DNA from: Megasphaera elsdenii DSM 20460
GTDB lineage: Bacteria > Bacillota > Negativicutes > Veillonellales > Megasphaeraceae
Length of the DNA stretch: 32,000 bases
NCBI RefSeq assembly: GCF_003010495.1
Contig: NZ_CP027570.1
Coordinates: 1,110,001 to 1,142,000 of the forward strand
Direction: 5' to 3'
Shown: piece after piece, positions 1 to 32,000 of the stretch
How the letters are laid out: every line of letters begins with the position of its first letter
Numbering within the stretch: position 1 is the stretch's first letter
Translations under genes and position numbers: made by a program
The notes under the pieces: model-generated
The model's database searches: none
Told to the model about the DNA's origin: nothing
Seen by the model: the letters and a program-made list of their open reading frames with translations, nothing else

Positions 1-417
1 AGCGTCATTTCCCTGGCCGTCATTGCCAAACTCTACCCTCAATTGGTCATGCTGACTTTTGACGAAGACGGCGCCCAGATTGCCGGCGTCCGCAGCAAGC
101 TCATCAATTACGTCTTTGCCGTCCTGGTAGCGGCGACGATATCTGTTTCCATCCGCATCGTCGGCATCCTGGTCATCAGCTCCCTCATCGCCCTGCCCGT
201 GGCGACGGCCCTGCAGCTGCGCAAAGGCTTCCGGCGGACGCTCATTTACTCCGTCGTCTTCAGCTTCATCGATATCTTGTCGGGACTCCTGTTGTCTTAT
301 TATATCGATGCCGCTCCGGGCGGGGTTACGGCCTTGACGTCAGTGGCTATGCTGCTTTTGGTCATCGTCTATAAAGAATGTGTCTTTTCCCTGCAAGAAA
401 AGAGGCGCCGTCCATGA
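1..417 (+). CDS. znuB: Metal (Zn/Mn-type) ABC transporter permease, C-terminal part; 5' end lies upstream of the window
   Basis: Frame 1 is open from base 1 to TGA 415-417. The translation is strongly hydrophobic and TM-like (ABC-3/ZnuB-like). Its stop overlaps the ATG of a Fur-family gene (ATGA at 414-417), the usual znu-zur arrangement. Confidence 0.65.
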   Translation, partial: SVISLAVIAKLYPQLVMLTFDEDGAQIAGVRSKLINYVFAVLVAATISVSIRIVGILVISSLIALPVATALQLRKGFRRTLIYSVVFSFIDILSGLLLSYYIDAAPGGVTALTSVAMLLLVIVYKECVFSLQEKRRRP

Positions 418-839
418 CTGACGCTTATAAAGATTGTTTACGTGCCCACGGCCTGAAGAGTACCAAGGCCCGCAATGGCGTCCTGGCCATCCTCAGCCGG
501 AATACCCGTGTCATTACGGTCGAAGCCGTGTATGCAGCTTTGTTAGAACAAGGCTGTAAAGTCAATTTTTCCACCGTTTACCGCATCCTGGAAATGTTTA
601 CAGAACGTAAGCTGACAGAAAAGATTTTCCTTCCCGATGAAGGAAAATACGGCTTTTCGCTCTGTCGTCCCGGCCATACACACCGATTGATTTGTTTACA
701 TTGCCATAAAGTCGTGGACCTGTCCCATTGCCCGCTCAGCGACTATGAAAAAGAAGTGGCCCAAAAGACCCAGTTCGATATCGTAGGCCATAACCTGGAA
801 CTCTACGGCTACTGTCCGGAATGTAAGAAGGGGAGATAA
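414..839 (+). CDS. zur: Fur-family metalloregulator, probably Zur
   Basis: Translation MTDAYKDCLRAHGLKSTKARNGVLAILS... has a winged-helix N-terminus. C-terminal HTH..CLHCHK and CPEC motifs are Fur-family metal sites. ATG 414 is preferred over the track start 378 because of the 4-nt overlap with the permease stop. Confidence 0.8.
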   Translation: MTDAYKDCLRAHGLKSTKARNGVLAILSRNTRVITVEAVYAALLEQGCKVNFSTVYRILEMFTERKLTEKIFLPDEGKYGFSLCRPGHTHRLICLHCHKVVDLSHCPLSDYEKEVAQKTQFDIVGHNLELYGYCPECKKGR

Positions 840-843
840 TTGC

Positions 844-1058
844 TAGCGGCTAGTGGCTGGTGGCGCCCCTACGACGTAAAAGGGACTACGCATGATGGTA
901 TAAGCCTTCATACAGTAGTCCCTTTTCTAGTAGCTGGAAAAAGCAACCTCTCAGTCAGCTTTGCTGACAGCTCTCCTATGAGGAGAGCCACGAACCGCGG
1001 CCAGCGAACTGCGGCCTGCAAGCGCCCACGGGGCGCCCATACGAGCCACGAGCCACTA
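844..1058. repeat. Intergenic repeat element E1, bounded by imperfect ~35-nt terminal inverted repeats; fills the whole convergent gap
   Basis: The left end is TAGCGGC TAGTGGC TGGTGGC GCCCC. The reverse complement of the right end is TAGTGGC TCGTGGC TCGTATG GGCGCCCC. Inside are a 12-bp hairpin (878-926) and the 45-nt double-hairpin module (945-989), which is also found at 15223-15267. Confidence 0.75.
878..926 (+). terminator. Hairpin inside E1, probable terminator of the znu-zur operon
   Basis: AAAAGGGACTAC (878-889) pairs with GTAGTCCCTTTT (915-926), giving a 12-bp stem with a 25-nt loop. The stem ends in T4. The outer stem resembles the lctP terminator at 18044-18075. Confidence 0.5.
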
Positions 1059-1059
1059 T

Positions 1060-1584
1060 TTATTTAACAAATTTGATGAAATCTGGTTTCCGCGGAGCGG
1101 CAGCCGGTTCCGGCCCGTCGCCATAGCCGACGATGCAGTGGCCGACGCCGACGAGGTGTTCCGGCAGGCCCCATTCTTTGAGGAGGGCTTTCCCTTCGGG
1201 CGTTTCGAATTCTTCTTTGGCCCGGTTGATCCAGCATGAGCCGAGGTGCAGGGACGCAGCGGCGTTCATGAGGTTGCCCAGGATGAGACAGCCATCGGAC
1301 CAGGCATTGGGGGATTTTTCCATGTCGGCCAGGACCAGGAGGACCGTCGGTGCGCCGTACATGGGGTCACTCGTCGTGCCCATGATTTTGGCATTGAGGG
1401 CACTCAGGCGGGCCAGGGTATCCGTGTCCTGGATGACGACGATGGTGCAGGGCTGGAGACCGTGGCCACTGGCGGCATACGTGCCAGCCTGGAGGATCAA
1501 GTATAAATCTTCGTCGCTGATCTGGGCTTTTTTGTACTTGCGGACACTGCGCCGCGTGATGAGGGTATGGATGGTTTCATTCAT
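1060..1584 (-). CDS. Nitroreductase-family NAD(P)H-flavin oxidoreductase
   Basis: The translation starts MNETIHTLITRRSVRKYKK, the typical RRSxRxF/Y nitroreductase N-terminus. I chose ATG at 1584 because AGGAG lies 8 nt upstream; the track start at 1593 is a GTG that abuts the SD. Confidence 0.8.
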   Translation of the reverse strand: MNETIHTLITRRSVRKYKKAQISDEDLYLILQAGTYAASGHGLQPCTIVVIQDTDTLARLSALNAKIMGTTSDPMYGAPTVLLVLADMEKSPNAWSDGCLILGNLMNAAASLHLGSCWINRAKEEFETPEGKALLKEWGLPEHLVGVGHCIVGYGDGPEPAAAPRKPDFIKFVK

Positions 1585-1779
1585 GATATTCACTCCTAAG
1601 AAATATATTTTGTTGCACTTTTGTTATATTATAGAGTATTTGTGCCTGAGGAAAAAGGCTTTTGTCAGGACATTTCACGCCTTTTTAGGACTTTTTATAA
1701 TTCCTTTACAATTTGTTTTCTATCTCCGTACCTTCGGCCTGCCTGGTGCCCGACCCTCTAGCAGGAGATGTGAAAAGTG

Positions 1780-1788
1780 TGCTATAAT
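1780..1788 (+). promoter_or_regulatory. Extended -10 promoter element (TGcTATAAT) for the arsR-family operon
   Basis: The sequence TGCTATAAT at 1780-1788 lies about 45 nt upstream of the TTG start and its AGGAG RBS. There is no good -35. Confidence 0.4.
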
Positions 1789-1831
1789 AAAACGATTAAG
1801 ATAGTGATACACAGCATTAGGAGCGATAGCA

Positions 1832-2134
1832 TTGAAACGACAAGCACCGGAACTTTCACAACAGTATATCCAGCCATTGGCTGATGTCTTCAAGGTCCTC
1901 GGGGATCCGACGCGGCTGCGCATCCTGCGCGTCCTCATGAATCAGGAAGTCTGTGTCCGGGATATTGCCGATGAGCTCGGCATGGGCCAGTCTGCCGTAT
2001 CCCATCAGCTGCGCATCCTGCGCGATGCCCGGCTGGTCCAGTTCCGCCGCGATGGCAAGACGGTATACTATTCGCTGGCCGATGCCCATGTCTTTACATT
2101 GCTTGACGTCGGCCTGGAACACGTTGCTGAATAA
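1832..2134 (+). CDS. ArsR/SmtB-family metal-sensing repressor with an alpha5-type site
   Basis: It has the LGDPTRLRIL and SAVSHQLRILR helix-turn-helix motifs. The C-terminal DAHVFTLLDVGLEHVAE fits D-x-H-x10-H-x2-E, the alpha5 Zn/Co site pattern of SmtB/CzrA. TTG start with AGGAG 9 nt upstream. Confidence 0.8.
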   Translation: MKRQAPELSQQYIQPLADVFKVLGDPTRLRILRVLMNQEVCVRDIADELGMGQSAVSHQLRILRDARLVQFRRDGKTVYYSLADAHVFTLLDVGLEHVAE

Positions 2135-2148
2135 AGGGGGAGTCGTTT

Positions 2149-2646
2149 ATGTACGTTTGTTTAATGCGCCATGGGAAGGCGCAGCCTTTTGAACTGCATC
2201 AACCGGATAAACTGCGTGAATTGACTGAAAAAGGATGTAACCAGGCTTCGTCCATGGCAAAATGGGCAGCCTCCTGGTGGCCGTCGGGCAAGACGGCCCT
2301 GTGGGTCAGCCCGTACGTGCGGACGTGCCAGACGGCTTCTTATTTAGAGAAATATCTGCCTATCGAGCAGTTCCATACCCATAAGGCCATCGCTTCCGGG
2401 GACTTAGTGGCTGTCTACGACGAGATATTGAGCCGGGAAACAGCCGACGTCGTATGCCTCATCGGCCATTCGCCTTTCCTCGACCGCTGGGCCCAGGCCT
2501 GGACGGGGACGGCTGTCGATTTCAAGCCGGGCAGCATGGCCCTGTTCGACTTCGACGTTCACGGCGGCCGCATCGGTTCGGCATCGCTTCTTTTTTACGC
2601 TCATCCGAAGGCCTTGAAATTCTTGGGTCCTTCTTATAAAGAATAA
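2149..2646 (+). CDS. Histidine-phosphatase superfamily protein, SixA-like phosphohistidine phosphatase
   Basis: N-terminal LMRHGKA (RHG catalytic motif) and a later LIGHSPF motif. The size of 165 aa is typical of SixA. Confidence 0.65.
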   Translation: MYVCLMRHGKAQPFELHQPDKLRELTEKGCNQASSMAKWAASWWPSGKTALWVSPYVRTCQTASYLEKYLPIEQFHTHKAIASGDLVAVYDEILSRETADVVCLIGHSPFLDRWAQAWTGTAVDFKPGSMALFDFDVHGGRIGSASLLFYAHPKALKFLGPSYKE

Positions 2647-2667
2647 ACAGAGTTGGAGGTTTTATTC

Positions 2668-3474
2668 ATGATGAAACATGTATTATCCATTGCCGGGACG
2701 GATCCTTCTGGCGGAGCCGGCGCCGCAGCGGATTGTAAGACTTTTTGCGCTCACGGTTGTTTTGCCCTGAATGTCATTACGGCTGTCGTATCCCAGAATA
2801 CCCAGGGCGTGCGCGGGTATATGGACGTCACGCCGGAACTCATCGCTTCGCAGATCGATGCGGTCTTTGAAGATATCGACGTCGATGCCGTCAAAATCGG
2901 TATGGTCAGCGTACCGGAAACGATCCGCGTCATCGCCGATAAGTTGAAGCAGTACCAGCCGCCGTACGTCGTCATCGATCCGGTCATGGTGGCTACCAGC
3001 GGCCATCGCCTGCTGGTGCCGGAAGCCGAACAGACACTGAAGGAAGTCCTCCTTCCCTTGGCCGATGTCCTGACGCCGAACTTGCCGGAAGCGGAAGTGC
3101 TGACAGGGAAATCCATTGAAAGTCTGCATGATATGGAAGAGGCAGCCAAAGCCATTGCTGCCATGGGCGCTAAAGCGGTCCTGGTCAAGGGCGGCCATCG
3201 CATTGCCGATGCGACGGACATCCTCTTCGACGGCCATGATTTTCATTATTATAAGGGACAGCGCCTGGAAAGCACGAGTACTCACGGTACGGGCTGCTCT
3301 TTATCGAGTGCCATCGCGTCGAACCTGGCCAACGGCCTGAGCCTGCCCGAGGCTGTCGGCGCGGCGAAAGAGTACGTCTTTGAAGGAATTGCCCATGCCG
3401 AACCCATTGGCAAGGGCCATGGCCCGATTCATCACTTTTATGAATTATATAAGAAAGCAGGGTGGACGAAATGA
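2668..3474 (+). CDS. thiD: Hydroxymethylpyrimidine/phosphomethylpyrimidine kinase
   Basis: Translation MMKHVLSIAGTDPSGGAGAAAD...VKIGM...THGTGCSLSSAIA shows ribokinase-fold ThiD/PdxK signatures. ATG 2668 lies 8 nt after GGAGG. Confidence 0.8.
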   Translation: MMKHVLSIAGTDPSGGAGAAADCKTFCAHGCFALNVITAVVSQNTQGVRGYMDVTPELIASQIDAVFEDIDVDAVKIGMVSVPETIRVIADKLKQYQPPYVVIDPVMVATSGHRLLVPEAEQTLKEVLLPLADVLTPNLPEAEVLTGKSIESLHDMEEAAKAIAAMGAKAVLVKGGHRIADATDILFDGHDFHYYKGQRLESTSTHGTGCSLSSAIASNLANGLSLPEAVGAAKEYVFEGIAHAEPIGKGHGPIHHFYELYKKAGWTK

Positions 3475-4322
3475 AATTGACACATTCTTGGAAGAAACTG
3501 TGCTGCCTGGCCGTGGCAGCGGCCTCCATCAGCGGTATGGCACTGGCTGCTTCGCCGCAGGCGACGTATGAAGAAGCAGCCCGCAATATGGCAGCCCATC
3601 CGCAGGGGTCCTATACGCTGAAATTAGGCCTCAAGATGCCGTTTATCGGTGAAGGCGCCATTGTCAACAATATCGACGTCCAGGAACGGCCTTTCGTCAT
3701 CCAGTCCCAGGCCAAGACGACGGGCTTTGCTGCGACGACCCTGCAAAAGGCGCCGGAAGGGAAGGCCTATGCCGTGCAGAATGGAAAGAAGCTCGACGTC
3801 TATTACAATCATGAAGGCGATGACAAGTCTTGGGAAAAGAAAAGCTATGACTTGAAAGACAGCAAGCCTCTGGCCGATTATCTGACAGCCAGTCATAATG
3901 TCCTGGCCGGCGTGAAAACCGTCACCGCTGCCGGCGGCAATGACTATAACGTCGTCTTCGATGCAGCGCACATCTACAGTCCGGCCGACCAGGCTTTATG
4001 GAAGAAAAATGGCATGACCGACGAACAGATCCGCGTTACCGCTAAAGTCCTCCAGGGCTTGCAGCAGTGCGGCGATTTGTCGACTGTCGTGACCATCGAT
4101 CCGGCGACGAAACGCATTTCCCGCATCTCTCTGCCCTTGACGGACCAGCTGCGCAGCCTGGCCCTGACCCTGGTCGATGAATATGGCCGCAGCGACGCCG
4201 ACAAGGCCGTAGCCCAGTCATTCATCAAGCTGAGCGAAGTCAGCCTGACCATCGATTGCACGGCCCTGCCTCAGGGTACGACGCTGACGGTACCGGAAAA
4301 AGTCATCAAAGCGGCTAAATAA
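3471..4322 (+). CDS. Exported protein of unknown function (signal peptide, no recognisable catalytic motif)
   Basis: MKLTHSWKKLCCLAVAAASISGMALAASPQ is a classic signal peptide with an ALA-A cleavage site. ATG 3471 overlaps the thiD TGA (ATGA). Codon usage looks coding throughout. Confidence 0.6.
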   Translation: MKLTHSWKKLCCLAVAAASISGMALAASPQATYEEAARNMAAHPQGSYTLKLGLKMPFIGEGAIVNNIDVQERPFVIQSQAKTTGFAATTLQKAPEGKAYAVQNGKKLDVYYNHEGDDKSWEKKSYDLKDSKPLADYLTASHNVLAGVKTVTAAGGNDYNVVFDAAHIYSPADQALWKKNGMTDEQIRVTAKVLQGLQQCGDLSTVVTIDPATKRISRISLPLTDQLRSLALTLVDEYGRSDADKAVAQSFIKLSEVSLTIDCTALPQGTTLTVPEKVIKAAK

Positions 4323-4527
4323 ATGTAAAATTTTTATGAAAAGTAAGACTTTTCACAAAAAAAGAGAATAGATTATTGACAGAGTCCCGGAAATAACGGA
4401 AAATATGAGAGAAGGAACAAATTTCCATTACTGTTCGTTATATTTTAATATCGGATAGACCTGTAGCCTGGTGCGCCGGGCTCCGGTTGGAACGGATACA
4501 ACTATATTTATTTTTAGGAGGTATATT

Positions 4528-6189
4528 TTGGCTAAAAAAGAAAAACTCATGGTAATTCCCTTAGGTGGTTTAGGTGAAATCGGCAAGAATATGACGGTCA
4601 TCCAGTACGGAAATGACATCATCGTCATCGACGCCGGCCTGGCCTTCCCGGATGACGACATGTTCGGTATCGACCTCGTCATCCCGGACATGAGTTACTT
4701 GATTGAAAACCGGGACAAAGTACGGGCCGTCGTCATCACGCACGGCCATGAAGACCATATCGGCGGTTTGTCCTACTTGCTCAATGAAGTAAATGTGCCC
4801 GTATACGCGACGAAACTCGTATGCGGCCTCATTGAAGGGAAACTGAAAGAAAACCACATTACGAACTATACACTGAACGAAGTGCATCACGGTGATGAAG
4901 TACAGATTGGCTGCATGAAAGTCGGCTTTATCCATACGAATCACTCTATCCCCGACGCCAGTGCCCTCTATTTCCGTACGCCTGTCGGAACCATCGTCCA
5001 TACAGGCGACTTCAAGATGGATCTGACCCCTGTCGATGGCCGGCAGATGGACATCCATAAATTTGCGGAATTAGGCCGCCGCGGCGTCCTGCTCCTCATG
5101 TCGGACAGCACCAATGCGGAACGGGCTGGCTATACCGAATCGGAAACGACCGTCGGTCATGCCTTCCGTAAAGCCTTCCGCGCTGCCAAAGGCCGTATTA
5201 TTTTGGCGACATTCGCCTCGAATATTTCCCGTATCCAACAGGCTATCAATACGGCTGTGCAGTTCAAACGCAAAGTCACTGTCCTCGGACGGAGCATGGT
5301 CAATAACGTCCAGATTGCTATCGAACTGGGCTATCTCGATGTCCCCGAAGGGGTCCTCATCGAACCGGATGAACTGAACCGTTATCCTGACGATCAGATC
5401 CTCATCCTGACGACGGGCAGCCAGGGCGAACCGATGGCCGGCTTGTCGCGCATGGCTTCTAACAATCACCGCAGTGTCAGCATCATGCCTGGCGATACGG
5501 TCATCATTTCGGCAACGCCGATCCCGGGCAATGAAACCGGCGTCGGCCGCACCATCGATAACCTCATGCGCCTCGGTGCCAACGTCATCGCCGGCCGGGA
5601 TAAGAAAATCCACGTATCGGGCCATGCCAGCCAGGAAGAATTGAAACTCATGCTGGAACTGATCAAGCCGAAGTATTTCATCCCTGTCCACGGCGAATAC
5701 CGTATGCTCAAGACCCACGGTGACCTGGCCGTCATGATGGGCGTCGCCAAGGACCACGTCCTCATCGGCGACAACGGCCAGATCTTTGAGTTCTCGAACC
5801 GTTCCGGCCATAAGACGGGCCATGTCAATGCCGGCCGCGTCTTCGTCGACGGCCTCGGCGTTGGCGATGTCGGCAACATCGTCATCCGTGACCGCCAGCA
5901 GCTGGCTATGGAAGGGGTCGTCATCGTCGTCATGACTCTGGCCAAAGGGACGAGCCATCCCCTGGCCGGGCCGGATATCGTTTCCCGCGGCTTCGTCTAT
6001 GTCCGCGATTCGGAAGAATTAATCCGCGAAGCGCATGACCGCGTCGCCGCTGTCCTCGAACGCTGCGAAGCCGGCAATATCCGCGAATGGGCTGTCATCA
6101 AGTCCCAGGTCCGCGATACGCTGAGCCGCTACTTGTATGAAAAGACACGGCGCCGTCCGATGATCTTGCCGATTATTATGGAAGTATAA
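4528..6189 (+). CDS. rnj: Ribonuclease J
   Basis: Motifs are VIPLGGLGEIGKN, the metallo-beta-lactamase motif HGHEDHIGG, a beta-CASP region and a C-terminal domain. TTG 4528 lies 6 nt after AGGAGG; ATG 4549 is an alternative start. Confidence 0.9.
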   Translation: MAKKEKLMVIPLGGLGEIGKNMTVIQYGNDIIVIDAGLAFPDDDMFGIDLVIPDMSYLIENRDKVRAVVITHGHEDHIGGLSYLLNEVNVPVYATKLVCGLIEGKLKENHITNYTLNEVHHGDEVQIGCMKVGFIHTNHSIPDASALYFRTPVGTIVHTGDFKMDLTPVDGRQMDIHKFAELGRRGVLLLMSDSTNAERAGYTESETTVGHAFRKAFRAAKGRIILATFASNISRIQQAINTAVQFKRKVTVLGRSMVNNVQIAIELGYLDVPEGVLIEPDELNRYPDDQILILTTGSQGEPMAGLSRMASNNHRSVSIMPGDTVIISATPIPGNETGVGRTIDNLMRLGANVIAGRDKKIHVSGHASQEELKLMLELIKPKYFIPVHGEYRMLKTHGDLAVMMGVAKDHVLIGDNGQIFEFSNRSGHKTGHVNAGRVFVDGLGVGDVGNIVIRDRQQLAMEGVVIVVMTLAKGTSHPLAGPDIVSRGFVYVRDSEELIREAHDRVAAVLERCEAGNIREWAVIKSQVRDTLSRYLYEKTRRRPMILPIIMEV

Positions 6190-6267
6190 TTTGATATTCT
6201 TTACTGTGACAGCGGAGGCATCTCATGCCTCCGCTGTTTCTCAGTCCCGGTGAAAGGGGGAACTGTT

Positions 6268-7224
6268 ATGGAGCAGAGGCGTGTCACGCCGCTGACGACG
6301 GCCGGCTGTTTTGCCGCCATTATGCTGGTCTTTGCGCTTCTCAGTACATACGTGCCGATTTTTTCTTTTATTGGTTATTTCATCATGCCCATTCCCATGG
6401 TCATCATTTTCATGAAATACGGCCTGCGCCAGGCCTTGCTCCTGGGCGTGACTGTGGGCTTCCTCATGGGGCTGTTCATCGATCCGGTGACAGCGCTGGT
6501 CCAGTTCCTGAGTTTTGGGGCTGTCGGCCTGACCTTGGGGGCGGGCTTCCGCTATGAATGGTCGGCTGTGCGCTTATTGGGAACCGTCACGGCGGCCCTG
6601 GTCGCCGTCTTCGTCGTCATCACACTCTTGTCCTATGTCGTCCTGGATGTCAATCTCTTCACCCAGATGAATGACTTCTTTACGCAGTTCATGGACAACA
6701 TGATGGCCCAGTACCAGCAGCAGGGCATGTCCGATGTCAAACTGGCCGAAACGCGGGCCCAGCTCAACCAGGTCCGGGAGATGCTGCCGTCTCTGCTGCC
6801 TATGTTCCTCTGCCTGGGGACAGCCATCATCGCCTATGCGAACATCAAGGTTTCCCAGGTCGTCCTGCGCCGGCTCGGCTTCTCGCTTAAGGCTTTTTTA
6901 CCTATCCGTTATTGGGAAATCCCCCGCAGTATGATATACTTATATATATTGGCCTTGGTCATGAAATACTGGGGAGTGACGCGGGATATTGCCTGGCTTA
7001 ATATCATCGGCATGAATCTCAATCAGATTGCCTTCTTCTTCATCTGTATCCAGGGGATTGCCTTTGTCTTTTATCTCCTCAGCCGCCGTTTCCATTTAGG
7101 GAATGGCCTTCAGGCCCTGATCCTCATCTCATTTTTTGTCATGCCTGTTTTTTCGTATGCTGCCTTTTTAGCCGGCATCTTCGACATGCTCACGAATTAT
7201 AGAAAAAAAGGTCGTACGCTTTAG
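6268..7224 (+). CDS. yybS: YybS-family integral membrane protein (DUF2232)
   Basis: Polytopic hydrophobic protein immediately upstream of gdpP-rplI-dnaB, the conserved Firmicutes yybS position. ATG 6268 lies after AAGGGGG. Confidence 0.7.
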   Translation: MEQRRVTPLTTAGCFAAIMLVFALLSTYVPIFSFIGYFIMPIPMVIIFMKYGLRQALLLGVTVGFLMGLFIDPVTALVQFLSFGAVGLTLGAGFRYEWSAVRLLGTVTAALVAVFVVITLLSYVVLDVNLFTQMNDFFTQFMDNMMAQYQQQGMSDVKLAETRAQLNQVREMLPSLLPMFLCLGTAIIAYANIKVSQVVLRRLGFSLKAFLPIRYWEIPRSMIYLYILALVMKYWGVTRDIAWLNIIGMNLNQIAFFFICIQGIAFVFYLLSRRFHLGNGLQALILISFFVMPVFSYAAFLAGIFDMLTNYRKKGRTL

Positions 7225-7242
7225 TACGCAGGGGGCGGAACC

Positions 7243-9258
7243 ATGTTTAAAACATTGCTGTCAAGGCGGTCGGAAGAGCCATTCTTCCTGATTACGGTCT
7301 TGCTGCTTATCATCATTGCCGTATATAATTGGGTCATCGCCTTATTGGCGCTGATCCTCATTGGCGGAGCCTATGTCCTGACCCGCAAGAACCACAACGA
7401 ACGCAACCGGGAAATCAGCCAGTTCTTTGATGCGATTTCCAAGAGCGTCGACCAGGCTTCGACCTATGCGGTACAGAATTTGCCTATCGGCATAGCCATC
7501 ATCGACATGCAGTCCAACTTGTGCTGGGCCAACAGCGTCTTCCGCGACTGGGTCGGCGACATCGACAACGACCAGCAGCTGGACCATATCATGCCGAATT
7601 TGAAAGTCGATAAGTTCTGGGGGAAATCGGGGTATTTCTTTGAGCATATCGGCGAACGCTATTACCGCGTCGTCTACAAGTATTTGCAGACAGAAGCCGC
7701 CGAAGACGATAACTATCTCATCCTCTATTTTGAAGATATTACCGATACGGAACGGCAGAAGCTAAATTCCCTGGCGGCTGTCCCCGTTTTCTGCGATATC
7801 GAGATCGACAACCTGGAAGAAGTGGCCAAGGGGATGACGGCCGTCCAGCGGGCTACGCTGGTGACCAACGTCAACAACTGCCTCATCGGCGAACTATCCG
7901 GCCATAATTGCTTCATCTGGGCTTATGGCAATGAAAAATATATTGCCTGCATGAGCCGGGACACGTTGGAATATTATAAGGAAGACAATTTTTCTTTCCT
8001 GGAAAAGATACGTTCCATACATACGGTCAACCGCATCCCGGTGACGCTCAGTATGGGCATTGCCCTCTTCCCGAGCGAAGTCATTGCAGCTGGTAAGGCC
8101 AATTTCAGTGAACTGGCTACGAAAGCCCGAGCTGGCCTCGATCTGGCTCTGGGCCGCGGCGGCGACCAGGTCGTCGTCTATGAAGAAGACGGGTCGCCTC
8201 ATTTTTATGGCGGCAAGACGCGCTGCGTCGAAAAGAACACCCGCGTCCGGGCCCGCGTCGTCGCCCAGGCGATCCACGAACTCATCGATACGTGCGACAT
8301 GGTCCTGGTCATGGGCCATGAACGGGAAGATTACGACAGCATCGGTGCTGCCGTCGGCGTGGCCCACATGGCCCGTCTGGCAGGCAAGCCTGTACACGTC
8401 GTCGTCAGCAACCAGACCGATGCCATCCGGCGCCTGGAAAACCAGATCATGGACAATCCGGACTTCAAGGACCTGCTCATTTCGGCGGAAACGGCCGAGA
8501 ACATCTGCAACAGCCAGACCCTGCTGTTCATCGTCGATACCCATCGCCCGGACATGACCGTTGCGCCGGCCTTGCTGGAAGAAACGGACCGCCGCGTCGT
8601 CATCGACCATCACCGCCGCAGTTCGGACTTCATCAAGAAGCCCCTGCTGACCTATACGGAAACGTCGAGCTCTTCGACGAGTGAATTGGTCACGGAACTC
8701 TTGCAGTATTTCCAGGAAGATGTAGAATTGTCTAAGATAGAGGCGACAGCCCTCTATGCCGGCATCATCGTCGACACTAAGAACTTCGCTGTCCAGACCG
8801 GCGTCCGCACCTTTGATGCCGCGTCGTACCTGCGCCGCTGCGGGGCCGATCCCGATATCGTCCGCGAACTGTTCAGCTGCGATTTCGATACGGTCAAGGA
8901 CAGGGCCGCTATTTTGTCGGGCGCCCAGATCAGCGACGGTGTCGCCATGGCCAGCTGTCCCAAGGGACAGCAAAATGCTACGATCATTGCCGCTCAGGTC
9001 GCGGATATGCTGATCAACATCGACCATGTCGAAGCCAGCTTCACCTTCTATTATCTCGCCGATGACTGCATCGGCGTCAGTGCCCGCTCCAAGGGCGAAA
9101 TCAATGTGCAATTAGTCATGGAAGCCCTGGGCGGCGGCGGTCATCGCACGGTGGCCGGTGCCCAGCTCCGTGGCCGTACCCTGGCGGAAGCTCAGGGAGA
9201 CGTCATGGCAGCGCTCCATGAAATCATAGACAAAGATAAGGAGATTGATGAAAAATGA
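7243..9258 (+). CDS. gdpP: Cyclic-di-AMP phosphodiesterase GdpP (TM-PAS-degenerate GGDEF-DHH/DHHA1)
   Basis: Two N-terminal TM helices. DHH motifs are present (VIDHHRR, IVDT) along with the DHHA1 motif GGGGH. It occupies the conserved position between yybS and rplI. Confidence 0.88.
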   Translation: MFKTLLSRRSEEPFFLITVLLLIIIAVYNWVIALLALILIGGAYVLTRKNHNERNREISQFFDAISKSVDQASTYAVQNLPIGIAIIDMQSNLCWANSVFRDWVGDIDNDQQLDHIMPNLKVDKFWGKSGYFFEHIGERYYRVVYKYLQTEAAEDDNYLILYFEDITDTERQKLNSLAAVPVFCDIEIDNLEEVAKGMTAVQRATLVTNVNNCLIGELSGHNCFIWAYGNEKYIACMSRDTLEYYKEDNFSFLEKIRSIHTVNRIPVTLSMGIALFPSEVIAAGKANFSELATKARAGLDLALGRGGDQVVVYEEDGSPHFYGGKTRCVEKNTRVRARVVAQAIHELIDTCDMVLVMGHEREDYDSIGAAVGVAHMARLAGKPVHVVVSNQTDAIRRLENQIMDNPDFKDLLISAETAENICNSQTLLFIVDTHRPDMTVAPALLEETDRRVVIDHHRRSSDFIKKPLLTYTETSSSSTSELVTELLQYFQEDVELSKIEATALYAGIIVDTKNFAVQTGVRTFDAASYLRRCGADPDIVRELFSCDFDTVKDRAAILSGAQISDGVAMASCPKGQQNATIIAAQVADMLINIDHVEASFTFYYLADDCIGVSARSKGEINVQLVMEALGGGGHRTVAGAQLRGRTLAEAQGDVMAALHEIIDKDKEIDEK

Positions 9259-9701
9259 AAGTAATCTTATTACAGGATGTAAAGAAACTCGGTAAAAAAG
9301 GGGATATCATCGAAGTATCGGAAGGCTATGGCCGCAATTTCCTCCTGCCCCGCAAGTTAGCTGCTCCGGGCACGTCGGAAAACCTCAATGATGCCAAACA
9401 GAAGAAAGCCGCTGCCAAGCATAAAGCCCAGGTCGCTTCGGATGAAGCTGTCATCCTGGCCAGCCAGCTGAAAAAAGTTGAACTCACCATTCCCGTCAAA
9501 GTCGGCGAAGGCGGCAAAGTCTTCGGTGCCATTACGGGTAAGAACATCAGCGAAGCTGCGAAGGCCCAGTATGACATCGATTTGGACAAGAAGAAAGTAG
9601 AAATCAAGGATCCGATTAAATCGCTCGGCGATTATGATGTCACCATCCGCGTCCATCCGACGATTACCAGTGTCATCAAAATACACGTTGTAGAAGGCTG
9701 A
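9255..9701 (+). CDS. rplI: 50S ribosomal protein L9
   Basis: [36 protein letters not shown] is the canonical L9 N-terminus. The start overlaps the gdpP stop (ATGA). Confidence 0.95.
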   Translation: [148 protein letters not shown]

Positions 9702-9723
9702 TCATAAGCCATAAGGGGATACA

Positions 9724-11643
9724 ATGAAAGAATTATTGGACAAATTATTACAGCGCCATAAGTACCTCGAACCGACGGCGGAGGAAGAACTCCGCCGTCA
9801 GGTCAACGTGCTTTATGGCGCTTTTACTGGTCTTATAGGGTCTGAGAAGATGGTCCTTCGGGCCAGCAAATACTCGGCCCTGTCGTATATCCATTCTGAA
9901 GATCCACGCCAGCGCCTGGTCGGCCTGCAGCGCCTGATCTACGAAGACGTCTCGTATGATAAAGTGCCTGATGACGAGGAAGTCATCAACGTCCTCAACG
10001 AGCTGGAAATGGTCCTGGCTGAAATGCTGGCCCGCCAGGCCGTCGAAGAACGACTGGAAAAGAAAATCAGCCAGCGCATGGATGAAAAGCAGCAGGAATA
10101 CGTGCGGGAAATCAAGATGGAACTCATCAAGGAAGAACTGCACGATGTAGAAACGCCGCAGACCAAACGGAAACTCAAGGAACTGGACGACTTGGAAAAA
10201 GTCAGCCTGACGGAATCGGTCATGGAACGGGTCCGTCCCAAGCACCTCAGCGCCATCGTCGGCCAGGAACGGGCTGTCGAAGCCATGCAGAGCAAATTGG
10301 CATCGGTTTATCCGCAGCACCTGCTCCTTTACGGACCGCCGGGAGTCGGCAAGACGACGGCTGCCCGCATCGTCCTGGACGAAGCCAAGAAGCTGCCCTT
10401 CACGCCCTTTGGTCCCGATGCGCCCTTTGTCGAAACAGACGGCACGACGCTGCGCTGGGATTCGCGGGATATGACCAACCCCCTCATCGGTTCGGTCCAC
10501 GATCCGATTTACCAGGGCGCCCGCCGCGATCTGGCCGATACAGGTATACCGGAACCGAAACCGGGCCTGGTTACAGAAGCCCACGGCGGTATCCTGTTCA
10601 TCGATGAAATCGGAGAAATGGACCCGATGCTGCTCAACAAGCTGCTCAAGGTCATGGAAGACAAGCGGGTCCGTTTTGAATCGGCTTATTACGATGAAGA
10701 TGACCCGAATGTGCCGAAATATATCAAGAAACTCTTTGCCGAAGGCGCACCGGCCGATTTCATCCTCATCGGTGCGACGACGCGGGACCCGTCGGAAATC
10801 AATCCGGCCATCCGGTCGCGGTGTGCAGAAGTCTTTTTTGAACCCCTCATCCCGGCGGATATCGAACAGATTGTGACCAACGCCGCTGTCCAGTTAGGGG
10901 CAGAACTCGAAGAAGGCGTAGCCAGGATGATCAGTGAATTTACCATTGAAGGCCGGAAGGCTGTCAATATCCTGGCCGATACCTACGGCCTGGCTGTCTT
11001 TAAATCGGGGTCCAAGGACCATGTGCGCATCACCTGCGACCATGTCCGCCGCGTCGCCCAGATCAGCCGCCTCGTGCCTTACGTGACGGAGAAAGCCAGC
11101 GATACGCCGGTCGTCGGCAAGGTCTTCGGTCTCGGCGTCGCCGGTTACCTCGGCTCGGCCATCGAAATCGAAGCCGTGGCCTTCCCGGCACGGGCGCCGG
11201 GGAAGGGCTATTACCGGTTCAACGACACAGCCGGTTCCATGGCCAAGGATTCCATGTTCAACGCCGCCGCTGTCGTCCGCCGCATGACGGGGAAGGAACT
11301 GTCTGATTACGACGTCAACATCAACTTCATCGGCGGCGGCAATATCGACGGCCCGTCTGCAGGCTGTGCCATTACGACAGCCCTCATTTCGGCCATTACG
11401 GGGACGCCGGTCCGCCAGGATATGGCCCTGACCGGAGAAATTTCCATCCAGGGGCAGGTCAAACCCGTTGGCGGTGTCTTTGAAAAGGCTTATGGCGCCC
11501 GCCAGGCCGGCATGAAGGGCATCATCATCCCAGAGGAAAATGCCCACGACATCCCGGAACGCCATTTGGGTCTCCATATCCACTATGCCGTCACCATCGA
11601 CGATGTATTGAAATTGATGTTAGTCAAACAGGGGGAATCATAA
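9724..11643 (+). CDS. Lon-family ATP-dependent serine protease (LonB/LonC-like, no Lon N-domain)
   Basis: Walker A GPPGVGKTT, Walker B ILFIDEIGEM, and an S16 protease domain with DGPSAGCAITTALISAITG (catalytic Ser) and a downstream Lys. Confidence 0.8.
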   Translation: MKELLDKLLQRHKYLEPTAEEELRRQVNVLYGAFTGLIGSEKMVLRASKYSALSYIHSEDPRQRLVGLQRLIYEDVSYDKVPDDEEVINVLNELEMVLAEMLARQAVEERLEKKISQRMDEKQQEYVREIKMELIKEELHDVETPQTKRKLKELDDLEKVSLTESVMERVRPKHLSAIVGQERAVEAMQSKLASVYPQHLLLYGPPGVGKTTAARIVLDEAKKLPFTPFGPDAPFVETDGTTLRWDSRDMTNPLIGSVHDPIYQGARRDLADTGIPEPKPGLVTEAHGGILFIDEIGEMDPMLLNKLLKVMEDKRVRFESAYYDEDDPNVPKYIKKLFAEGAPADFILIGATTRDPSEINPAIRSRCAEVFFEPLIPADIEQIVTNAAVQLGAELEEGVARMISEFTIEGRKAVNILADTYGLAVFKSGSKDHVRITCDHVRRVAQISRLVPYVTEKASDTPVVGKVFGLGVAGYLGSAIEIEAVAFPARAPGKGYYRFNDTAGSMAKDSMFNAAAVVRRMTGKELSDYDVNINFIGGGNIDGPSAGCAITTALISAITGTPVRQDMALTGEISIQGQVKPVGGVFEKAYGARQAGMKGIIIPEENAHDIPERHLGLHIHYAVTIDDVLKLMLVKQGES

Positions 11644-11644
11644 T

Positions 11645-12973
11645 ATGGAACAGCGGATTCCACCGCAGAATGTAGAAGCAGAACAGGCCGTCCTGGGGGC
11701 CATGCTCTTATCCCATGATGCCGTCATCGTCGCCATGGAAAAGCTCCAGCCCCGGGATTTTTACCGCGATGCCCATCGCATCATCTTTGAAGCCATGGAA
11801 CATCTTCATCGGGAGAACAAGGAAATCGACGTCATCACCTTGCCGGAAGAATTGAACCGCATGAAAAAAATGGACGACGTCGGCGGCGTCGGCTATGTCC
11901 TGAATCTGCCCAATATGGTAGGGACGGCGTCGAACGCCGAATACTATGCCAATATCGTCGTCGAGAAGGCCCTGTCCCGTAATCTCATTTCCACCTGTAC
12001 CGAGCTGGCGACAGAAGCCTATGACGGCGAGAAGAAAACGGAAGACCTCCTGGACGATGCCGAACGGCGTATCCTTCAGTTGTCGGATACAAAGAACCGC
12101 GGCGATTTTGCTTCCGTCGGGACCGTCGTCGAAGCGACCCTCGATAAAATCACCAAGCTCTATGAAAATAAAGCGGGCCTGACGGGCCTGCCGACGGGAT
12201 TCCGCGACCTGGACCGCATGACGTCGGGCTTGCAGCCGTCAGACTTGATCCTGGTCGCTGCCCGGCCGAGTATGGGCAAGACGGCCTTTACCCTGAACAT
12301 CGCCCAGAACGTCGGCGTCCGCCAGCATAAGACGGTGGCCTTCTTTTCCCTGGAAATGTCTCAGGAACAGCTCGTCCAGCGACTGCTCTGCCAGATTGCC
12401 CATATCGATTCGCAGAAACTGCGCACAGGCCAGCTCAACAGCGATGAAGAATGGACGCGCCTGACCGATGCCTGCGACAAGCTCTATGAATCGCCTATTT
12501 ATATCGACGATACGCCGGGCATTTCCGTCGCCGAAATGCGCTCGAAGGCGCGGCGCCTCAAATCGGAACACGGCCTGGACCTGATTATCGTCGACTATCT
12601 GCAGCTCATGCAGGGCCGTAATGCCGAAAGCCGGCAGCAGGAAATCTCCGAGATTTCCCGCTCCCTCAAGGCCCTGGCGCGGGAACTGAAAGTGCCGCTC
12701 ATCGCCTTGTCCCAGCTCAGCCGAAGCGTCGAAAGCCGGCAGGATAAACGGCCCATGCTCAGTGACCTCCGCGAATCGGGGGCCCTGGAACAGGATGCGG
12801 ACATCGTTTCCTTCTTGTATCGCGAAGATTACTACGACAAGGAAACGGAGAACCAGCACATCACCGAGGTCATCCTGGCCAAGCACCGCAATGGCCCTGT
12901 CGGGTCGGTCAAATTGTACTTCAAGAACGAGTTCACGTTGTTCCTCAACCTGGATACGCAGCATGAAGGCTAG
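11645..12973 (+). CDS. dnaB: Replicative DNA helicase
   Basis: PPQNVEAEQAVLGAML N-terminus, Walker A ARPSMGKTAF, IVDYLQLM and SQLSRSVE motifs. Confidence 0.95.
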   Translation: MEQRIPPQNVEAEQAVLGAMLLSHDAVIVAMEKLQPRDFYRDAHRIIFEAMEHLHRENKEIDVITLPEELNRMKKMDDVGGVGYVLNLPNMVGTASNAEYYANIVVEKALSRNLISTCTELATEAYDGEKKTEDLLDDAERRILQLSDTKNRGDFASVGTVVEATLDKITKLYENKAGLTGLPTGFRDLDRMTSGLQPSDLILVAARPSMGKTAFTLNIAQNVGVRQHKTVAFFSLEMSQEQLVQRLLCQIAHIDSQKLRTGQLNSDEEWTRLTDACDKLYESPIYIDDTPGISVAEMRSKARRLKSEHGLDLIIVDYLQLMQGRNAESRQQEISEISRSLKALARELKVPLIALSQLSRSVESRQDKRPMLSDLRESGALEQDADIVSFLYREDYYDKETENQHITEVILAKHRNGPVGSVKLYFKNEFTLFLNLDTQHEG

Positions 12974-13009
12974 TTTGACAAATTAATTTAAAAAAAGTGA
13001 AAAAAGTAC

Positions 13010-13038
13010 TTGCATTATTCCGTGGGGTATAGTATACT
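13010..13038 (+). promoter_or_regulatory. tRNA operon promoter P1 (TTGCAT-17-TATACT) with an A-rich upstream tract
   Basis: -35 at 13010-13015, an exact 17-nt spacer, and -10 at 13033-13038. It is preceded by AAAAAAAGTGAAAAAAGTAC, which is UP-element-like. Confidence 0.6.
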
Positions 13039-13122
13039 AATCAAGTCAGCGGTTCTGACAGAGACTTTTGAAACGAGGTTCTGCCTCGTCAGAAGAAATA
13101 AGAAAAGCTGATAAAAAAGTTC

Positions 13123-13151
13123 TTGACAGAACGTCAGTCCTTTGATATAAT
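13123..13151 (+). promoter_or_regulatory. tRNA operon promoter P2, full consensus TTGACA-17-TGnTATAAT
   Basis: -35 TTGACA at 13123-13128, a 17-nt spacer ending in TGA, and -10 TATAAT at 13146-13151. The upstream tract is ATAAAAAAGTTC. It lies about 25 nt upstream of the first tRNA. Confidence 0.8.
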
Positions 13152-13175
13152 AGACTACGTTCCACGGAACAGTAA

Positions 13176-13251
<76 letters not shown>

Positions 13252-13257
13252 GTAAAT

Positions 13258-13343
13258 GGTGGGGTTCCCGAGTGGCTAAAGGGAGCAGACTGTAAATCTG
13301 CCGGCGTTTGCCTTCGAAGGTTCGAATCCTTCCCCCACCACCA
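13258..13343 (+). tRNA. tRNA-Tyr (anticodon GUA), long variable arm, CCA encoded
   Basis: Acceptor GGTGGGG/CCCCACC, anticodon loop CTGTAAA, a 14-nt variable arm, T loop TTCGAAT. Confidence 0.9.
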
Positions 13344-13348
13344 ATTAT

Positions 13349-13424
<76 letters not shown>

Positions 13425-13481
13425 AATTTTTTTACTGCAAGGTAAAAAACAACTTCATAATTGGCTTTGACCAGTTCATAA

Positions 13482-13557
13482 GCTGTTGTAGCTCAGTCGG
13501 TAGAGCGTATCCTTGGTAAGGATAAGGTCACCGGTTCAATCCCGGTCAATAGCTCCA
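13482..13557 (+). tRNA. tRNA-Thr (anticodon GGU), CCA encoded
   Basis: Acceptor GCTGTTG/CAATAGC, anticodon stem TATCC/GGATA with loop TTGGTAA, T arm ACCGG-TTCAATC-CCGGT. Confidence 0.9.
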
Positions 13558-13562
13558 CACAT

Positions 13563-13639
13563 GGCGGCTTAGCTCAGTTGGCTAGAGCATGCGGTTCATA
13601 CCCGCAGTGTCCAGAGTTCGAATCTCCGAGCCGCCACCA
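13563..13639 (+). tRNA. Elongator tRNA-Met (anticodon CAU)
   Basis: Acceptor GGCGGCT/AGCCGCC, anticodon loop TTCATAC. This is not initiator-like because 1:72 is paired. The anticodon arm resembles Firmicutes elongator Met rather than Ile2, though Ile2-lysidine cannot be formally excluded. There is one A:C mismatch in the T stem. Confidence 0.8.
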
Positions 13640-13644
13640 CACTA

Positions 13645-13672
13645 ATAACCTCGTGCATACGAGGTTATTTCT
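13645..13672 (+). terminator. Hairpin plus short T tract after the tRNA cluster (partial terminator or processing hairpin before tuf)
   Basis: ATAACCTCGT-GCAT-ACGAGGTTAT forms a 10-bp stem with a 4-nt loop, followed by TTCT. Confidence 0.55.
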
Positions 13673-13733
13673 ATATGCAAAAATATTTTTTGTTTAAATT
13701 TATCCTTTTTTTTAAGCAAAGAGTATGGATGTG

Positions 13734-13742
13734 TGATAGAAT
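13734..13742 (+). promoter_or_regulatory. Possible extended -10 promoter (TGaTAGAAT) for tuf
   Basis: TGATAGAAT lies about 45 nt upstream of the tuf ATG. There is no convincing -35. Confidence 0.35.
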
Positions 13743-13787
13743 ACAAGTGGGTAGCTGTTTTTTTTCCTAAAGGAGGAAATGATTACA

Positions 13788-14975
13788 ATGGCAAAAGAAC
13801 ATTATGAAAGAACAAAACCGCATGTCAATATCGGTACGATTGGTCACGTCGACCATGGCAAAACGACATTGACGGCTGCTATTACGAAAGTATTAGCAAA
13901 GAAGGGCTTTGCCAAGTTCGAAGATTACTCCGATATTGACAAGGCACCGGAAGAACGTGAACGTGGTATTACGATTAATACGGCGCACGTCGAATATGAA
14001 ACGGAAAAACGCCACTATGCACATGTTGACTGCCCGGGGCATGCTGACTATGTCAAGAACATGATCACCGGTGCTGCTCAGATGGATGGTGCTATCCTCG
14101 TTGTATCCGCAGCTGATGGCCCGATGCCGCAGACTCGTGAACACATCCTGCTGGCCCGTCAGGTCGGCGTACCGGCTATCGTCGTATACCTCAACAAAGC
14201 TGACCAGGTCGACGACCCGGAACTGATTGAACTCGTTGAAATGGAAGTCCGTGACCTCCTGACTGAATATGATTATCCTGGCGATGAAGTTCCTATCATC
14301 GTAGGTTCTGCGTTGAAAGCCCTCGAAGGCGATCCGGAAGCTGAAAAATCCATCCTCGACTTGATGGATGCCGTCGACAGCTACATTCCGACTCCGCAGC
14401 GTCCGACAGACCAGCCGTTCCTGATGCCTGTCGAAGACGTCTTCACTATTACAGGCCGCGGCACCGTTGCTACAGGTCGTGTCGAACGCGGTACGATTAA
14501 AGTCGGTGACCCTGTCGAAATCGTCGGCCTCGCCGATAAACCGAAAGATACGGTCGTTACGGGCGTTGAAATGTTCCGTAAGATCCTCGACCTCGCTGAA
14601 GCAGGCGACAACATCGGCGCCTTGCTCCGCGGCATCGACCGTAAAGATGTCGAACGCGGCCAGGTCCTGGCTAAACCGGGCACCATTCATCCGCACACGA
14701 AATTCAAGGCTCAGGTCTATGTCTTGACCAAAGATGAAGGCGGCCGTCATACGCCGTTCTTCAACGGCTATCGTCCGCAGTTCTACTTCCGTACCACTGA
14801 CGTAACGGGCGTCATCAACCTGCCGGAAGGCACGGAAATGTGCATGCCTGGCGATAACGTCAAGATGGATGTCGAACTCATCACACCGATTGCTATTGAA
14901 GCAGGCCTGCGCTTCGCTATCCGTGAAGGCGGCCGTACCGTAGGTGCCGGTGTCGTATCCGAAATCGAAGGCTAA
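13788..14975 (+). CDS. tuf: Elongation factor Tu
   Basis: The translation [33 protein letters not shown]... is unmistakably EF-Tu. ATG 13788 has proper spacing from AGGAGG; the track start at 13779 is too close to the SD. Confidence 0.97.
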
Positions 14976-15012
14976 AATATTGTTTGATCGTTGACTGTCA
15001 ACTTCAAACTTG

Positions 15013-15049
15013 AAAAAGAGGCTGTCGCATATGCGGCGGCCTCTTTTTT
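15013..15049 (+). terminator. Rho-independent terminator of tuf
   Basis: AGAGGC-TGT-CGCATATGCG-GCG-GCCTCT is followed by T6. Confidence 0.85.
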
Positions 15050-15108
15050 GCGTGCCTTTATGCACAAGGTCACAGACCGTGAAAGATTTATCGCCTGGCT
15101 GCGATTTC

Positions 15109-15135
15109 GTAGGGGTCGCCCAAAGGGCGACCCGC
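15109..15135 (+). repeat. GTAGGGG hairpin module (single copy)
   Basis: The sequence is GTAGGGGTCGCCCAAAGGGCGACCCGC. GGGTCGCCC/GGGCGACCC form a perfect 9-bp stem with an AAA loop. The same module is tandemly repeated at 30801-30932. Confidence 0.8.
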
Positions 15136-15180
15136 TTGATTCTGAGGGAATCGCGGTTACAGTAATATGGAGCACCAAAG

Positions 15181-15267
15181 CCTCTCCTCATAGGAGAGGT
15201 GGCCCGAAGGGCCGGAGAGGTTAACCTCTCAGTCAGCTGCGCTGACAGCTCTCCTAGCAGGAGAGCC
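15181..15267 (+). repeat. Array of five back-to-back short hairpins; the last two (15223-15267) form the 45-nt module shared with 945-989
   Basis: The five hairpins are CCTCTCCT-cat-AGGAGAGG, GGCCC-gaa-GGGCC, GAGAGG-ttaa-CCTCTC, GTCAGC-tgc-GCTGAC and GCTCTCCT-agc-AGGAGAGC. The second copy at 945-989 differs at only a few positions. Confidence 0.8.
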
Positions 15268-15270
15268 GGG

Positions 15271-15297
15271 CCACTAGCCCCTAGCCACTAGCCACGA
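15271..15297 (-). repeat. Heptamer array (GCCACTA orientation = TAGTGGC on the minus strand)
   Basis: CTA occurs at 15274, 15281 and 15288 (period 7). This puts TAG in all three minus-strand frames. Confidence 0.8.
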
Positions 15298-15310
15298 ACC
15301 CGGGTATAAT
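15282..15310 (+). promoter_or_regulatory. Possible mscS promoter (TAGCCA-17-TATAAT)
   Basis: TATAAT at 15305-15310 lies 30 nt upstream of the ATG. The -35-like hexamer is contributed by the heptamer array. Confidence 0.35.
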
Positions 15311-15339
15311 AGAAGCACACACGAGAGGAGGGTGCAACT

Positions 15340-16236
15340 ATGAATATTGCTGAAAATACGGCTGATACGGCACAGCAGGCGGCCCATGTCGTCCAGGCCG
15401 ATGTCCAGAATCAGGTCACGCAGAGCGTCACGACGCTGGACCAGTTCAAGGAATTTTTGCTCAATCACGGCCCGGATGTCATCTATGCCATTGTCATCTT
15501 CATCGTTGGCCGCTACGTGGCCAGAGGGTTCAAGAACTTGGCTGTCCGCATGATGACTCATGCCAATTACGACCATACGGTCATCACCTTTGTCAGCCAG
15601 CTGATTTATTATGCCATCATGGCCCTGGTCCTGCTGTCGGCACTGAATAAGGCGGGGATTCCGACGAATTCCTTCCTGGCCGCTTTCGGTGCCTTCGGCC
15701 TGGCTGTCGGCCTGGCGTTACAGAACAATCTGTCGAATTTTGCTTCAGGCCTTTTGATCCTGATCTTCAAGCCTTTCAAAGCCGGTGATTGGATTGCCGT
15801 CGGCGGCGTAGAAGGCAGCGTCAAAGGGATACAGATGATGAATACGGCCATTACGACCAAGGACAATAAGACCATTTTCATCCCGAATTCTATCATCACG
15901 TCGTCCCAGGTAACCAATAGCTCTTACCAGGAAGATCGTTACATTACTTTTTTCTTCGATATCGGTTATCAGAATGACCACCATAAAGCCATTGCCTTGC
16001 TGAAACAGGTCTTTCAAGAAGATAAAAGGATCCTCAATGCCGATACCCTGGAAATCGGTATCCGTGAATTTGCAGAGAACTCCGTCCGCATCGCCGCCTT
16101 TCCCAGGGTTGCCAAGGCGGATTACTATCCCGTCTACTACGATATCATGTCTAAAGTCAAGGACACCTTCGATGCCAATGGCATCGATATCCCTTATCCC
16201 CAGCGCGTCGTTTACGTACAGCGGGAAGGGAAGTAG
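15340..16236 (+). CDS. mscS: Small-conductance mechanosensitive channel (MscS family)
   Basis: Three TM helices are followed by GDWIAVGGVEGSVKGIQMMNTAITTKDNKTIFIPNS, the MscS beta-domain signature. RBS is GAGGAGGG. Confidence 0.85.
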   Translation: MNIAENTADTAQQAAHVVQADVQNQVTQSVTTLDQFKEFLLNHGPDVIYAIVIFIVGRYVARGFKNLAVRMMTHANYDHTVITFVSQLIYYAIMALVLLSALNKAGIPTNSFLAAFGAFGLAVGLALQNNLSNFASGLLILIFKPFKAGDWIAVGGVEGSVKGIQMMNTAITTKDNKTIFIPNSIITSSQVTNSSYQEDRYITFFFDIGYQNDHHKAIALLKQVFQEDKRILNADTLEIGIREFAENSVRIAAFPRVAKADYYPVYYDIMSKVKDTFDANGIDIPYPQRVVYVQREGK

Positions 16237-16244
16237 GGAAAGAA

Positions 16245-16274
16245 AAGGGGCTGTCGCACGCGCGACAGCCCCTT
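16245..16274 (+). terminator. Hairpin after mscS (CTGTCGC-family), no T tract
   Basis: AAGGGGCTGTCGC-acgc-GCGACAGCCCCTT forms a 13-bp stem. Confidence 0.55.
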
Positions 16275-16392
16275 ACTACGTGAAAAAAAGAATAAGGTCT
16301 TGAAATAAGAATGACTGCCAGAATGGAACAATATCCTTGCGTTTTTCGTCTAACTGAGGCAATACCTATACTTTAATAGCATTACTGAGCTG

Positions 16393-16422
16393 TTGATTTA
16401 TTCCCTTTCTCTATTATATAAT
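16393..16422 (+). promoter_or_regulatory. Possible lactate permease promoter (TTGATT-18-TATAAT)
   Basis: The hexamers lie at 16393-16398 and 16417-16422 in an AT-rich 280-nt gap. Confidence 0.4.
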
Positions 16423-16518
16423 AATATCATATTGTTCGGGAATTAATTATTTAATTATTAATAGTTTTTGAGCATATAGTAAGTTCAAAATTGAACAAAG
16501 AAAGGGAGAATTTGTATT

Positions 16519-18039
16519 ATGGTATTTTTATTGGCACTGTCACCGATTCTGTGGCTCATCATCTCGCTGGGCTTCTTGAAGATGCAAAGCTTCAAGGCTT
16601 GTCCGATTGCACTCATCATTTCTTTTGCTGTCGCCCTGGCTTGGTATCATATGCCTGGCATGGATGCCGCTACGGCTGCTCTGGAAGGCGTGGCCCTGGC
16701 ATGCTGGCCTATCTTGCTGGTCATCATCGCCGCTATCTTTACGTATAATCTGACGCTGTACACCAAGAGCATGGACATCGTCAAGCACATGTTGACGACG
16801 GTCAGCAAGGACCGCCGCGTCCTGGCCCTGCTCATCGGCTGGGGCTTCGGTGCCTTCATGGAAGGCATGGCCGGCTTTGGTACGGCTATCGCTATCCCGG
16901 CCTCGATGTTGGTTGCCATGGGTTTCGACCCGATCAAGGCCATCCTGGTCTGCCTGGTCGCTAACTCCGTTCCTACGACGTATGGTTCCATTGGTATTCC
17001 GGCCAGCACTTTGGCTAACTTGACAGGTATCGATCCGGTACAGCTGTCGACATACATCAGCTTGCAGCTCTTGCCGCTCAATATCCTTTGCCCGTTCATC
17101 ATCGTCGCCATCGTCGGCGGATCGCTGAAAGCCCTCAAAGGCGTCTTCATGATCACCCTGCTTTCGGCCCTGGGTCTGGCTGTGCCGGAACTCATCGTTT
17201 CGTCTTTTGTCGGCCCGGAACTGGCTGTCATGGGTGCGTCCATTGTCATCATGGCCCTCATCGTCGTCTATTCCCATTTCCGTCCTGTCAATGATCCGGA
17301 ATATGCCATGGACATCAACCCGGCTCACGTACCGCTCCGCGGCGGTCTGCTGGCTTGCCTGCCCTTCATCTTGATCTTCGTCTTCTTACTGTTGACGTCG
17401 AAACTCGTTCCTTTCATCCATGCTCCGCTCATGGCTATTAAATCGTCGGTCCTCATCTATACCGGTCAGGGCGGCGTACCTTATACCTTCATCTGGGTCA
17501 ATACACCGGGTATCCTCATTCTCCTGGCTGCCTTCATCAGCGGCAAAGCCCAGTCGGCCCGCTTCAGTGAAATGTTCTTCGTCTTGCTGAACACCATCAA
17601 AGGCCTCCGCAATACGATCATCACCATCATTGCCGTCATCGCTACGGCGAAAGTCATGGGCTACAGCGGCATGACATCGGATATCGCCCGCACGGCTGTC
17701 GAAGCGACGGGTATGATGTATCCGGCCATTGCACCGCTCATCGGCTCTGTCGGCACGTTCATCACCGGTTCCGGTACGTCCAGTAACGTCCTCTTCGGCA
17801 ACCTCCAGACCGATGCTGCTGCCGCCATCAATGCCAATAAAGCCTGGCTGGCCGCTGCCAACTCGGCTGGTACCTGCGCGGGCAAGATGATTTCGCCGCA
17901 AAGTATCGCCATTGCCGTCGGGGCCATCTCCCTGACCGGCAAGGATAACGAAATCCTTCAGGCAATCATGAAAGTCTATGTACCATATATCATCCTCTTA
18001 GGGGCCATCGTCTACTTCGGACAGGTCCTGGTAGGGTAG
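16519..18039 (+). CDS. lctP: L-lactate permease (LctP family)
   Basis: A 506-aa polytopic protein. The EGMAGFGTAIAIPASMLVAMGF motif is typical of LctP/LldP. It sits beside the lactate-utilisation genes. Confidence 0.85.
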   Translation: MVFLLALSPILWLIISLGFLKMQSFKACPIALIISFAVALAWYHMPGMDAATAALEGVALACWPILLVIIAAIFTYNLTLYTKSMDIVKHMLTTVSKDRRVLALLIGWGFGAFMEGMAGFGTAIAIPASMLVAMGFDPIKAILVCLVANSVPTTYGSIGIPASTLANLTGIDPVQLSTYISLQLLPLNILCPFIIVAIVGGSLKALKGVFMITLLSALGLAVPELIVSSFVGPELAVMGASIVIMALIVVYSHFRPVNDPEYAMDINPAHVPLRGGLLACLPFILIFVFLLLTSKLVPFIHAPLMAIKSSVLIYTGQGGVPYTFIWVNTPGILILLAAFISGKAQSARFSEMFFVLLNTIKGLRNTIITIIAVIATAKVMGYSGMTSDIARTAVEATGMMYPAIAPLIGSVGTFITGSGTSSNVLFGNLQTDAAAAINANKAWLAAANSAGTCAGKMISPQSIAIAVGAISLTGKDNEILQAIMKVYVPYIILLGAIVYFGQVLVG

Positions 18040-18043
18040 GGAA

Positions 18044-18075
18044 AAAGGGACTGTCGCACATGCGACAGTCCCTTT
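18044..18075 (+). terminator. Terminator hairpin of lctP (CTGTCGC-family)
   Basis: AAAGGGACTGTCGCA-ca-TGCGACAGTCCCTTT forms a stem of about 14 bp, followed by TTTC. Confidence 0.65.
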
Positions 18076-18083
18076 CAAGTTGT

Positions 18084-18269
18084 TAGTGGCTAGCAGTTAG
18101 TGGTTAGTAGATGGTTTTAAATTTAAATGTTTTGCTGAAAGCTACAAACTTCATACTACAGACTATAAGGAGAAAGGGGCCTCACATAATAGCATGTGCT
18201 TTTGTGTGACAGCCCCTTTTCAGATGATTCAGGCGAGCCACGAACCACTAGCCACGAACCACTAGTCAC
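18084..18269. repeat. Intergenic element E3 flanked by inverted heptamer arrays
   Basis: The left array is TAGTGGC TAGCAGT TAGTGGT TAGTAG (18084-18110). The reverse complement of the right array (18235-18269) is TAGTGGT TCGTGGC TAGTGGT TCGTGGC. The interior is AT-rich and carries the hairpin AAAGGGGC...GCCCCTTT (18173-18220). Confidence 0.75.
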
Positions 18270-18600
18270 AAAACTTCCCTTTACGAACTATTCTATAACG
18301 AAAGAATAAGTGCCGTTTTTCACATACTATAACGAATTATCATGCTTGGTTTTCAACAGTACTTTTTGGTCATGGCTATTTTACAGGGGTTTCCTAATTT
18401 ATGATAAATAGTATCATTTTATTTTTGGGAATATTTGCTTTGAATGTCATTTATATGGCCATATATAGCTGTTTTCGTGGACAGAAAGGGTACGATTATC
18501 TTTTATATAAATAATTATAAATATCAAAATTTATAATTCTAAAGTGGAATGGATTTGTGCATTTTCCATGCATTTTAACTAATTTATCACGATTTATTCA

Positions 18601-18629
18601 TTGACGTTATGGATTTTCCATGATATCAT
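18601..18629 (+). promoter_or_regulatory. Probable promoter of the pct-lcd operon (TTGACG-17-TGaTATCAT)
   Basis: -35 at 18601-18606, an exact 17-nt spacer ending in TGA, and -10 TATCAT at 18624-18629. This predicts a leader of about 85 nt. Confidence 0.6.
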
Positions 18630-18645
18630 TCTAGTCAGTAATTCA

Positions 18646-18668
18646 CCTTTGGAAAATTTTCACAAAGG
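18646..18668. promoter_or_regulatory. 23-nt near-perfect palindrome in the pct leader, candidate operator
   Basis: The sequence is CCTTTG-GAAAATTTTC-a-CAAAGG. The core GAAAATTTTC is a perfect palindrome and the flanks are exact complements. It lies about 10-35 nt downstream of the predicted start site. Confidence 0.45.
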
Positions 18669-18720
18669 CAGTACGACAGAAGCGTCGATACATTCCATTT
18701 AGCAGGAGGAAGTTACGGTA

Positions 18721-20274
18721 ATGAGAAAAGTAGAAATCATTACAGCTGAACAAGCAGCTCAGCTCGTAAAAGACAACGACACGATTACGTCTATCGGCTT
18801 TGTCAGCAGCGCCCATCCGGAAGCACTGACCAAAGCTTTGGAAAAACGGTTCCTGGACACGAACACCCCGCAGAACTTGACCTACATCTATGCAGGCTCT
18901 CAGGGCAAACGCGATGGCCGTGCCGCTGAACATCTGGCACACACAGGCCTTTTGAAACGCGCCATCATCGGTCACTGGCAGACTGTACCGGCTATCGGTA
19001 AACTGGCTGTCGAAAACAAGATTGAAGCTTACAACTTCTCGCAGGGCACGTTGGTCCACTGGTTCCGCGCCTTGGCAGGTCATAAGCTCGGCGTCTTCAC
19101 CGACATCGGTCTGGAAACTTTCCTCGATCCCCGTCAGCTCGGCGGCAAGCTCAATGACGTAACCAAAGAAGACCTCGTCAAACTGATCGAAGTCGATGGT
19201 CATGAACAGCTTTTCTACCCGACCTTCCCGGTCAACGTAGCTTTCCTCCGCGGTACGTATGCTGATGAATCCGGCAATATCACCATGGACGAAGAAATCG
19301 GGCCTTTCGAAAGCACTTCCGTAGCCCAGGCCGTTCACAACTGTGGCGGTAAAGTCGTCGTCCAGGTCAAAGACGTCGTCGCTCACGGCAGCCTCGACCC
19401 GCGCATGGTCAAGATCCCTGGCATCTATGTCGACTACGTCGTCGTAGCAGCTCCGGAAGACCATCAGCAGACGTATGACTGCGAATACGATCCGTCCCTC
19501 AGCGGTGAACATCGTGCTCCTGAAGGCGCTACCGATGCAGCTCTCCCCATGAGCGCTAAGAAAATCATCGGCCGCCGCGGCGCTTTGGAATTGACTGAAA
19601 ACGCTGTCGTCAACCTCGGCGTCGGTGCTCCGGAATACGTTGCTTCTGTTGCCGGTGAAGAAGGTATCGCCGATACCATTACCCTGACCGTCGAAGGTGG
19701 CGCCATCGGTGGCGTACCGCAGGGCGGTGCCCGCTTCGGTTCGTCCCGCAATGCCGATGCCATCATCGACCACACCTATCAGTTCGACTTCTACGATGGC
19801 GGCGGTCTGGACATCGCTTACCTCGGCCTGGCCCAGTGCGATGGCTCGGGCAACATCAACGTCAGCAAGTTCGGTACTAACGTTGCCGGCTGCGGCGGTT
19901 TCCCCAACATTTCCCAGCAGACACCGAATGTTTACTTCTGCGGCACCTTCACGGCTGGCGGCTTGAAAATCGCTGTCGAAGACGGCAAAGTCAAGATCCT
20001 CCAGGAAGGCAAAGCCAAGAAGTTCATCAAAGCTGTCGACCAGATCACTTTCAACGGTTCCTATGCAGCCCGCAACGGCAAACACGTTCTCTACATCACA
20101 GAACGCTGCGTATTTGAACTGACCAAAGAAGGCTTGAAACTCATCGAAGTCGCACCGGGCATCGATATTGAAAAAGATATCCTCGCTCACATGGACTTCA
20201 AGCCGATCATTGATAATCCGAAACTCATGGATGCCCGCCTCTTCCAGGACGGTCCCATGGGACTGAAAAAATAA
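18721..20274 (+). CDS. pct: Propionate CoA-transferase (lactate/propionate:acetyl-CoA CoA-transferase)
   Basis: A 517-aa family I CoA-transferase with the catalytic Glu region LTVEGGAIGGVP. From memory the sequence matches the Megasphaera Pct used in polylactate engineering. RBS is AGGAGGA. Confidence 0.92.
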   Translation: MRKVEIITAEQAAQLVKDNDTITSIGFVSSAHPEALTKALEKRFLDTNTPQNLTYIYAGSQGKRDGRAAEHLAHTGLLKRAIIGHWQTVPAIGKLAVENKIEAYNFSQGTLVHWFRALAGHKLGVFTDIGLETFLDPRQLGGKLNDVTKEDLVKLIEVDGHEQLFYPTFPVNVAFLRGTYADESGNITMDEEIGPFESTSVAQAVHNCGGKVVVQVKDVVAHGSLDPRMVKIPGIYVDYVVVAAPEDHQQTYDCEYDPSLSGEHRAPEGATDAALPMSAKKIIGRRGALELTENAVVNLGVGAPEYVASVAGEEGIADTITLTVEGGAIGGVPQGGARFGSSRNADAIIDHTYQFDFYDGGGLDIAYLGLAQCDGSGNINVSKFGTNVAGCGGFPNISQQTPNVYFCGTFTAGGLKIAVEDGKVKILQEGKAKKFIKAVDQITFNGSYAARNGKHVLYITERCVFELTKEGLKLIEVAPGIDIEKDILAHMDFKPIIDNPKLMDARLFQDGPMGLKK

Positions 20275-20300
20275 ATCTCTGCTGTAAAGGAGACTTTACT

Positions 20301-21215
20301 ATGAAACCAATGAGACTACATCACGTAGGCATTGTCCTGCCGACCTTAGAAAAAGCCCATGAATTCATGCAGAATAATGGACTTGAAATCGACTATGCCG
20401 GCTATGTCGATGCTTACCAGGCTGATCTCATTTTCACTAAGTTTGGTGAATTTGCCAGCCCGATTGAAATGATTATCCCGCACTCCGGTGTGCTTACCCA
20501 ATTCAATGGTGGCCGCGGCGGCATTGCCCACATCGCCTTCGAAGTGGACGATGTCGAAGCTGTCCGCCAGGAAATGGAAGCAGATTGTCCGGGATGCATG
20601 TTAGAAAAGAAAGCTGTCCAGGGTACGGACGACATTATCGTCAACTTCCGCCGCCCGACAACCAACCAGGGTATCCTCGTTGAATATGTTCAGACGACAG
20701 CACCTATCACCGGCCGCGGCGAAAATCCTTTCGTTAAGAATCTCGGCCCGGAAAAAGGGAAGCTCAACGAAACATGGCATCCCATGCGCCTGCACCATAT
20801 CGGCATCGTCTTGCCGACCTTGGAAAAGGCCCATGAATTCATCAAGACCAATGGTCTGGAAGTGGATTATTCCGGTTTCGTCGACGCCTACCATGCGGAT
20901 CTCATTTTCACTAAAAAAGGTGAAAACAGTACGCCTATCGAATTCATTATTCCCCGTGAAGGGGTCCTCAAAGATTTCAATCATGGCAGGGGAGGTATCG
21001 CTCATATCGCCTTTGAAGTGGATGATGTCGAAAAGGTACGTCAGATTATGGAAAGCCAGAAGCCTGGTTGCATGCTCGAAAAGAAAGCCGTCCGGGGAAC
21101 GGACGATATCATCGTCAACTTCCGCCGTCCCAGCACGGACGCCGGCATCCTCGTCGAATATGTCCAGACCGTAGCTCCCATCAATCGCAGCAATCCCAAC
21201 CCTTTTAATGATTGA
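20301..21215 (+). CDS. Tandem-duplicated VOC-superfamily protein, methylmalonyl-CoA-epimerase-like (two modules in one chain)
   Basis: Residues 3-137 and 161-295 are about 79% identical (106/135 by hand). Each module carries LHH(V/I)GIV, GGIAHIAFEVDD and GILVEYVQ, the metal-ligand positions of MCE-type enzymes. RBS AAGGAG. It lies inside the pct-lcd operon. Confidence 0.8.
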   Translation: MKPMRLHHVGIVLPTLEKAHEFMQNNGLEIDYAGYVDAYQADLIFTKFGEFASPIEMIIPHSGVLTQFNGGRGGIAHIAFEVDDVEAVRQEMEADCPGCMLEKKAVQGTDDIIVNFRRPTTNQGILVEYVQTTAPITGRGENPFVKNLGPEKGKLNETWHPMRLHHIGIVLPTLEKAHEFIKTNGLEVDYSGFVDAYHADLIFTKKGENSTPIEFIIPREGVLKDFNHGRGGIAHIAFEVDDVEKVRQIMESQKPGCMLEKKAVRGTDDIIVNFRRPSTDAGILVEYVQTVAPINRSNPNPFND

Positions 21216-21231
21216 TTTTTTATAAAGAAAG

Positions 21232-22017
21232 GTGAAAACTGTGTATACTCTCGGAATCGACGTTGGTTCTTCTTCTTCCAAGGCAGTCATCCTGGAAGAT
21301 GGCAAGAAGATCGTCGCCCATGCCGTCGTTGAAATCGGCACCGGTTCGACCGGTCCGGAACGCGTCCTGGACGAAGTCTTCAAAGATACCAACTTAAAAA
21401 TTGAAGACATGGCGAACATCATCGCCACAGGCTATGGCCGTTTCAATGTCGACTGCGCCAAAGGCGAAGTCAGCGAAATCACGTGCCATGCCAAAGGGGC
21501 CCTCTTTGAATGCCCCGGTACGACGACCATCCTCGATATCGGCGGTCAGGACGTCAAGTCCATCAAATTGAATGGCCAGGGCCTGGTCATGCAGTTTGCC
21601 ATGAACGACAAATGCGCCGCTGGTACGGGCCGTTTCCTCGACGTCATGTCGAAGGTACTGGAAATCCCCATGTCTGAAATGGGGGACTGGTACTTCAAAT
21701 CGAAGCATCCCGCTGCCGTCAGCAGTACCTGCACGGTTTTTGCTGAATCGGAAGTCATTTCCCTTCTTTCCAAGAATGTCCCGAAAGAAGATATCGTAGC
21801 CGGTGTCCATCAGTCCATCGCCGCCAAAGCCTGCGCTCTCGTGCGCCGCGTCGGTGTCGGTGAAGACCTGACCATGACCGGCGGTGGCTCCCGCGATCCC
21901 GGCGTCGTCGATGCCGTATCGAAAGAATTAGGTATTCCTGTCAGAGTCGCTCTGCATCCCCAAGCGGTGGGTGCTCTCGGAGCTGCTTTGATTGCTTATG
22001 ATAAAATCAAGAAATAA
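21232..22017 (+). CDS. lcdC: Lactoyl-CoA dehydratase activator (2-hydroxyacyl-CoA dehydratase activase, HgdC family)
   Basis: YTLGIDVGSSSSK (ASKHA ATPase) and DKCAAGTGRF plus SSTCTVFAESEV (the Cys pair for the bridging 4Fe-4S cluster), closely parallel to Acidaminococcus HgdC. GTG 21241 is an alternative start with better SD spacing. Confidence 0.9.
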   Translation: MKTVYTLGIDVGSSSSKAVILEDGKKIVAHAVVEIGTGSTGPERVLDEVFKDTNLKIEDMANIIATGYGRFNVDCAKGEVSEITCHAKGALFECPGTTTILDIGGQDVKSIKLNGQGLVMQFAMNDKCAAGTGRFLDVMSKVLEIPMSEMGDWYFKSKHPAAVSSTCTVFAESEVISLLSKNVPKEDIVAGVHQSIAAKACALVRRVGVGEDLTMTGGGSRDPGVVDAVSKELGIPVRVALHPQAVGALGAALIAYDKIKK

Positions 22018-22038
22018 GTCAAAGGAGAGAACAAAATC

Positions 22039-23325
22039 ATGAGTGAAGAAAAAACAGTAGATATTGAAAGCATGAGCTCCAAGGAAGCCCTTGGTTACTT
22101 CTTGCCGAAAGTCGATGAAGACGCACGTAAAGCGAAAAAAGAAGGCCGCCTCGTTTGCTGGTCCGCTTCTGTCGCTCCTCCGGAATTCTGCACGGCTATG
22201 GACATCGCCATCGTCTATCCGGAAACTCACGCAGCTGGTATCGGTGCCCGTCACGGTGCTCCGGCCATGCTCGAAGTTGCTGAAAACAAAGGTTACAACC
22301 AGGACATCTGTTCCTACTGCCGCGTCAACATGGGCTACATGGAACTCCTCAAACAGCAGGCTCTGACAGGCGAAACGCCGGAAGTCCTCAAAAACTCCCC
22401 GGCTTCTCCGATTCCCCTTCCGGATGTTGTCCTCACTTGCAACAACATCTGCAATACCTTGCTCAAATGGTATGAAAACTTGGCTAAAGAATTGAACGTA
22501 CCTCTCATCAACATCGACGTACCGTTCAACCATGAATTCCCTGTTACGAAACACGCTAAACAGTACATCGTCGGCGAATTCAAACATGCTATCAAACAGC
22601 TCGAAGACCTTTGCGGCCGTCCCTTCGACTATGACAAATTCTTCGAAGTACAGAAACAGACACAGCGCTCCATCGCTGCCTGGAACAAAATCGCTACGTA
22701 CTTCCAGTACAAACCGTCGCCGCTCAACGGCTTCGACCTCTTCAACTACATGGGCCTCGCCGTTGCTGCCCGCTCCTTGAACTACTCGGAAATCACGTTC
22801 AACAAATTCCTCAAAGAATTGGACGAAAAAGTAGCTAATAAGAAATGGGCTTTCGGTGAAAACGAAAAATCCCGTGTTACTTGGGAAGGTATCGCTGTCT
22901 GGATCGCTCTCGGCCACACCTTCAAAGAACTCAAAGGTCAGGGCGCTCTCATGACTGGTTCCGCTTATCCTGGCATGTGGGACGTTTCCTACGAACCGGG
23001 CGACCTCGAATCCATGGCAGAAGCTTATTCCCGTACATACATCAACTGCTGCCTCGAACAGCGCGGTGCTGTTCTTGAAAAAGTTGTCCGCGATGGCAAA
23101 TGCGACGGCTTGATCATGCACCAGAACCGTTCCTGCAAGAACATGAGCCTCCTCAACAACGAAGGCGGCCAGCGCATCCAGAAGAACCTCGGCGTACCGT
23201 ACGTCATCTTCGACGGCGACCAGACCGATGCTCGTAACTTCTCGGAAGCACAGTTCGATACCCGCGTAGAAGCTTTGGCAGAAATGATGGCAGACAAAAA
23301 AGCCAATGAAGGAGGAAACCACTAA
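22039..23325 (+). CDS. lcdA: Lactoyl-CoA dehydratase alpha subunit (HgdA family)
   Basis: A 428-aa HgdA/HadB/LcdA-type protein, about 48 kDa as for the C. propionicum alpha subunit. It follows the activator and is translationally coupled to the next gene. Confidence 0.88.
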   Translation: MSEEKTVDIESMSSKEALGYFLPKVDEDARKAKKEGRLVCWSASVAPPEFCTAMDIAIVYPETHAAGIGARHGAPAMLEVAENKGYNQDICSYCRVNMGYMELLKQQALTGETPEVLKNSPASPIPLPDVVLTCNNICNTLLKWYENLAKELNVPLINIDVPFNHEFPVTKHAKQYIVGEFKHAIKQLEDLCGRPFDYDKFFEVQKQTQRSIAAWNKIATYFQYKPSPLNGFDLFNYMGLAVAARSLNYSEITFNKFLKELDEKVANKKWAFGENEKSRVTWEGIAVWIALGHTFKELKGQGALMTGSAYPGMWDVSYEPGDLESMAEAYSRTYINCCLEQRGAVLEKVVRDGKCDGLIMHQNRSCKNMSLLNNEGGQRIQKNLGVPYVIFDGDQTDARNFSEAQFDTRVEALAEMMADKKANEGGNH

Positions 23326-24443
23326 TGAGTCAGATCGACGAACTTATCAGCAAATTACAGGAAGTATCCAACCATCCCCAGAAGACGGTTTTGAATTATA
23401 AAAAACAGGGTAAAGGCCTCGTAGGCATGATGCCCTACTACGCTCCGGAAGAAATCGTATATGCTGCAGGCTACCTCCCGGTAGGCATGTTCGGTTCCCA
23501 GAACCCGCAGATCTCCGCAGCTCGTACGTACCTTCCTCCGTTCGCTTGCTCCTTGATGCAGGCTGACATGGAACTCCAGCTCAACGGCACCTATGACTGC
23601 CTCGACGCTGTTATCTTCTCCGTTCCTTGCGACACTCTCCGCTGCATGAGCCAGAAATGGCACGGCAAAGCTCCGGTCATCGTCTTCACACAGCCGCAGA
23701 ACCGTAAGATCCGCCCGGCTGTCGATTTCCTCAAAGCTGAATACGAACATGTCCGTACGGAATTGGAACGTATCCTCAACGTAAAAATCTCCGACCTGGC
23801 TATCCAGGAAGCTATCAAAGTATATAACGAAAACCGTCAGGTTATGCGTGAATTCTGCGACGTAGCTGCTCAGTACCCGCAGATCTTCACTCCGGTAAAA
23901 CGTCATGACGTCATCAAAGCCCGCTGGTTCATGGACAAAGCTGAACACACCGCTTTGGTCCGCGAACTCATCGACGCTGTCAAGAAAGAACCGGTACAGC
24001 CGTGGAATGGCAAAAAAGTCATCCTCTCCGGTATCATGGCAGAACCGGATGAATTCCTCGATATCTTCAGCGAATTCAACATCGCTGTCGTCGCTGACGA
24101 CCTCGCTCAGGAATCCCGCCAGTTCCGTACAGACGTACCGTCCGGCATCGATCCCCTCGAACAGCTCGCTCAGCAGTGGCAGGACTTCGATGGCTGCCCG
24201 CTCGCTTTGAACGAAGACAAACCGCGTGGCCAGATGCTCATCGACATGACTAAGAAATACAATGCTGACGCCGTCGTCATCTGCATGATGCGTTTCTGCG
24301 ATCCTGAAGAATTCGACTATCCGATTTACAAACCGGAATTTGAAGCTGCTGGCGTTCGTTACACGGTCCTCGACCTCGACATCGAATCTCCGTCCCTCGA
24401 ACAGCTCCGCACCCGTATCCAGGCTTTCTCGGAAATCCTCTAA
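23325..24443 (+). CDS. lcdB: Lactoyl-CoA dehydratase beta subunit (HgdB family)
   Basis: A 372-aa protein of about 42 kDa. Its start overlaps the lcdA stop (TAATG). It belongs to the 2-hydroxyglutaryl-CoA dehydratase D-component family. Confidence 0.88.
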   Translation: MSQIDELISKLQEVSNHPQKTVLNYKKQGKGLVGMMPYYAPEEIVYAAGYLPVGMFGSQNPQISAARTYLPPFACSLMQADMELQLNGTYDCLDAVIFSVPCDTLRCMSQKWHGKAPVIVFTQPQNRKIRPAVDFLKAEYEHVRTELERILNVKISDLAIQEAIKVYNENRQVMREFCDVAAQYPQIFTPVKRHDVIKARWFMDKAEHTALVRELIDAVKKEPVQPWNGKKVILSGIMAEPDEFLDIFSEFNIAVVADDLAQESRQFRTDVPSGIDPLEQLAQQWQDFDGCPLALNEDKPRGQMLIDMTKKYNADAVVICMMRFCDPEEFDYPIYKPEFEAAGVRYTVLDLDIESPSLEQLRTRIQAFSEIL

Positions 24444-24531
24444 GAATCGCCTGAATCATCAAACATCTGGGCGGGACTCCGAAAGGTGCCTGCTACATGA
24501 TACATTGCCTGTTTTCAGGCAGACAGATTTG

Positions 24532-24566
24532 CAGCTTGCGGCCCCCATTGTACGGGCTGCAAGCTG
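24532..24566 (+). other. 13-bp stem-loop in the lcdB-acd spacer (RNA stabiliser or processing element?)
   Basis: CAGCTTGCGGCCC pairs with GGGCTGCAAGCTG (one G:U pair) around a 9-nt loop. No T tract follows. Confidence 0.5.
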
Positions 24567-24580
24567 TCAATGATGCTTTA

Positions 24581-24601
24581 AAGACGGCTCTGCCGTTTTT
24601 A
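24581..24601 (+). terminator. Weak terminator or attenuator after lcdB
   Basis: GACGGC-tct-GCCGT is followed by T5. The stem is only 5-6 bp, so read-through is likely. Confidence 0.35.
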
Positions 24602-24648
24602 AATAAAAACATAAAACCATATATAATCTATTAGGAGGAAACTCAATC

Positions 24649-25797
24649 ATGGAATTCAAACTTTCTGAATTACAGCAAGATATCGCAAATCTCGCAAAAG
24701 ATTTCGCAGAAAAAAAATTAGCTCCCACTGTCAAAGAACGTGACGAAAAAGAAGTTTTCGATCGTGCTATCCTTGACGAAATGGGTACTCTCGGCCTTCT
24801 CGGTATTCCCTGGGAAGAAGAAAACGGCGGCGTAGGCGCTGACTTCCTCAGCCTCGCAGTTGCTTGCGAAGAAGTAGCTAAAGTTGACCCCTCCATCGCT
24901 CTCAGCTTCGAAGTACACACCATGCTCTGCTCCTGGCCGATTTGGAAATTTGGCACAGCTGAACAGAAAGCTAAATTCCTCAAACCCCTCGCAGAAGGCA
25001 CAAAACTCGGCGCTTTCGGCCTTACTGAACCGAACGCTGGTACCGACGCTTTGAACGGTTCCACCGTTGCTACGAAAAACGAAGACGGCAGCTACACCTT
25101 GAACGGCTCCAAAGTCTTCAACACCAACGGCGGCGAAGCTGACGTTACCGTCGTATTCGCTTCCACGGACAAATCCAAAGGCGCTAAAGGCATGAGCGCT
25201 TTCATCCTCGAAAAAGGTATGGAAGGCTTCACCTATGGCAAAGAAGAAGTTAAAATGGGTATCCGCGCTTCCGTACAGCGTGAACTCGTATTCCAGAACG
25301 TAAAAGTTCCGGCTGAAAACCTCCTCGGCAAAGAAGGCGAAGGCTTCAAGATCGCTATGATGACCCTCGACGGCGGCCGTGTTGGCGTTGGCGCACAGGC
25401 TCTCGGCATTGCGGAAGGCGCTTACAATGCAGCTGTTCAGTATGCTAAAGAACGTACACAGTTCGGCAAACCGATCGCTAAATTCCAGGCTATCAGCTTC
25501 ATGCTCGCTGACATGAAACTCAAAATCGAAACGGCTCGCCTCGCTGTCTACAAAGCAGCTTGGAAAATGGCTCAGCCCGACGTTAAATCCTACTCCGTAG
25601 ACGCAGCTATCGCTAAGAAATACGCTTCTGACGTAGCTATGCAGGTCACCACCGATGCTGTCCAGGTATTCGGCGGCTATGGCTTCACTCGCGAATACCC
25701 GGTTGAACGCTACATGCGCGACGCTAAGATCACTCAGATCTACGAAGGTACCAACCAGGTACAGCAGATGGTTATCTCCGGCGCAATCCTCAGATAA
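24649..25797 (+). CDS. Short-chain acyl-CoA dehydrogenase (candidate acryloyl-CoA reductase / propionyl-CoA dehydrogenase component)
   Basis: A 382-aa protein with GAFGLTEPNAGTDA and C-terminal QIYEGTNQVQQMVISGAILR (catalytic Glu). It looks like a paralogue of butyryl-CoA dehydrogenase and lies downstream of lcdCAB. Confidence 0.88.
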   Translation: MEFKLSELQQDIANLAKDFAEKKLAPTVKERDEKEVFDRAILDEMGTLGLLGIPWEEENGGVGADFLSLAVACEEVAKVDPSIALSFEVHTMLCSWPIWKFGTAEQKAKFLKPLAEGTKLGAFGLTEPNAGTDALNGSTVATKNEDGSYTLNGSKVFNTNGGEADVTVVFASTDKSKGAKGMSAFILEKGMEGFTYGKEEVKMGIRASVQRELVFQNVKVPAENLLGKEGEGFKIAMMTLDGGRVGVGAQALGIAEGAYNAAVQYAKERTQFGKPIAKFQAISFMLADMKLKIETARLAVYKAAWKMAQPDVKSYSVDAAIAKKYASDVAMQVTTDAVQVFGGYGFTREYPVERYMRDAKITQIYEGTNQVQQMVISGAILR

Positions 25798-25880
25798 TCA
25801 AAGAGTTTCCTAACAGAACTCTCCTCCTTTCGAAACACGTATAGAAATAGTATAAAACAGTATGAGATAAAACCGCTTAC

Positions 25881-25918
25881 AAAGAGAGGCTGTCGCCGAT
25901 GCGACAGCCTCTCTTTTT
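25881..25918. terminator. Bidirectional terminator between acd and the panE-like gene (CTGTCGC-family)
   Basis: AAAGAGAGGCTGTCGC-cgat-GCGACAGCCTCTCTTT is followed by TT. The A tract upstream and the T tract downstream serve both strands. Confidence 0.8.
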
Positions 25919-25933
25919 GCGTTTGGAGCGCCT

Positions 25934-26827
25934 TTACACCAAGGCTTGATAGCACTTTTCCGATATGGGGACGGGCACGCCATACTGATGGGCCAGGCGG
26001 ATGAGGGCGCCGCTGAAGGTATCCAGTTCGCTCTGGTGACCGGCAGCGATGTCTCGTTTGAGGGAGCTCGTGGCGTCCATGTCGTCGCTGCCCAGGATGC
26101 GCCGGTACTGGTCGTCGACGACGTCATCGGGCAGGGGAACGCCGGCAGCCTTGCCGACGTCATAGGCTTCCTGCAGGAGGGCCCGGAATTCTTCCTTGCC
26201 CTGGGGCTGGGAGAGGGCTCCGCCGATAGATGTCCGGTAATATGCCGTCAGGACGTTGTAAGCGCAGTTGAGGATGAATTTGCGCCATATTTCGACGGTG
26301 ATGTTCTCTGCGATGCAGCAAGTCAGGCCCGGATGATTTAGGACATCGTAGACCTTCTTCGTCGCTTCAGCGTCATCGGATCCGATGTAGATACGGGCGA
26401 AGCGCCCTTCCTGGCGGATGGAATAGTCTTCTTGATAAGACGATGTGATGTAAATGGCTGAGTCAACGATTTTCCCGTTCTTCATGATGGATGTAGCCGT
26501 ATCGTGATAGGTGAAGCCATTGAGGACGGGGACGACGATCGTATCGTCACCGATGCAGGGCAGGACCGCTGTCAGGGCTGCTTCCAGGGAATAATTCTTG
26601 ACGCAGACGAAAATCACATCCTGTATGCCTGCCGAAGATGGATCATCGGTGACAGCCGGGTGGGCGACGTGGTGGCCGAAGAAGTCGCTGTGGACGACGA
26701 GGCCCTTCGTCTGGAGCGATTCTTTGCGCTTTTTCCGGGCAACGAGTGTCACATCATCATAATTGGCACAGAGGACGGACGCGATATATCCCCCGACGCC
26801 GCCAATGCCAGTAACCATAATTTTCAT
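25934..26827 (-). CDS. 2-dehydropantoate 2-reductase family protein (PanE/ApbA fold)
   Basis: MKIMVTGIGGVGGYIASVL is a Rossmann GxGxxG N-terminus. The 297-aa length and C-terminal helical domain are typical of the KPR family. Confidence 0.75.
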   Translation of the reverse strand: MKIMVTGIGGVGGYIASVLCANYDDVTLVARKKRKESLQTKGLVVHSDFFGHHVAHPAVTDDPSSAGIQDVIFVCVKNYSLEAALTAVLPCIGDDTIVVPVLNGFTYHDTATSIMKNGKIVDSAIYITSSYQEDYSIRQEGRFARIYIGSDDAEATKKVYDVLNHPGLTCCIAENITVEIWRKFILNCAYNVLTAYYRTSIGGALSQPQGKEEFRALLQEAYDVGKAAGVPLPDDVVDDQYRRILGSDDMDATSSLKRDIAAGHQSELDTFSGALIRLAHQYGVPVPISEKCYQALV

Positions 26828-26939
26828 AGTATCAACCTCTTTCGATGAACAACGTACATCTTATTATCGCACAGGGCTGGATAAAGGGCAAATAGGGAAG
26901 GGTATGCCCAAAAAGTATATAAAAACAACATATGAACAC

Positions 26940-26968
26940 TTGAACATATTTAACTTTAATGGTATCAT
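26940..26968 (+). promoter_or_regulatory. Probable ATPase promoter (TTGAAC-17-TGgTATCAT), overlapped by an imperfect inverted repeat at 26930-26949
   Basis: -35 at 26940-26945, an exact 17-nt spacer, and -10 TATCAT at 26963-26968 with TG at -15/-14. In ATATGAACAC|TTGAACATAT, 7 of 10 positions are symmetric, and it contains the ATATGAACA half-site seen in SmtB/CzrA-type operators. Confidence 0.5.
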
Positions 26969-27006
26969 GGAGGCAAATACAAAGGATTCCCAAAGGAGGC
27001 ATATCT

Positions 27007-28968
27007 ATGGCAGAAGAATTTTTGAAAGACCACGGCTGTTCCTGCTGCAACGGCCATCACGACGAAGACGAAGGCATCAAACTGAATGAAGTCGGCACCT
27101 GCAGTTGTGGCTACGGCGACGATGAGGACGATGAAGAAGAAAGTCCCTTGTGGACCCTCATCGCCGGTACCGTCCTCTTTTTAATTACCTACCTGACGAA
27201 TATCATCCCGGAAGCCGTTTCCCTGCCGGCTTATATCATCGCCTATCTGCTCTTAGGCTATGGCGTTCTGCGGGAAGCTGGGGAAAATATCATGAAGCGC
27301 CGGCCTTTCGATGAAAATTTCCTCATGGCCGTCGCTACCATCGGTGCTTTTGCTATCGGGGACTATCCGGAAGCTGTCGCCGTCATGCTTTTCAGCCGCA
27401 TTGGCGAAGCCATGGAAGACCGGGCTGTCCACCGCAGCCGCAAACAAGTGGCCGCTGCCATCGATATGCGTCCAGAAGTGGTCCACCGCTTAGGGGCTGA
27501 TGGCTCGACGGTCACGATTCCGGCGAAAGAAGCCATAGCCGGTGATGTCGTCGTCGTCCGCGTCGGCGACCGCATCCCCCTGGACGGCATCGTCACGGCC
27601 GGCGAGAGCCTTATCGATACGTCGGCCTTGACCGGGGAACCAGTGCCGGTCATCTGCCGGGAAGGGGCGGAAGTCCTGTCGGGCAGCATCAATACGACAG
27701 GTGTCCTGCAGGTCAAAGTGACGAAGCCCTTGGACGAATCGATGGTCACAAAAATCCTGGAGTCCGTCGAAAGGGCAGCGGCCCGCAAGCCGAAAATCGA
27801 CCGCTTTATTACCCGTTTCTCCCGCATCTACACGCCGGCTGTCGTCGCCATCGCCGCCGCTACGGCTATCGTCCCATCCCTGGTGACCGGCCAGTGGCAC
27901 TACTGGATTTACACGGCCCTGACCTTCCTGGTCATCAGCTGTCCCTGCGCCCTGGTCCTCAGCGTACCTTTGAGTTTCTTTGCCGGTATCGGCGCGGCGT
28001 CCAAGCAGGGCATCCTCTTCAAGGGCGGCATTGCTATGGAACAGATGAAGCATATCAAAGCTGTCGTCTTCGATAAGACCGGGACCATTACCAAAGGCAA
28101 TTTCGTCGTCCACCAAGTTCTCCCTGCCGATAACCGCAGTGCCGATGACGTCCTCTGCCTCTGTGCGTCGGCAGAACAGGCGTCGAACCATCCCATTGCC
28201 CGCAGCGTCGTCGCCCAGGCTTGTGAACAGGGCCTGCGCCTTACAGAACCGTCGGCCATGGAAGAAATCGCCGGCCAGGGCCTGAAAGCCCGCGTCGGCA
28301 GCCATGACGTCCTCTGCGGCAATCGCCAGCTCCTGGACGGCCAGCACATCACCTTGCCGGCCATGGATAAGGTGGAATACGGTTCGGAACTGTACGTCGC
28401 CGTCGATGGGGCCTATGCGGGCCGGGTGGTCATTTCGGACACTATCAAAGACGATGCCGTCGATGCCATTCAGGCTATTTCCCGTATGGGCATTACGACG
28501 GCCATGCTTACTGGCGATTCCCAGCAGGCAGCGGACTACATCGCTTCCAAGACGGGCATCGACGATGTCCGGGCCAAGCTGTTGCCGCAGGATAAAGTCA
28601 ACCAGATGGATGTGCTGCGCCAGCAGTACGGTCCGGTCCTCTTCGTCGGCGACGGCATCAATGATGCGCCTGTCCTGGCCGGGGCCGATGTCGGTGCCGC
28701 CATGGGAAGCGGGGCCGATGCGGCTGTCGAAGCGGCCGATGTCGTCTTCATGCAGTCCCGTGTCAGCGCCGTACCGGCAGCGCTCCACCTGTCCCGGGAA
28801 ACCATGAAGATCGCCATGGAAAATGTCGTCTTTGCCTTAGGCATCAAAGCCGTCGTCATGATCGCCGGTTTTGCCGGCTATGCTTCCATGTGGGCTGCCG
28901 TCTTTGCCGACTCCGGCGTGGCCGCTCTCTGTGTCCTCAATTCAGTGCGCATGCTTTACAAAAAATAA
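27007..28968 (+). CDS. Heavy-metal P1B-type ATPase, Zn/Cd/(Co)-exporting subtype
   Basis: Motifs are CPC in SCPCALVLS, DKTGTIT, SNHP, GDGINDAP, and a final-TM FADSGV (DxG) instead of the Cu-type MxxSS. The N-terminus is Cys/His/Asp-rich. ATG 27007 lies 7 nt after AAAGGAGG. Confidence 0.88.
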   Translation: MAEEFLKDHGCSCCNGHHDEDEGIKLNEVGTCSCGYGDDEDDEEESPLWTLIAGTVLFLITYLTNIIPEAVSLPAYIIAYLLLGYGVLREAGENIMKRRPFDENFLMAVATIGAFAIGDYPEAVAVMLFSRIGEAMEDRAVHRSRKQVAAAIDMRPEVVHRLGADGSTVTIPAKEAIAGDVVVVRVGDRIPLDGIVTAGESLIDTSALTGEPVPVICREGAEVLSGSINTTGVLQVKVTKPLDESMVTKILESVERAAARKPKIDRFITRFSRIYTPAVVAIAAATAIVPSLVTGQWHYWIYTALTFLVISCPCALVLSVPLSFFAGIGAASKQGILFKGGIAMEQMKHIKAVVFDKTGTITKGNFVVHQVLPADNRSADDVLCLCASAEQASNHPIARSVVAQACEQGLRLTEPSAMEEIAGQGLKARVGSHDVLCGNRQLLDGQHITLPAMDKVEYGSELYVAVDGAYAGRVVISDTIKDDAVDAIQAISRMGITTAMLTGDSQQAADYIASKTGIDDVRAKLLPQDKVNQMDVLRQQYGPVLFVGDGINDAPVLAGADVGAAMGSGADAAVEAADVVFMQSRVSAVPAALHLSRETMKIAMENVVFALGIKAVVMIAGFAGYASMWAAVFADSGVAALCVLNSVRMLYKK

Positions 28969-29060
28969 AGCCTTTCTGGCAAATAGGTAATAAAAACGTT
29001 TAACCAAATTAATAATATAACGTTTAACGGAATAAAATTTAAAAATATTAATAAAAAGCC

Positions 29061-29090
29061 TTGACAATCAGCCTCTTTTCATGGATAATA
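29061..29090 (+). promoter_or_regulatory. Promoter of the T-box leader (TTGACA-17-GATAAT)
   Basis: -35 TTGACA at 29061-29066, a 17-nt spacer ending in TG, and GATAAT at 29084-29089. Confidence 0.7.
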
Positions 29091-29134
29091 GGCACATCAC
29101 ACAAACAGGGCACTGTGAAAGCAGTGCAGATATA

Positions 29135-29380
29135 CTGACGATGAACGGGTAAAAGACGAGATCCCATCCTCTGCAGAGAGCCGGCGGTGCTGAGAATCCG
29201 GCGAGGTGCAATCGTCCGACTTCGCCCGGGAGTTTCTGTACCGACTGTTTTTCTAGGGAATTGAGGTACAGACGCAATCCCGCGTTATAGGATGTCTGTC
29301 AAAGACACTGAGTATAATGACAGGGTGGTACCGCGACTCATCGCCCCTGTTGCTCCGCCGGAGCAGCAGGGGCTTTTTAT
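29135..29380 (+). promoter_or_regulatory. T-box riboswitch leader (tRNA-sensing transcription attenuator); specifier tentatively UUC (Phe)
   Basis: - K-turn: GAC-GAU-GA at 29137-29144, paired with GGAG at 29229-29232.
- AG bulge CAGAGAG at 29174-29180, and distal loop GGTGCTGAGAA.
- Specifier loop 3' side: CGAC-UUC-G at 29217-29224.
- Stem II: TCTGTACC/GGTACAGA. F-box-like CGCGTTAT. Stem III: TGTCT/AGACA.
- Conserved T-box sequence AATGACAGGGTGGTACCGCG at 29317-29335.
- Terminator: CCCCTGTTGCTCC-gccg-GGAGCAGCAGGGG plus T5 at 29344-29379. Confidence 0.85.
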
Positions 29381-29460
29381 ATCCCCTGGGTGTGACTTTT
29401 ACAGTATTCATTATCAATTTATGTTAGGTATTTTGGTATTCAGGTAAAGAGGTATTGGCT

Positions 29461-30783
29461 ATGGAAAAAGCAATGGGTAAGATCATGACCGCCGCAGCTG
29501 AAACGCGGGCTGCTGCTGGTACGATGACGAACTTCCGATGGAAAATCGCGTTTTTAATCTTTTTAATCAGTTTTGTCGCTTATATGGACCGCGTCAACCT
29601 TTCCGTTGCAACGCCGGTCATCATGCAGGAATTTGGTTTCACCAAAATCGACATGGGCTTCATTCAGACCTGTTTCTTCGCCAGCTACGCTTTGATGCAG
29701 GTCCCCGGCGGTATCCTGGCTGAAAAATTCGGCATGCGCAAGACCGGGGCTTTGGCTATTCTTTGGTGGTCCGTCTTCACGGCCCTGACTGCCTTAGCTA
29801 AAGGCAAGATCAGCTTCGCTGCTGTCCGCCTGGCTTTCGGCCTCGGCGAAGGTCCCGTTTTCCCGTCCTTAGGGGCTGCCACCTTTACGTGGTTCAATAA
29901 ACACGAAAAAGGCAAGGCCAGCTCGTCCATCTTATTAGGCACCTTCTTCGGCCCCGTCGTCGGTCCCGTCGCTACAGTCGCTCTCATGGGCCTCTTCGGC
30001 TGGCACGCCGTCTTCATCATCTTCGGTCTCGTCGGCATCGCCCTGGCCTGGGTATGGCACCGCTTCGCCTGCGATAATCCGGCAGACAGCCCTTATGTCA
30101 ATGCGGAAGAAGCTGCTTACATCAACGAAGGCCGTTCGGCTGACTCCCTGAAGAAAGCCGTCGCTCCCTGGAGCAAATTCCTTCGTTCGACCCAGTTCTG
30201 GGCTGTCGGCATCCAGTTCATGGTCGTCGACTACATCATGTACGTCTTCCTGGCATGGCTTCCCATGTATTTGACGGAAGTTCACAACATGTCCCTGAAA
30301 TCCATGGGCTTCTGGGCTTCCTGCCCGTGGATTGCTTTGATGGCTATGGTCTTCTTAGCCGGCTTCGTTTCCGACAAGATCGCCAATGGCAGCCACAGCG
30401 AAATGCAGTATAAAATGCGTACCGTTACGGCCATGGCCGGCGTAGCCGTTACGTCTCTCGGCCTGTACATCGCATCTCATACGGCCGACCCGGCTATGAA
30501 CATCTTCTGGATGTCCGTTTCCCTCGGTGCTTTGGGCTTCGCTATGAGCGCCAGCTGGTCTTCCGTCATCTCCCTGGGCGGCAAATACACCGGTTCCGTT
30601 TCCGGCTGGATCAACCTCTGGGGCAACATCGGCGGCGTCCTGGCTCCGATTGTCACCGCTTTCTTCGTCACCAACTACGGCTGGAACAATGCCTTCACGG
30701 CAACGTCCCTGTTCGGCATCATCGCCATCGTAGCCTGGATCTTCGTAAAACCGGGCAAACAACTCGTCCCGCAGGATAAGTGA
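29461..30783 (+). CDS. MFS transporter, anion:cation symporter (ACS) family (hexuronate/galactonate/aromatic-acid transporter-like)
   Basis: Twelve predicted TM segments. The motifs FVAYMDRVNLSVATP and GGILAEKFGMRKT (MFS motif A region) are typical of DgoT/ExuT/GudP-like carriers. ATG 29461 lies 8 nt after AAAGAGG; the track TTG at 29455 is too close to the SD. Confidence 0.8.
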   Translation: MEKAMGKIMTAAAETRAAAGTMTNFRWKIAFLIFLISFVAYMDRVNLSVATPVIMQEFGFTKIDMGFIQTCFFASYALMQVPGGILAEKFGMRKTGALAILWWSVFTALTALAKGKISFAAVRLAFGLGEGPVFPSLGAATFTWFNKHEKGKASSSILLGTFFGPVVGPVATVALMGLFGWHAVFIIFGLVGIALAWVWHRFACDNPADSPYVNAEEAAYINEGRSADSLKKAVAPWSKFLRSTQFWAVGIQFMVVDYIMYVFLAWLPMYLTEVHNMSLKSMGFWASCPWIALMAMVFLAGFVSDKIANGSHSEMQYKMRTVTAMAGVAVTSLGLYIASHTADPAMNIFWMSVSLGALGFAMSASWSSVISLGGKYTGSVSGWINLWGNIGGVLAPIVTAFFVTNYGWNNAFTATSLFGIIAIVAWIFVKPGKQLVPQDK

Positions 30784-30784
30784 T

Positions 30785-30804
30785 TAGTGGCTAGGGGCTA
30801 GTAG
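30785..30804 (+). repeat. Heptamer array TAGTGGC TAGGGGC TAGTAG immediately after the MFS stop codon
   Basis: The TGA stop is at 30781. TAG then occurs at 30785, 30792 and 30799 (period 7), so all three frames are closed within 14 nt of the stop. Confidence 0.8.
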
Positions 30805-30932
30805 GGGCCGTCCCAAAGGGCGGCCCGCAGACCGCAGGCCGCGGATACATTCGTAGGGGCCGTCCCAAAGGGCGGCCCGCAGACCGCAGGCCACGGATAC
30901 ATTCGTAGGGGCCGTCCCAAAGGGCGGCCCGC
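30801..30932 (+). repeat. 52-nt tandem repeat, 2.5 copies, of the GTAGGGG hairpin module
   Basis: Copies start at 30801, 30853 and 30905. Copies 1 and 2 differ at one base (G 30841 vs A 30893). The unit is GTAGGGGCCGTCCCAAAGGGCGGCCCGCAGACCGCAGGCCGCGGATACATTC. Confidence 0.95.
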
Positions 30933-30941
30933 TTTTTTTTT
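30905..30941 (+). terminator. Rho-independent terminator of the MFS gene, formed by the last repeat copy
   Basis: GGGCCGTCCC-aaa-GGGCGGCCC is followed by GC and T9 (30933-30941). Confidence 0.85.
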
Positions 30942-30952
30942 GAAATTTTTTA

Positions 30953-30979
30953 TTAGCACTCACTTGACAAGAGTGCTAA
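30953..30979. promoter_or_regulatory. CIRCE element (HrcA operator), perfect consensus
   Basis: TTAGCACTC-N9-GAGTGCTAA, exact in both arms. The N9 contains the -35 of the hsp20 promoter. Confidence 0.92.
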
Positions 30980-30992
30980 TAGGGTCTATGAT
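30964..30992 (+). promoter_or_regulatory. hsp20 promoter (TTGACA-17-TATGAT) embedded in CIRCE
   Basis: -35 at 30964-30969, an exact 17-nt spacer, and -10 at 30987-30992. Confidence 0.75.
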
Positions 30993-31109
30993 ATAGCTGT
31001 AATCAGGAAGAGGTTACAGAGAGATAAGCAAAAAGGTCAAAAGAACAGAACTGAAAAGAAGGTTCACTCATAGCAACAATGAACGATATGTTGAAAGAGG
31101 GTAATGATT

Positions 31110-31550
31110 ATGATGAAAGGTTTATTTCCAGTTGTAACGAACAGTGATTTTGTATTCCCTGATACGATTTTTGACAACTTCTTCAATGGTTTTGAAAATC
31201 CGACAGAAGCGAACTACCGCGTTCCGCAGGTAGATATCGAAGATACGGACAAGGCTTATATCCTGACGACGGATCTGCCGGGTGTCGCTAAAGAAGATAT
31301 CAACGTCAGCTACAAAGATGACGTCCTGACGTTGACGGCAAAACATGAAGAAAAGAAAGATGAAAAAGACGATAAGAAGAAATATATCCGCAAAGAACGC
31401 AGCAGCCATACTTTCTGCCGTCAGTTCACGGTCCGCAACATCCAGAAAGATGGTATCCAGGCAGCCTTTAAAGACGGTGTCTTGACCATAACCCTGCCGA
31501 AAGAAGACCCGAAGAAAGTGGCCGAAGCCCATCGAATCGAAGTTAAATAA
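31110..31550 (+). CDS. hsp20: Small heat-shock protein (Hsp20/alpha-crystallin family)
   Basis: An alpha-crystallin domain is indicated by PQVDIEDTDKAYILTTDLPGVAKEDINVSYKDDVLTLTAK...F.RQF...AAFKDGVLTITLPK. ATG 31110 lies 8 nt after GAGGG. Confidence 0.9.
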   Translation: MMKGLFPVVTNSDFVFPDTIFDNFFNGFENPTEANYRVPQVDIEDTDKAYILTTDLPGVAKEDINVSYKDDVLTLTAKHEEKKDEKDDKKKYIRKERSSHTFCRQFTVRNIQKDGIQAAFKDGVLTITLPKEDPKKVAEAHRIEVK

Positions 31551-31552
31551 TT

Positions 31553-31664
31553 GTAGGGGTACCCACGTGGGGCGTCCGCCAAATTTCCAAAATGTCCCGA
31601 AACGTTCCCGAAACGTAGGGGCGCCCGCGTGGGGCGCCCGCCAAATTTCCAAAATGTTCCCGAA
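31553..31664 (+). repeat. 62-nt tandem repeat (about 1.8 copies) of a GTAGGGG-type module between the two hsp20 genes
   Basis: Copies start at 31553 and 31615. The unit is GTAGGGG(T/C)(A/G)CCC(A/G)CGTGGGGCG(T/C)CCGCCAAATTTCCAAAATGT(T)CCCGAA. Copy 1 has an extra internal GTTCCCGAAAC duplication. Confidence 0.9.
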
Positions 31665-31688
31665 TATATTAAAAAGAAGGCATGACTT

Positions 31689-32000
31689 ATGAATAGCTTA
31701 TTCCCCATTGTTGACAATGAATTTTCCGTTCCCGATGTTTTTGATAACTTCTTCAATCGCTTTATGTGGCCCAGTGAATTTACCAGCACGATGCCGAAAG
31801 TCGACATCGAAGACAAAGGCAGCGAATACGTTATGACTGCTGACCTGCCGGGCGTCCAGAAGGAAGACATCCATCTGAGCTATGACAACAACGTCCTGAC
31901 CTTGGCTGCCAGCCACAACGAACAGAAGGACTCCCAGGATGACCAGCACAACTACATCTGCAAAGAACGTTCCAGTTCGTCCTTCTGCCGTCAGTTCCCT
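31689..32000 (+). CDS. hsp20: Second Hsp20-family small heat-shock protein, 3' end beyond the window
   Basis: The frame is open from ATG 31689 to the window edge. It is absent from the track because it has no stop. The translation is MNSLFPIVDNEFSVPDVFDNFFNRF...PKVDIEDKGSEYVMTADLPGVQKEDIHLSYDNNVLTLAA...CKERSSSSFCRQF, a paralogue of the preceding gene. RBS is AGAAGG. Confidence 0.85.
   Translation, partial: MNSLFPIVDNEFSVPDVFDNFFNRFMWPSEFTSTMPKVDIEDKGSEYVMTADLPGVQKEDIHLSYDNNVLTLAASHNEQKDSQDDQHNYICKERSSSSFCRQFP

What the first reader, a model, noticed from the sequence alone, without database searches (positions are those of the whole stretch)
18084..18269. Period-7 TAG-containing heptamer arrays in inverted orientation flank intergenic elements (three-frame stop traps or MITE-like ends)
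Seen in the sequence:
- Short arrays of the heptamer TAGTGGC (variants TAGCGGC, TAGCAGT, TAGGGGC, TCGTGGC) occur at six places: 844-864, 1038-1058 (reverse complement), 15271-15297 (reverse complement), 18084-18110, 18235-18269 (reverse complement) and 30785-30804.
- Because 7 is not a multiple of 3, successive TAGs fall in successive frames.
- TAGs lie at 18084/18091/18098 and at 30785/30792/30799. At 837/844/851 the first stop is the zur TAA. On the minus strand they lie at 15274/15281/15288. In each case all three frames are closed.
- In two loci (844-1058 and 18084-18269) a plus-oriented array and a minus-oriented array bracket a ~190-215-nt element. The stops face outward-in from both sides.
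- The right-hand arrays are more degenerate. TAG alternates with TCG, and at 18235-18269 only two frames are closed.
- Three arrays begin within a few nt of a gene's own stop codon.

Inference, two readings:
- They are terminal inverted repeats of a non-autonomous mobile element family.
- They are selected translation insulators that stop ribosomes entering structured terminator regions.

I do not recognise this as a described repeat family.
Basis: partly seen in the sequence, partly recalled or inferred. Interest (0 to 1): 0.66.

Follow-up and report, generated by a model that had tools for sequence, protein, structure and literature searches.

The report
Heptamer repeats in Megasphaera intergenic modules
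The TAG-containing 7-base arrays are real, but they are copy-number-variable simple repeats, T(A/C)GTGG(C/T), that form modules of the mosaic, hairpin-rich spacers behind Megasphaera genes; their stop codons are incidental, not a selected ribosome trap.

Summary
The six arrays exist as described: 18 pattern matches against 1.3 expected. The window is Megasphaera elsdenii.

**What the arrays are**
- They are heptameric simple-sequence repeats.
- Across strains every length difference in them is a multiple of 7 or 14.
- In 80 further Megasphaera arrays (351 units) the consensus is T[A 53%/C 45%]GTGG[C/T]. The A that makes TAG is the least conserved position, and TCGTGGC is the commonest unit.

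**Position and orientation**
- Arrays do sit just behind stop codons with the G-rich strand in sense (26 against 7).
- TAG:TCG ratios are the same at gene ends as elsewhere.
- In 93 unrelated heptamer arrays from many phyla the bias follows G>C (25 against 10), not stop content.

**The array at 18084-18110**
- It is the 5' arm of a hairpin inside a dispersed ~185-nt element: hairpin T1, heptamer-armed hairpin H2, hairpin T2.
- This element occupies at least 26 distinct sites and is present or absent between strains.

**Verdict**
- The stop-trap reading is not supported.
- The MITE reading is partly supported, but the arrays are not its termini.
- Heptameric repeats with this placement are already described in cyanobacteria, Xanthomonas and Beggiatoaceae.
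- This is a new member of a known, functionally unresolved kind.

The parts
844..864 (+). Heptamer array TAGCGGC TAGTGGC TGGTGGC, 4 nt after the zur/Fur-family stop (837-839)
   Evidence: It has 3-6 units among 10 strains, always in steps of 7.
878..926 (.). Bidirectional terminator-like hairpin between the convergent zur and nitroreductase genes
   Evidence: Read from the sequence. It is kept in all strains and forms in the fold.
947..989 (+). Double-hairpin 'module b', CCTCTCAGTCAGCTnnGCTGACAGCTCTCCTAnnAGGAGAGCC
   Evidence: A second copy lies at 15225-15267. It also occurs in Megasphaera sp. L115 and in many metagenome copies.
987..1016 (-). 14-nt-period array (GCCACGAACCGCG / GCCAGCGAACTGCG)
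   Evidence: It has 1 or 2 units among strains, a 14-nt step.
1022..1037 (.). Short GC-rich hairpin GCGCCCACGGGGCGCC, REP-like
   Evidence: On the minus strand it directly follows the heptamer array.
1041..1058 (-). Heptamer array (minus strand TAGTGGC TCGTGGC TCG), 1 nt after the nitroreductase stop (1060-1062)
   Evidence: It has 1 to about 6 units among strains. It pairs with 844-864 in the fold.
15109..15135 (+). GTAG-headed REP-like hairpin GTAGGGGTCGCCCAAAGGGCGACCCGC
15225..15267 (+). Second copy of module b, directly followed by the heptamer array
15270..15297 (-). Heptamer array (minus strand TCGTGGC TAGTGGC TAGGGGC TAGTGGC), 42 nt upstream of the MscS-type channel gene. Its proximal unit supplies a -35-like TAGCCA 17 nt before TATAAT.
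   Evidence: It has 4 to about 12 units among 10 strains. The promoter-like match at 15282-15310 scores 10/12.
18042..18075 (+). Hairpin T1, the left end of the ~185-nt element and the terminator-like hairpin of the lactate permease gene
   Evidence: (family D4). In one search the T1 helices are 93-96% paired, with compensatory changes.
18079..18114 (+). 5' arm of hairpin H2. It holds the reported array, 18084-18110: TAGTGGC TAGCAGT TAGTGGT TAGTAG.
   Evidence: The same 20-mer occurs at 40 or more flank clusters in metagenome contigs.
18115..18134 (+). AT-rich centre (loop) of the element, TTTTAAATTTAAAT
   Evidence: The AAATTTAAA core is conserved in 22 aligned copies.
18135..18170 (+). 3' arm of H2: heptamers CTACAAA CTTCATA CTACAGA CTATAAG. 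On the minus strand these also read as TAG-N4 units.
   Evidence: In this window copy H2 is degraded (-19.4 kcal/mol, z -0.5).
18173..18220 (+). Hairpin T2, the right end of the element
   Evidence: In one search the T2 helices are 94% paired, with compensatory changes.
18233..18269 (-). Outer heptamer array with a 14-nt super-period (minus strand TAGTGGT TCGTGGC x2). It pairs with 18084-18110 in the fold of this copy.
   Evidence: It is kept in lctP-pct alleles A and B and absent from allele C.
30785..30804 (+). Short array TAGTGGC TAGGGGC TAG, 1 nt after the MFS transporter stop, running into the GTAGGGGC head of a REP-like hairpin
   Evidence: It is invariant in 10 strains.
30801..30940 (+). 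2.5 copies of a 52-nt unit holding a REP-like hairpin. The last hairpin plus a T-run looks like the terminator of the MFS gene.
   Evidence: It has 1-3 hairpin copies among strains.

Best explanation
**What the arrays are.** They are heptameric simple-sequence repeats with consensus T(A/C)GTGG(C/T). They are one of several heptamer families that, together with REP-like hairpins and terminator-like hairpins, build the mosaic spacers between Megasphaera genes.

**Shown**
- They grow and shrink in whole units between strains, as replication slippage does.
- They lie only between genes.
- The 5' end of their G-rich strand tends to abut a gene border, most often 1-15 nt after a stop codon.
- Neighbouring arrays in opposite orientation always face each other and can pair.
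- The array at 18084-18110 is a fixed part of a dispersed ~185-nt element made of T1, a hairpin H2 whose two arms are heptamer arrays, and T2.
- Subfamilies of this element carry different heptamers but keep the arms complementary. In the main subfamily the pairing needs G-U pairs, so it works on one strand only.

**Inferred**
- These cassettes act at the level of transcripts. They would serve as stacked, bidirectional terminator and 3'-end structures that separate neighbouring transcription units.
- The heptamer arrays would supply long, imperfect, easily resized stems.
- The TAG triplets are a by-product of the unit sequence. They are not selected ribosome stops.
For: **Slippage-type variation**
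- The array at 15270 has 4 to about 12 units among strains.
- Every indel in the zur-nitroreductase spacer is a multiple of 7 or 14 in 10 strains.

**Unit consensus and no constraint on the stop**
- One search covers 351 units: A 53% and C 45% at position 2, and TCGTGGC is the commonest unit.
- One search gives TAG:TCG of 71:35 at gene ends against 189:85 elsewhere, p = 0.71.

**Period 7 dominates**
- In Megasphaera sequence there are 300 rows at period 7, against 52 at period 6 and 16 at period 8.
- In array-bearing genomes of many phyla there are 127 non-seed heptamer arrays, against 25 hexamer and 20 octamer arrays.

**Orientation at gene ends**
- Counts are 26 against 7 (p = 0.0013) and 34 against 9.
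- The bias follows G>C (25 against 10), not stop content.
- Neighbouring inverted pairs are convergent in 28 cases and divergent in 0.

**Element family**
- The metagenome scan gave 116 loci in about 47 upstream-flank clusters.
- nhmmer gave 367 hits and 26 distinct full-length sites. The T1 side abuts an ORF stop at 12 sites and the T2 side at 4.
- Three subfamilies have different arms.
- For the T1/H2/T2 structure, 85% of cells are paired, against 35-49% when slid. In H2, 10 of 26 pairs changed on both sides.
- The consensus H2 folds at -29.7 kcal/mol (z -3.5) on the T1-to-T2 strand and at -13 (z 0.1) on the other.
- Plus and minus arrays pair in both window loci (z -7.0 and -7.5).

**Published parallel**
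- G-rich heptamers in Xanthomonas and Nostoc have variable copy number and lie within 50 bp downstream of stops on the coding strand, or upstream of ORFs on the non-coding strand. Their function is unresolved (PMC4692102).
Against: - No expression data are available. Whether T1 leaks, whether H2 and T2 are transcribed, and whether the arrays matter for termination or stability is inference.
- The window's own H2 is weak (-19.4 kcal/mol, z -0.5). T1 of this copy has a poor T-tail and was not called by the terminator scan.
- Slippage alone does not explain why period 7 is favoured, why T, G3, G5 and G6 are nearly invariant, why the same TAGTGG(C/T) unit recurs in many phyla, or why divergent pairs are absent.
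- The Megasphaera sample was drawn by a pattern and is redundant. It is not a whole-genome census.
- The structure tested was derived from one of the aligned copies.
Confidence: 0.65

Rival explanations
1. Selected three-frame stop traps. The arrays would be kept behind genes because successive TAGs close all reading frames. They would release ribosomes that read through or frameshift before those ribosomes enter structured terminators.
For: - Arrays do start 1-15 nt after stop codons in sense orientation far more often than in antisense.
- Four of the six window arrays close all three frames.
Against: - The A of TAG is the least conserved position (53%), and TCGTGGC is the commonest unit.
- The TAG:TCG ratio is the same at gene ends and elsewhere.
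- Among other heptamer families next to stops, three-frame closure is not enriched (13/35 against 68/151). In paired comparisons the antisense strand has more stops more often (11 against 4).
- Stop-free heptamers (GGGAATC, GGGGAYT) show the same placement in Xanthomonas and Nostoc (PMC4692102).
- Arrays of up to 12-25 units are far longer than needed.
- Two window arrays are not behind any gene.
Confidence: 0.04
2. Terminal inverted repeats of a classical MITE. The plus and minus arrays would be the ends recognised by a transposase, and the 125-215 nt between them the body of the element.
For: - Inverted arrays bracket hairpin-rich segments at 844-1058 and 18084-18269, and in the hsp20-cupin spacer of other strains.
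- A dispersed non-coding element family exists and is present or absent behind tuf.
Against: - In the dispersed element the arrays are internal. The ends are the hairpins T1 and T2.
- The zur-nitroreductase segment is present in all 10 strains, and only repeat numbers vary.
- For convergent genes each array is explained by its own gene end.
- Array length varies, unlike transposase-binding ends.
- No target-site duplication is seen. The 'filled' and 'empty' alleles differ by replacement of the whole block from the stop codon to the end of the terminator.
- No matching transposase was seen. The one IS605-type TnpB insertion found has unrelated ends.
Confidence: 0.08
3. Heptad binding sites for a protein, on DNA or RNA. 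The 7-nt spacing and the nearly invariant T.GTGG core would reflect cooperative binding of one subunit per heptad. Known parallels are the omega repressor of pSM19035 on WATCACW heptads and HutP on (UAG-N4)3.
For: - Four of seven positions are 91-99% conserved across 351 units, while two positions are dimorphic.
- In the element the two arms keep a 7-nt register in three subfamilies.
- Period 7 dominates over all other periods.
- Such heptad-binding proteins exist (own knowledge, not tested here).
Against: - Many unrelated heptamer sequences coexist in the same genomes. That would need many proteins, or none.
- Copy number varies freely between strains.
- HutP-type recognition needs UAG, which is not conserved.
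- The unit does not match WATCACW.
- No candidate gene was identified.
- The G-U-dependent strand asymmetry of H2 points to nucleic-acid pairing rather than duplex-DNA recognition.
Confidence: 0.1
4. A strand-specific transcription signal. The arrays read G-rich in the gene's own transcript. They read C-rich for polymerases entering the gene border from outside. They might therefore load Rho onto antisense or read-through transcripts, or favour R-loops at gene ends.
For: - The orientation bias follows G>C in sense across unrelated heptamers (25 against 10).
- The bias is 26 against 7 in Megasphaera.
- Convergent pairs number 28 and divergent pairs 0.
- The array at 15270-15297 reads C-rich for read-through from tuf, just before the next gene's promoter.
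- The same rule is reported for G-rich heptamers elsewhere (PMC4692102).
Against: - This is purely correlative.
- With TCG units the antisense strand (GCCACGA) is only mildly G-poor.
- Some families break the rule, for example AATTCTT in L070.
- No data on Rho or R-loops in Megasphaera are available.
- The 7-nt period is not explained.
Confidence: 0.12

Closest known systems
Short tandemly repeated repetitive (STRR) heptamers of heterocystous cyanobacteria, and G-rich GGGAATC / GGGGA(C/T)T heptamer repeats of Xanthomonas and Nostoc (PMC4692102)
   Same: - Tandem 7-nt units, intergenic, many loci per genome.
- Copy number differs between close relatives.
- The G-rich strand lies within about 50 bp after stops on the coding strand, or just upstream of ORFs on the non-coding strand.
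- Inverted pairs occur.
- Function is unresolved.
   Different: - The unit is T(A/C)GTGG(C/T), without G3-4 runs, so no quadruplex is expected.
- The modal array has 3 units rather than 4.
- The host is a Negativicute gut and rumen anaerobe.
- Arrays are built into larger hairpin cassettes.
TAACTGA direct repeats of Beggiatoaceae, cyanobacteria and Bacteroidetes (PMC4679880)
   Same: Heptamer direct repeats that contain stop triplets. They are abundant in intergenic DNA and patchily distributed across phyla. A post-transcriptional role has been suggested.
   Different: Those lie mostly a few nt upstream of start codons. The Megasphaera arrays lie mostly just after stop codons or next to hairpins.
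Mosaic or modular intergenic repeats: BIME/REP and ERIC of enterobacteria, BOX of pneumococcus (own knowledge), and a Porphyromonas gingivalis MITE that holds a minisatellite (PMC4596501, title and abstract only)
   Same: - Non-coding, dispersed, hairpin-forming elements in transcribed spacers.
- Built of interchangeable modules, some in variable number.
- GTAG-headed REP-like hairpins co-occur with the arrays here.
   Different: - No sequence similarity was tested or expected.
- The variable module here is a 7-nt repeat that forms the arms of a hairpin.
- A REP-associated transposase was not looked for.
HutP (UAG-N4)x3 RNA sites and omega-protein WATCACW heptad operators (own knowledge)
   Same: A 7-nt register. 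TAG-N4 spacing is exactly the HutP site format. Heptads can occur in direct and inverted arrays.
   Different: - UAG is not conserved (A 53%).
- The unit differs from WATCACW.
- There are probably hundreds of sites rather than one operon or plasmid locus (extrapolated, not counted).
- No binding protein was identified.

Membership tests
Heptameric intergenic simple-sequence repeats (STRR-like) | Head-to-tail units of 7 nt | tested here: met
   TRF calls period 7 or 14 at all six sites. It finds 300 period-7 rows in Megasphaera sequence.
Heptameric intergenic simple-sequence repeats (STRR-like) | Copy number varies between close relatives in whole units | tested here: met
   all indels are multiples of 7 or 14. 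The array at 30785 is invariant.
Heptameric intergenic simple-sequence repeats (STRR-like) | Many loci per genome, in non-coding DNA | tested here: met
   There are 6 arrays in 32 kb, all intergenic, and 80-100 distinct arrays in the metagenome sample. A whole-genome count was not possible.
Heptameric intergenic simple-sequence repeats (STRR-like) | G-rich strand close to the ORF on its 5' side (after stops in sense, before starts in antisense) | tested here: met
   Five of the six window arrays fit. Counts are 26 against 7 and 25 against 10 for other heptamers.
G-quadruplex-forming heptamer repeats (PMC4692102) | Four or more runs of at least 3 G, and a preference for four units | tested here: not met
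   The main units TAGTGGC and TCGTGGC have only GG. TAGGGGY is a minority (34 of 351). The modal array has 3 units.
Three-frame stop trap (translation insulator) | Stop triplet conserved at least as well as the rest of the unit | tested here: not met
   Position 2 is A 53% and C 45%, the least conserved position.
Three-frame stop trap (translation insulator) | Stop-bearing units or orientations favoured next to gene ends | tested here: not met
   TAG:TCG is 71:35 against 189:85 (p = 0.71). Three-frame closure is 13/35 against 68/151.
Three-frame stop trap (translation insulator) | Effect on read-through or frameshifted ribosomes | not testable with these tools
   Needs ribosome profiling or reporter assays.
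MITE | Short, non-coding, many dispersed copies | tested here: met
   This holds for the ~185-nt T1-H2-T2 element: 26 distinct full-length sites and 367 nhmmer hits. It does not hold for the arrays as such.
MITE | Terminal inverted repeats that define the ends | tested here: inconclusive
   The ends AAAAGGGCTTGTCGCACG and CGTGCGACAGCCCTTTT are inverted. They are halves of two hairpins of one family that also occurs alone (68 T1-only hits). The heptamer arrays are internal.
MITE | Target-site duplication and precise empty sites | tested here: not met
   Filled and empty alleles behind tuf, and the three alleles behind lctP, differ by replacement of the whole block from the stop codon onward. 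No duplication is seen.
MITE | Cognate autonomous element or transposase | not tested
   Only an unrelated IS605-type TnpB insertion was seen.
REP/BIME | GTAG-headed imperfect palindrome of about 20-40 nt | tested here: not met
   The arrays are tandem repeats, not palindromes. Such hairpins do occur beside them (15109, 30801, 31553, 31615).
REP/BIME | REP-associated tyrosine transposase in the genome | not tested
HutP-type antiterminator site | Three UAG triplets spaced by 4 nt, with UAG required | tested here: not met
   The spacing fits, but A is only 53%. Sites lie behind many unrelated genes.

The most novel reading that the evidence does not exclude
G-rich heptamer arrays placed at gene borders are a cross-phylum, strand-specific signal read by universal machinery. 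One possibility is that they load Rho onto, or form R-loops with, transcripts that enter a gene border from outside. If so, the long-noted excess of heptameric repeats in bacterial genomes would reflect selection rather than polymerase slippage alone. In Megasphaera the same units would have been recruited as arms of a mobile terminator cassette.
Probability: 0.1. Interest if true: 0.75.

Novelty: new member of a known kind. Interest (0 to 1): 0.4.

Why it matters
- It documents that Megasphaera elsdenii, a gut and rumen lactate user of probiotic interest, has spacers built from variable heptamer repeats and an apparently undescribed ~185-nt three-hairpin element.
- These repeats are ready-made strain-typing markers, and likely causes of assembly breaks.
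- One array overlaps a promoter-like site, so repeat-number changes could tune expression.
- The strand and position rules reported for three genomes (PMC4692102) also hold for many heptamer families in many phyla. The unexplained excess of heptameric repeats in bacteria becomes easier to test.

Tried and rejected
- **Rfam at gathering thresholds.** It found only five tRNAs in the window.
- **Literature.** Searches for the literal repeat strings and for Megasphaera repeat elements found nothing.
- **Link to GTAG-headed REP hairpins.** These co-occur with arrays in Megasphaera and a few other taxa. Over all 120 loci, GTAG hairpins were no commoner than control heads (161 against 151). I dropped this as a general explanation.
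- **Link to IS200/IS605 elements.** The one TnpB insertion found in a strain has ends unrelated to T1/T2.
- **TCG-unit arrays as a control.** They showed no gene-end bias (6 against 5). They come mostly from high-GC genomes where ORF calling is noisy, so I replaced this control with the tests.
- **RNAalifold.** It recovered only T1 and T2, because deletions disturb the arm register. I tested H2 with a stated structure instead.
- **zur protein look-up.** The look-up found a single contig, probably because genes are called from a later start. I used a neighbouring gene instead.
- **E. coli Chi octamer.** GCTGGTGG at 857-864 is treated as coincidence.
Full report
**1. Source and setting**

The window carries a lactate permease gene (16519-18039) and a propionate CoA-transferase-like gene (18721-20274). 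Genes with lactoyl-CoA dehydratase-type domains follow, then an acryloyl-CoA reductase-like gene (24649-25797). It also holds tuf (13779-14975) and five tRNA genes, at about 53% G+C.

Exact-protein look-ups place it in Megasphaera elsdenii. A 7.5-kb stretch is identical to two gut metagenome contigs. Other stretches are nearly identical to HE576794.1 and related to CP027569.1.

**2.

- A two-unit pattern with up to two mismatches matches 18 times, against 1.3 expected.
- Tandem Repeats Finder reports period 7 or 14 at each site.
- Frame closure is as described for 18084, 30785, 15271 and 844 (the last counting the zur TAA). 18235-18269 closes two frames. 1038-1058 has a single TAG.
- Three arrays start 1-4 nt after a stop codon in sense.
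- In both bracketed loci the plus and minus arrays are predicted to pair and close a multi-hairpin domain: -88 kcal/mol with z -7.0, and -107 kcal/mol with z -7.5.

**3. The arrays are variable-number simple repeats**

I compared ten strains at each of four spacers.

- *tuf to the MscS-type gene.* The array at 15270-15297 ranges from 4 to about 12 units, while the flanks are identical.
- *zur to nitroreductase.* Every indel is a multiple of 7 or 14. The left array has 3-6 units, a GTAGCTG unit occurs 1-2 times, the 14-nt array has 1-2 units, and the right array has 1 to about 6 units. The hairpin modules between them are present in all strains.
- *MFS to hsp20.* The short array at 30785 is invariant. 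The adjacent 52-nt REP-like unit has 1-3 copies.

This is the behaviour of slippage-prone simple repeats, not of transposon ends.

**4. The stop codons are not what is conserved**

A metagenome scan with the 20-mer of the 18084 array returned 116 loci (874 kb), mostly Megasphaera-like.

- In this sample, leaving out arrays that hold the search pattern, I found 80 distinct arrays of the family with 351 units.
- Their consensus is T, A 53% / C 45%, G, T 88%, G 91%, G 96%, C 62% / T 38%.
- TCGTGGC (94) is commoner than TAGTGGC (74). The base that makes TAG is therefore the least conserved of the seven.
- Arrays are nonetheless placed at gene ends. Of 100 distinct arrays, 26 have a 100-aa or longer ORF whose own stop lies within 25 nt upstream in the G-rich sense, against 7 from the other side (p = 0.0013).
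- TAG:TCG is 71:35 in those arrays and 189:85 in the rest (p = 0.71).

**5. The same rule in other phyla, and what it follows**

It found TAGTGG(C/T), TAGGGG(C/T) and, in high-GC taxa, TCGGGG(C/T) arrays in several groups:

- cyanobacteria, Planctomycetes, Acidobacteriota and Chloroflexota;
- Bacteroidota, Proteobacteria and Firmicutes, including three Megasphaera and two selenomonads.

Of 67 TAG-type arrays, 34 lie at or within 20 nt after an ORF stop in sense, against 9 in antisense.

In these same loci period 7 dominates all repeat periods even without the searched type. There are 127 arrays of very diverse heptamers, against 25 hexamer, 20 octamer and 38 nonamer arrays.

For 93 of these other arrays I asked what marks the orientation that sits just behind a stop:

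- G>C in 25 against G<C in 10.
- Three frames closed in 13 of 35, against 68 of 151 for the other orientations.
- In paired comparisons the sense strand had more stops in 4 cases, the antisense strand in 11, and they were equal in 16.

The bias therefore follows strand composition, not stop codons. This matches the published description of G-rich heptamers in Xanthomonas and Nostoc (PMC4692102):

- variable copy number;
- position within 50 bp after stops on the coding strand, or before ORFs on the non-coding strand;
- function unknown.

Five of the six window arrays fit that rule. This includes 15270-15297, which lies 42 nt upstream of the next gene on the non-coding strand. There it supplies a -35-like TAGCCA 17 nt from a TATAAT.

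**6. The array at 18084-18110 is part of a dispersed element**

- *Alleles behind lctP.* The lctP-pct spacer has three alleles in otherwise identical flanks.
  - One is the window's form.
  - One has the same layout but AGTTTGA / TCAAACN heptamers.
  - One has REP-like hairpins and no heptamers.
- *Presence or absence behind tuf.* Two strains carry, between the tuf stop and its terminator, an extra ~215-nt block. This block is the reverse complement of the window's 18040-18230.
- *Copies elsewhere.* The metagenome loci show the same ~185-nt unit behind many different genes. Its parts, in order:
  - T1 (AAAAAGGGCTTGTCGCACGTGCGACAAGCCCTTTT);
  - AAGTTGT;
  - TAGTGGC TAGCAGT TAGTGGT TAGCGGA;
  - a TTTAAATTTAAA centre;
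  - CTGCAAA CTACAAA CTCTGTG CTACAAA CTATAAAG;
  - T2.
- *Census.* A profile search finds 367 full or partial copies in 1.2 Mb and 26 distinct full-length sites. The T1 side abuts an ORF stop at 12 sites and the T2 side at 4. Many copies are cut after the centre and joined to other modules.
- *Subfamilies.* Aligned copies fall into three subfamilies. They share T1, centre and T2 but have different heptamer arms.
- *Structure.* For the three-hairpin structure, 85% of cells are paired, against 35-49% when partners are slid. In the arm hairpin H2, 10 of 26 pairs changed on both sides. T1 and T2 also show compensatory changes.
- *Strand asymmetry.* The consensus H2 of the main subfamily folds at -29.7 kcal/mol (z -3.5) on the T1-to-T2 strand but at -13 (z 0.1) on the other. 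Its pairing relies on G-U pairs, which points to a single-stranded, probably RNA, form.
- *The window copy.* Its own H2 is weak. In this copy the 5' arm pairs better with the outer array at 18233-18269.

**7. How it most likely works**

*Shown:*
- slippage-type variation;
- exclusive intergenic location;
- G-rich-sense placement at ORF borders;
- inward-facing pairing of neighbouring arrays (28 convergent, 0 divergent);
- membership of one array in a dispersed three-hairpin element.

*Inferred:*
- These cassettes work in transcripts as stacked terminator and 3'-end structures. T1 and T2 both have A-runs before and T-runs after the stem, so the unit would read as a terminator from either side. 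The heptamer arrays would give long, imperfect stems of adjustable length.
- The replacement alleles that start exactly at the stop codon are best read as old spacer polymorphisms moved between strains by homologous recombination in the conserved genes, not as transposition. No duplication marks the junctions.

I hold the descriptive part with high confidence and the functional part with moderate to low confidence.

**8. What remains unexplained**

- Why period 7 is favoured. The published idea is polymerase geometry, as cited in PMC4692102.
- Why T.GTGG is nearly invariant while two positions are dimorphic.
- Why the same unit recurs across phyla.
- Why divergent pairs are absent.

A heptad-binding protein, or a strand-specific transcription signal (Rho loading or R-loops), would each explain part of this. 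Neither could be tested here.

**9. Comparison and novelty**

Heptameric intergenic repeats have been described in several groups:
- STRR in cyanobacteria;
- GGGNATC in Xanthomonas and Nostoc;
- TAACTGA in Beggiatoaceae and others (PMC4679880);
- heptamers near Nostoc promoters (bioRxiv 10.1101/2022.06.06.494920).

Modular hairpin elements are also well known (BIME/REP, ERIC, BOX). I found no description of either for Megasphaera.

The finding is therefore a new member of a known kind. The specific claim that made it exciting, natural three-frame stop traps, fails its own test.

Noticed in passing
window 15109-15135, 30801-30932, 31553-31579, 31615-31641: GTAG-headed REP-like hairpins (GTAGGGG...CCCGC). 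The 52-nt unit at 30801 has 1-3 copies among strains, and its last hairpin plus a T-run looks like the MFS gene's terminator. The heptamer variant TAGGGGC equals the head of these hairpins.
   Followed up: partly
window 15013-15049, 16243-16274, 18042-18075, 25883-25914: One hairpin family (GGCTGTCGCA-loop-GCGACAGCC, flanked by A- and T-runs) stands behind four different genes. It is also the end module (T1/T2) of the ~185-nt element. The terminators themselves therefore look like dispersed repeats.
   Followed up: partly
window 947-989 and 15225-15267; L115 about 430-480: A conserved double-hairpin module, CCTCTCAGTCAGCTnnGCTGACAGCTCTCCTAnnAGGAGAGCC. It sits next to a heptamer array in all three cases and also occurs in another Megasphaera species.
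   Followed up: no
window 15282-15310: The proximal unit of the variable array gives a -35-like TAGCCA 17 nt before a TATAAT upstream of the MscS-type channel gene. Repeat-number changes occur further upstream and leave this intact.
   Followed up: partly
L146 4468-5694 (equivalent to window about 26828-26958): One strain has an IS605-type OrfB/TnpB gene inserted between the ApbA-like gene and the P-type ATPase gene. It is absent from the window and the other strains. Its ends are unrelated to the hairpins studied here.
   Followed up: partly
Megasphaera-like loci L152-L267 and window: Neighbouring T(A/C)GTGG(C/T) arrays within 400 nt are convergent (plus then minus) in 28 cases, divergent in 0 and tandem in 26. 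I have no mechanistic explanation for this asymmetry.
   Followed up: partly
L171 about 240-310; L070 6279-6346; L123 about 2300-2400: In unrelated bacteria an inverted pair of TAGTGG(C/T)-type arrays starts at or just after a stop codon. It forms a long perfect hairpin, followed by a T-run in L171. This looks like an intrinsic terminator whose stem is made of heptamer arrays.
   Followed up: no
L070 (Chloroflexia contig) 692-5713: At least five spacers each hold AATTCTT x4-5 followed about 20 nt later by the inverted AATTAAG x4-5. Inverted heptamer-array hairpins are thus a recurring architecture outside Megasphaera, here with the pyrimidine-rich arm first.
   Followed up: no
window 857-864: The E. 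coli Chi octamer GCTGGTGG occurs inside a TGGTGGC variant unit. The normal unit junction GCTAGTGG is one mismatch away. I treated this as coincidence.
   Followed up: no
window 28980-29036: An AT-rich tandem repeat of 24 nt (2.3 copies) lies upstream of the MFS transporter gene.
   Followed up: no
window 20307-20450 and 20781-20924: A 144-nt internal duplication (77% identity, 474 nt apart) lies inside the 304-aa glyoxalase-fold gene downstream of the CoA-transferase gene. It is probably a two-domain duplication.
   Followed up: no
L143, L144, L147, L149 about 11120-11250: Some strains carry a tRNA-like sequence on the minus strand, and a different allele of the spacer, between the second hsp20 gene and the cupin gene. 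Other strains lack it.
   Followed up: no

Follow-up and report, generated by a model that had tools for sequence, protein, structure and literature searches.

How does an acrylate pathway that takes only D-lactoyl-CoA deal with the lactate available to it, which is mostly L or racemic? The question is raised by a gene of Megasphaera elsdenii (20301–21215, + strand; 304 residues from an ATG start) that lies between a CoA-transferase gene and the genes of a dehydratase in the window, by which we mean the whole 32,000-nucleotide stretch of DNA analysed here. 2-Hydroxyacyl-CoA dehydratases are limited to the (R)-enantiomer of their substrate, here (R)-lactoyl-CoA, and we know of no characterised lactoyl-CoA (2-hydroxyacyl-CoA) 2-epimerase. 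An earlier note on this DNA, made from the letters alone, proposed that the 304-residue protein interconverts (S)- and (R)-lactoyl-CoA. The matter has practical sides: lactate removal by Megasphaera and Coprococcus is relevant to rumen acidosis and to the supply of propionate in the human gut, and engineered routes to acrylate, 3-hydroxypropionate and polylactate use the Pct and Lcd enzymes of Megasphaera or Clostridium and need control of lactoyl-CoA chirality.

The genes described around it are all on the + strand. A lactate permease gene of the LctP family (16519–18039; Pfam Lactate_perm E = 3e-120, TIGR00795 above its cut-off) has a hairpin of its own on its 3′ side (18043–18074, found as a palindrome) and is therefore probably transcribed separately from pct. 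A promoter-like site, TTGACG-17-TATCAT with a TG (18601–18629), stands some 90 nt before pct; it is a pattern match only, scoring 10/12 in a consensus scan. The pct gene (18721–20274) encodes a propionate/lactate CoA-transferase of family I by Pfam CoA_trans, and its database members include ‘propanoyl-CoA transferase Pct [Megasphaera elsdenii]’. Downstream of the 304-residue protein come a 2-hydroxyacyl-CoA dehydratase activase of the LcdC/E I type (21232–22017; PF01869 E = 3e-59, TIGR00241 256 bits, above its cut-off), the LcdA-like alpha subunit (22039–23325) and LcdB-like beta subunit (23325–24443) of the dehydratase, both PF06050 HGD-D proteins with HadB-type alpha and HadC-type beta as their respective best NCBIfam models, and an acyl-CoA dehydrogenase with Acyl-CoA_dh domains (24649–25797). 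The last is a candidate acryloyl-CoA reductase component, its best NCBIfam model being the AcrC acryloyl-CoA reductase at 453 bits, under the cut-off of 640. The first strong terminator-like hairpin on the + strand after pct lies 3′ of this gene (25881–25916; 16-bp stem including 9 GC pairs, T-rich tail) and would end the operon that begins with pct.

The spacing given in the earlier note, 26 nt after pct and 16–25 nt before the activase, agrees with our reading of 26 nt from the pct stop to the ATG and 16 nt from the stop to the activase GTG (21232), as do the good ribosome binding site it described (a Shine-Dalgarno AAGGAG at 20287–20292, + strand, read from the sequence 8 nt 5′ of the ATG) and the lack of any + strand terminator-like hairpin between the pct and activase genes. 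These spacers and the binding site, together with the absence of a + strand terminator before 25881, favour co-transcription with pct and the activase. No larA was found among the annotated large ORFs of the window, and an Rfam scan of the window returned five tRNAs and nothing else.

The protein is a 100% match to UniProt G0VND7_MEGEL, a ‘Glyoxalase family protein’ of Megasphaera elsdenii, and the identical database entry reads ‘MULTISPECIES: VOC family protein [Megasphaera]’; presumably its gene is the one called ‘ORF X’ of the lactyl-CoA dehydratase operon in an early patent. It consists of unit 1 (residues 1–137, 20301–20711), a linker (residues 138–160, 20712–20780) for which the AF2 model predicts two short helices (143–148 and 150–153), and unit 2 (residues 161–295, 20781–21185), which is in ungapped register with unit 1. 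The earlier note had described two tandem copies of some 135 residues, and this proved exact: residues 3–137 and 161–295 align without a gap at an offset of 158 residues (474 nt), and the 106 identities in 135 positions that had been counted by hand are reproduced to the residue (78.5% at the protein level). The DNA copies (20307–20711 and 20781–21185) can still be aligned as had been said, with 291 of 405 bases identical (71.8%), distributed as 112, 116 and 63 of 135 over the three codon positions. The motifs LHH(V/I)GIV, GGIAHIAFEVDD and GILVEYVQ were likewise found in unit 1 and unit 2 alike.

As to family, Pfam finds Glyoxalase_4 (PF13669) in two stretches of the protein (E = 3e-30; 105.1 bits, the cut-off being 27), so that the HMM search suggested in the earlier note confirms a member of the vicinal oxygen chelate (VOC) family. 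Among the NCBIfam models the methylmalonyl-CoA epimerase (MCE) equivalog TIGR03081 ranks first, though the whole two-unit protein scores 78.9 bits, below the cut-off of 114.95. In the predicted secondary structure each unit has the beta-alpha-beta-beta-beta pattern twice, and MCE (EC 5.1.99.1; P. shermanii 1jc4/1jc5, human 3rmu/6qh4, M. tuberculosis 6bu2, S. coelicolor 6wf6) is likewise a barrel of two such modules within one chain. The model of a single unit (pLDDT 91) has its best matches in MCE structures (3oa4, 6bu2, 1jc4/1jc5, 6qh4/3rmu and the 6wf6 series; TM 0.77–0.84, rmsd 2.1–2.8 Å), and its best 20 PDB fold matches (TM 0.76–0.84) comprise 3oa4, the MCE-like protein BH1468, and 19 chains named as MCE. 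The MCE type assumed in the earlier note is thus borne out structurally (TM 0.77–0.84 for the single-unit model against MCE structures), and the fold matches place an active site within one chain. When the two-unit chain was modelled it gave two confident barrels (pLDDT 91, pTM 0.88), and by these predictions each unit is a complete MCE-type VOC barrel. It is plausible that the two pack in the manner of the MCE homodimer, as the ‘covalent pseudo-dimer’ that the note had pictured.

Both units carry four metal ligands at the positions expected of VOC enzymes, on strands 1, 4, 5 and 8. These are H8, E56, H77 and E128 in unit 1 (codons 20322–20324, 20466–20468, 20529–20531 and 20682–20684) and H166, E214, H235 and E286 in unit 2 (20796–20798, 20940–20942, 21003–21005 and 21156–21158). 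None of the four varies across 41 family sequences, and in 14/14 aligned two-unit proteins both units keep them; their earlier assignment as the ligands of MCE-type enzymes holds in a profile alignment also, where E56, H77 and E128 correspond to Q65, H91 and E141 of the P. shermanii MCE. The first ligand His is matched by H8 in alignments to 3oa4 and to the human, M. tuberculosis and S. coelicolor MCEs; from these and the N-terminus of 1jc4 we take H8 to be the probable counterpart of H12 of the P. shermanii enzyme. With the same four positions as MCE, the protein would by analogy be an acyl-CoA C2 epimerase. Ligand 2 is Glu in the Megasphaera units, as in human MCEE, whereas it is Gln in P. 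shermanii. Where bacterial MCEs have a second catalytic Glu (P. shermanii E48, S. coelicolor E43), the Megasphaera units show Leu43 and Leu201, in an alignment of about 25% identity that is possibly off by one residue; human MCEE likewise appears to be without it in the same alignments, having Val at that position.

The gene order pct-VOC-activase-lcdA-lcdB was found in 12/12 Megasphaera/Anaeroglobus genome loci and in 12 metagenome loci (24 Megasphaera-type loci), and also in C. homopropionicum and C. botulinum C/novyi, in C. catus, in Frisingicoccus (F. caecimuris for locus L062, by exact-sequence look-up) and in Fusobacterium. Other arrangements are pct-activase-VOC-lcdAB in M. vaginalis, VOC-activase-lcdAB-pct on Intestinimonas- and Faecalispora-like contigs, and pct-VOC-lactate permease on an Anaerotignum-like contig; the name A. 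propionicum was absent among the top 120 matches to the Anaerotignum-type protein, most of which are nameless. Single-unit relatives (Clostridium, Coprococcus catus, Frisingicoccus, Fusobacterium and Intestinimonas/Faecalispora-like assemblies) are 50–70% identical and adjoin a Pct-type CoA-transferase, and their usual further neighbours are the 2-hydroxyacyl-CoA dehydratase, its activase or a lactate permease. The pct/lcd context is conserved over many lineages despite rearrangement. The neighbourhood survey called for in the earlier note, which had weighed lcd against methylmalonyl-CoA mutase as the gene's companion, came out on the side of pct and lcd for the close homologues: in the loci read, no mutase, carboxyltransferase or decarboxylase lies beside a homologue at least 49% identical, whereas a 33%-identical relative (L015) does adjoin mutase, in a carboxyltransferase-mutase-B12 cluster.

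Because the protein falls below the MCE cut-off, has no mutase neighbour and has relatives beside Pct, dehydratase and permease, epimerisation of lactoyl-CoA is the best reading of the locus. On balance we think the protein probably a metal-dependent MCE-type acyl-CoA epimerase, orthologous to LapB and putatively acting on lactoyl-CoA, a substrate that we infer. The interconversion proposed in the earlier note is in this sense supported by fold, ligands and gene context. The idea is sound but not new, LapB having been proposed in 2022. The name lapB for the C. catus gene, as a ‘putative lactoyl-CoA epimerase’, comes from Sheridan et al. 2022 (Microb Genom, PMC8914356), who noted its homologue in M. 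elsdenii and reported that lactate induces lapB by more than 10 log2-fold along with pct, lcd and permease. LapB of C. catus GD/7 (GD-7_01095) is of the same family as the Megasphaera protein (about 54% identity to each unit; 54% to unit 1 for the C. catus locus L056), has the same proposed function and occupies the same slot between pct and the dehydratase activase, so that both are MCE homologues inside a pct-lcd (lap) cluster, which at L056 reads pct-VOC-act-lcdA-lcdB-lctP. The C. catus protein, annotated ‘VOC family protein [Coprococcus catus]’, is a single unit of 160 residues with a short N-terminal extension, whereas that of Megasphaera is two fused units in 304 residues, and the duplication is unmentioned in the LapB paper (PMC8914356). 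Our search for biochemical proof of a lactoyl-CoA epimerase in any family member found none in the searchable literature, only the 2022 proposal and a review repeating it.

In the scheme that we propose, imported lactate would be converted to lactoyl-CoA by Pct and the VOC enzyme would interconvert its (S)- and (R)-forms, and probably the enantiomers of 2-hydroxybutyryl-CoA too. As a result L-lactate could pass through acryloyl-CoA to propionate, and CoA would not be trapped as a dead-end (S)-thioester. His8, Glu56, His77 and Glu128 would hold a divalent metal, and the metal would chelate two oxygens of the substrate, that of the thioester carbonyl and that of the 2-hydroxyl. Deprotonation at C2 would then give a metal-bound cis-enediolate, the same intermediate that glyoxalase I forms en route to its lactoyl thioester, and C2 would be reprotonated from the opposite face, with the two metal-bound glutamates as the likely acid/base pair. 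If true, an epimerase at the thioester level would complete the pathway map, account for the gene's association with pct and lcd in different phyla, and extend the VOC/MCE family by a new reaction.

Several points count against this reading. The Pct of C. propionicum favours D-lactate when expressed in yeast (PMC7609957), Leu43 stands in place of the second Glu of bacterial MCEs, and a sister clade of the family belongs to another operon, described below. Additionally, lactate racemase activity and homologues of the lct cluster have been reported for M. elsdenii, so the epimerase is not strictly needed for growth on L-lactate. LarA, the nickel-pincer nucleotide lactate racemase, would yield the same physiology by bringing both lactate enantiomers into a D-specific pathway, but it is unrelated in fold and cofactor and works by hydride transfer on free lactate, as against the proton abstraction on a CoA thioester that is proposed here. 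A wider picture, which we hold only tentatively and regard as rather doubtful when taken as a whole, would make this the first true lactoyl-CoA (2-hydroxyacyl-CoA) 2-epimerase, acting through a glyoxalase-I-type metal-enediolate, and would see in it a LarA-free, thioester-level racemisation of lactate in anaerobes. Pct and the VOC enzyme might then account for some of the lactate-inducible ‘lactate racemase’ activity that M. elsdenii extracts have long been reported to show, and the Megasphaera fusion with its one- and three-unit variants might be an enzyme of variable copy number, shaped by unequal crossover.

The alternative that survives best, though we consider it unlikely, is an enzyme that epimerises or isomerises 2-substituted acyl-CoAs in partnership with the Pct-type CoA-transferase and has a physiological substrate other than lactoyl-CoA, for instance 2-hydroxybutyryl-CoA (from threonine/2-oxobutyrate), a 2-methyl-branched acyl-CoA, or a Pct side product in need of repair. 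It is suggested by the sister clade (Lachnospiraceae/Blautia), where a VOC protein 57–59% identical is encoded in a different CoA-thioester operon together with thiolase, acyl-CoA synthetase, CoA-transferase, 3-hydroxyacyl-CoA dehydrogenase and ABC transporter. There the VOC gene and the CoA-transferase gene overlap by 4 nt, followed by 3-hydroxyacyl-CoA dehydrogenases and thiolases, and in M. intestinihominis-type loci the VOC start overlaps the pct stop (ATGA). The CoA-transferase is the sole neighbour common to both clades and, since the sister clade lies in a different operon, the family-wide partner is the Pct-type CoA-transferase and not lactoyl-CoA dehydratase. At 57–59% identity between the clades specificity is evidently plastic, and as a clade 59% identical can sit in a thiolase/3-hydroxyacyl-CoA dehydrogenase operon, the substrate is not readable from homology; the family is not tied to lactoyl-CoA. 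Against another substrate, the other constant partners of the lcd-linked clade are a 2-hydroxyacyl-CoA dehydratase and/or a lactate permease, and in C. catus the inducer of the gene is lactate itself (PMC8914356).

The lactoyl-CoA epimerase reading fares better against the remaining enzymes of related fold. An ordinary methylmalonyl-CoA (or ethylmalonyl-CoA) epimerase in the succinate/methylmalonyl-CoA route to propionate would fit with MCEs being the nearest solved relatives by sequence and fold, with the first rank of TIGR03081, and with the parts of the succinate route that M. elsdenii is said to encode. We nevertheless find it improbable: the score stays short of the TIGR03081 cut-off even when the two units are summed, identity to MCEs is just 20–30%, and the Megasphaera protein is never beside mutase in the loci read. 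MCE also differs in being a homodimer, where the Megasphaera protein has two units per chain. Mutase, carboxyltransferase and decarboxylase adjoin no close homologue, yet they are found at the 33% relative, and both the placement with pct and lcd and the co-induction in C. catus (PMC8914356) speak for a different role.

Less probable still is a CoA-dependent, glyoxalase-I-like isomerase that would turn the methylglyoxal-CoA hemithioacetal into (R)-lactoyl-CoA for the dehydratase to use. His/Glu/His/Glu is the ligand set of Ni/Co-type glyoxalase I, and such a reaction shares its enediolate with the epimerisation of a lactoyl thioester. A further match of the unit model is to the Ni-glyoxalase I of C. 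acetobutylicum, a single-chain enzyme (3hdp/2qh0; TM 0.76–0.83, E = 2e-8 to 4e-8), which has the same monomeric-barrel VOC topology and likewise works via the metal-bound enediolate of a lactoyl thioester, while E. coli 1f9z gives TM 0.38. The C. acetobutylicum enzyme is only 18% identical, however, and has another thiol partner and another genomic context. Glyoxalase I models fall well under their cut-offs (TIGR00068 32.6 against 120, NF050074 20.8 against 165), and the family profile, compared with PDB sequences, matches glyoxalase I at E of about 1e-4 as against 4e-14 to 1e-9 for MCEs. The context of lactate import and CoA transfer already supplies the thioester, and the inducer in C. catus is lactate (PMC8914356).

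If the protein is a lactoyl-CoA epimerase, in Megasphaera it would be a double one. The two units differ by dN = 0.19 and dS = 1.9 (Nei-Gojobori; omega about 0.10), and each unit gives an omega of 0.03 when compared with the orthologue of M. elsdenii MSK.21.52. The repeat is an old duplication, maintained by purifying selection and far beyond chance, and this selection is strong on both units. The fused form is confined to the Megasphaera/Anaeroglobus clade, and the unit-1 and unit-2 lineages have been separate since before the Megasphaera/Anaeroglobus split. An apparent three-unit variant of the fused VOC gene was also encountered, in samples ERZ28572568 and ERZ14212879. One ancestral tandem duplication with fusion, in the clade of Megasphaera elsdenii/massiliensis/hutchinsoni and Anaeroglobus, would have produced a single chain with two complete, equally constrained catalytic units. 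That catalysis is absent from one unit or from both, leaving for instance a scaffold or a duplicate in decay, has nothing positive in its favour beyond the general fate of duplicated domains and is hardly credible beside four ligands and all family-invariant residues present in both units, omega values of about 0.03 and unit lineages distinct for so long. Sub-functionalised units are unsupported as well, as all 12 fixed differences between unit 1 and unit 2 fall at sites that vary in single-unit homologues too, and no invariant residue is among them.

What is new here is modest: a fused double enzyme, apparently undescribed before, whose two sites look intact from the sequence, and a family that has the CoA-transferase, and not the dehydratase, as its universal partner. 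4-Hydroxyphenylpyruvate dioxygenase (HPPD), which also has two VOC barrels per chain, gave the best full-length structural matches (TMq 0.61–0.67), and was dropped as a functional lead because identity is 12–15% and the match reflects merely two barrels in one chain. HPPD has its metal site in the C-terminal barrel only, whereas both Megasphaera units keep all ligands.

The VOC gene (positions 20301–21215, + strand, ATG start) encodes a 304-residue protein identical to a Megasphaera elsdenii entry in UniProt (G0VND7_MEGEL, "Glyoxalase family protein"; NCBI name "VOC family protein"). The earlier note had read this protein as two tandem modules, which is borne out by a gapless alignment of residues 3–137 (unit 1) with 161–295 (unit 2) at an offset of 158 residues; the 106 of 135 identities that it had counted by hand are reproduced exactly, and the DNA copies, described there as still alignable, agree at 291 of 405 bases. 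Agreement between the units is found at 112 first, 116 second and 63 third codon positions out of 135 each, with dN 0.19, dS ~1.9 and omega ~0.10 (Nei–Gojobori). The repeat is an old duplication with purifying selection kept on both copies; chance resemblance and a recent repeat are both excluded.

The gene lies 26 nt after that of the Pct-type CoA-transferase (18721–20274, +) and 16 nt ahead of the GTG of the dehydratase activase gene (21232–22017, +), with AAGGAG 8 nt before its ATG and no terminator-like hairpin on the + strand between the pct and activase genes, in line with what the earlier note had described. The dehydratase alpha (22039–23325) and beta (23325–24443) subunit genes and an acyl-CoA dehydrogenase gene (24649–25797; top model AcrC acryloyl-CoA reductase, with a score below its cut-off) follow on the + strand, and 3′ of the last lies the only strong terminator of that strand (25881–25916). 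The lactate permease gene upstream (lctP, 16519–18039, +) has a palindromic hairpin of its own at 18043–18074, and the operon proper therefore probably runs from pct to the acyl-CoA dehydrogenase gene, the VOC gene probably being transcribed together with pct and lcd.

Two Glyoxalase_4 domains are found by Pfam, and in NCBIfam the MCE equivalog TIGR03081 comes out on top; the whole two-unit protein scores only 78.9 bits on it, the cut-off being 114.95. The protein is MCE-like, as had been supposed, yet below the equivalog threshold. The closest PDB sequences are MCEs, both in a single-protein search (human MCEE, E = 2e-7) and with a 41-sequence family profile (3oa4 and the P. shermanii, human, M. 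tuberculosis and S. coelicolor MCEs, E = 4e-14 to 1e-9). In the profile alignment Q65, H91 and E141 of P. shermanii MCE are equivalent to E56, H77 and E128, and the first ligand histidine of 3oa4 and the other MCEs aligns with H8. The printed 1jc4 alignment begins at residue 55, and H8 is probably the counterpart of H12 of the P. shermanii enzyme. The four ligand residues, of which the earlier note had recognised a His/His/Glu set in each copy, are all present in both units and invariant across the 41 sequences. The second base of bacterial MCEs (E48 in P. shermanii, E43 in S. coelicolor) is aligned with Leu43, but human MCEE has Val there in the same alignments, and the loss is thus a weak discriminator.

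An AlphaFold2 model of the full chain (pLDDT 91.1, pTM 0.88) confidently gives two beta-alpha-beta-beta-beta x2 barrels with a linker of 25–30 residues between them; that they would pack as a pseudo-dimer in the manner of an MCE homodimer, as had been proposed, is plausible. A one-unit model (pLDDT 91.0) matches MCE structures with TM 0.77–0.84 and rmsd 2.1–2.8 Å, followed by the single-chain Ni-glyoxalase I of C. acetobutylicum (TM 0.76–0.83), whereas E. coli glyoxalase I (1f9z), whose active site is formed across a domain-swapped dimer, reaches a TM of only 0.38. Judged by these matches and by the ligands, each unit is, in the models, a complete MCE-type barrel with a predicted metal site of its own. 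The best fold match for the full model is to two-barrel VOC dioxygenases (HPPD; TMq ~0.65), which at 12–15% identity is a likeness of architecture alone, and an HPPD-like function was rejected.

On balance, we think it likely that the protein is a lactoyl-CoA epimerase, which turns (S)- into (R)-lactoyl-CoA for the dehydratase. The (R)-enantiomer is the substrate of 2-hydroxyacyl-CoA dehydratases, and MCE-type enzymes take the acidic C2 proton from an acyl-CoA held on the metal via two oxygens. Here, the metal would be bound by the thioester carbonyl and 2-hydroxyl oxygens of (S)-lactoyl-CoA, a glutamate would remove the C2 proton to leave a cis-enediolate, and a second acid would return a proton on the other face to give (R)-lactoyl-CoA, ready for dehydration. 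Glyoxalase I forms the same cis-enediolate when making its lactoyl thioester, so that a reaction of this kind would sit naturally in the VOC fold. Metal-bound E56 and E128 would be the leading candidates for acid and base, given the precedent of glyoxalase I and since the second base of bacterial MCEs is not conserved.

Of all the evidence on function, gene context tells us most, and the operon link drawn in the earlier note holds up in a survey of other organisms, where close relatives lie beside pct/lcd in many lineages. Single-unit relatives (50–72% identity) in C. homopropionicum and C. botulinum C/novyi occur in the order pct-VOC-activase-dehydratase alpha/beta, which is also found in Fusobacterium and a Fusobacteriaceae MAG and, with a lactate permease last, in Coprococcus catus and Frisingicoccus. 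The order is VOC-activase-alpha/beta-CoA-transferase on Intestinimonas- and Faecalispora-like contigs; at one locus (L039) VOC immediately precedes lcdA and the activase gene is divergent, and an Anaerotignum-like contig has CoA-transferase-VOC-lactate permease with no dehydratase nearby. That the linkage outlasts several rearrangements argues for functional coupling.

A sister clade of single-unit proteins (57–59% identical; Lachnospiraceae/Blautia) is found on hundreds of contigs in a different but conserved operon (VOC gene at 7001–7402 on L110–L113; also L014, L053 and L064), with genes for a LacI regulator, thiolase, acyl-CoA synthetase, CoA-transferase, VOC, 3-hydroxyacyl-CoA dehydrogenase, a branched-chain-type ABC transporter, a second 3-hydroxyacyl-CoA dehydrogenase and a MOFRL/glycerate-kinase-like protein. 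The VOC gene there overlaps the CoA-transferase gene by 4 nt. Since this operon differs, the family-wide common partner is the Pct-type CoA-transferase, which fits a VOC enzyme acting on the thioester that the transferase has just made. The operon looks like an undescribed CoA-thioester pathway needing a C2 epimerase and shows that substrate specificity differs between VOC clades; that the M. elsdenii protein, in its lcd setting, is a related epimerase with another physiological substrate is rather unlikely. A plain methylmalonyl-CoA epimerase, for which the top model and nearest structures speak, is improbable: the canonical setting of that enzyme is a mutase cluster, as for the 33% identical homologue L015 (carboxyltransferase-methylmalonyl-CoA mutase-B12), whereas the 50–72% relatives adjoin pct/lcd-type genes. 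A CoA-dependent glyoxalase-I-like enzyme would share the enediolate, and we regard it as more improbable still, glyoxalase I models in NCBIfam scoring far under TIGR03081.

Both the gene and the role proposed for it have been published before, M. elsdenii included. In C. catus GD/7 six linked genes, lapA–F, rise >10 log2-fold on lactate and encode a propionyl-CoA transferase, an MCE homologue (LapB, put forward there as a putative lactoyl-CoA epimerase), three lactoyl-CoA dehydratase components and a lactate permease, with homologues of all six reported in M. elsdenii (Sheridan et al. 2022, PMC8914356); the duplication is not mentioned there. A 2022 review restates the lapB proposal (PMC11406415). 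No biochemical characterisation of a lactoyl-CoA epimerase was found in the literature searched; its enzymology would be new, though the hypothesis itself predates this analysis. What appears undescribed is the fusion of two units, which arose once, within the Megasphaera/Anaeroglobus clade, the variants with one or three units, the wide spread of pct/lcd linkage (Clostridium, Fusobacterium, Intestinimonas/Faecalispora-like and Anaerotignum-like assemblies) and the sister clade in a different CoA-thioester operon.

The earlier note had placed the epimerase "instead of or in addition to" a lactate racemase. Racemase activity has been ascribed to M. elsdenii, where homologues of the lct cluster, to which a racemase gene belongs, have also been reported; an epimerase would be an addition, not a replacement. 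In yeast, C. propionicum Pct yields mostly D-lactyl-CoA and another Pct L-lactyl-CoA first (PMC7609957), so Pct enantioselectivity varies. Anaerotignum propionicum is stated to lack lapB and not to use L-lactate (PMC8914356). The CoA-transferase-VOC-permease trio of Anaerotignum/Tyzzerella-like contigs (L120 6418–10017; L050 6986–8969; L044, L046–L051, L068), with no dehydratase within 8 kb, bears on that statement; the L050 permease reads as two overlapping ORFs and may be frameshifted.

The two-unit gene lies between pct and activase in 12 of 12 genome loci from Megasphaera (elsdenii, massiliensis, intestinihominis, hutchinsoni, lornae and sp.), Anaeroglobus geminatus and related MAGs, and in 12 metagenome loci. 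M. vaginalis has a genuinely single-unit protein (149 aa; order pct-activase-VOC-lcdAB). In a neighbour-joining tree unit-1 sequences cluster across species, unit-2 sequences do likewise, and the M. vaginalis unit is sister to them all, which points to one event of duplication and fusion, ancestral to the elsdenii–hutchinsoni–Anaeroglobus clade. The units of one subclade (L011, L035) are closer to one another (84–90%), which suggests later homogenisation. One unit searched against 1.84 billion representatives found 213 proteins at E <= 1e-3 and 8 at E <= 1e-30, and among the close relatives the tandem form was confined to the Megasphaera cluster. All 12 fixed differences between the units fall at positions variable among single-unit homologues and give no sign of divergent specificity or a dead copy. 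An inert copy is very hard to credit, given an omega of 0.03 for each unit (against the M. elsdenii MSK.21.52 orthologue) and four ligands kept in both.

Unit number varies further in metagenomes. A three-unit protein (P0001, 463 aa) is encoded in the usual pct-VOC-activase-lcdAB operon in independent assemblies of two samples (L105 6001–7392, 17.9-kb contig of ERZ28572568; L106 1471–2862, ERZ14212879). Its middle unit agrees with unit 3 base for base over the first ~254 nt and with unit 1 over the last ~240 nt, and where these tracts meet lies a 32-nt exact stretch common to units 1 and 3. Such a pattern is the mark that unequal crossover between the two units leaves, though an assembly loop is not fully excluded. 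On a 2.7-kb contig of 1.4x coverage (L034 1788–2225), a 146-aa single unit, with the activase gene directly after, begins with the N-terminal sequence of unit 1 and ends with the C-terminal sequence of unit 2; either unequal crossover left it as the reciprocal deletion product, or two units were collapsed in assembly at low coverage.

Compared with M. elsdenii MSK.21.52, the VOC gene of the window has dS = 1.08 and 90.8% amino-acid identity (compared region 20275–21215), against dS = 0.13–0.31 and >99% identity for pct, lcdA, lcdB and the acyl-CoA dehydrogenase gene. It is near-identical to that of M. intestinihominis (L012; dS = 0.02), with a different pct–VOC junction: a 26-nt spacer carrying the RBS in the window and MSK.21.52, and a pct stop overlapping the VOC start (ATGA) in L012, L026 and L001. 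The locus is a mosaic, which suggests recombination within and around the VOC gene. The 90%-identity cluster of the VOC protein also includes many 517-aa Pct proteins (its representative has 517 aa), probably an artefact of gene calls crossing the overlapping junction in some genomes.

The permease–pct intergenic stretch (18040–18720, ~680 nt) contains the lctP hairpin and a promoter-like site (18601–18629, +), with no ORF of at least 80 aa and no Rfam match, and may be a lactate-responsive control region of the pct operon. Closely similar GC-rich palindromes occur at 15014–15045, 16243–16274, 18043–18074 and 25881–25916, directly past the stop codons of tuf, mscS, lctP and the acyl-CoA dehydrogenase gene, with the core GGCTGTCGC-N4/5-GCGACAGCC flanked by an A-rich stretch on one side and a T-rich one on the other; they resemble a bidirectional terminator element used several times over. 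Five clustered tRNA genes (13176–13636) lie immediately upstream of tuf.

Follow-up and report, generated by a model that had tools for sequence, protein, structure and literature searches.

[quoted passage not shown] The sequence under study lies in a 32-kb stretch of the M. elsdenii genome, hereafter the window. Taken as a whole, the data seem to us best explained by a Phe T-box set on a carboxylate importer whose cargo serves hydrophobic amino acids broadly, a reading that we consider likely. The case also calls for caution in annotation, as a substrate inferred from the specifier of one genome can mislead when sister lineages read Phe, Ile or Val.

The T-box leader and its switch

The leader is almost certainly a genuine, canonical class I T-box that attenuates transcription. 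Its modules are those of class I T-boxes with a Stem II, such as B. subtilis tyrS (RF00230), and they follow one another in the same canonical order:

29132-29351 (+): T-box leader (Rfam RF00230, model positions 1-219, 87.3 bits, E 1.2e-19)
29138-29233 (+): Stem I, from the covariance-model (CM) alignment and covariation
29140-29145 (GAUGAA) with 29229-29231 (GGA) (+): K-turn within Stem I
29146-29149 (CGGG) with 29225-29228 (CCCG) (+): basal helix of Stem I
29155-29159 (GACGA) with 29212-29216 (UCGUC) (+): second helix of Stem I
29175-29179 (AGAGA) and 29191-29195 (UGAGA) (+): predicted elbow-binding T-loops of Stem I
29217-29224 (+): 3' strand of the specifier loop, CGACUUCG (C-G-A-C-U-U-C-G)
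29221-29224 (+): predicted specifier codon UUC (29221-29223) and 3' stacking purine G29224, from the CM columns
29236-29242 pairing with 29265-29271 (+): Stem II, from the CM alignment
29273-29287 (+): Stem IIA/B with the F-box-like element CCGCGUUA, from the CM alignment
29294-29306 (+): Stem III (GUCU ... AGAC), from the CM alignment
29321-29349 (+): antiterminator, formed by helices A1 and A2 on either side of a 7-nt bulge, UGGUACC (29326-29332), -12.1 kcal/mol
29323-29335 (+): conserved T-box sequence GGGUGGUACCGCG
29343-29378 (+): intrinsic terminator, a 14-bp stem with a 3-nt loop (hairpin 29343-29373) followed by UUUUU, -35.2 kcal/mol, z -5.8

A preliminary description of this locus had claimed a complete T-box leader ending in a terminator, and indeed every element that it listed is in place, with a match over the full RF00230 model. 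Compared with class I T-boxes, nevertheless, the M. elsdenii leader controls an ACS-family MFS carrier and not an aminoacyl-tRNA synthetase or a biosynthetic operon, carries an extra 5' hairpin, has GAC instead of GAA as the S-turn triplet before the codon, and falls just below the Rfam gathering score. That score is 93 bits, which is why a scan of the whole window at the gathering threshold returned tRNAs only and the T-box surfaced in a permissive scan. The leader of a near-identical strain reaches 93.1 bits and that of M. paucivorans 95.3 bits, within a range of 62-95 bits for the orthologous leaders. The T-loop consensus is AGAGA and UGxRA (PMC7583486). Given the marginal shortfall, and since the individual features of the class that can be checked in a sequence are present (K-turn, codon followed by an unpaired purine, T-loops, Stem II, Stem IIA/B and Stem III), we file the leader as a member of RF00230.

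By free energy alone Stem I does not adopt a canonical fold (z +1.4), which is common among stems with many non-canonical motifs, and covariation was used instead. Across 11 orthologous leaders and 42 pairs, 90.6% of the cells are paired, versus 36-43% when the partners are slid, and 22 of the 42 pairs have changed on both sides, a count reached by none of 500 shuffles. Compensatory changes occur in each of helices 1-5 of Stem I, among them the two helices on either side of the specifier loop. In Stem II six of seven pairs have changed on both sides (96% of cells paired), Stem III is paired in 86% of cells, and the CGUUA of the Stem IIA/B F-box element is invariant among the aligned leaders. 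The terminator is paired in 99.4% of cells, with six pairs changed on both sides; the nine pairs of the antiterminator are all unchanged in the 11 leaders, GGGTGGTACCGCG is exact in every T-box ortholog and the bulge presents UGGU in all leaders.

Nucleotides 29343-29349 are common to both structures, the 5' arm of the terminator overlapping the 3' arm of the antiterminator, so that the two are mutually exclusive. The ACCA end of an uncharged tRNA would pair with UGGU (29326-29329) and stabilise the antiterminator, and RNA polymerase would then read through into the single downstream gene; with charged tRNA, the terminator hairpin and its U5 tract would form and transcription would stop. The tRNAs for Phe, Ile and Val have A73 as discriminator base, and a UGGU bulge would match such a tRNA, for instance tRNA-Phe. 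No gene for any of these three tRNAs was found in the window or in about 36 fetched loci, and the A73 match therefore relies on textbook tRNA identity rules.

The register of the specifier codon

We regard UUC, and hence tRNA-Phe, as the specifier with high confidence. The 3' strand of the specifier loop and the register of UUC followed by a purine had both been proposed beforehand, together with a covariance-model check; this check was run, and the RF00230 alignment as well as the covarying flanking helices put UUC at the specifier position. Specifier calls were read by eye from the leader alignments. UUC, AUC and GUC occupy identical CM columns in all leaders, the third position of the codon is always C, followed by G in nine leaders and by A in two; rules for the 3' purine and for a third-position C have been described (PMC7583486). 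Furthermore, the default frame of TBDB agrees with the UUC register. Stem I would offer UUC, with G29224 stacked beneath it, to the GAA anticodon of tRNA-Phe, while the AGAGA and UGAGA T-loops would dock on the tRNA elbow.

Shifted by +1, the same strand would read UCG or UCA (29222-29224) and thus Ser in every leader (columns 98-100 of alignment A2: UCG in nine leaders, UCA in two; UCA also in Sporomusaceae-type leaders). There would be no switching of specificity, which is more parsimonious, and the cargo would be a serine precursor, e.g., glycerate or hydroxypyruvate, a small polyhydroxy acid that would suit a polar pocket; TBDB permits both the +1 and the -1 frame. However, in this frame the codon would lack an unpaired purine on its 3' side, C29225 being paired in the covarying basal helix, and the frame violates the third-position-C rule imposed by the Stem II S-turn. 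Moreover, bacterial tRNA-Ser has G73, which would require UGGC in place of the invariant UGGU, and the G/A variation after the codon is exactly what is expected of a conserved stacking purine. On the purine, third-position-C and discriminator rules the Ser register was rejected, and we find it hardly credible.

Promoter and upstream region

The region 5' of the leader contains the following elements:

28995-29003 and 29019-29027 (+): two AACGTTTAA boxes, half-sites of the palindrome TTAAACGTTTAA
29061-29089 (+): sigma-70-type promoter, TTGACA-17 nt-GATAAT, matching the consensus at 11 of 12 positions
29110-29127 (+): accessory 5' hairpin preceding Stem I, 7 bp with a GAAA loop, -11.1 kcal/mol, z -4.2

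A strong promoter and an extra hairpin before Stem I had been noticed earlier, and both are borne out. TTGACA and GGATAAT are unchanged across all aligned orthologous leaders, and transcription would start about 6-7 nt 3' of the -10 element (29084-29089). Most T-box orthologs (seven leaders) likewise carry a hairpin there, of a different sequence, whereas the close relative L004 has none; the M. elsdenii hairpin probably stabilises the 5' end of the transcript. The AACGTTTAA boxes have no other match in the whole window, two being found versus 0.16 expected by chance, and their centres lie about 73 and 97 nt 5' of the inferred transcription start. Copies upstream of the -35 element are kept in Megasphaera orthologs with and without a T-box alike, and the boxes constitute a putative site for a DNA-binding regulator.

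The transporter gene

Downstream of the terminator are found:

29446-29452 (+): ribosome-binding site AAAGAGG, 8 nt 5' of the ATG at 29461
29461-30783 (+): MFS transporter of the ACS (SLC17) type, 440 aa, from profile and structure matches
30801-30938 (+): tandem GC-rich hairpin repeat, 2.5 copies of 52 nt each

The starts of the orthologs carry an identical ATGGAAAA, and the last repeat hairpin (30909-30930) with its T-run ends the transporter transcript. The assignment of the first downstream gene to the ACS family, already made in the preliminary description, agrees with its profile and structure matches. Pfam MFS_1 matches with 201 bits (E 3e-59), and the best NCBIfam match is TIGR00893 (ACS/D-galactonate subfamily), with 220.9 bits versus a cut-off of 395, which makes the protein a member of the broad family outside the curated D-galactonate-transporter subfamily. 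The best solved relative is E. coli DgoT (6E9N, E 8e-46), and the top PDB matches comprise DgoT, sialin and the VGLUTs.

The carrier shares its fold family with DgoT, with the further ACS sugar-acid:H+ symporters LgoT, ExuT, GarP and GudP, and with the SLC17 family. Its pocket residues were interpreted with the help of PMC10149257 and a bioRxiv preprint (10.64898/2026.05.20.726482). Positions Y44, D46, R47, Y79, E133, Q264, S370 and N393 of DgoT correspond to Y41, D43, R44, Y76, E130, Q252, S363 and N385, with Q252 placed one column apart by MAFFT and HMMER. In DgoT, R47 pairs with the substrate carboxylate and D46 and E133 serve proton coupling (PMC10149257). Both the anchor for the C1 carboxylate and C2 hydroxyl (Y41, R44, Y76, N385) and the proton-coupling pair are kept, and R44, D43 and E130 are essentially invariant among 120 homologs, the exception being a single G in place of D43. 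From its family and residues, the gene quite likely encodes a carboxylate:H+ importer, i.e., a proton-coupled member of the ACS/SLC17 branch for which we infer the inward direction. Unlike the DgoT group, the protein is far below the TIGR00893 cut-off, has T161 at the position of Q164, and would be under tRNA-charging control, not under that of a sugar-acid repressor. No metabolic partner gene adjoins the M. elsdenii transporter, and no sugar-acid catabolic gene is found near it.

A specifier that changes within one orthologous leader

Comparison with orthologous leaders had also been suggested as a check of the Phe specifier, and there UUC is not kept. In most Megasphaera lineages the codon of the inherited leader is AUC (Ile), in three separate ones it is UUC (which is present in M. 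elsdenii, M. cerevisiae and M. paucivorans), and a single metagenome-assembled genome, L012, presents GUC (Val). With the specifier masked, the leader tree mirrors the protein tree, and the UUC leaders fall into three clades, the sister of each reading AUC or GUC; the leaders of L012 (GUC) and L018 (AUC) are 82% identical. Independent Ile (AUC) T-boxes lie upstream of three distant Sporomusaceae/Veillonellales homologs of 52-53% identity (L113, 100.3 bits; L117/L118, 81.1; L119, 71.7). Considering the AUC of most Megasphaera lineages together with that of the three distant homologs, Ile looks like the ancestral specifier of the T-box in this transporter family.

A single base substitution would then have switched the M. 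elsdenii leader from Ile to Phe. One-base changes in the first position of the codon would have led to Phe three times, that in the M. elsdenii lineage included, and to Val once. Since only NUC codons are involved, whose tRNAs all have G34 and A73, nothing else in the leader needed changing. Engineered specifier swaps never attain full activity (PMC7583486), and for this reason the retargeted leaders may be sub-optimal in function. They constitute a natural series of single-base T-box retargeting within the NUC box, which could be used to probe specificity outside the codon. The T-box has been lost from the orthologs of one nested Megasphaera subclade, a search of these T-box-less orthologs for another riboswitch in its place giving none, and in one strain-level contig (L032) its core carries a 4-nt deletion.

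What the carrier may transport

T-box specifiers are among the few clues to the function of uncharacterised transporters that can be drawn from sequence only, and in this case they link the provision of hydrophobic amino acids to a widespread and unstudied carrier of the ACS/SLC17 type from Negativicutes of the gut and rumen. As the carrier stays about 80% identical while the sensor moves among Phe, Ile and Val, it more likely serves hydrophobic amino acids generally, and this comparison suggests that its cargo is probably not Phe-specific.

The preliminary description had gone further and proposed that the Phe specifier reports the substrate, an anionic Phe precursor (phenylpyruvate, phenyllactate or phenylacetate). 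The T-box, the UUC register and the ACS carrier on which this proposal was built all stand, but the step to a Phe-specific cargo does not. It would accord with the UUC of M. elsdenii, M. cerevisiae and M. paucivorans, with the possession of a phenyllactate-active racemase by M. elsdenii and with organic anions being the cargo of the ACS family. Nevertheless, orthologs that are about 80% identical and share the pocket signature come under Ile or Val specifiers; some orthologs have lost the T-box; the outgroup homologs read Ile; and UUC was derived from AUC three times, by one base each. Moreover, phenylacetate has no C2 group for the conserved anchor to bind and would be a poorer fit than 2-hydroxy or 2-oxo acids. 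We consider a Phe-specific precursor improbable.

With a cargo for several amino acids as the preferred reading, the 2-hydroxy or 2-oxo acid analogues of the hydrophobic amino acids could be what is carried, an assignment that we put first but offer tentatively. Candidates would be phenyllactate or phenylpyruvate and the 2-hydroxy/2-oxo forms of 3-methylvalerate and isovalerate, from which the cell would make the amino acids after uptake. The M. elsdenii racemase LarAH10 takes hydrophobic 2-hydroxy acids, phenyllactate among them, as substrates (PMC7583248, PMC11770544), although a 2024 paper gives gluconate as its possible native substrate (PMC11770544). Somewhat more doubtful is a complete scheme in which this ACS subfamily of Negativicutes would be a dedicated salvage importer of such analogues, switched by tRNA charging and feeding the LarAH10 racemase, then a dehydrogenase and an aminotransferase, to yield Phe, Ile and Val. 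One pool of cargo would serve several amino acids, so that the identity of the sensed tRNA would be nearly neutral and the specifier would drift within the NUC box. If salvage holds true, it would imply a cross-feeding route between lactic acid bacteria and Megasphaera, relevant to the amino-acid economy of rumen and gut. Phenyllactate, hydroxy-methylvalerate and hydroxy-isovalerate, which lactic acid bacteria make, would be examples of the salvaged cargo. Against a hydrophobic cargo, the protein keeps Q252 and S363, which represent two of the galactonate carrier's three distal polar positions in the pocket, and no hydrophobic-pocket signature appears in the carrier residues compared. The literature searched on Megasphaera amino-acid nutrition yielded nothing usable.

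A broad permease for the hydrophobic amino acids themselves (Phe, Ile, Val, perhaps Leu), under the T-box as described, would also suit the Phe/Ile/Val switching. Most T-box-regulated transporters move the cognate amino acid, and an amino acid likewise presents a C1 carboxylate to R44. There are documented cases, such as the LIVCS carriers, of a multi-specific carrier governed by the T-box of one amino acid (PMC2494555). On the other hand, the closest characterised relatives are sugar-acid carriers, the anchor is adapted to bind a carboxylate together with a C2 hydroxyl, and the pocket, as far as its residues can be compared, has no evident acidic residue for the alpha-amino group. Neutral amino-acid transport is also rare in the ACS family, one case being yeast Yct1 (cysteine). 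Such a permease appears unlikely to us.

In Sporomusa, in Pelosinus and on one metagenome contig, homologs of the carrier are flanked by LarA-family genes. The enzyme from Pelosinus most resembles malate racemase, and a fumarase gene follows its gene. These LarA-adjacent homologs appear to be malate-related, have no T-box and differ from the Megasphaera carrier at pocket positions 161, 256 and 363, so the lead does not transfer to the Megasphaera protein. The same neighbourhood would speak for an ordinary catabolic carrier of sugar acids or hydroxy-dicarboxylates (malate/tartrate-type), its T-box decaying or co-opted with no substrate logic. In line with such a carrier, the best family and structure matches are galactonate-type and Q252, S363 and N385 are kept, the T-box is lost in one Megasphaera subclade and damaged in L032, and the conserved AACGTTTAA boxes hint at a second, protein-mediated control. 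Yet among proteins of about 75-100% identity the T-box remains intact and covarying, its terminator and antiterminator still forming a perfect pair; Ile T-boxes are seen independently in a second clade; and the LarA-adjacent homologs are different members of the family, which have no T-box and differ in their pockets. A purely catabolic role is, in our view, very improbable.

Comparison with other T-box-regulated transporters

In the literature searched, neither a T-box on an ACS-type anion carrier nor an example from Negativicutes is reported. Precedents exist for the separate ingredients: in the Bacillus cereus group a Lys T-box is associated with an MFS carrier and a Phe T-box with an NSS carrier, and in L. 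plantarum Met T-boxes stand on ABC importers of precursors or cofactors (PMC2494555), i.e., an MFS protein under a T-box, a Phe T-box on a transporter, and the uptake of precursors.

The closest parallel is offered by the LIVCS (BrnQ-type) carriers of branched-chain amino acids, related members of which are found under T-boxes with differing hydrophobic-amino-acid specifiers (Wels et al. 2008, PMC2494555). This was read as a multi-specific carrier put under the control of individual amino acids, and the presence of the T-box is patchy and lineage-specific (PMC2494555). The Megasphaera carrier resembles them both in its differing hydrophobic-amino-acid specifiers and in the patchy presence of its T-box. 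However, it belongs to another transporter superfamily, its specifier varies within a single orthologous pair of gene and leader, the inherited leader having been altered by point mutation and not acquired separately each time, and the switching crosses from branched-chain amino acids to an aromatic one, Phe.

Architecture of the leader

Upstream of the transporter gene, the Rfam T-box model matches 29132-29351 over the whole length of the model (87.3 bits, E 1.2e-19). The curated gathering score of this model is 93, which is the sole reason why the leader is not returned by a gathering-threshold scan; the leader of a near-identical strain scores 93.1, and that of Megasphaera paucivorans 95.3. 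The elements of the region are:

28995-29003 and 29019-29027, two AACGTTTAA boxes, half-sites of the palindrome TTAAACGTTTAA, 24 nt apart and upstream of the -35
29061-29089, near-consensus promoter, TTGACA-17-GATAAT
29110-29127, hairpin between the transcription start and Stem I
29132-29351, T-box leader
29343-29378, terminator, 14-bp stem and T-run
29461-30783, transporter gene

The leader, which lies between the promoter and the terminator, comprises a K-turn, a specifier loop, the AGAGA and UGAGA T-loops, Stem II, Stem IIA/B with CCGCGUUA, Stem III and GGGUGGUACCGCG, and the 3′ arm of the antiterminator doubles as the 5′ arm of the terminator. Across 11 orthologous leaders, 90.6% of the cells in helices are paired, as against 36-43% when the partners are slid, and both sides have changed in 22 of 42 pairs, a figure reached by none of 500 shuffles; for the terminator, 99.4% of the cells are paired in the orthologous leaders. 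By free energy alone Stem I adopts a non-canonical fold, as expected of a stem full of non-canonical motifs. The complete T-box leader described in the preliminary description is thus borne out by the full-length match, the presence of all modules, the covariation and the flanking promoter and terminator, and its identity as a canonical attenuator is secure; in M. elsdenii it very probably reads tRNA-Phe.

A 6-9 bp hairpin, constant in structure and species-variable in sequence, occupies the position equivalent to 29110-29127 in seven homolog loci (L008, L010, L012, L014, L018, L022 and L042), and has been lost by deletion from L004, a close relative; the hairpin may act as a stabiliser of the transcript 5′ end. 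Nowhere else in the window does the AACGTTTAA box occur (chance expectation 0.16). The boxes are conserved ahead of the promoter in orthologs with and without a T-box, with about five of them in M. paucivorans. This conservation suggests a second, protein-mediated control of the transporter gene by a putative regulator.

Register of the specifier

The boundaries of the specifier loop are set by two covarying helices (CGGG/CCCG and GACGA/UCGUC in the window), leaving unpaired on the 3′ strand C-G-A-C-U-U-C-G (29217-29224), in which an S-turn-like GAC precedes UUC and a final G. The specifier triplet occupies identical covariance-model columns in every leader; its third position is invariably C, and is followed by G in nine leaders and by A in two. 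According to the structural literature, the purine immediately 3′ of the codon is functionally critical, and the third-position C is imposed by the Stem II S-turn (PMC7583486). The default frame of TBDB also agrees with the UUC register. The earlier reading of UUC plus a purine therefore stands on the model columns, the covarying flanking helices and both rules. Shifting the frame by +1 would give a Ser specifier (UCG or UCA) in every leader and dispense with any switching of specificity, but it would lack the unpaired purine, violate the third-position C rule and set a tRNA with G73 against the invariant UGGU, and we consider it highly improbable.

Specifier changes among orthologs

The gene was collected from 20 genomes, 80 metagenome contigs and several contig look-ups, and its leaders are distributed as follows.

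Specifiers of the orthologous leaders
UUC (Phe): M. elsdenii group, M. cerevisiae (L008), M. paucivorans (L021/L022)
AUC (Ile): L009, L010/L036-38, M. hominis L014/L039-41, L018, L042-47, L048
GUC (Val): L012, a single MAG only
T-box absent: a subclade nested within the T-box-bearing Megasphaera clade (L005-7, L011, L013, L015, L020, L034, L035)
T-box absent: Anaeroglobus and relatives (L019, L023, L026, L049-51), together with the 60-66% identity clade

The preliminary description had proposed comparing orthologous leaders to see whether UUC covaries; UUC is not kept, and UUC, AUC and GUC are all found. A leader tree built with the specifier masked agrees with that of the protein, and places an AUC or GUC lineage as sister to each UUC lineage; L012 (GUC) and L018 (AUC) are 82% identical. 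One inherited leader has therefore been retargeted by point mutation, and its replacement is rejected, since the masked leader tree follows that of the protein. Furthermore, a T-box directly precedes three homologs from Sporomusaceae/Veillonellales MAGs that share only 52-53% identity with the window protein; each of these leaders has AUC followed by A (L113, 100.3 bits; L117/L118; L119). Taking them as the outgroup, it would be most parsimonious that the ancestral specifier was Ile, which turned to Phe three times and to Val once.

Each of the four NUC codons specifies a hydrophobic amino acid, and by textbook rules the cognate tRNAs have G34 and A73 in common, so that a change in the first position would require no other adjustment; UGGU is indeed invariant across the leaders. 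A search of the orthologs without a T-box for its replacement by another known riboswitch found none.

The transporter and its cargo

The transporter is an MFS_1 protein whose best NCBIfam match, the ACS D-galactonate subfamily, falls far below the curated cutoff, and whose best solved relatives are DgoT, sialin and the VGLUTs. The residues of DgoT, the galactonate carrier of E. coli, that bind the carboxylate and C2-hydroxyl (Y44, R47, Y79, N393) correspond to Y41, R44, Y76 and N385, and its proton-coupling pair (D46, E133) to D43 and E130; Q264 and S370 likewise have identical counterparts (Q252 and S363), and T161 stands in place of Q164. The conserved anchor and proton pair support a predicted proton-coupled carboxylate importer, the substrate of which very likely bears a 2-hydroxy or similar group, though the residues do not reveal its side chain.

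Multi-specific carriers argued to be placed under individual amino acids are known in the LIVCS family, the closest published parallel (PMC2494555). This parallel and the specifier pattern lead us to favour a carrier that would serve hydrophobic amino acids collectively. As cargo, their 2-hydroxy or 2-oxo analogues, which are consistent with the chemistry of the ACS family, are ranked first, if tentatively; the amino acids themselves, in keeping with the T-box habit, are somewhat less likely. The Phe-specific precursor of the preliminary description is weakened by a sensor that varies among Ile, Phe and Val in orthologs, and now seems improbable; a sugar-acid or malate-type cargo, with no amino-acid logic, is more doubtful still.

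Genes of the LarA racemase family adjoin homologs in Sporomusa, Pelosinus and one metagenome contig, a promising clue to the cargo because LarAH10 of M. elsdenii racemises phenyllactate and many other hydrophobic 2-hydroxy acids, according to the literature. In Pelosinus, however, the enzyme most resembles malate racemase and its gene precedes one for fumarase, and the LarA-adjacent homologs lack T-boxes and differ at pocket positions. The clue was on these grounds rejected for the Megasphaera protein; the LarA-adjacent homologs are probably malate-type paralogs that say little about it.

T-boxes are known to switch on precursor uptake (PMC2494555), and both T-boxes on transporters, including an MFS, and natural specifier changes are established. 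As far as the searched literature shows, what is new is the ACS-type target gene, the Negativicutes setting, and the recurrent switching of one orthologous leader between Ile, Phe and Val by single-base changes.

Genomic setting and additional observations

The T-box and the transporter gene form a monocistronic unit (29061-30938), and the protein encoded in strain MSK.21.52 (L001) is 100% identical to that of the window. The surroundings are:

13176-14975, five tRNA genes (Thr-TGT, Tyr-GTA, Met-CAT, Thr-GGT, Met-CAT), with the EF-Tu gene directly after
16519-26827, acrylate-pathway lactate-utilisation cluster: lactate permease, CoA transferase, glyoxalase-fold protein, 2-hydroxyacyl-CoA dehydratase activator and two subunits, acyl-CoA dehydrogenase
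after this cluster, minus strand, PanE/ApbA-family 2-oxoacid reductase gene, 2.2 kb upstream of the T-box promoter
upstream of the unit, P-type ATPase gene
30801-30932, 3′ of the transporter gene, 2.5 tandem copies of a 52-nt GC-rich hairpin repeat (GGGGCCGTCCCAAAGGGCGGCCC...)
downstream of the unit, two Hsp20 genes with their own promoter
about 31553-31650, between the Hsp20 genes, similar GC-rich hairpin repeats

Both sets of repeats are REP-like intergenic elements.

At L032 (2360-2380), a metagenome contig whose protein is 98% identical, the T-box core reads GGGTGGTGCGA in place of GGGTGGTACCGCGA; this 4-nt deletion takes out part of the tRNA-binding bulge, and reflects either a natural allele that has lost function or a mistake in the assembly. 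In M. paucivorans (L022, 4052-4310, minus strand), the 1.4-kb gap that precedes the transporter leader contains a second T-box match (63 bits) in the opposite orientation. Downstream of this match no ORF reaches 60 aa; the match may be a remnant, or may regulate a small gene that is missing from the annotation. Riboswitches unlinked to the transporter occur in the flanks of L112 (5628-5734, minus strand; 10221-10397), L119 (8625-8794, minus strand) and L026 (9478-9593, minus strand), namely SAM (aminotransferase/MetQ-like operon), lysine (before a DAP-decarboxylase-like gene), M-box and ZMP/ZTP (before a PFL-like gene).

In the 60-66% identity clade (L108 1-704, L110 1-496, many of L052-L107), the transporter gene is directly downstream of the end of a 23S-5S rRNA operon, which explains why many of these contigs end 200-1000 nt upstream of the gene. 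Finally, a gene for a Beta_elim_lyase (threonine-aldolase-like) protein of 345 aa stands two genes after that of the transporter both in Anaeroglobus (L023, 7074-8111, no T-box) and in a Veillonellales MAG (L117, 6042-7079, Ile T-box), a placement that may represent conserved synteny bearing on function.
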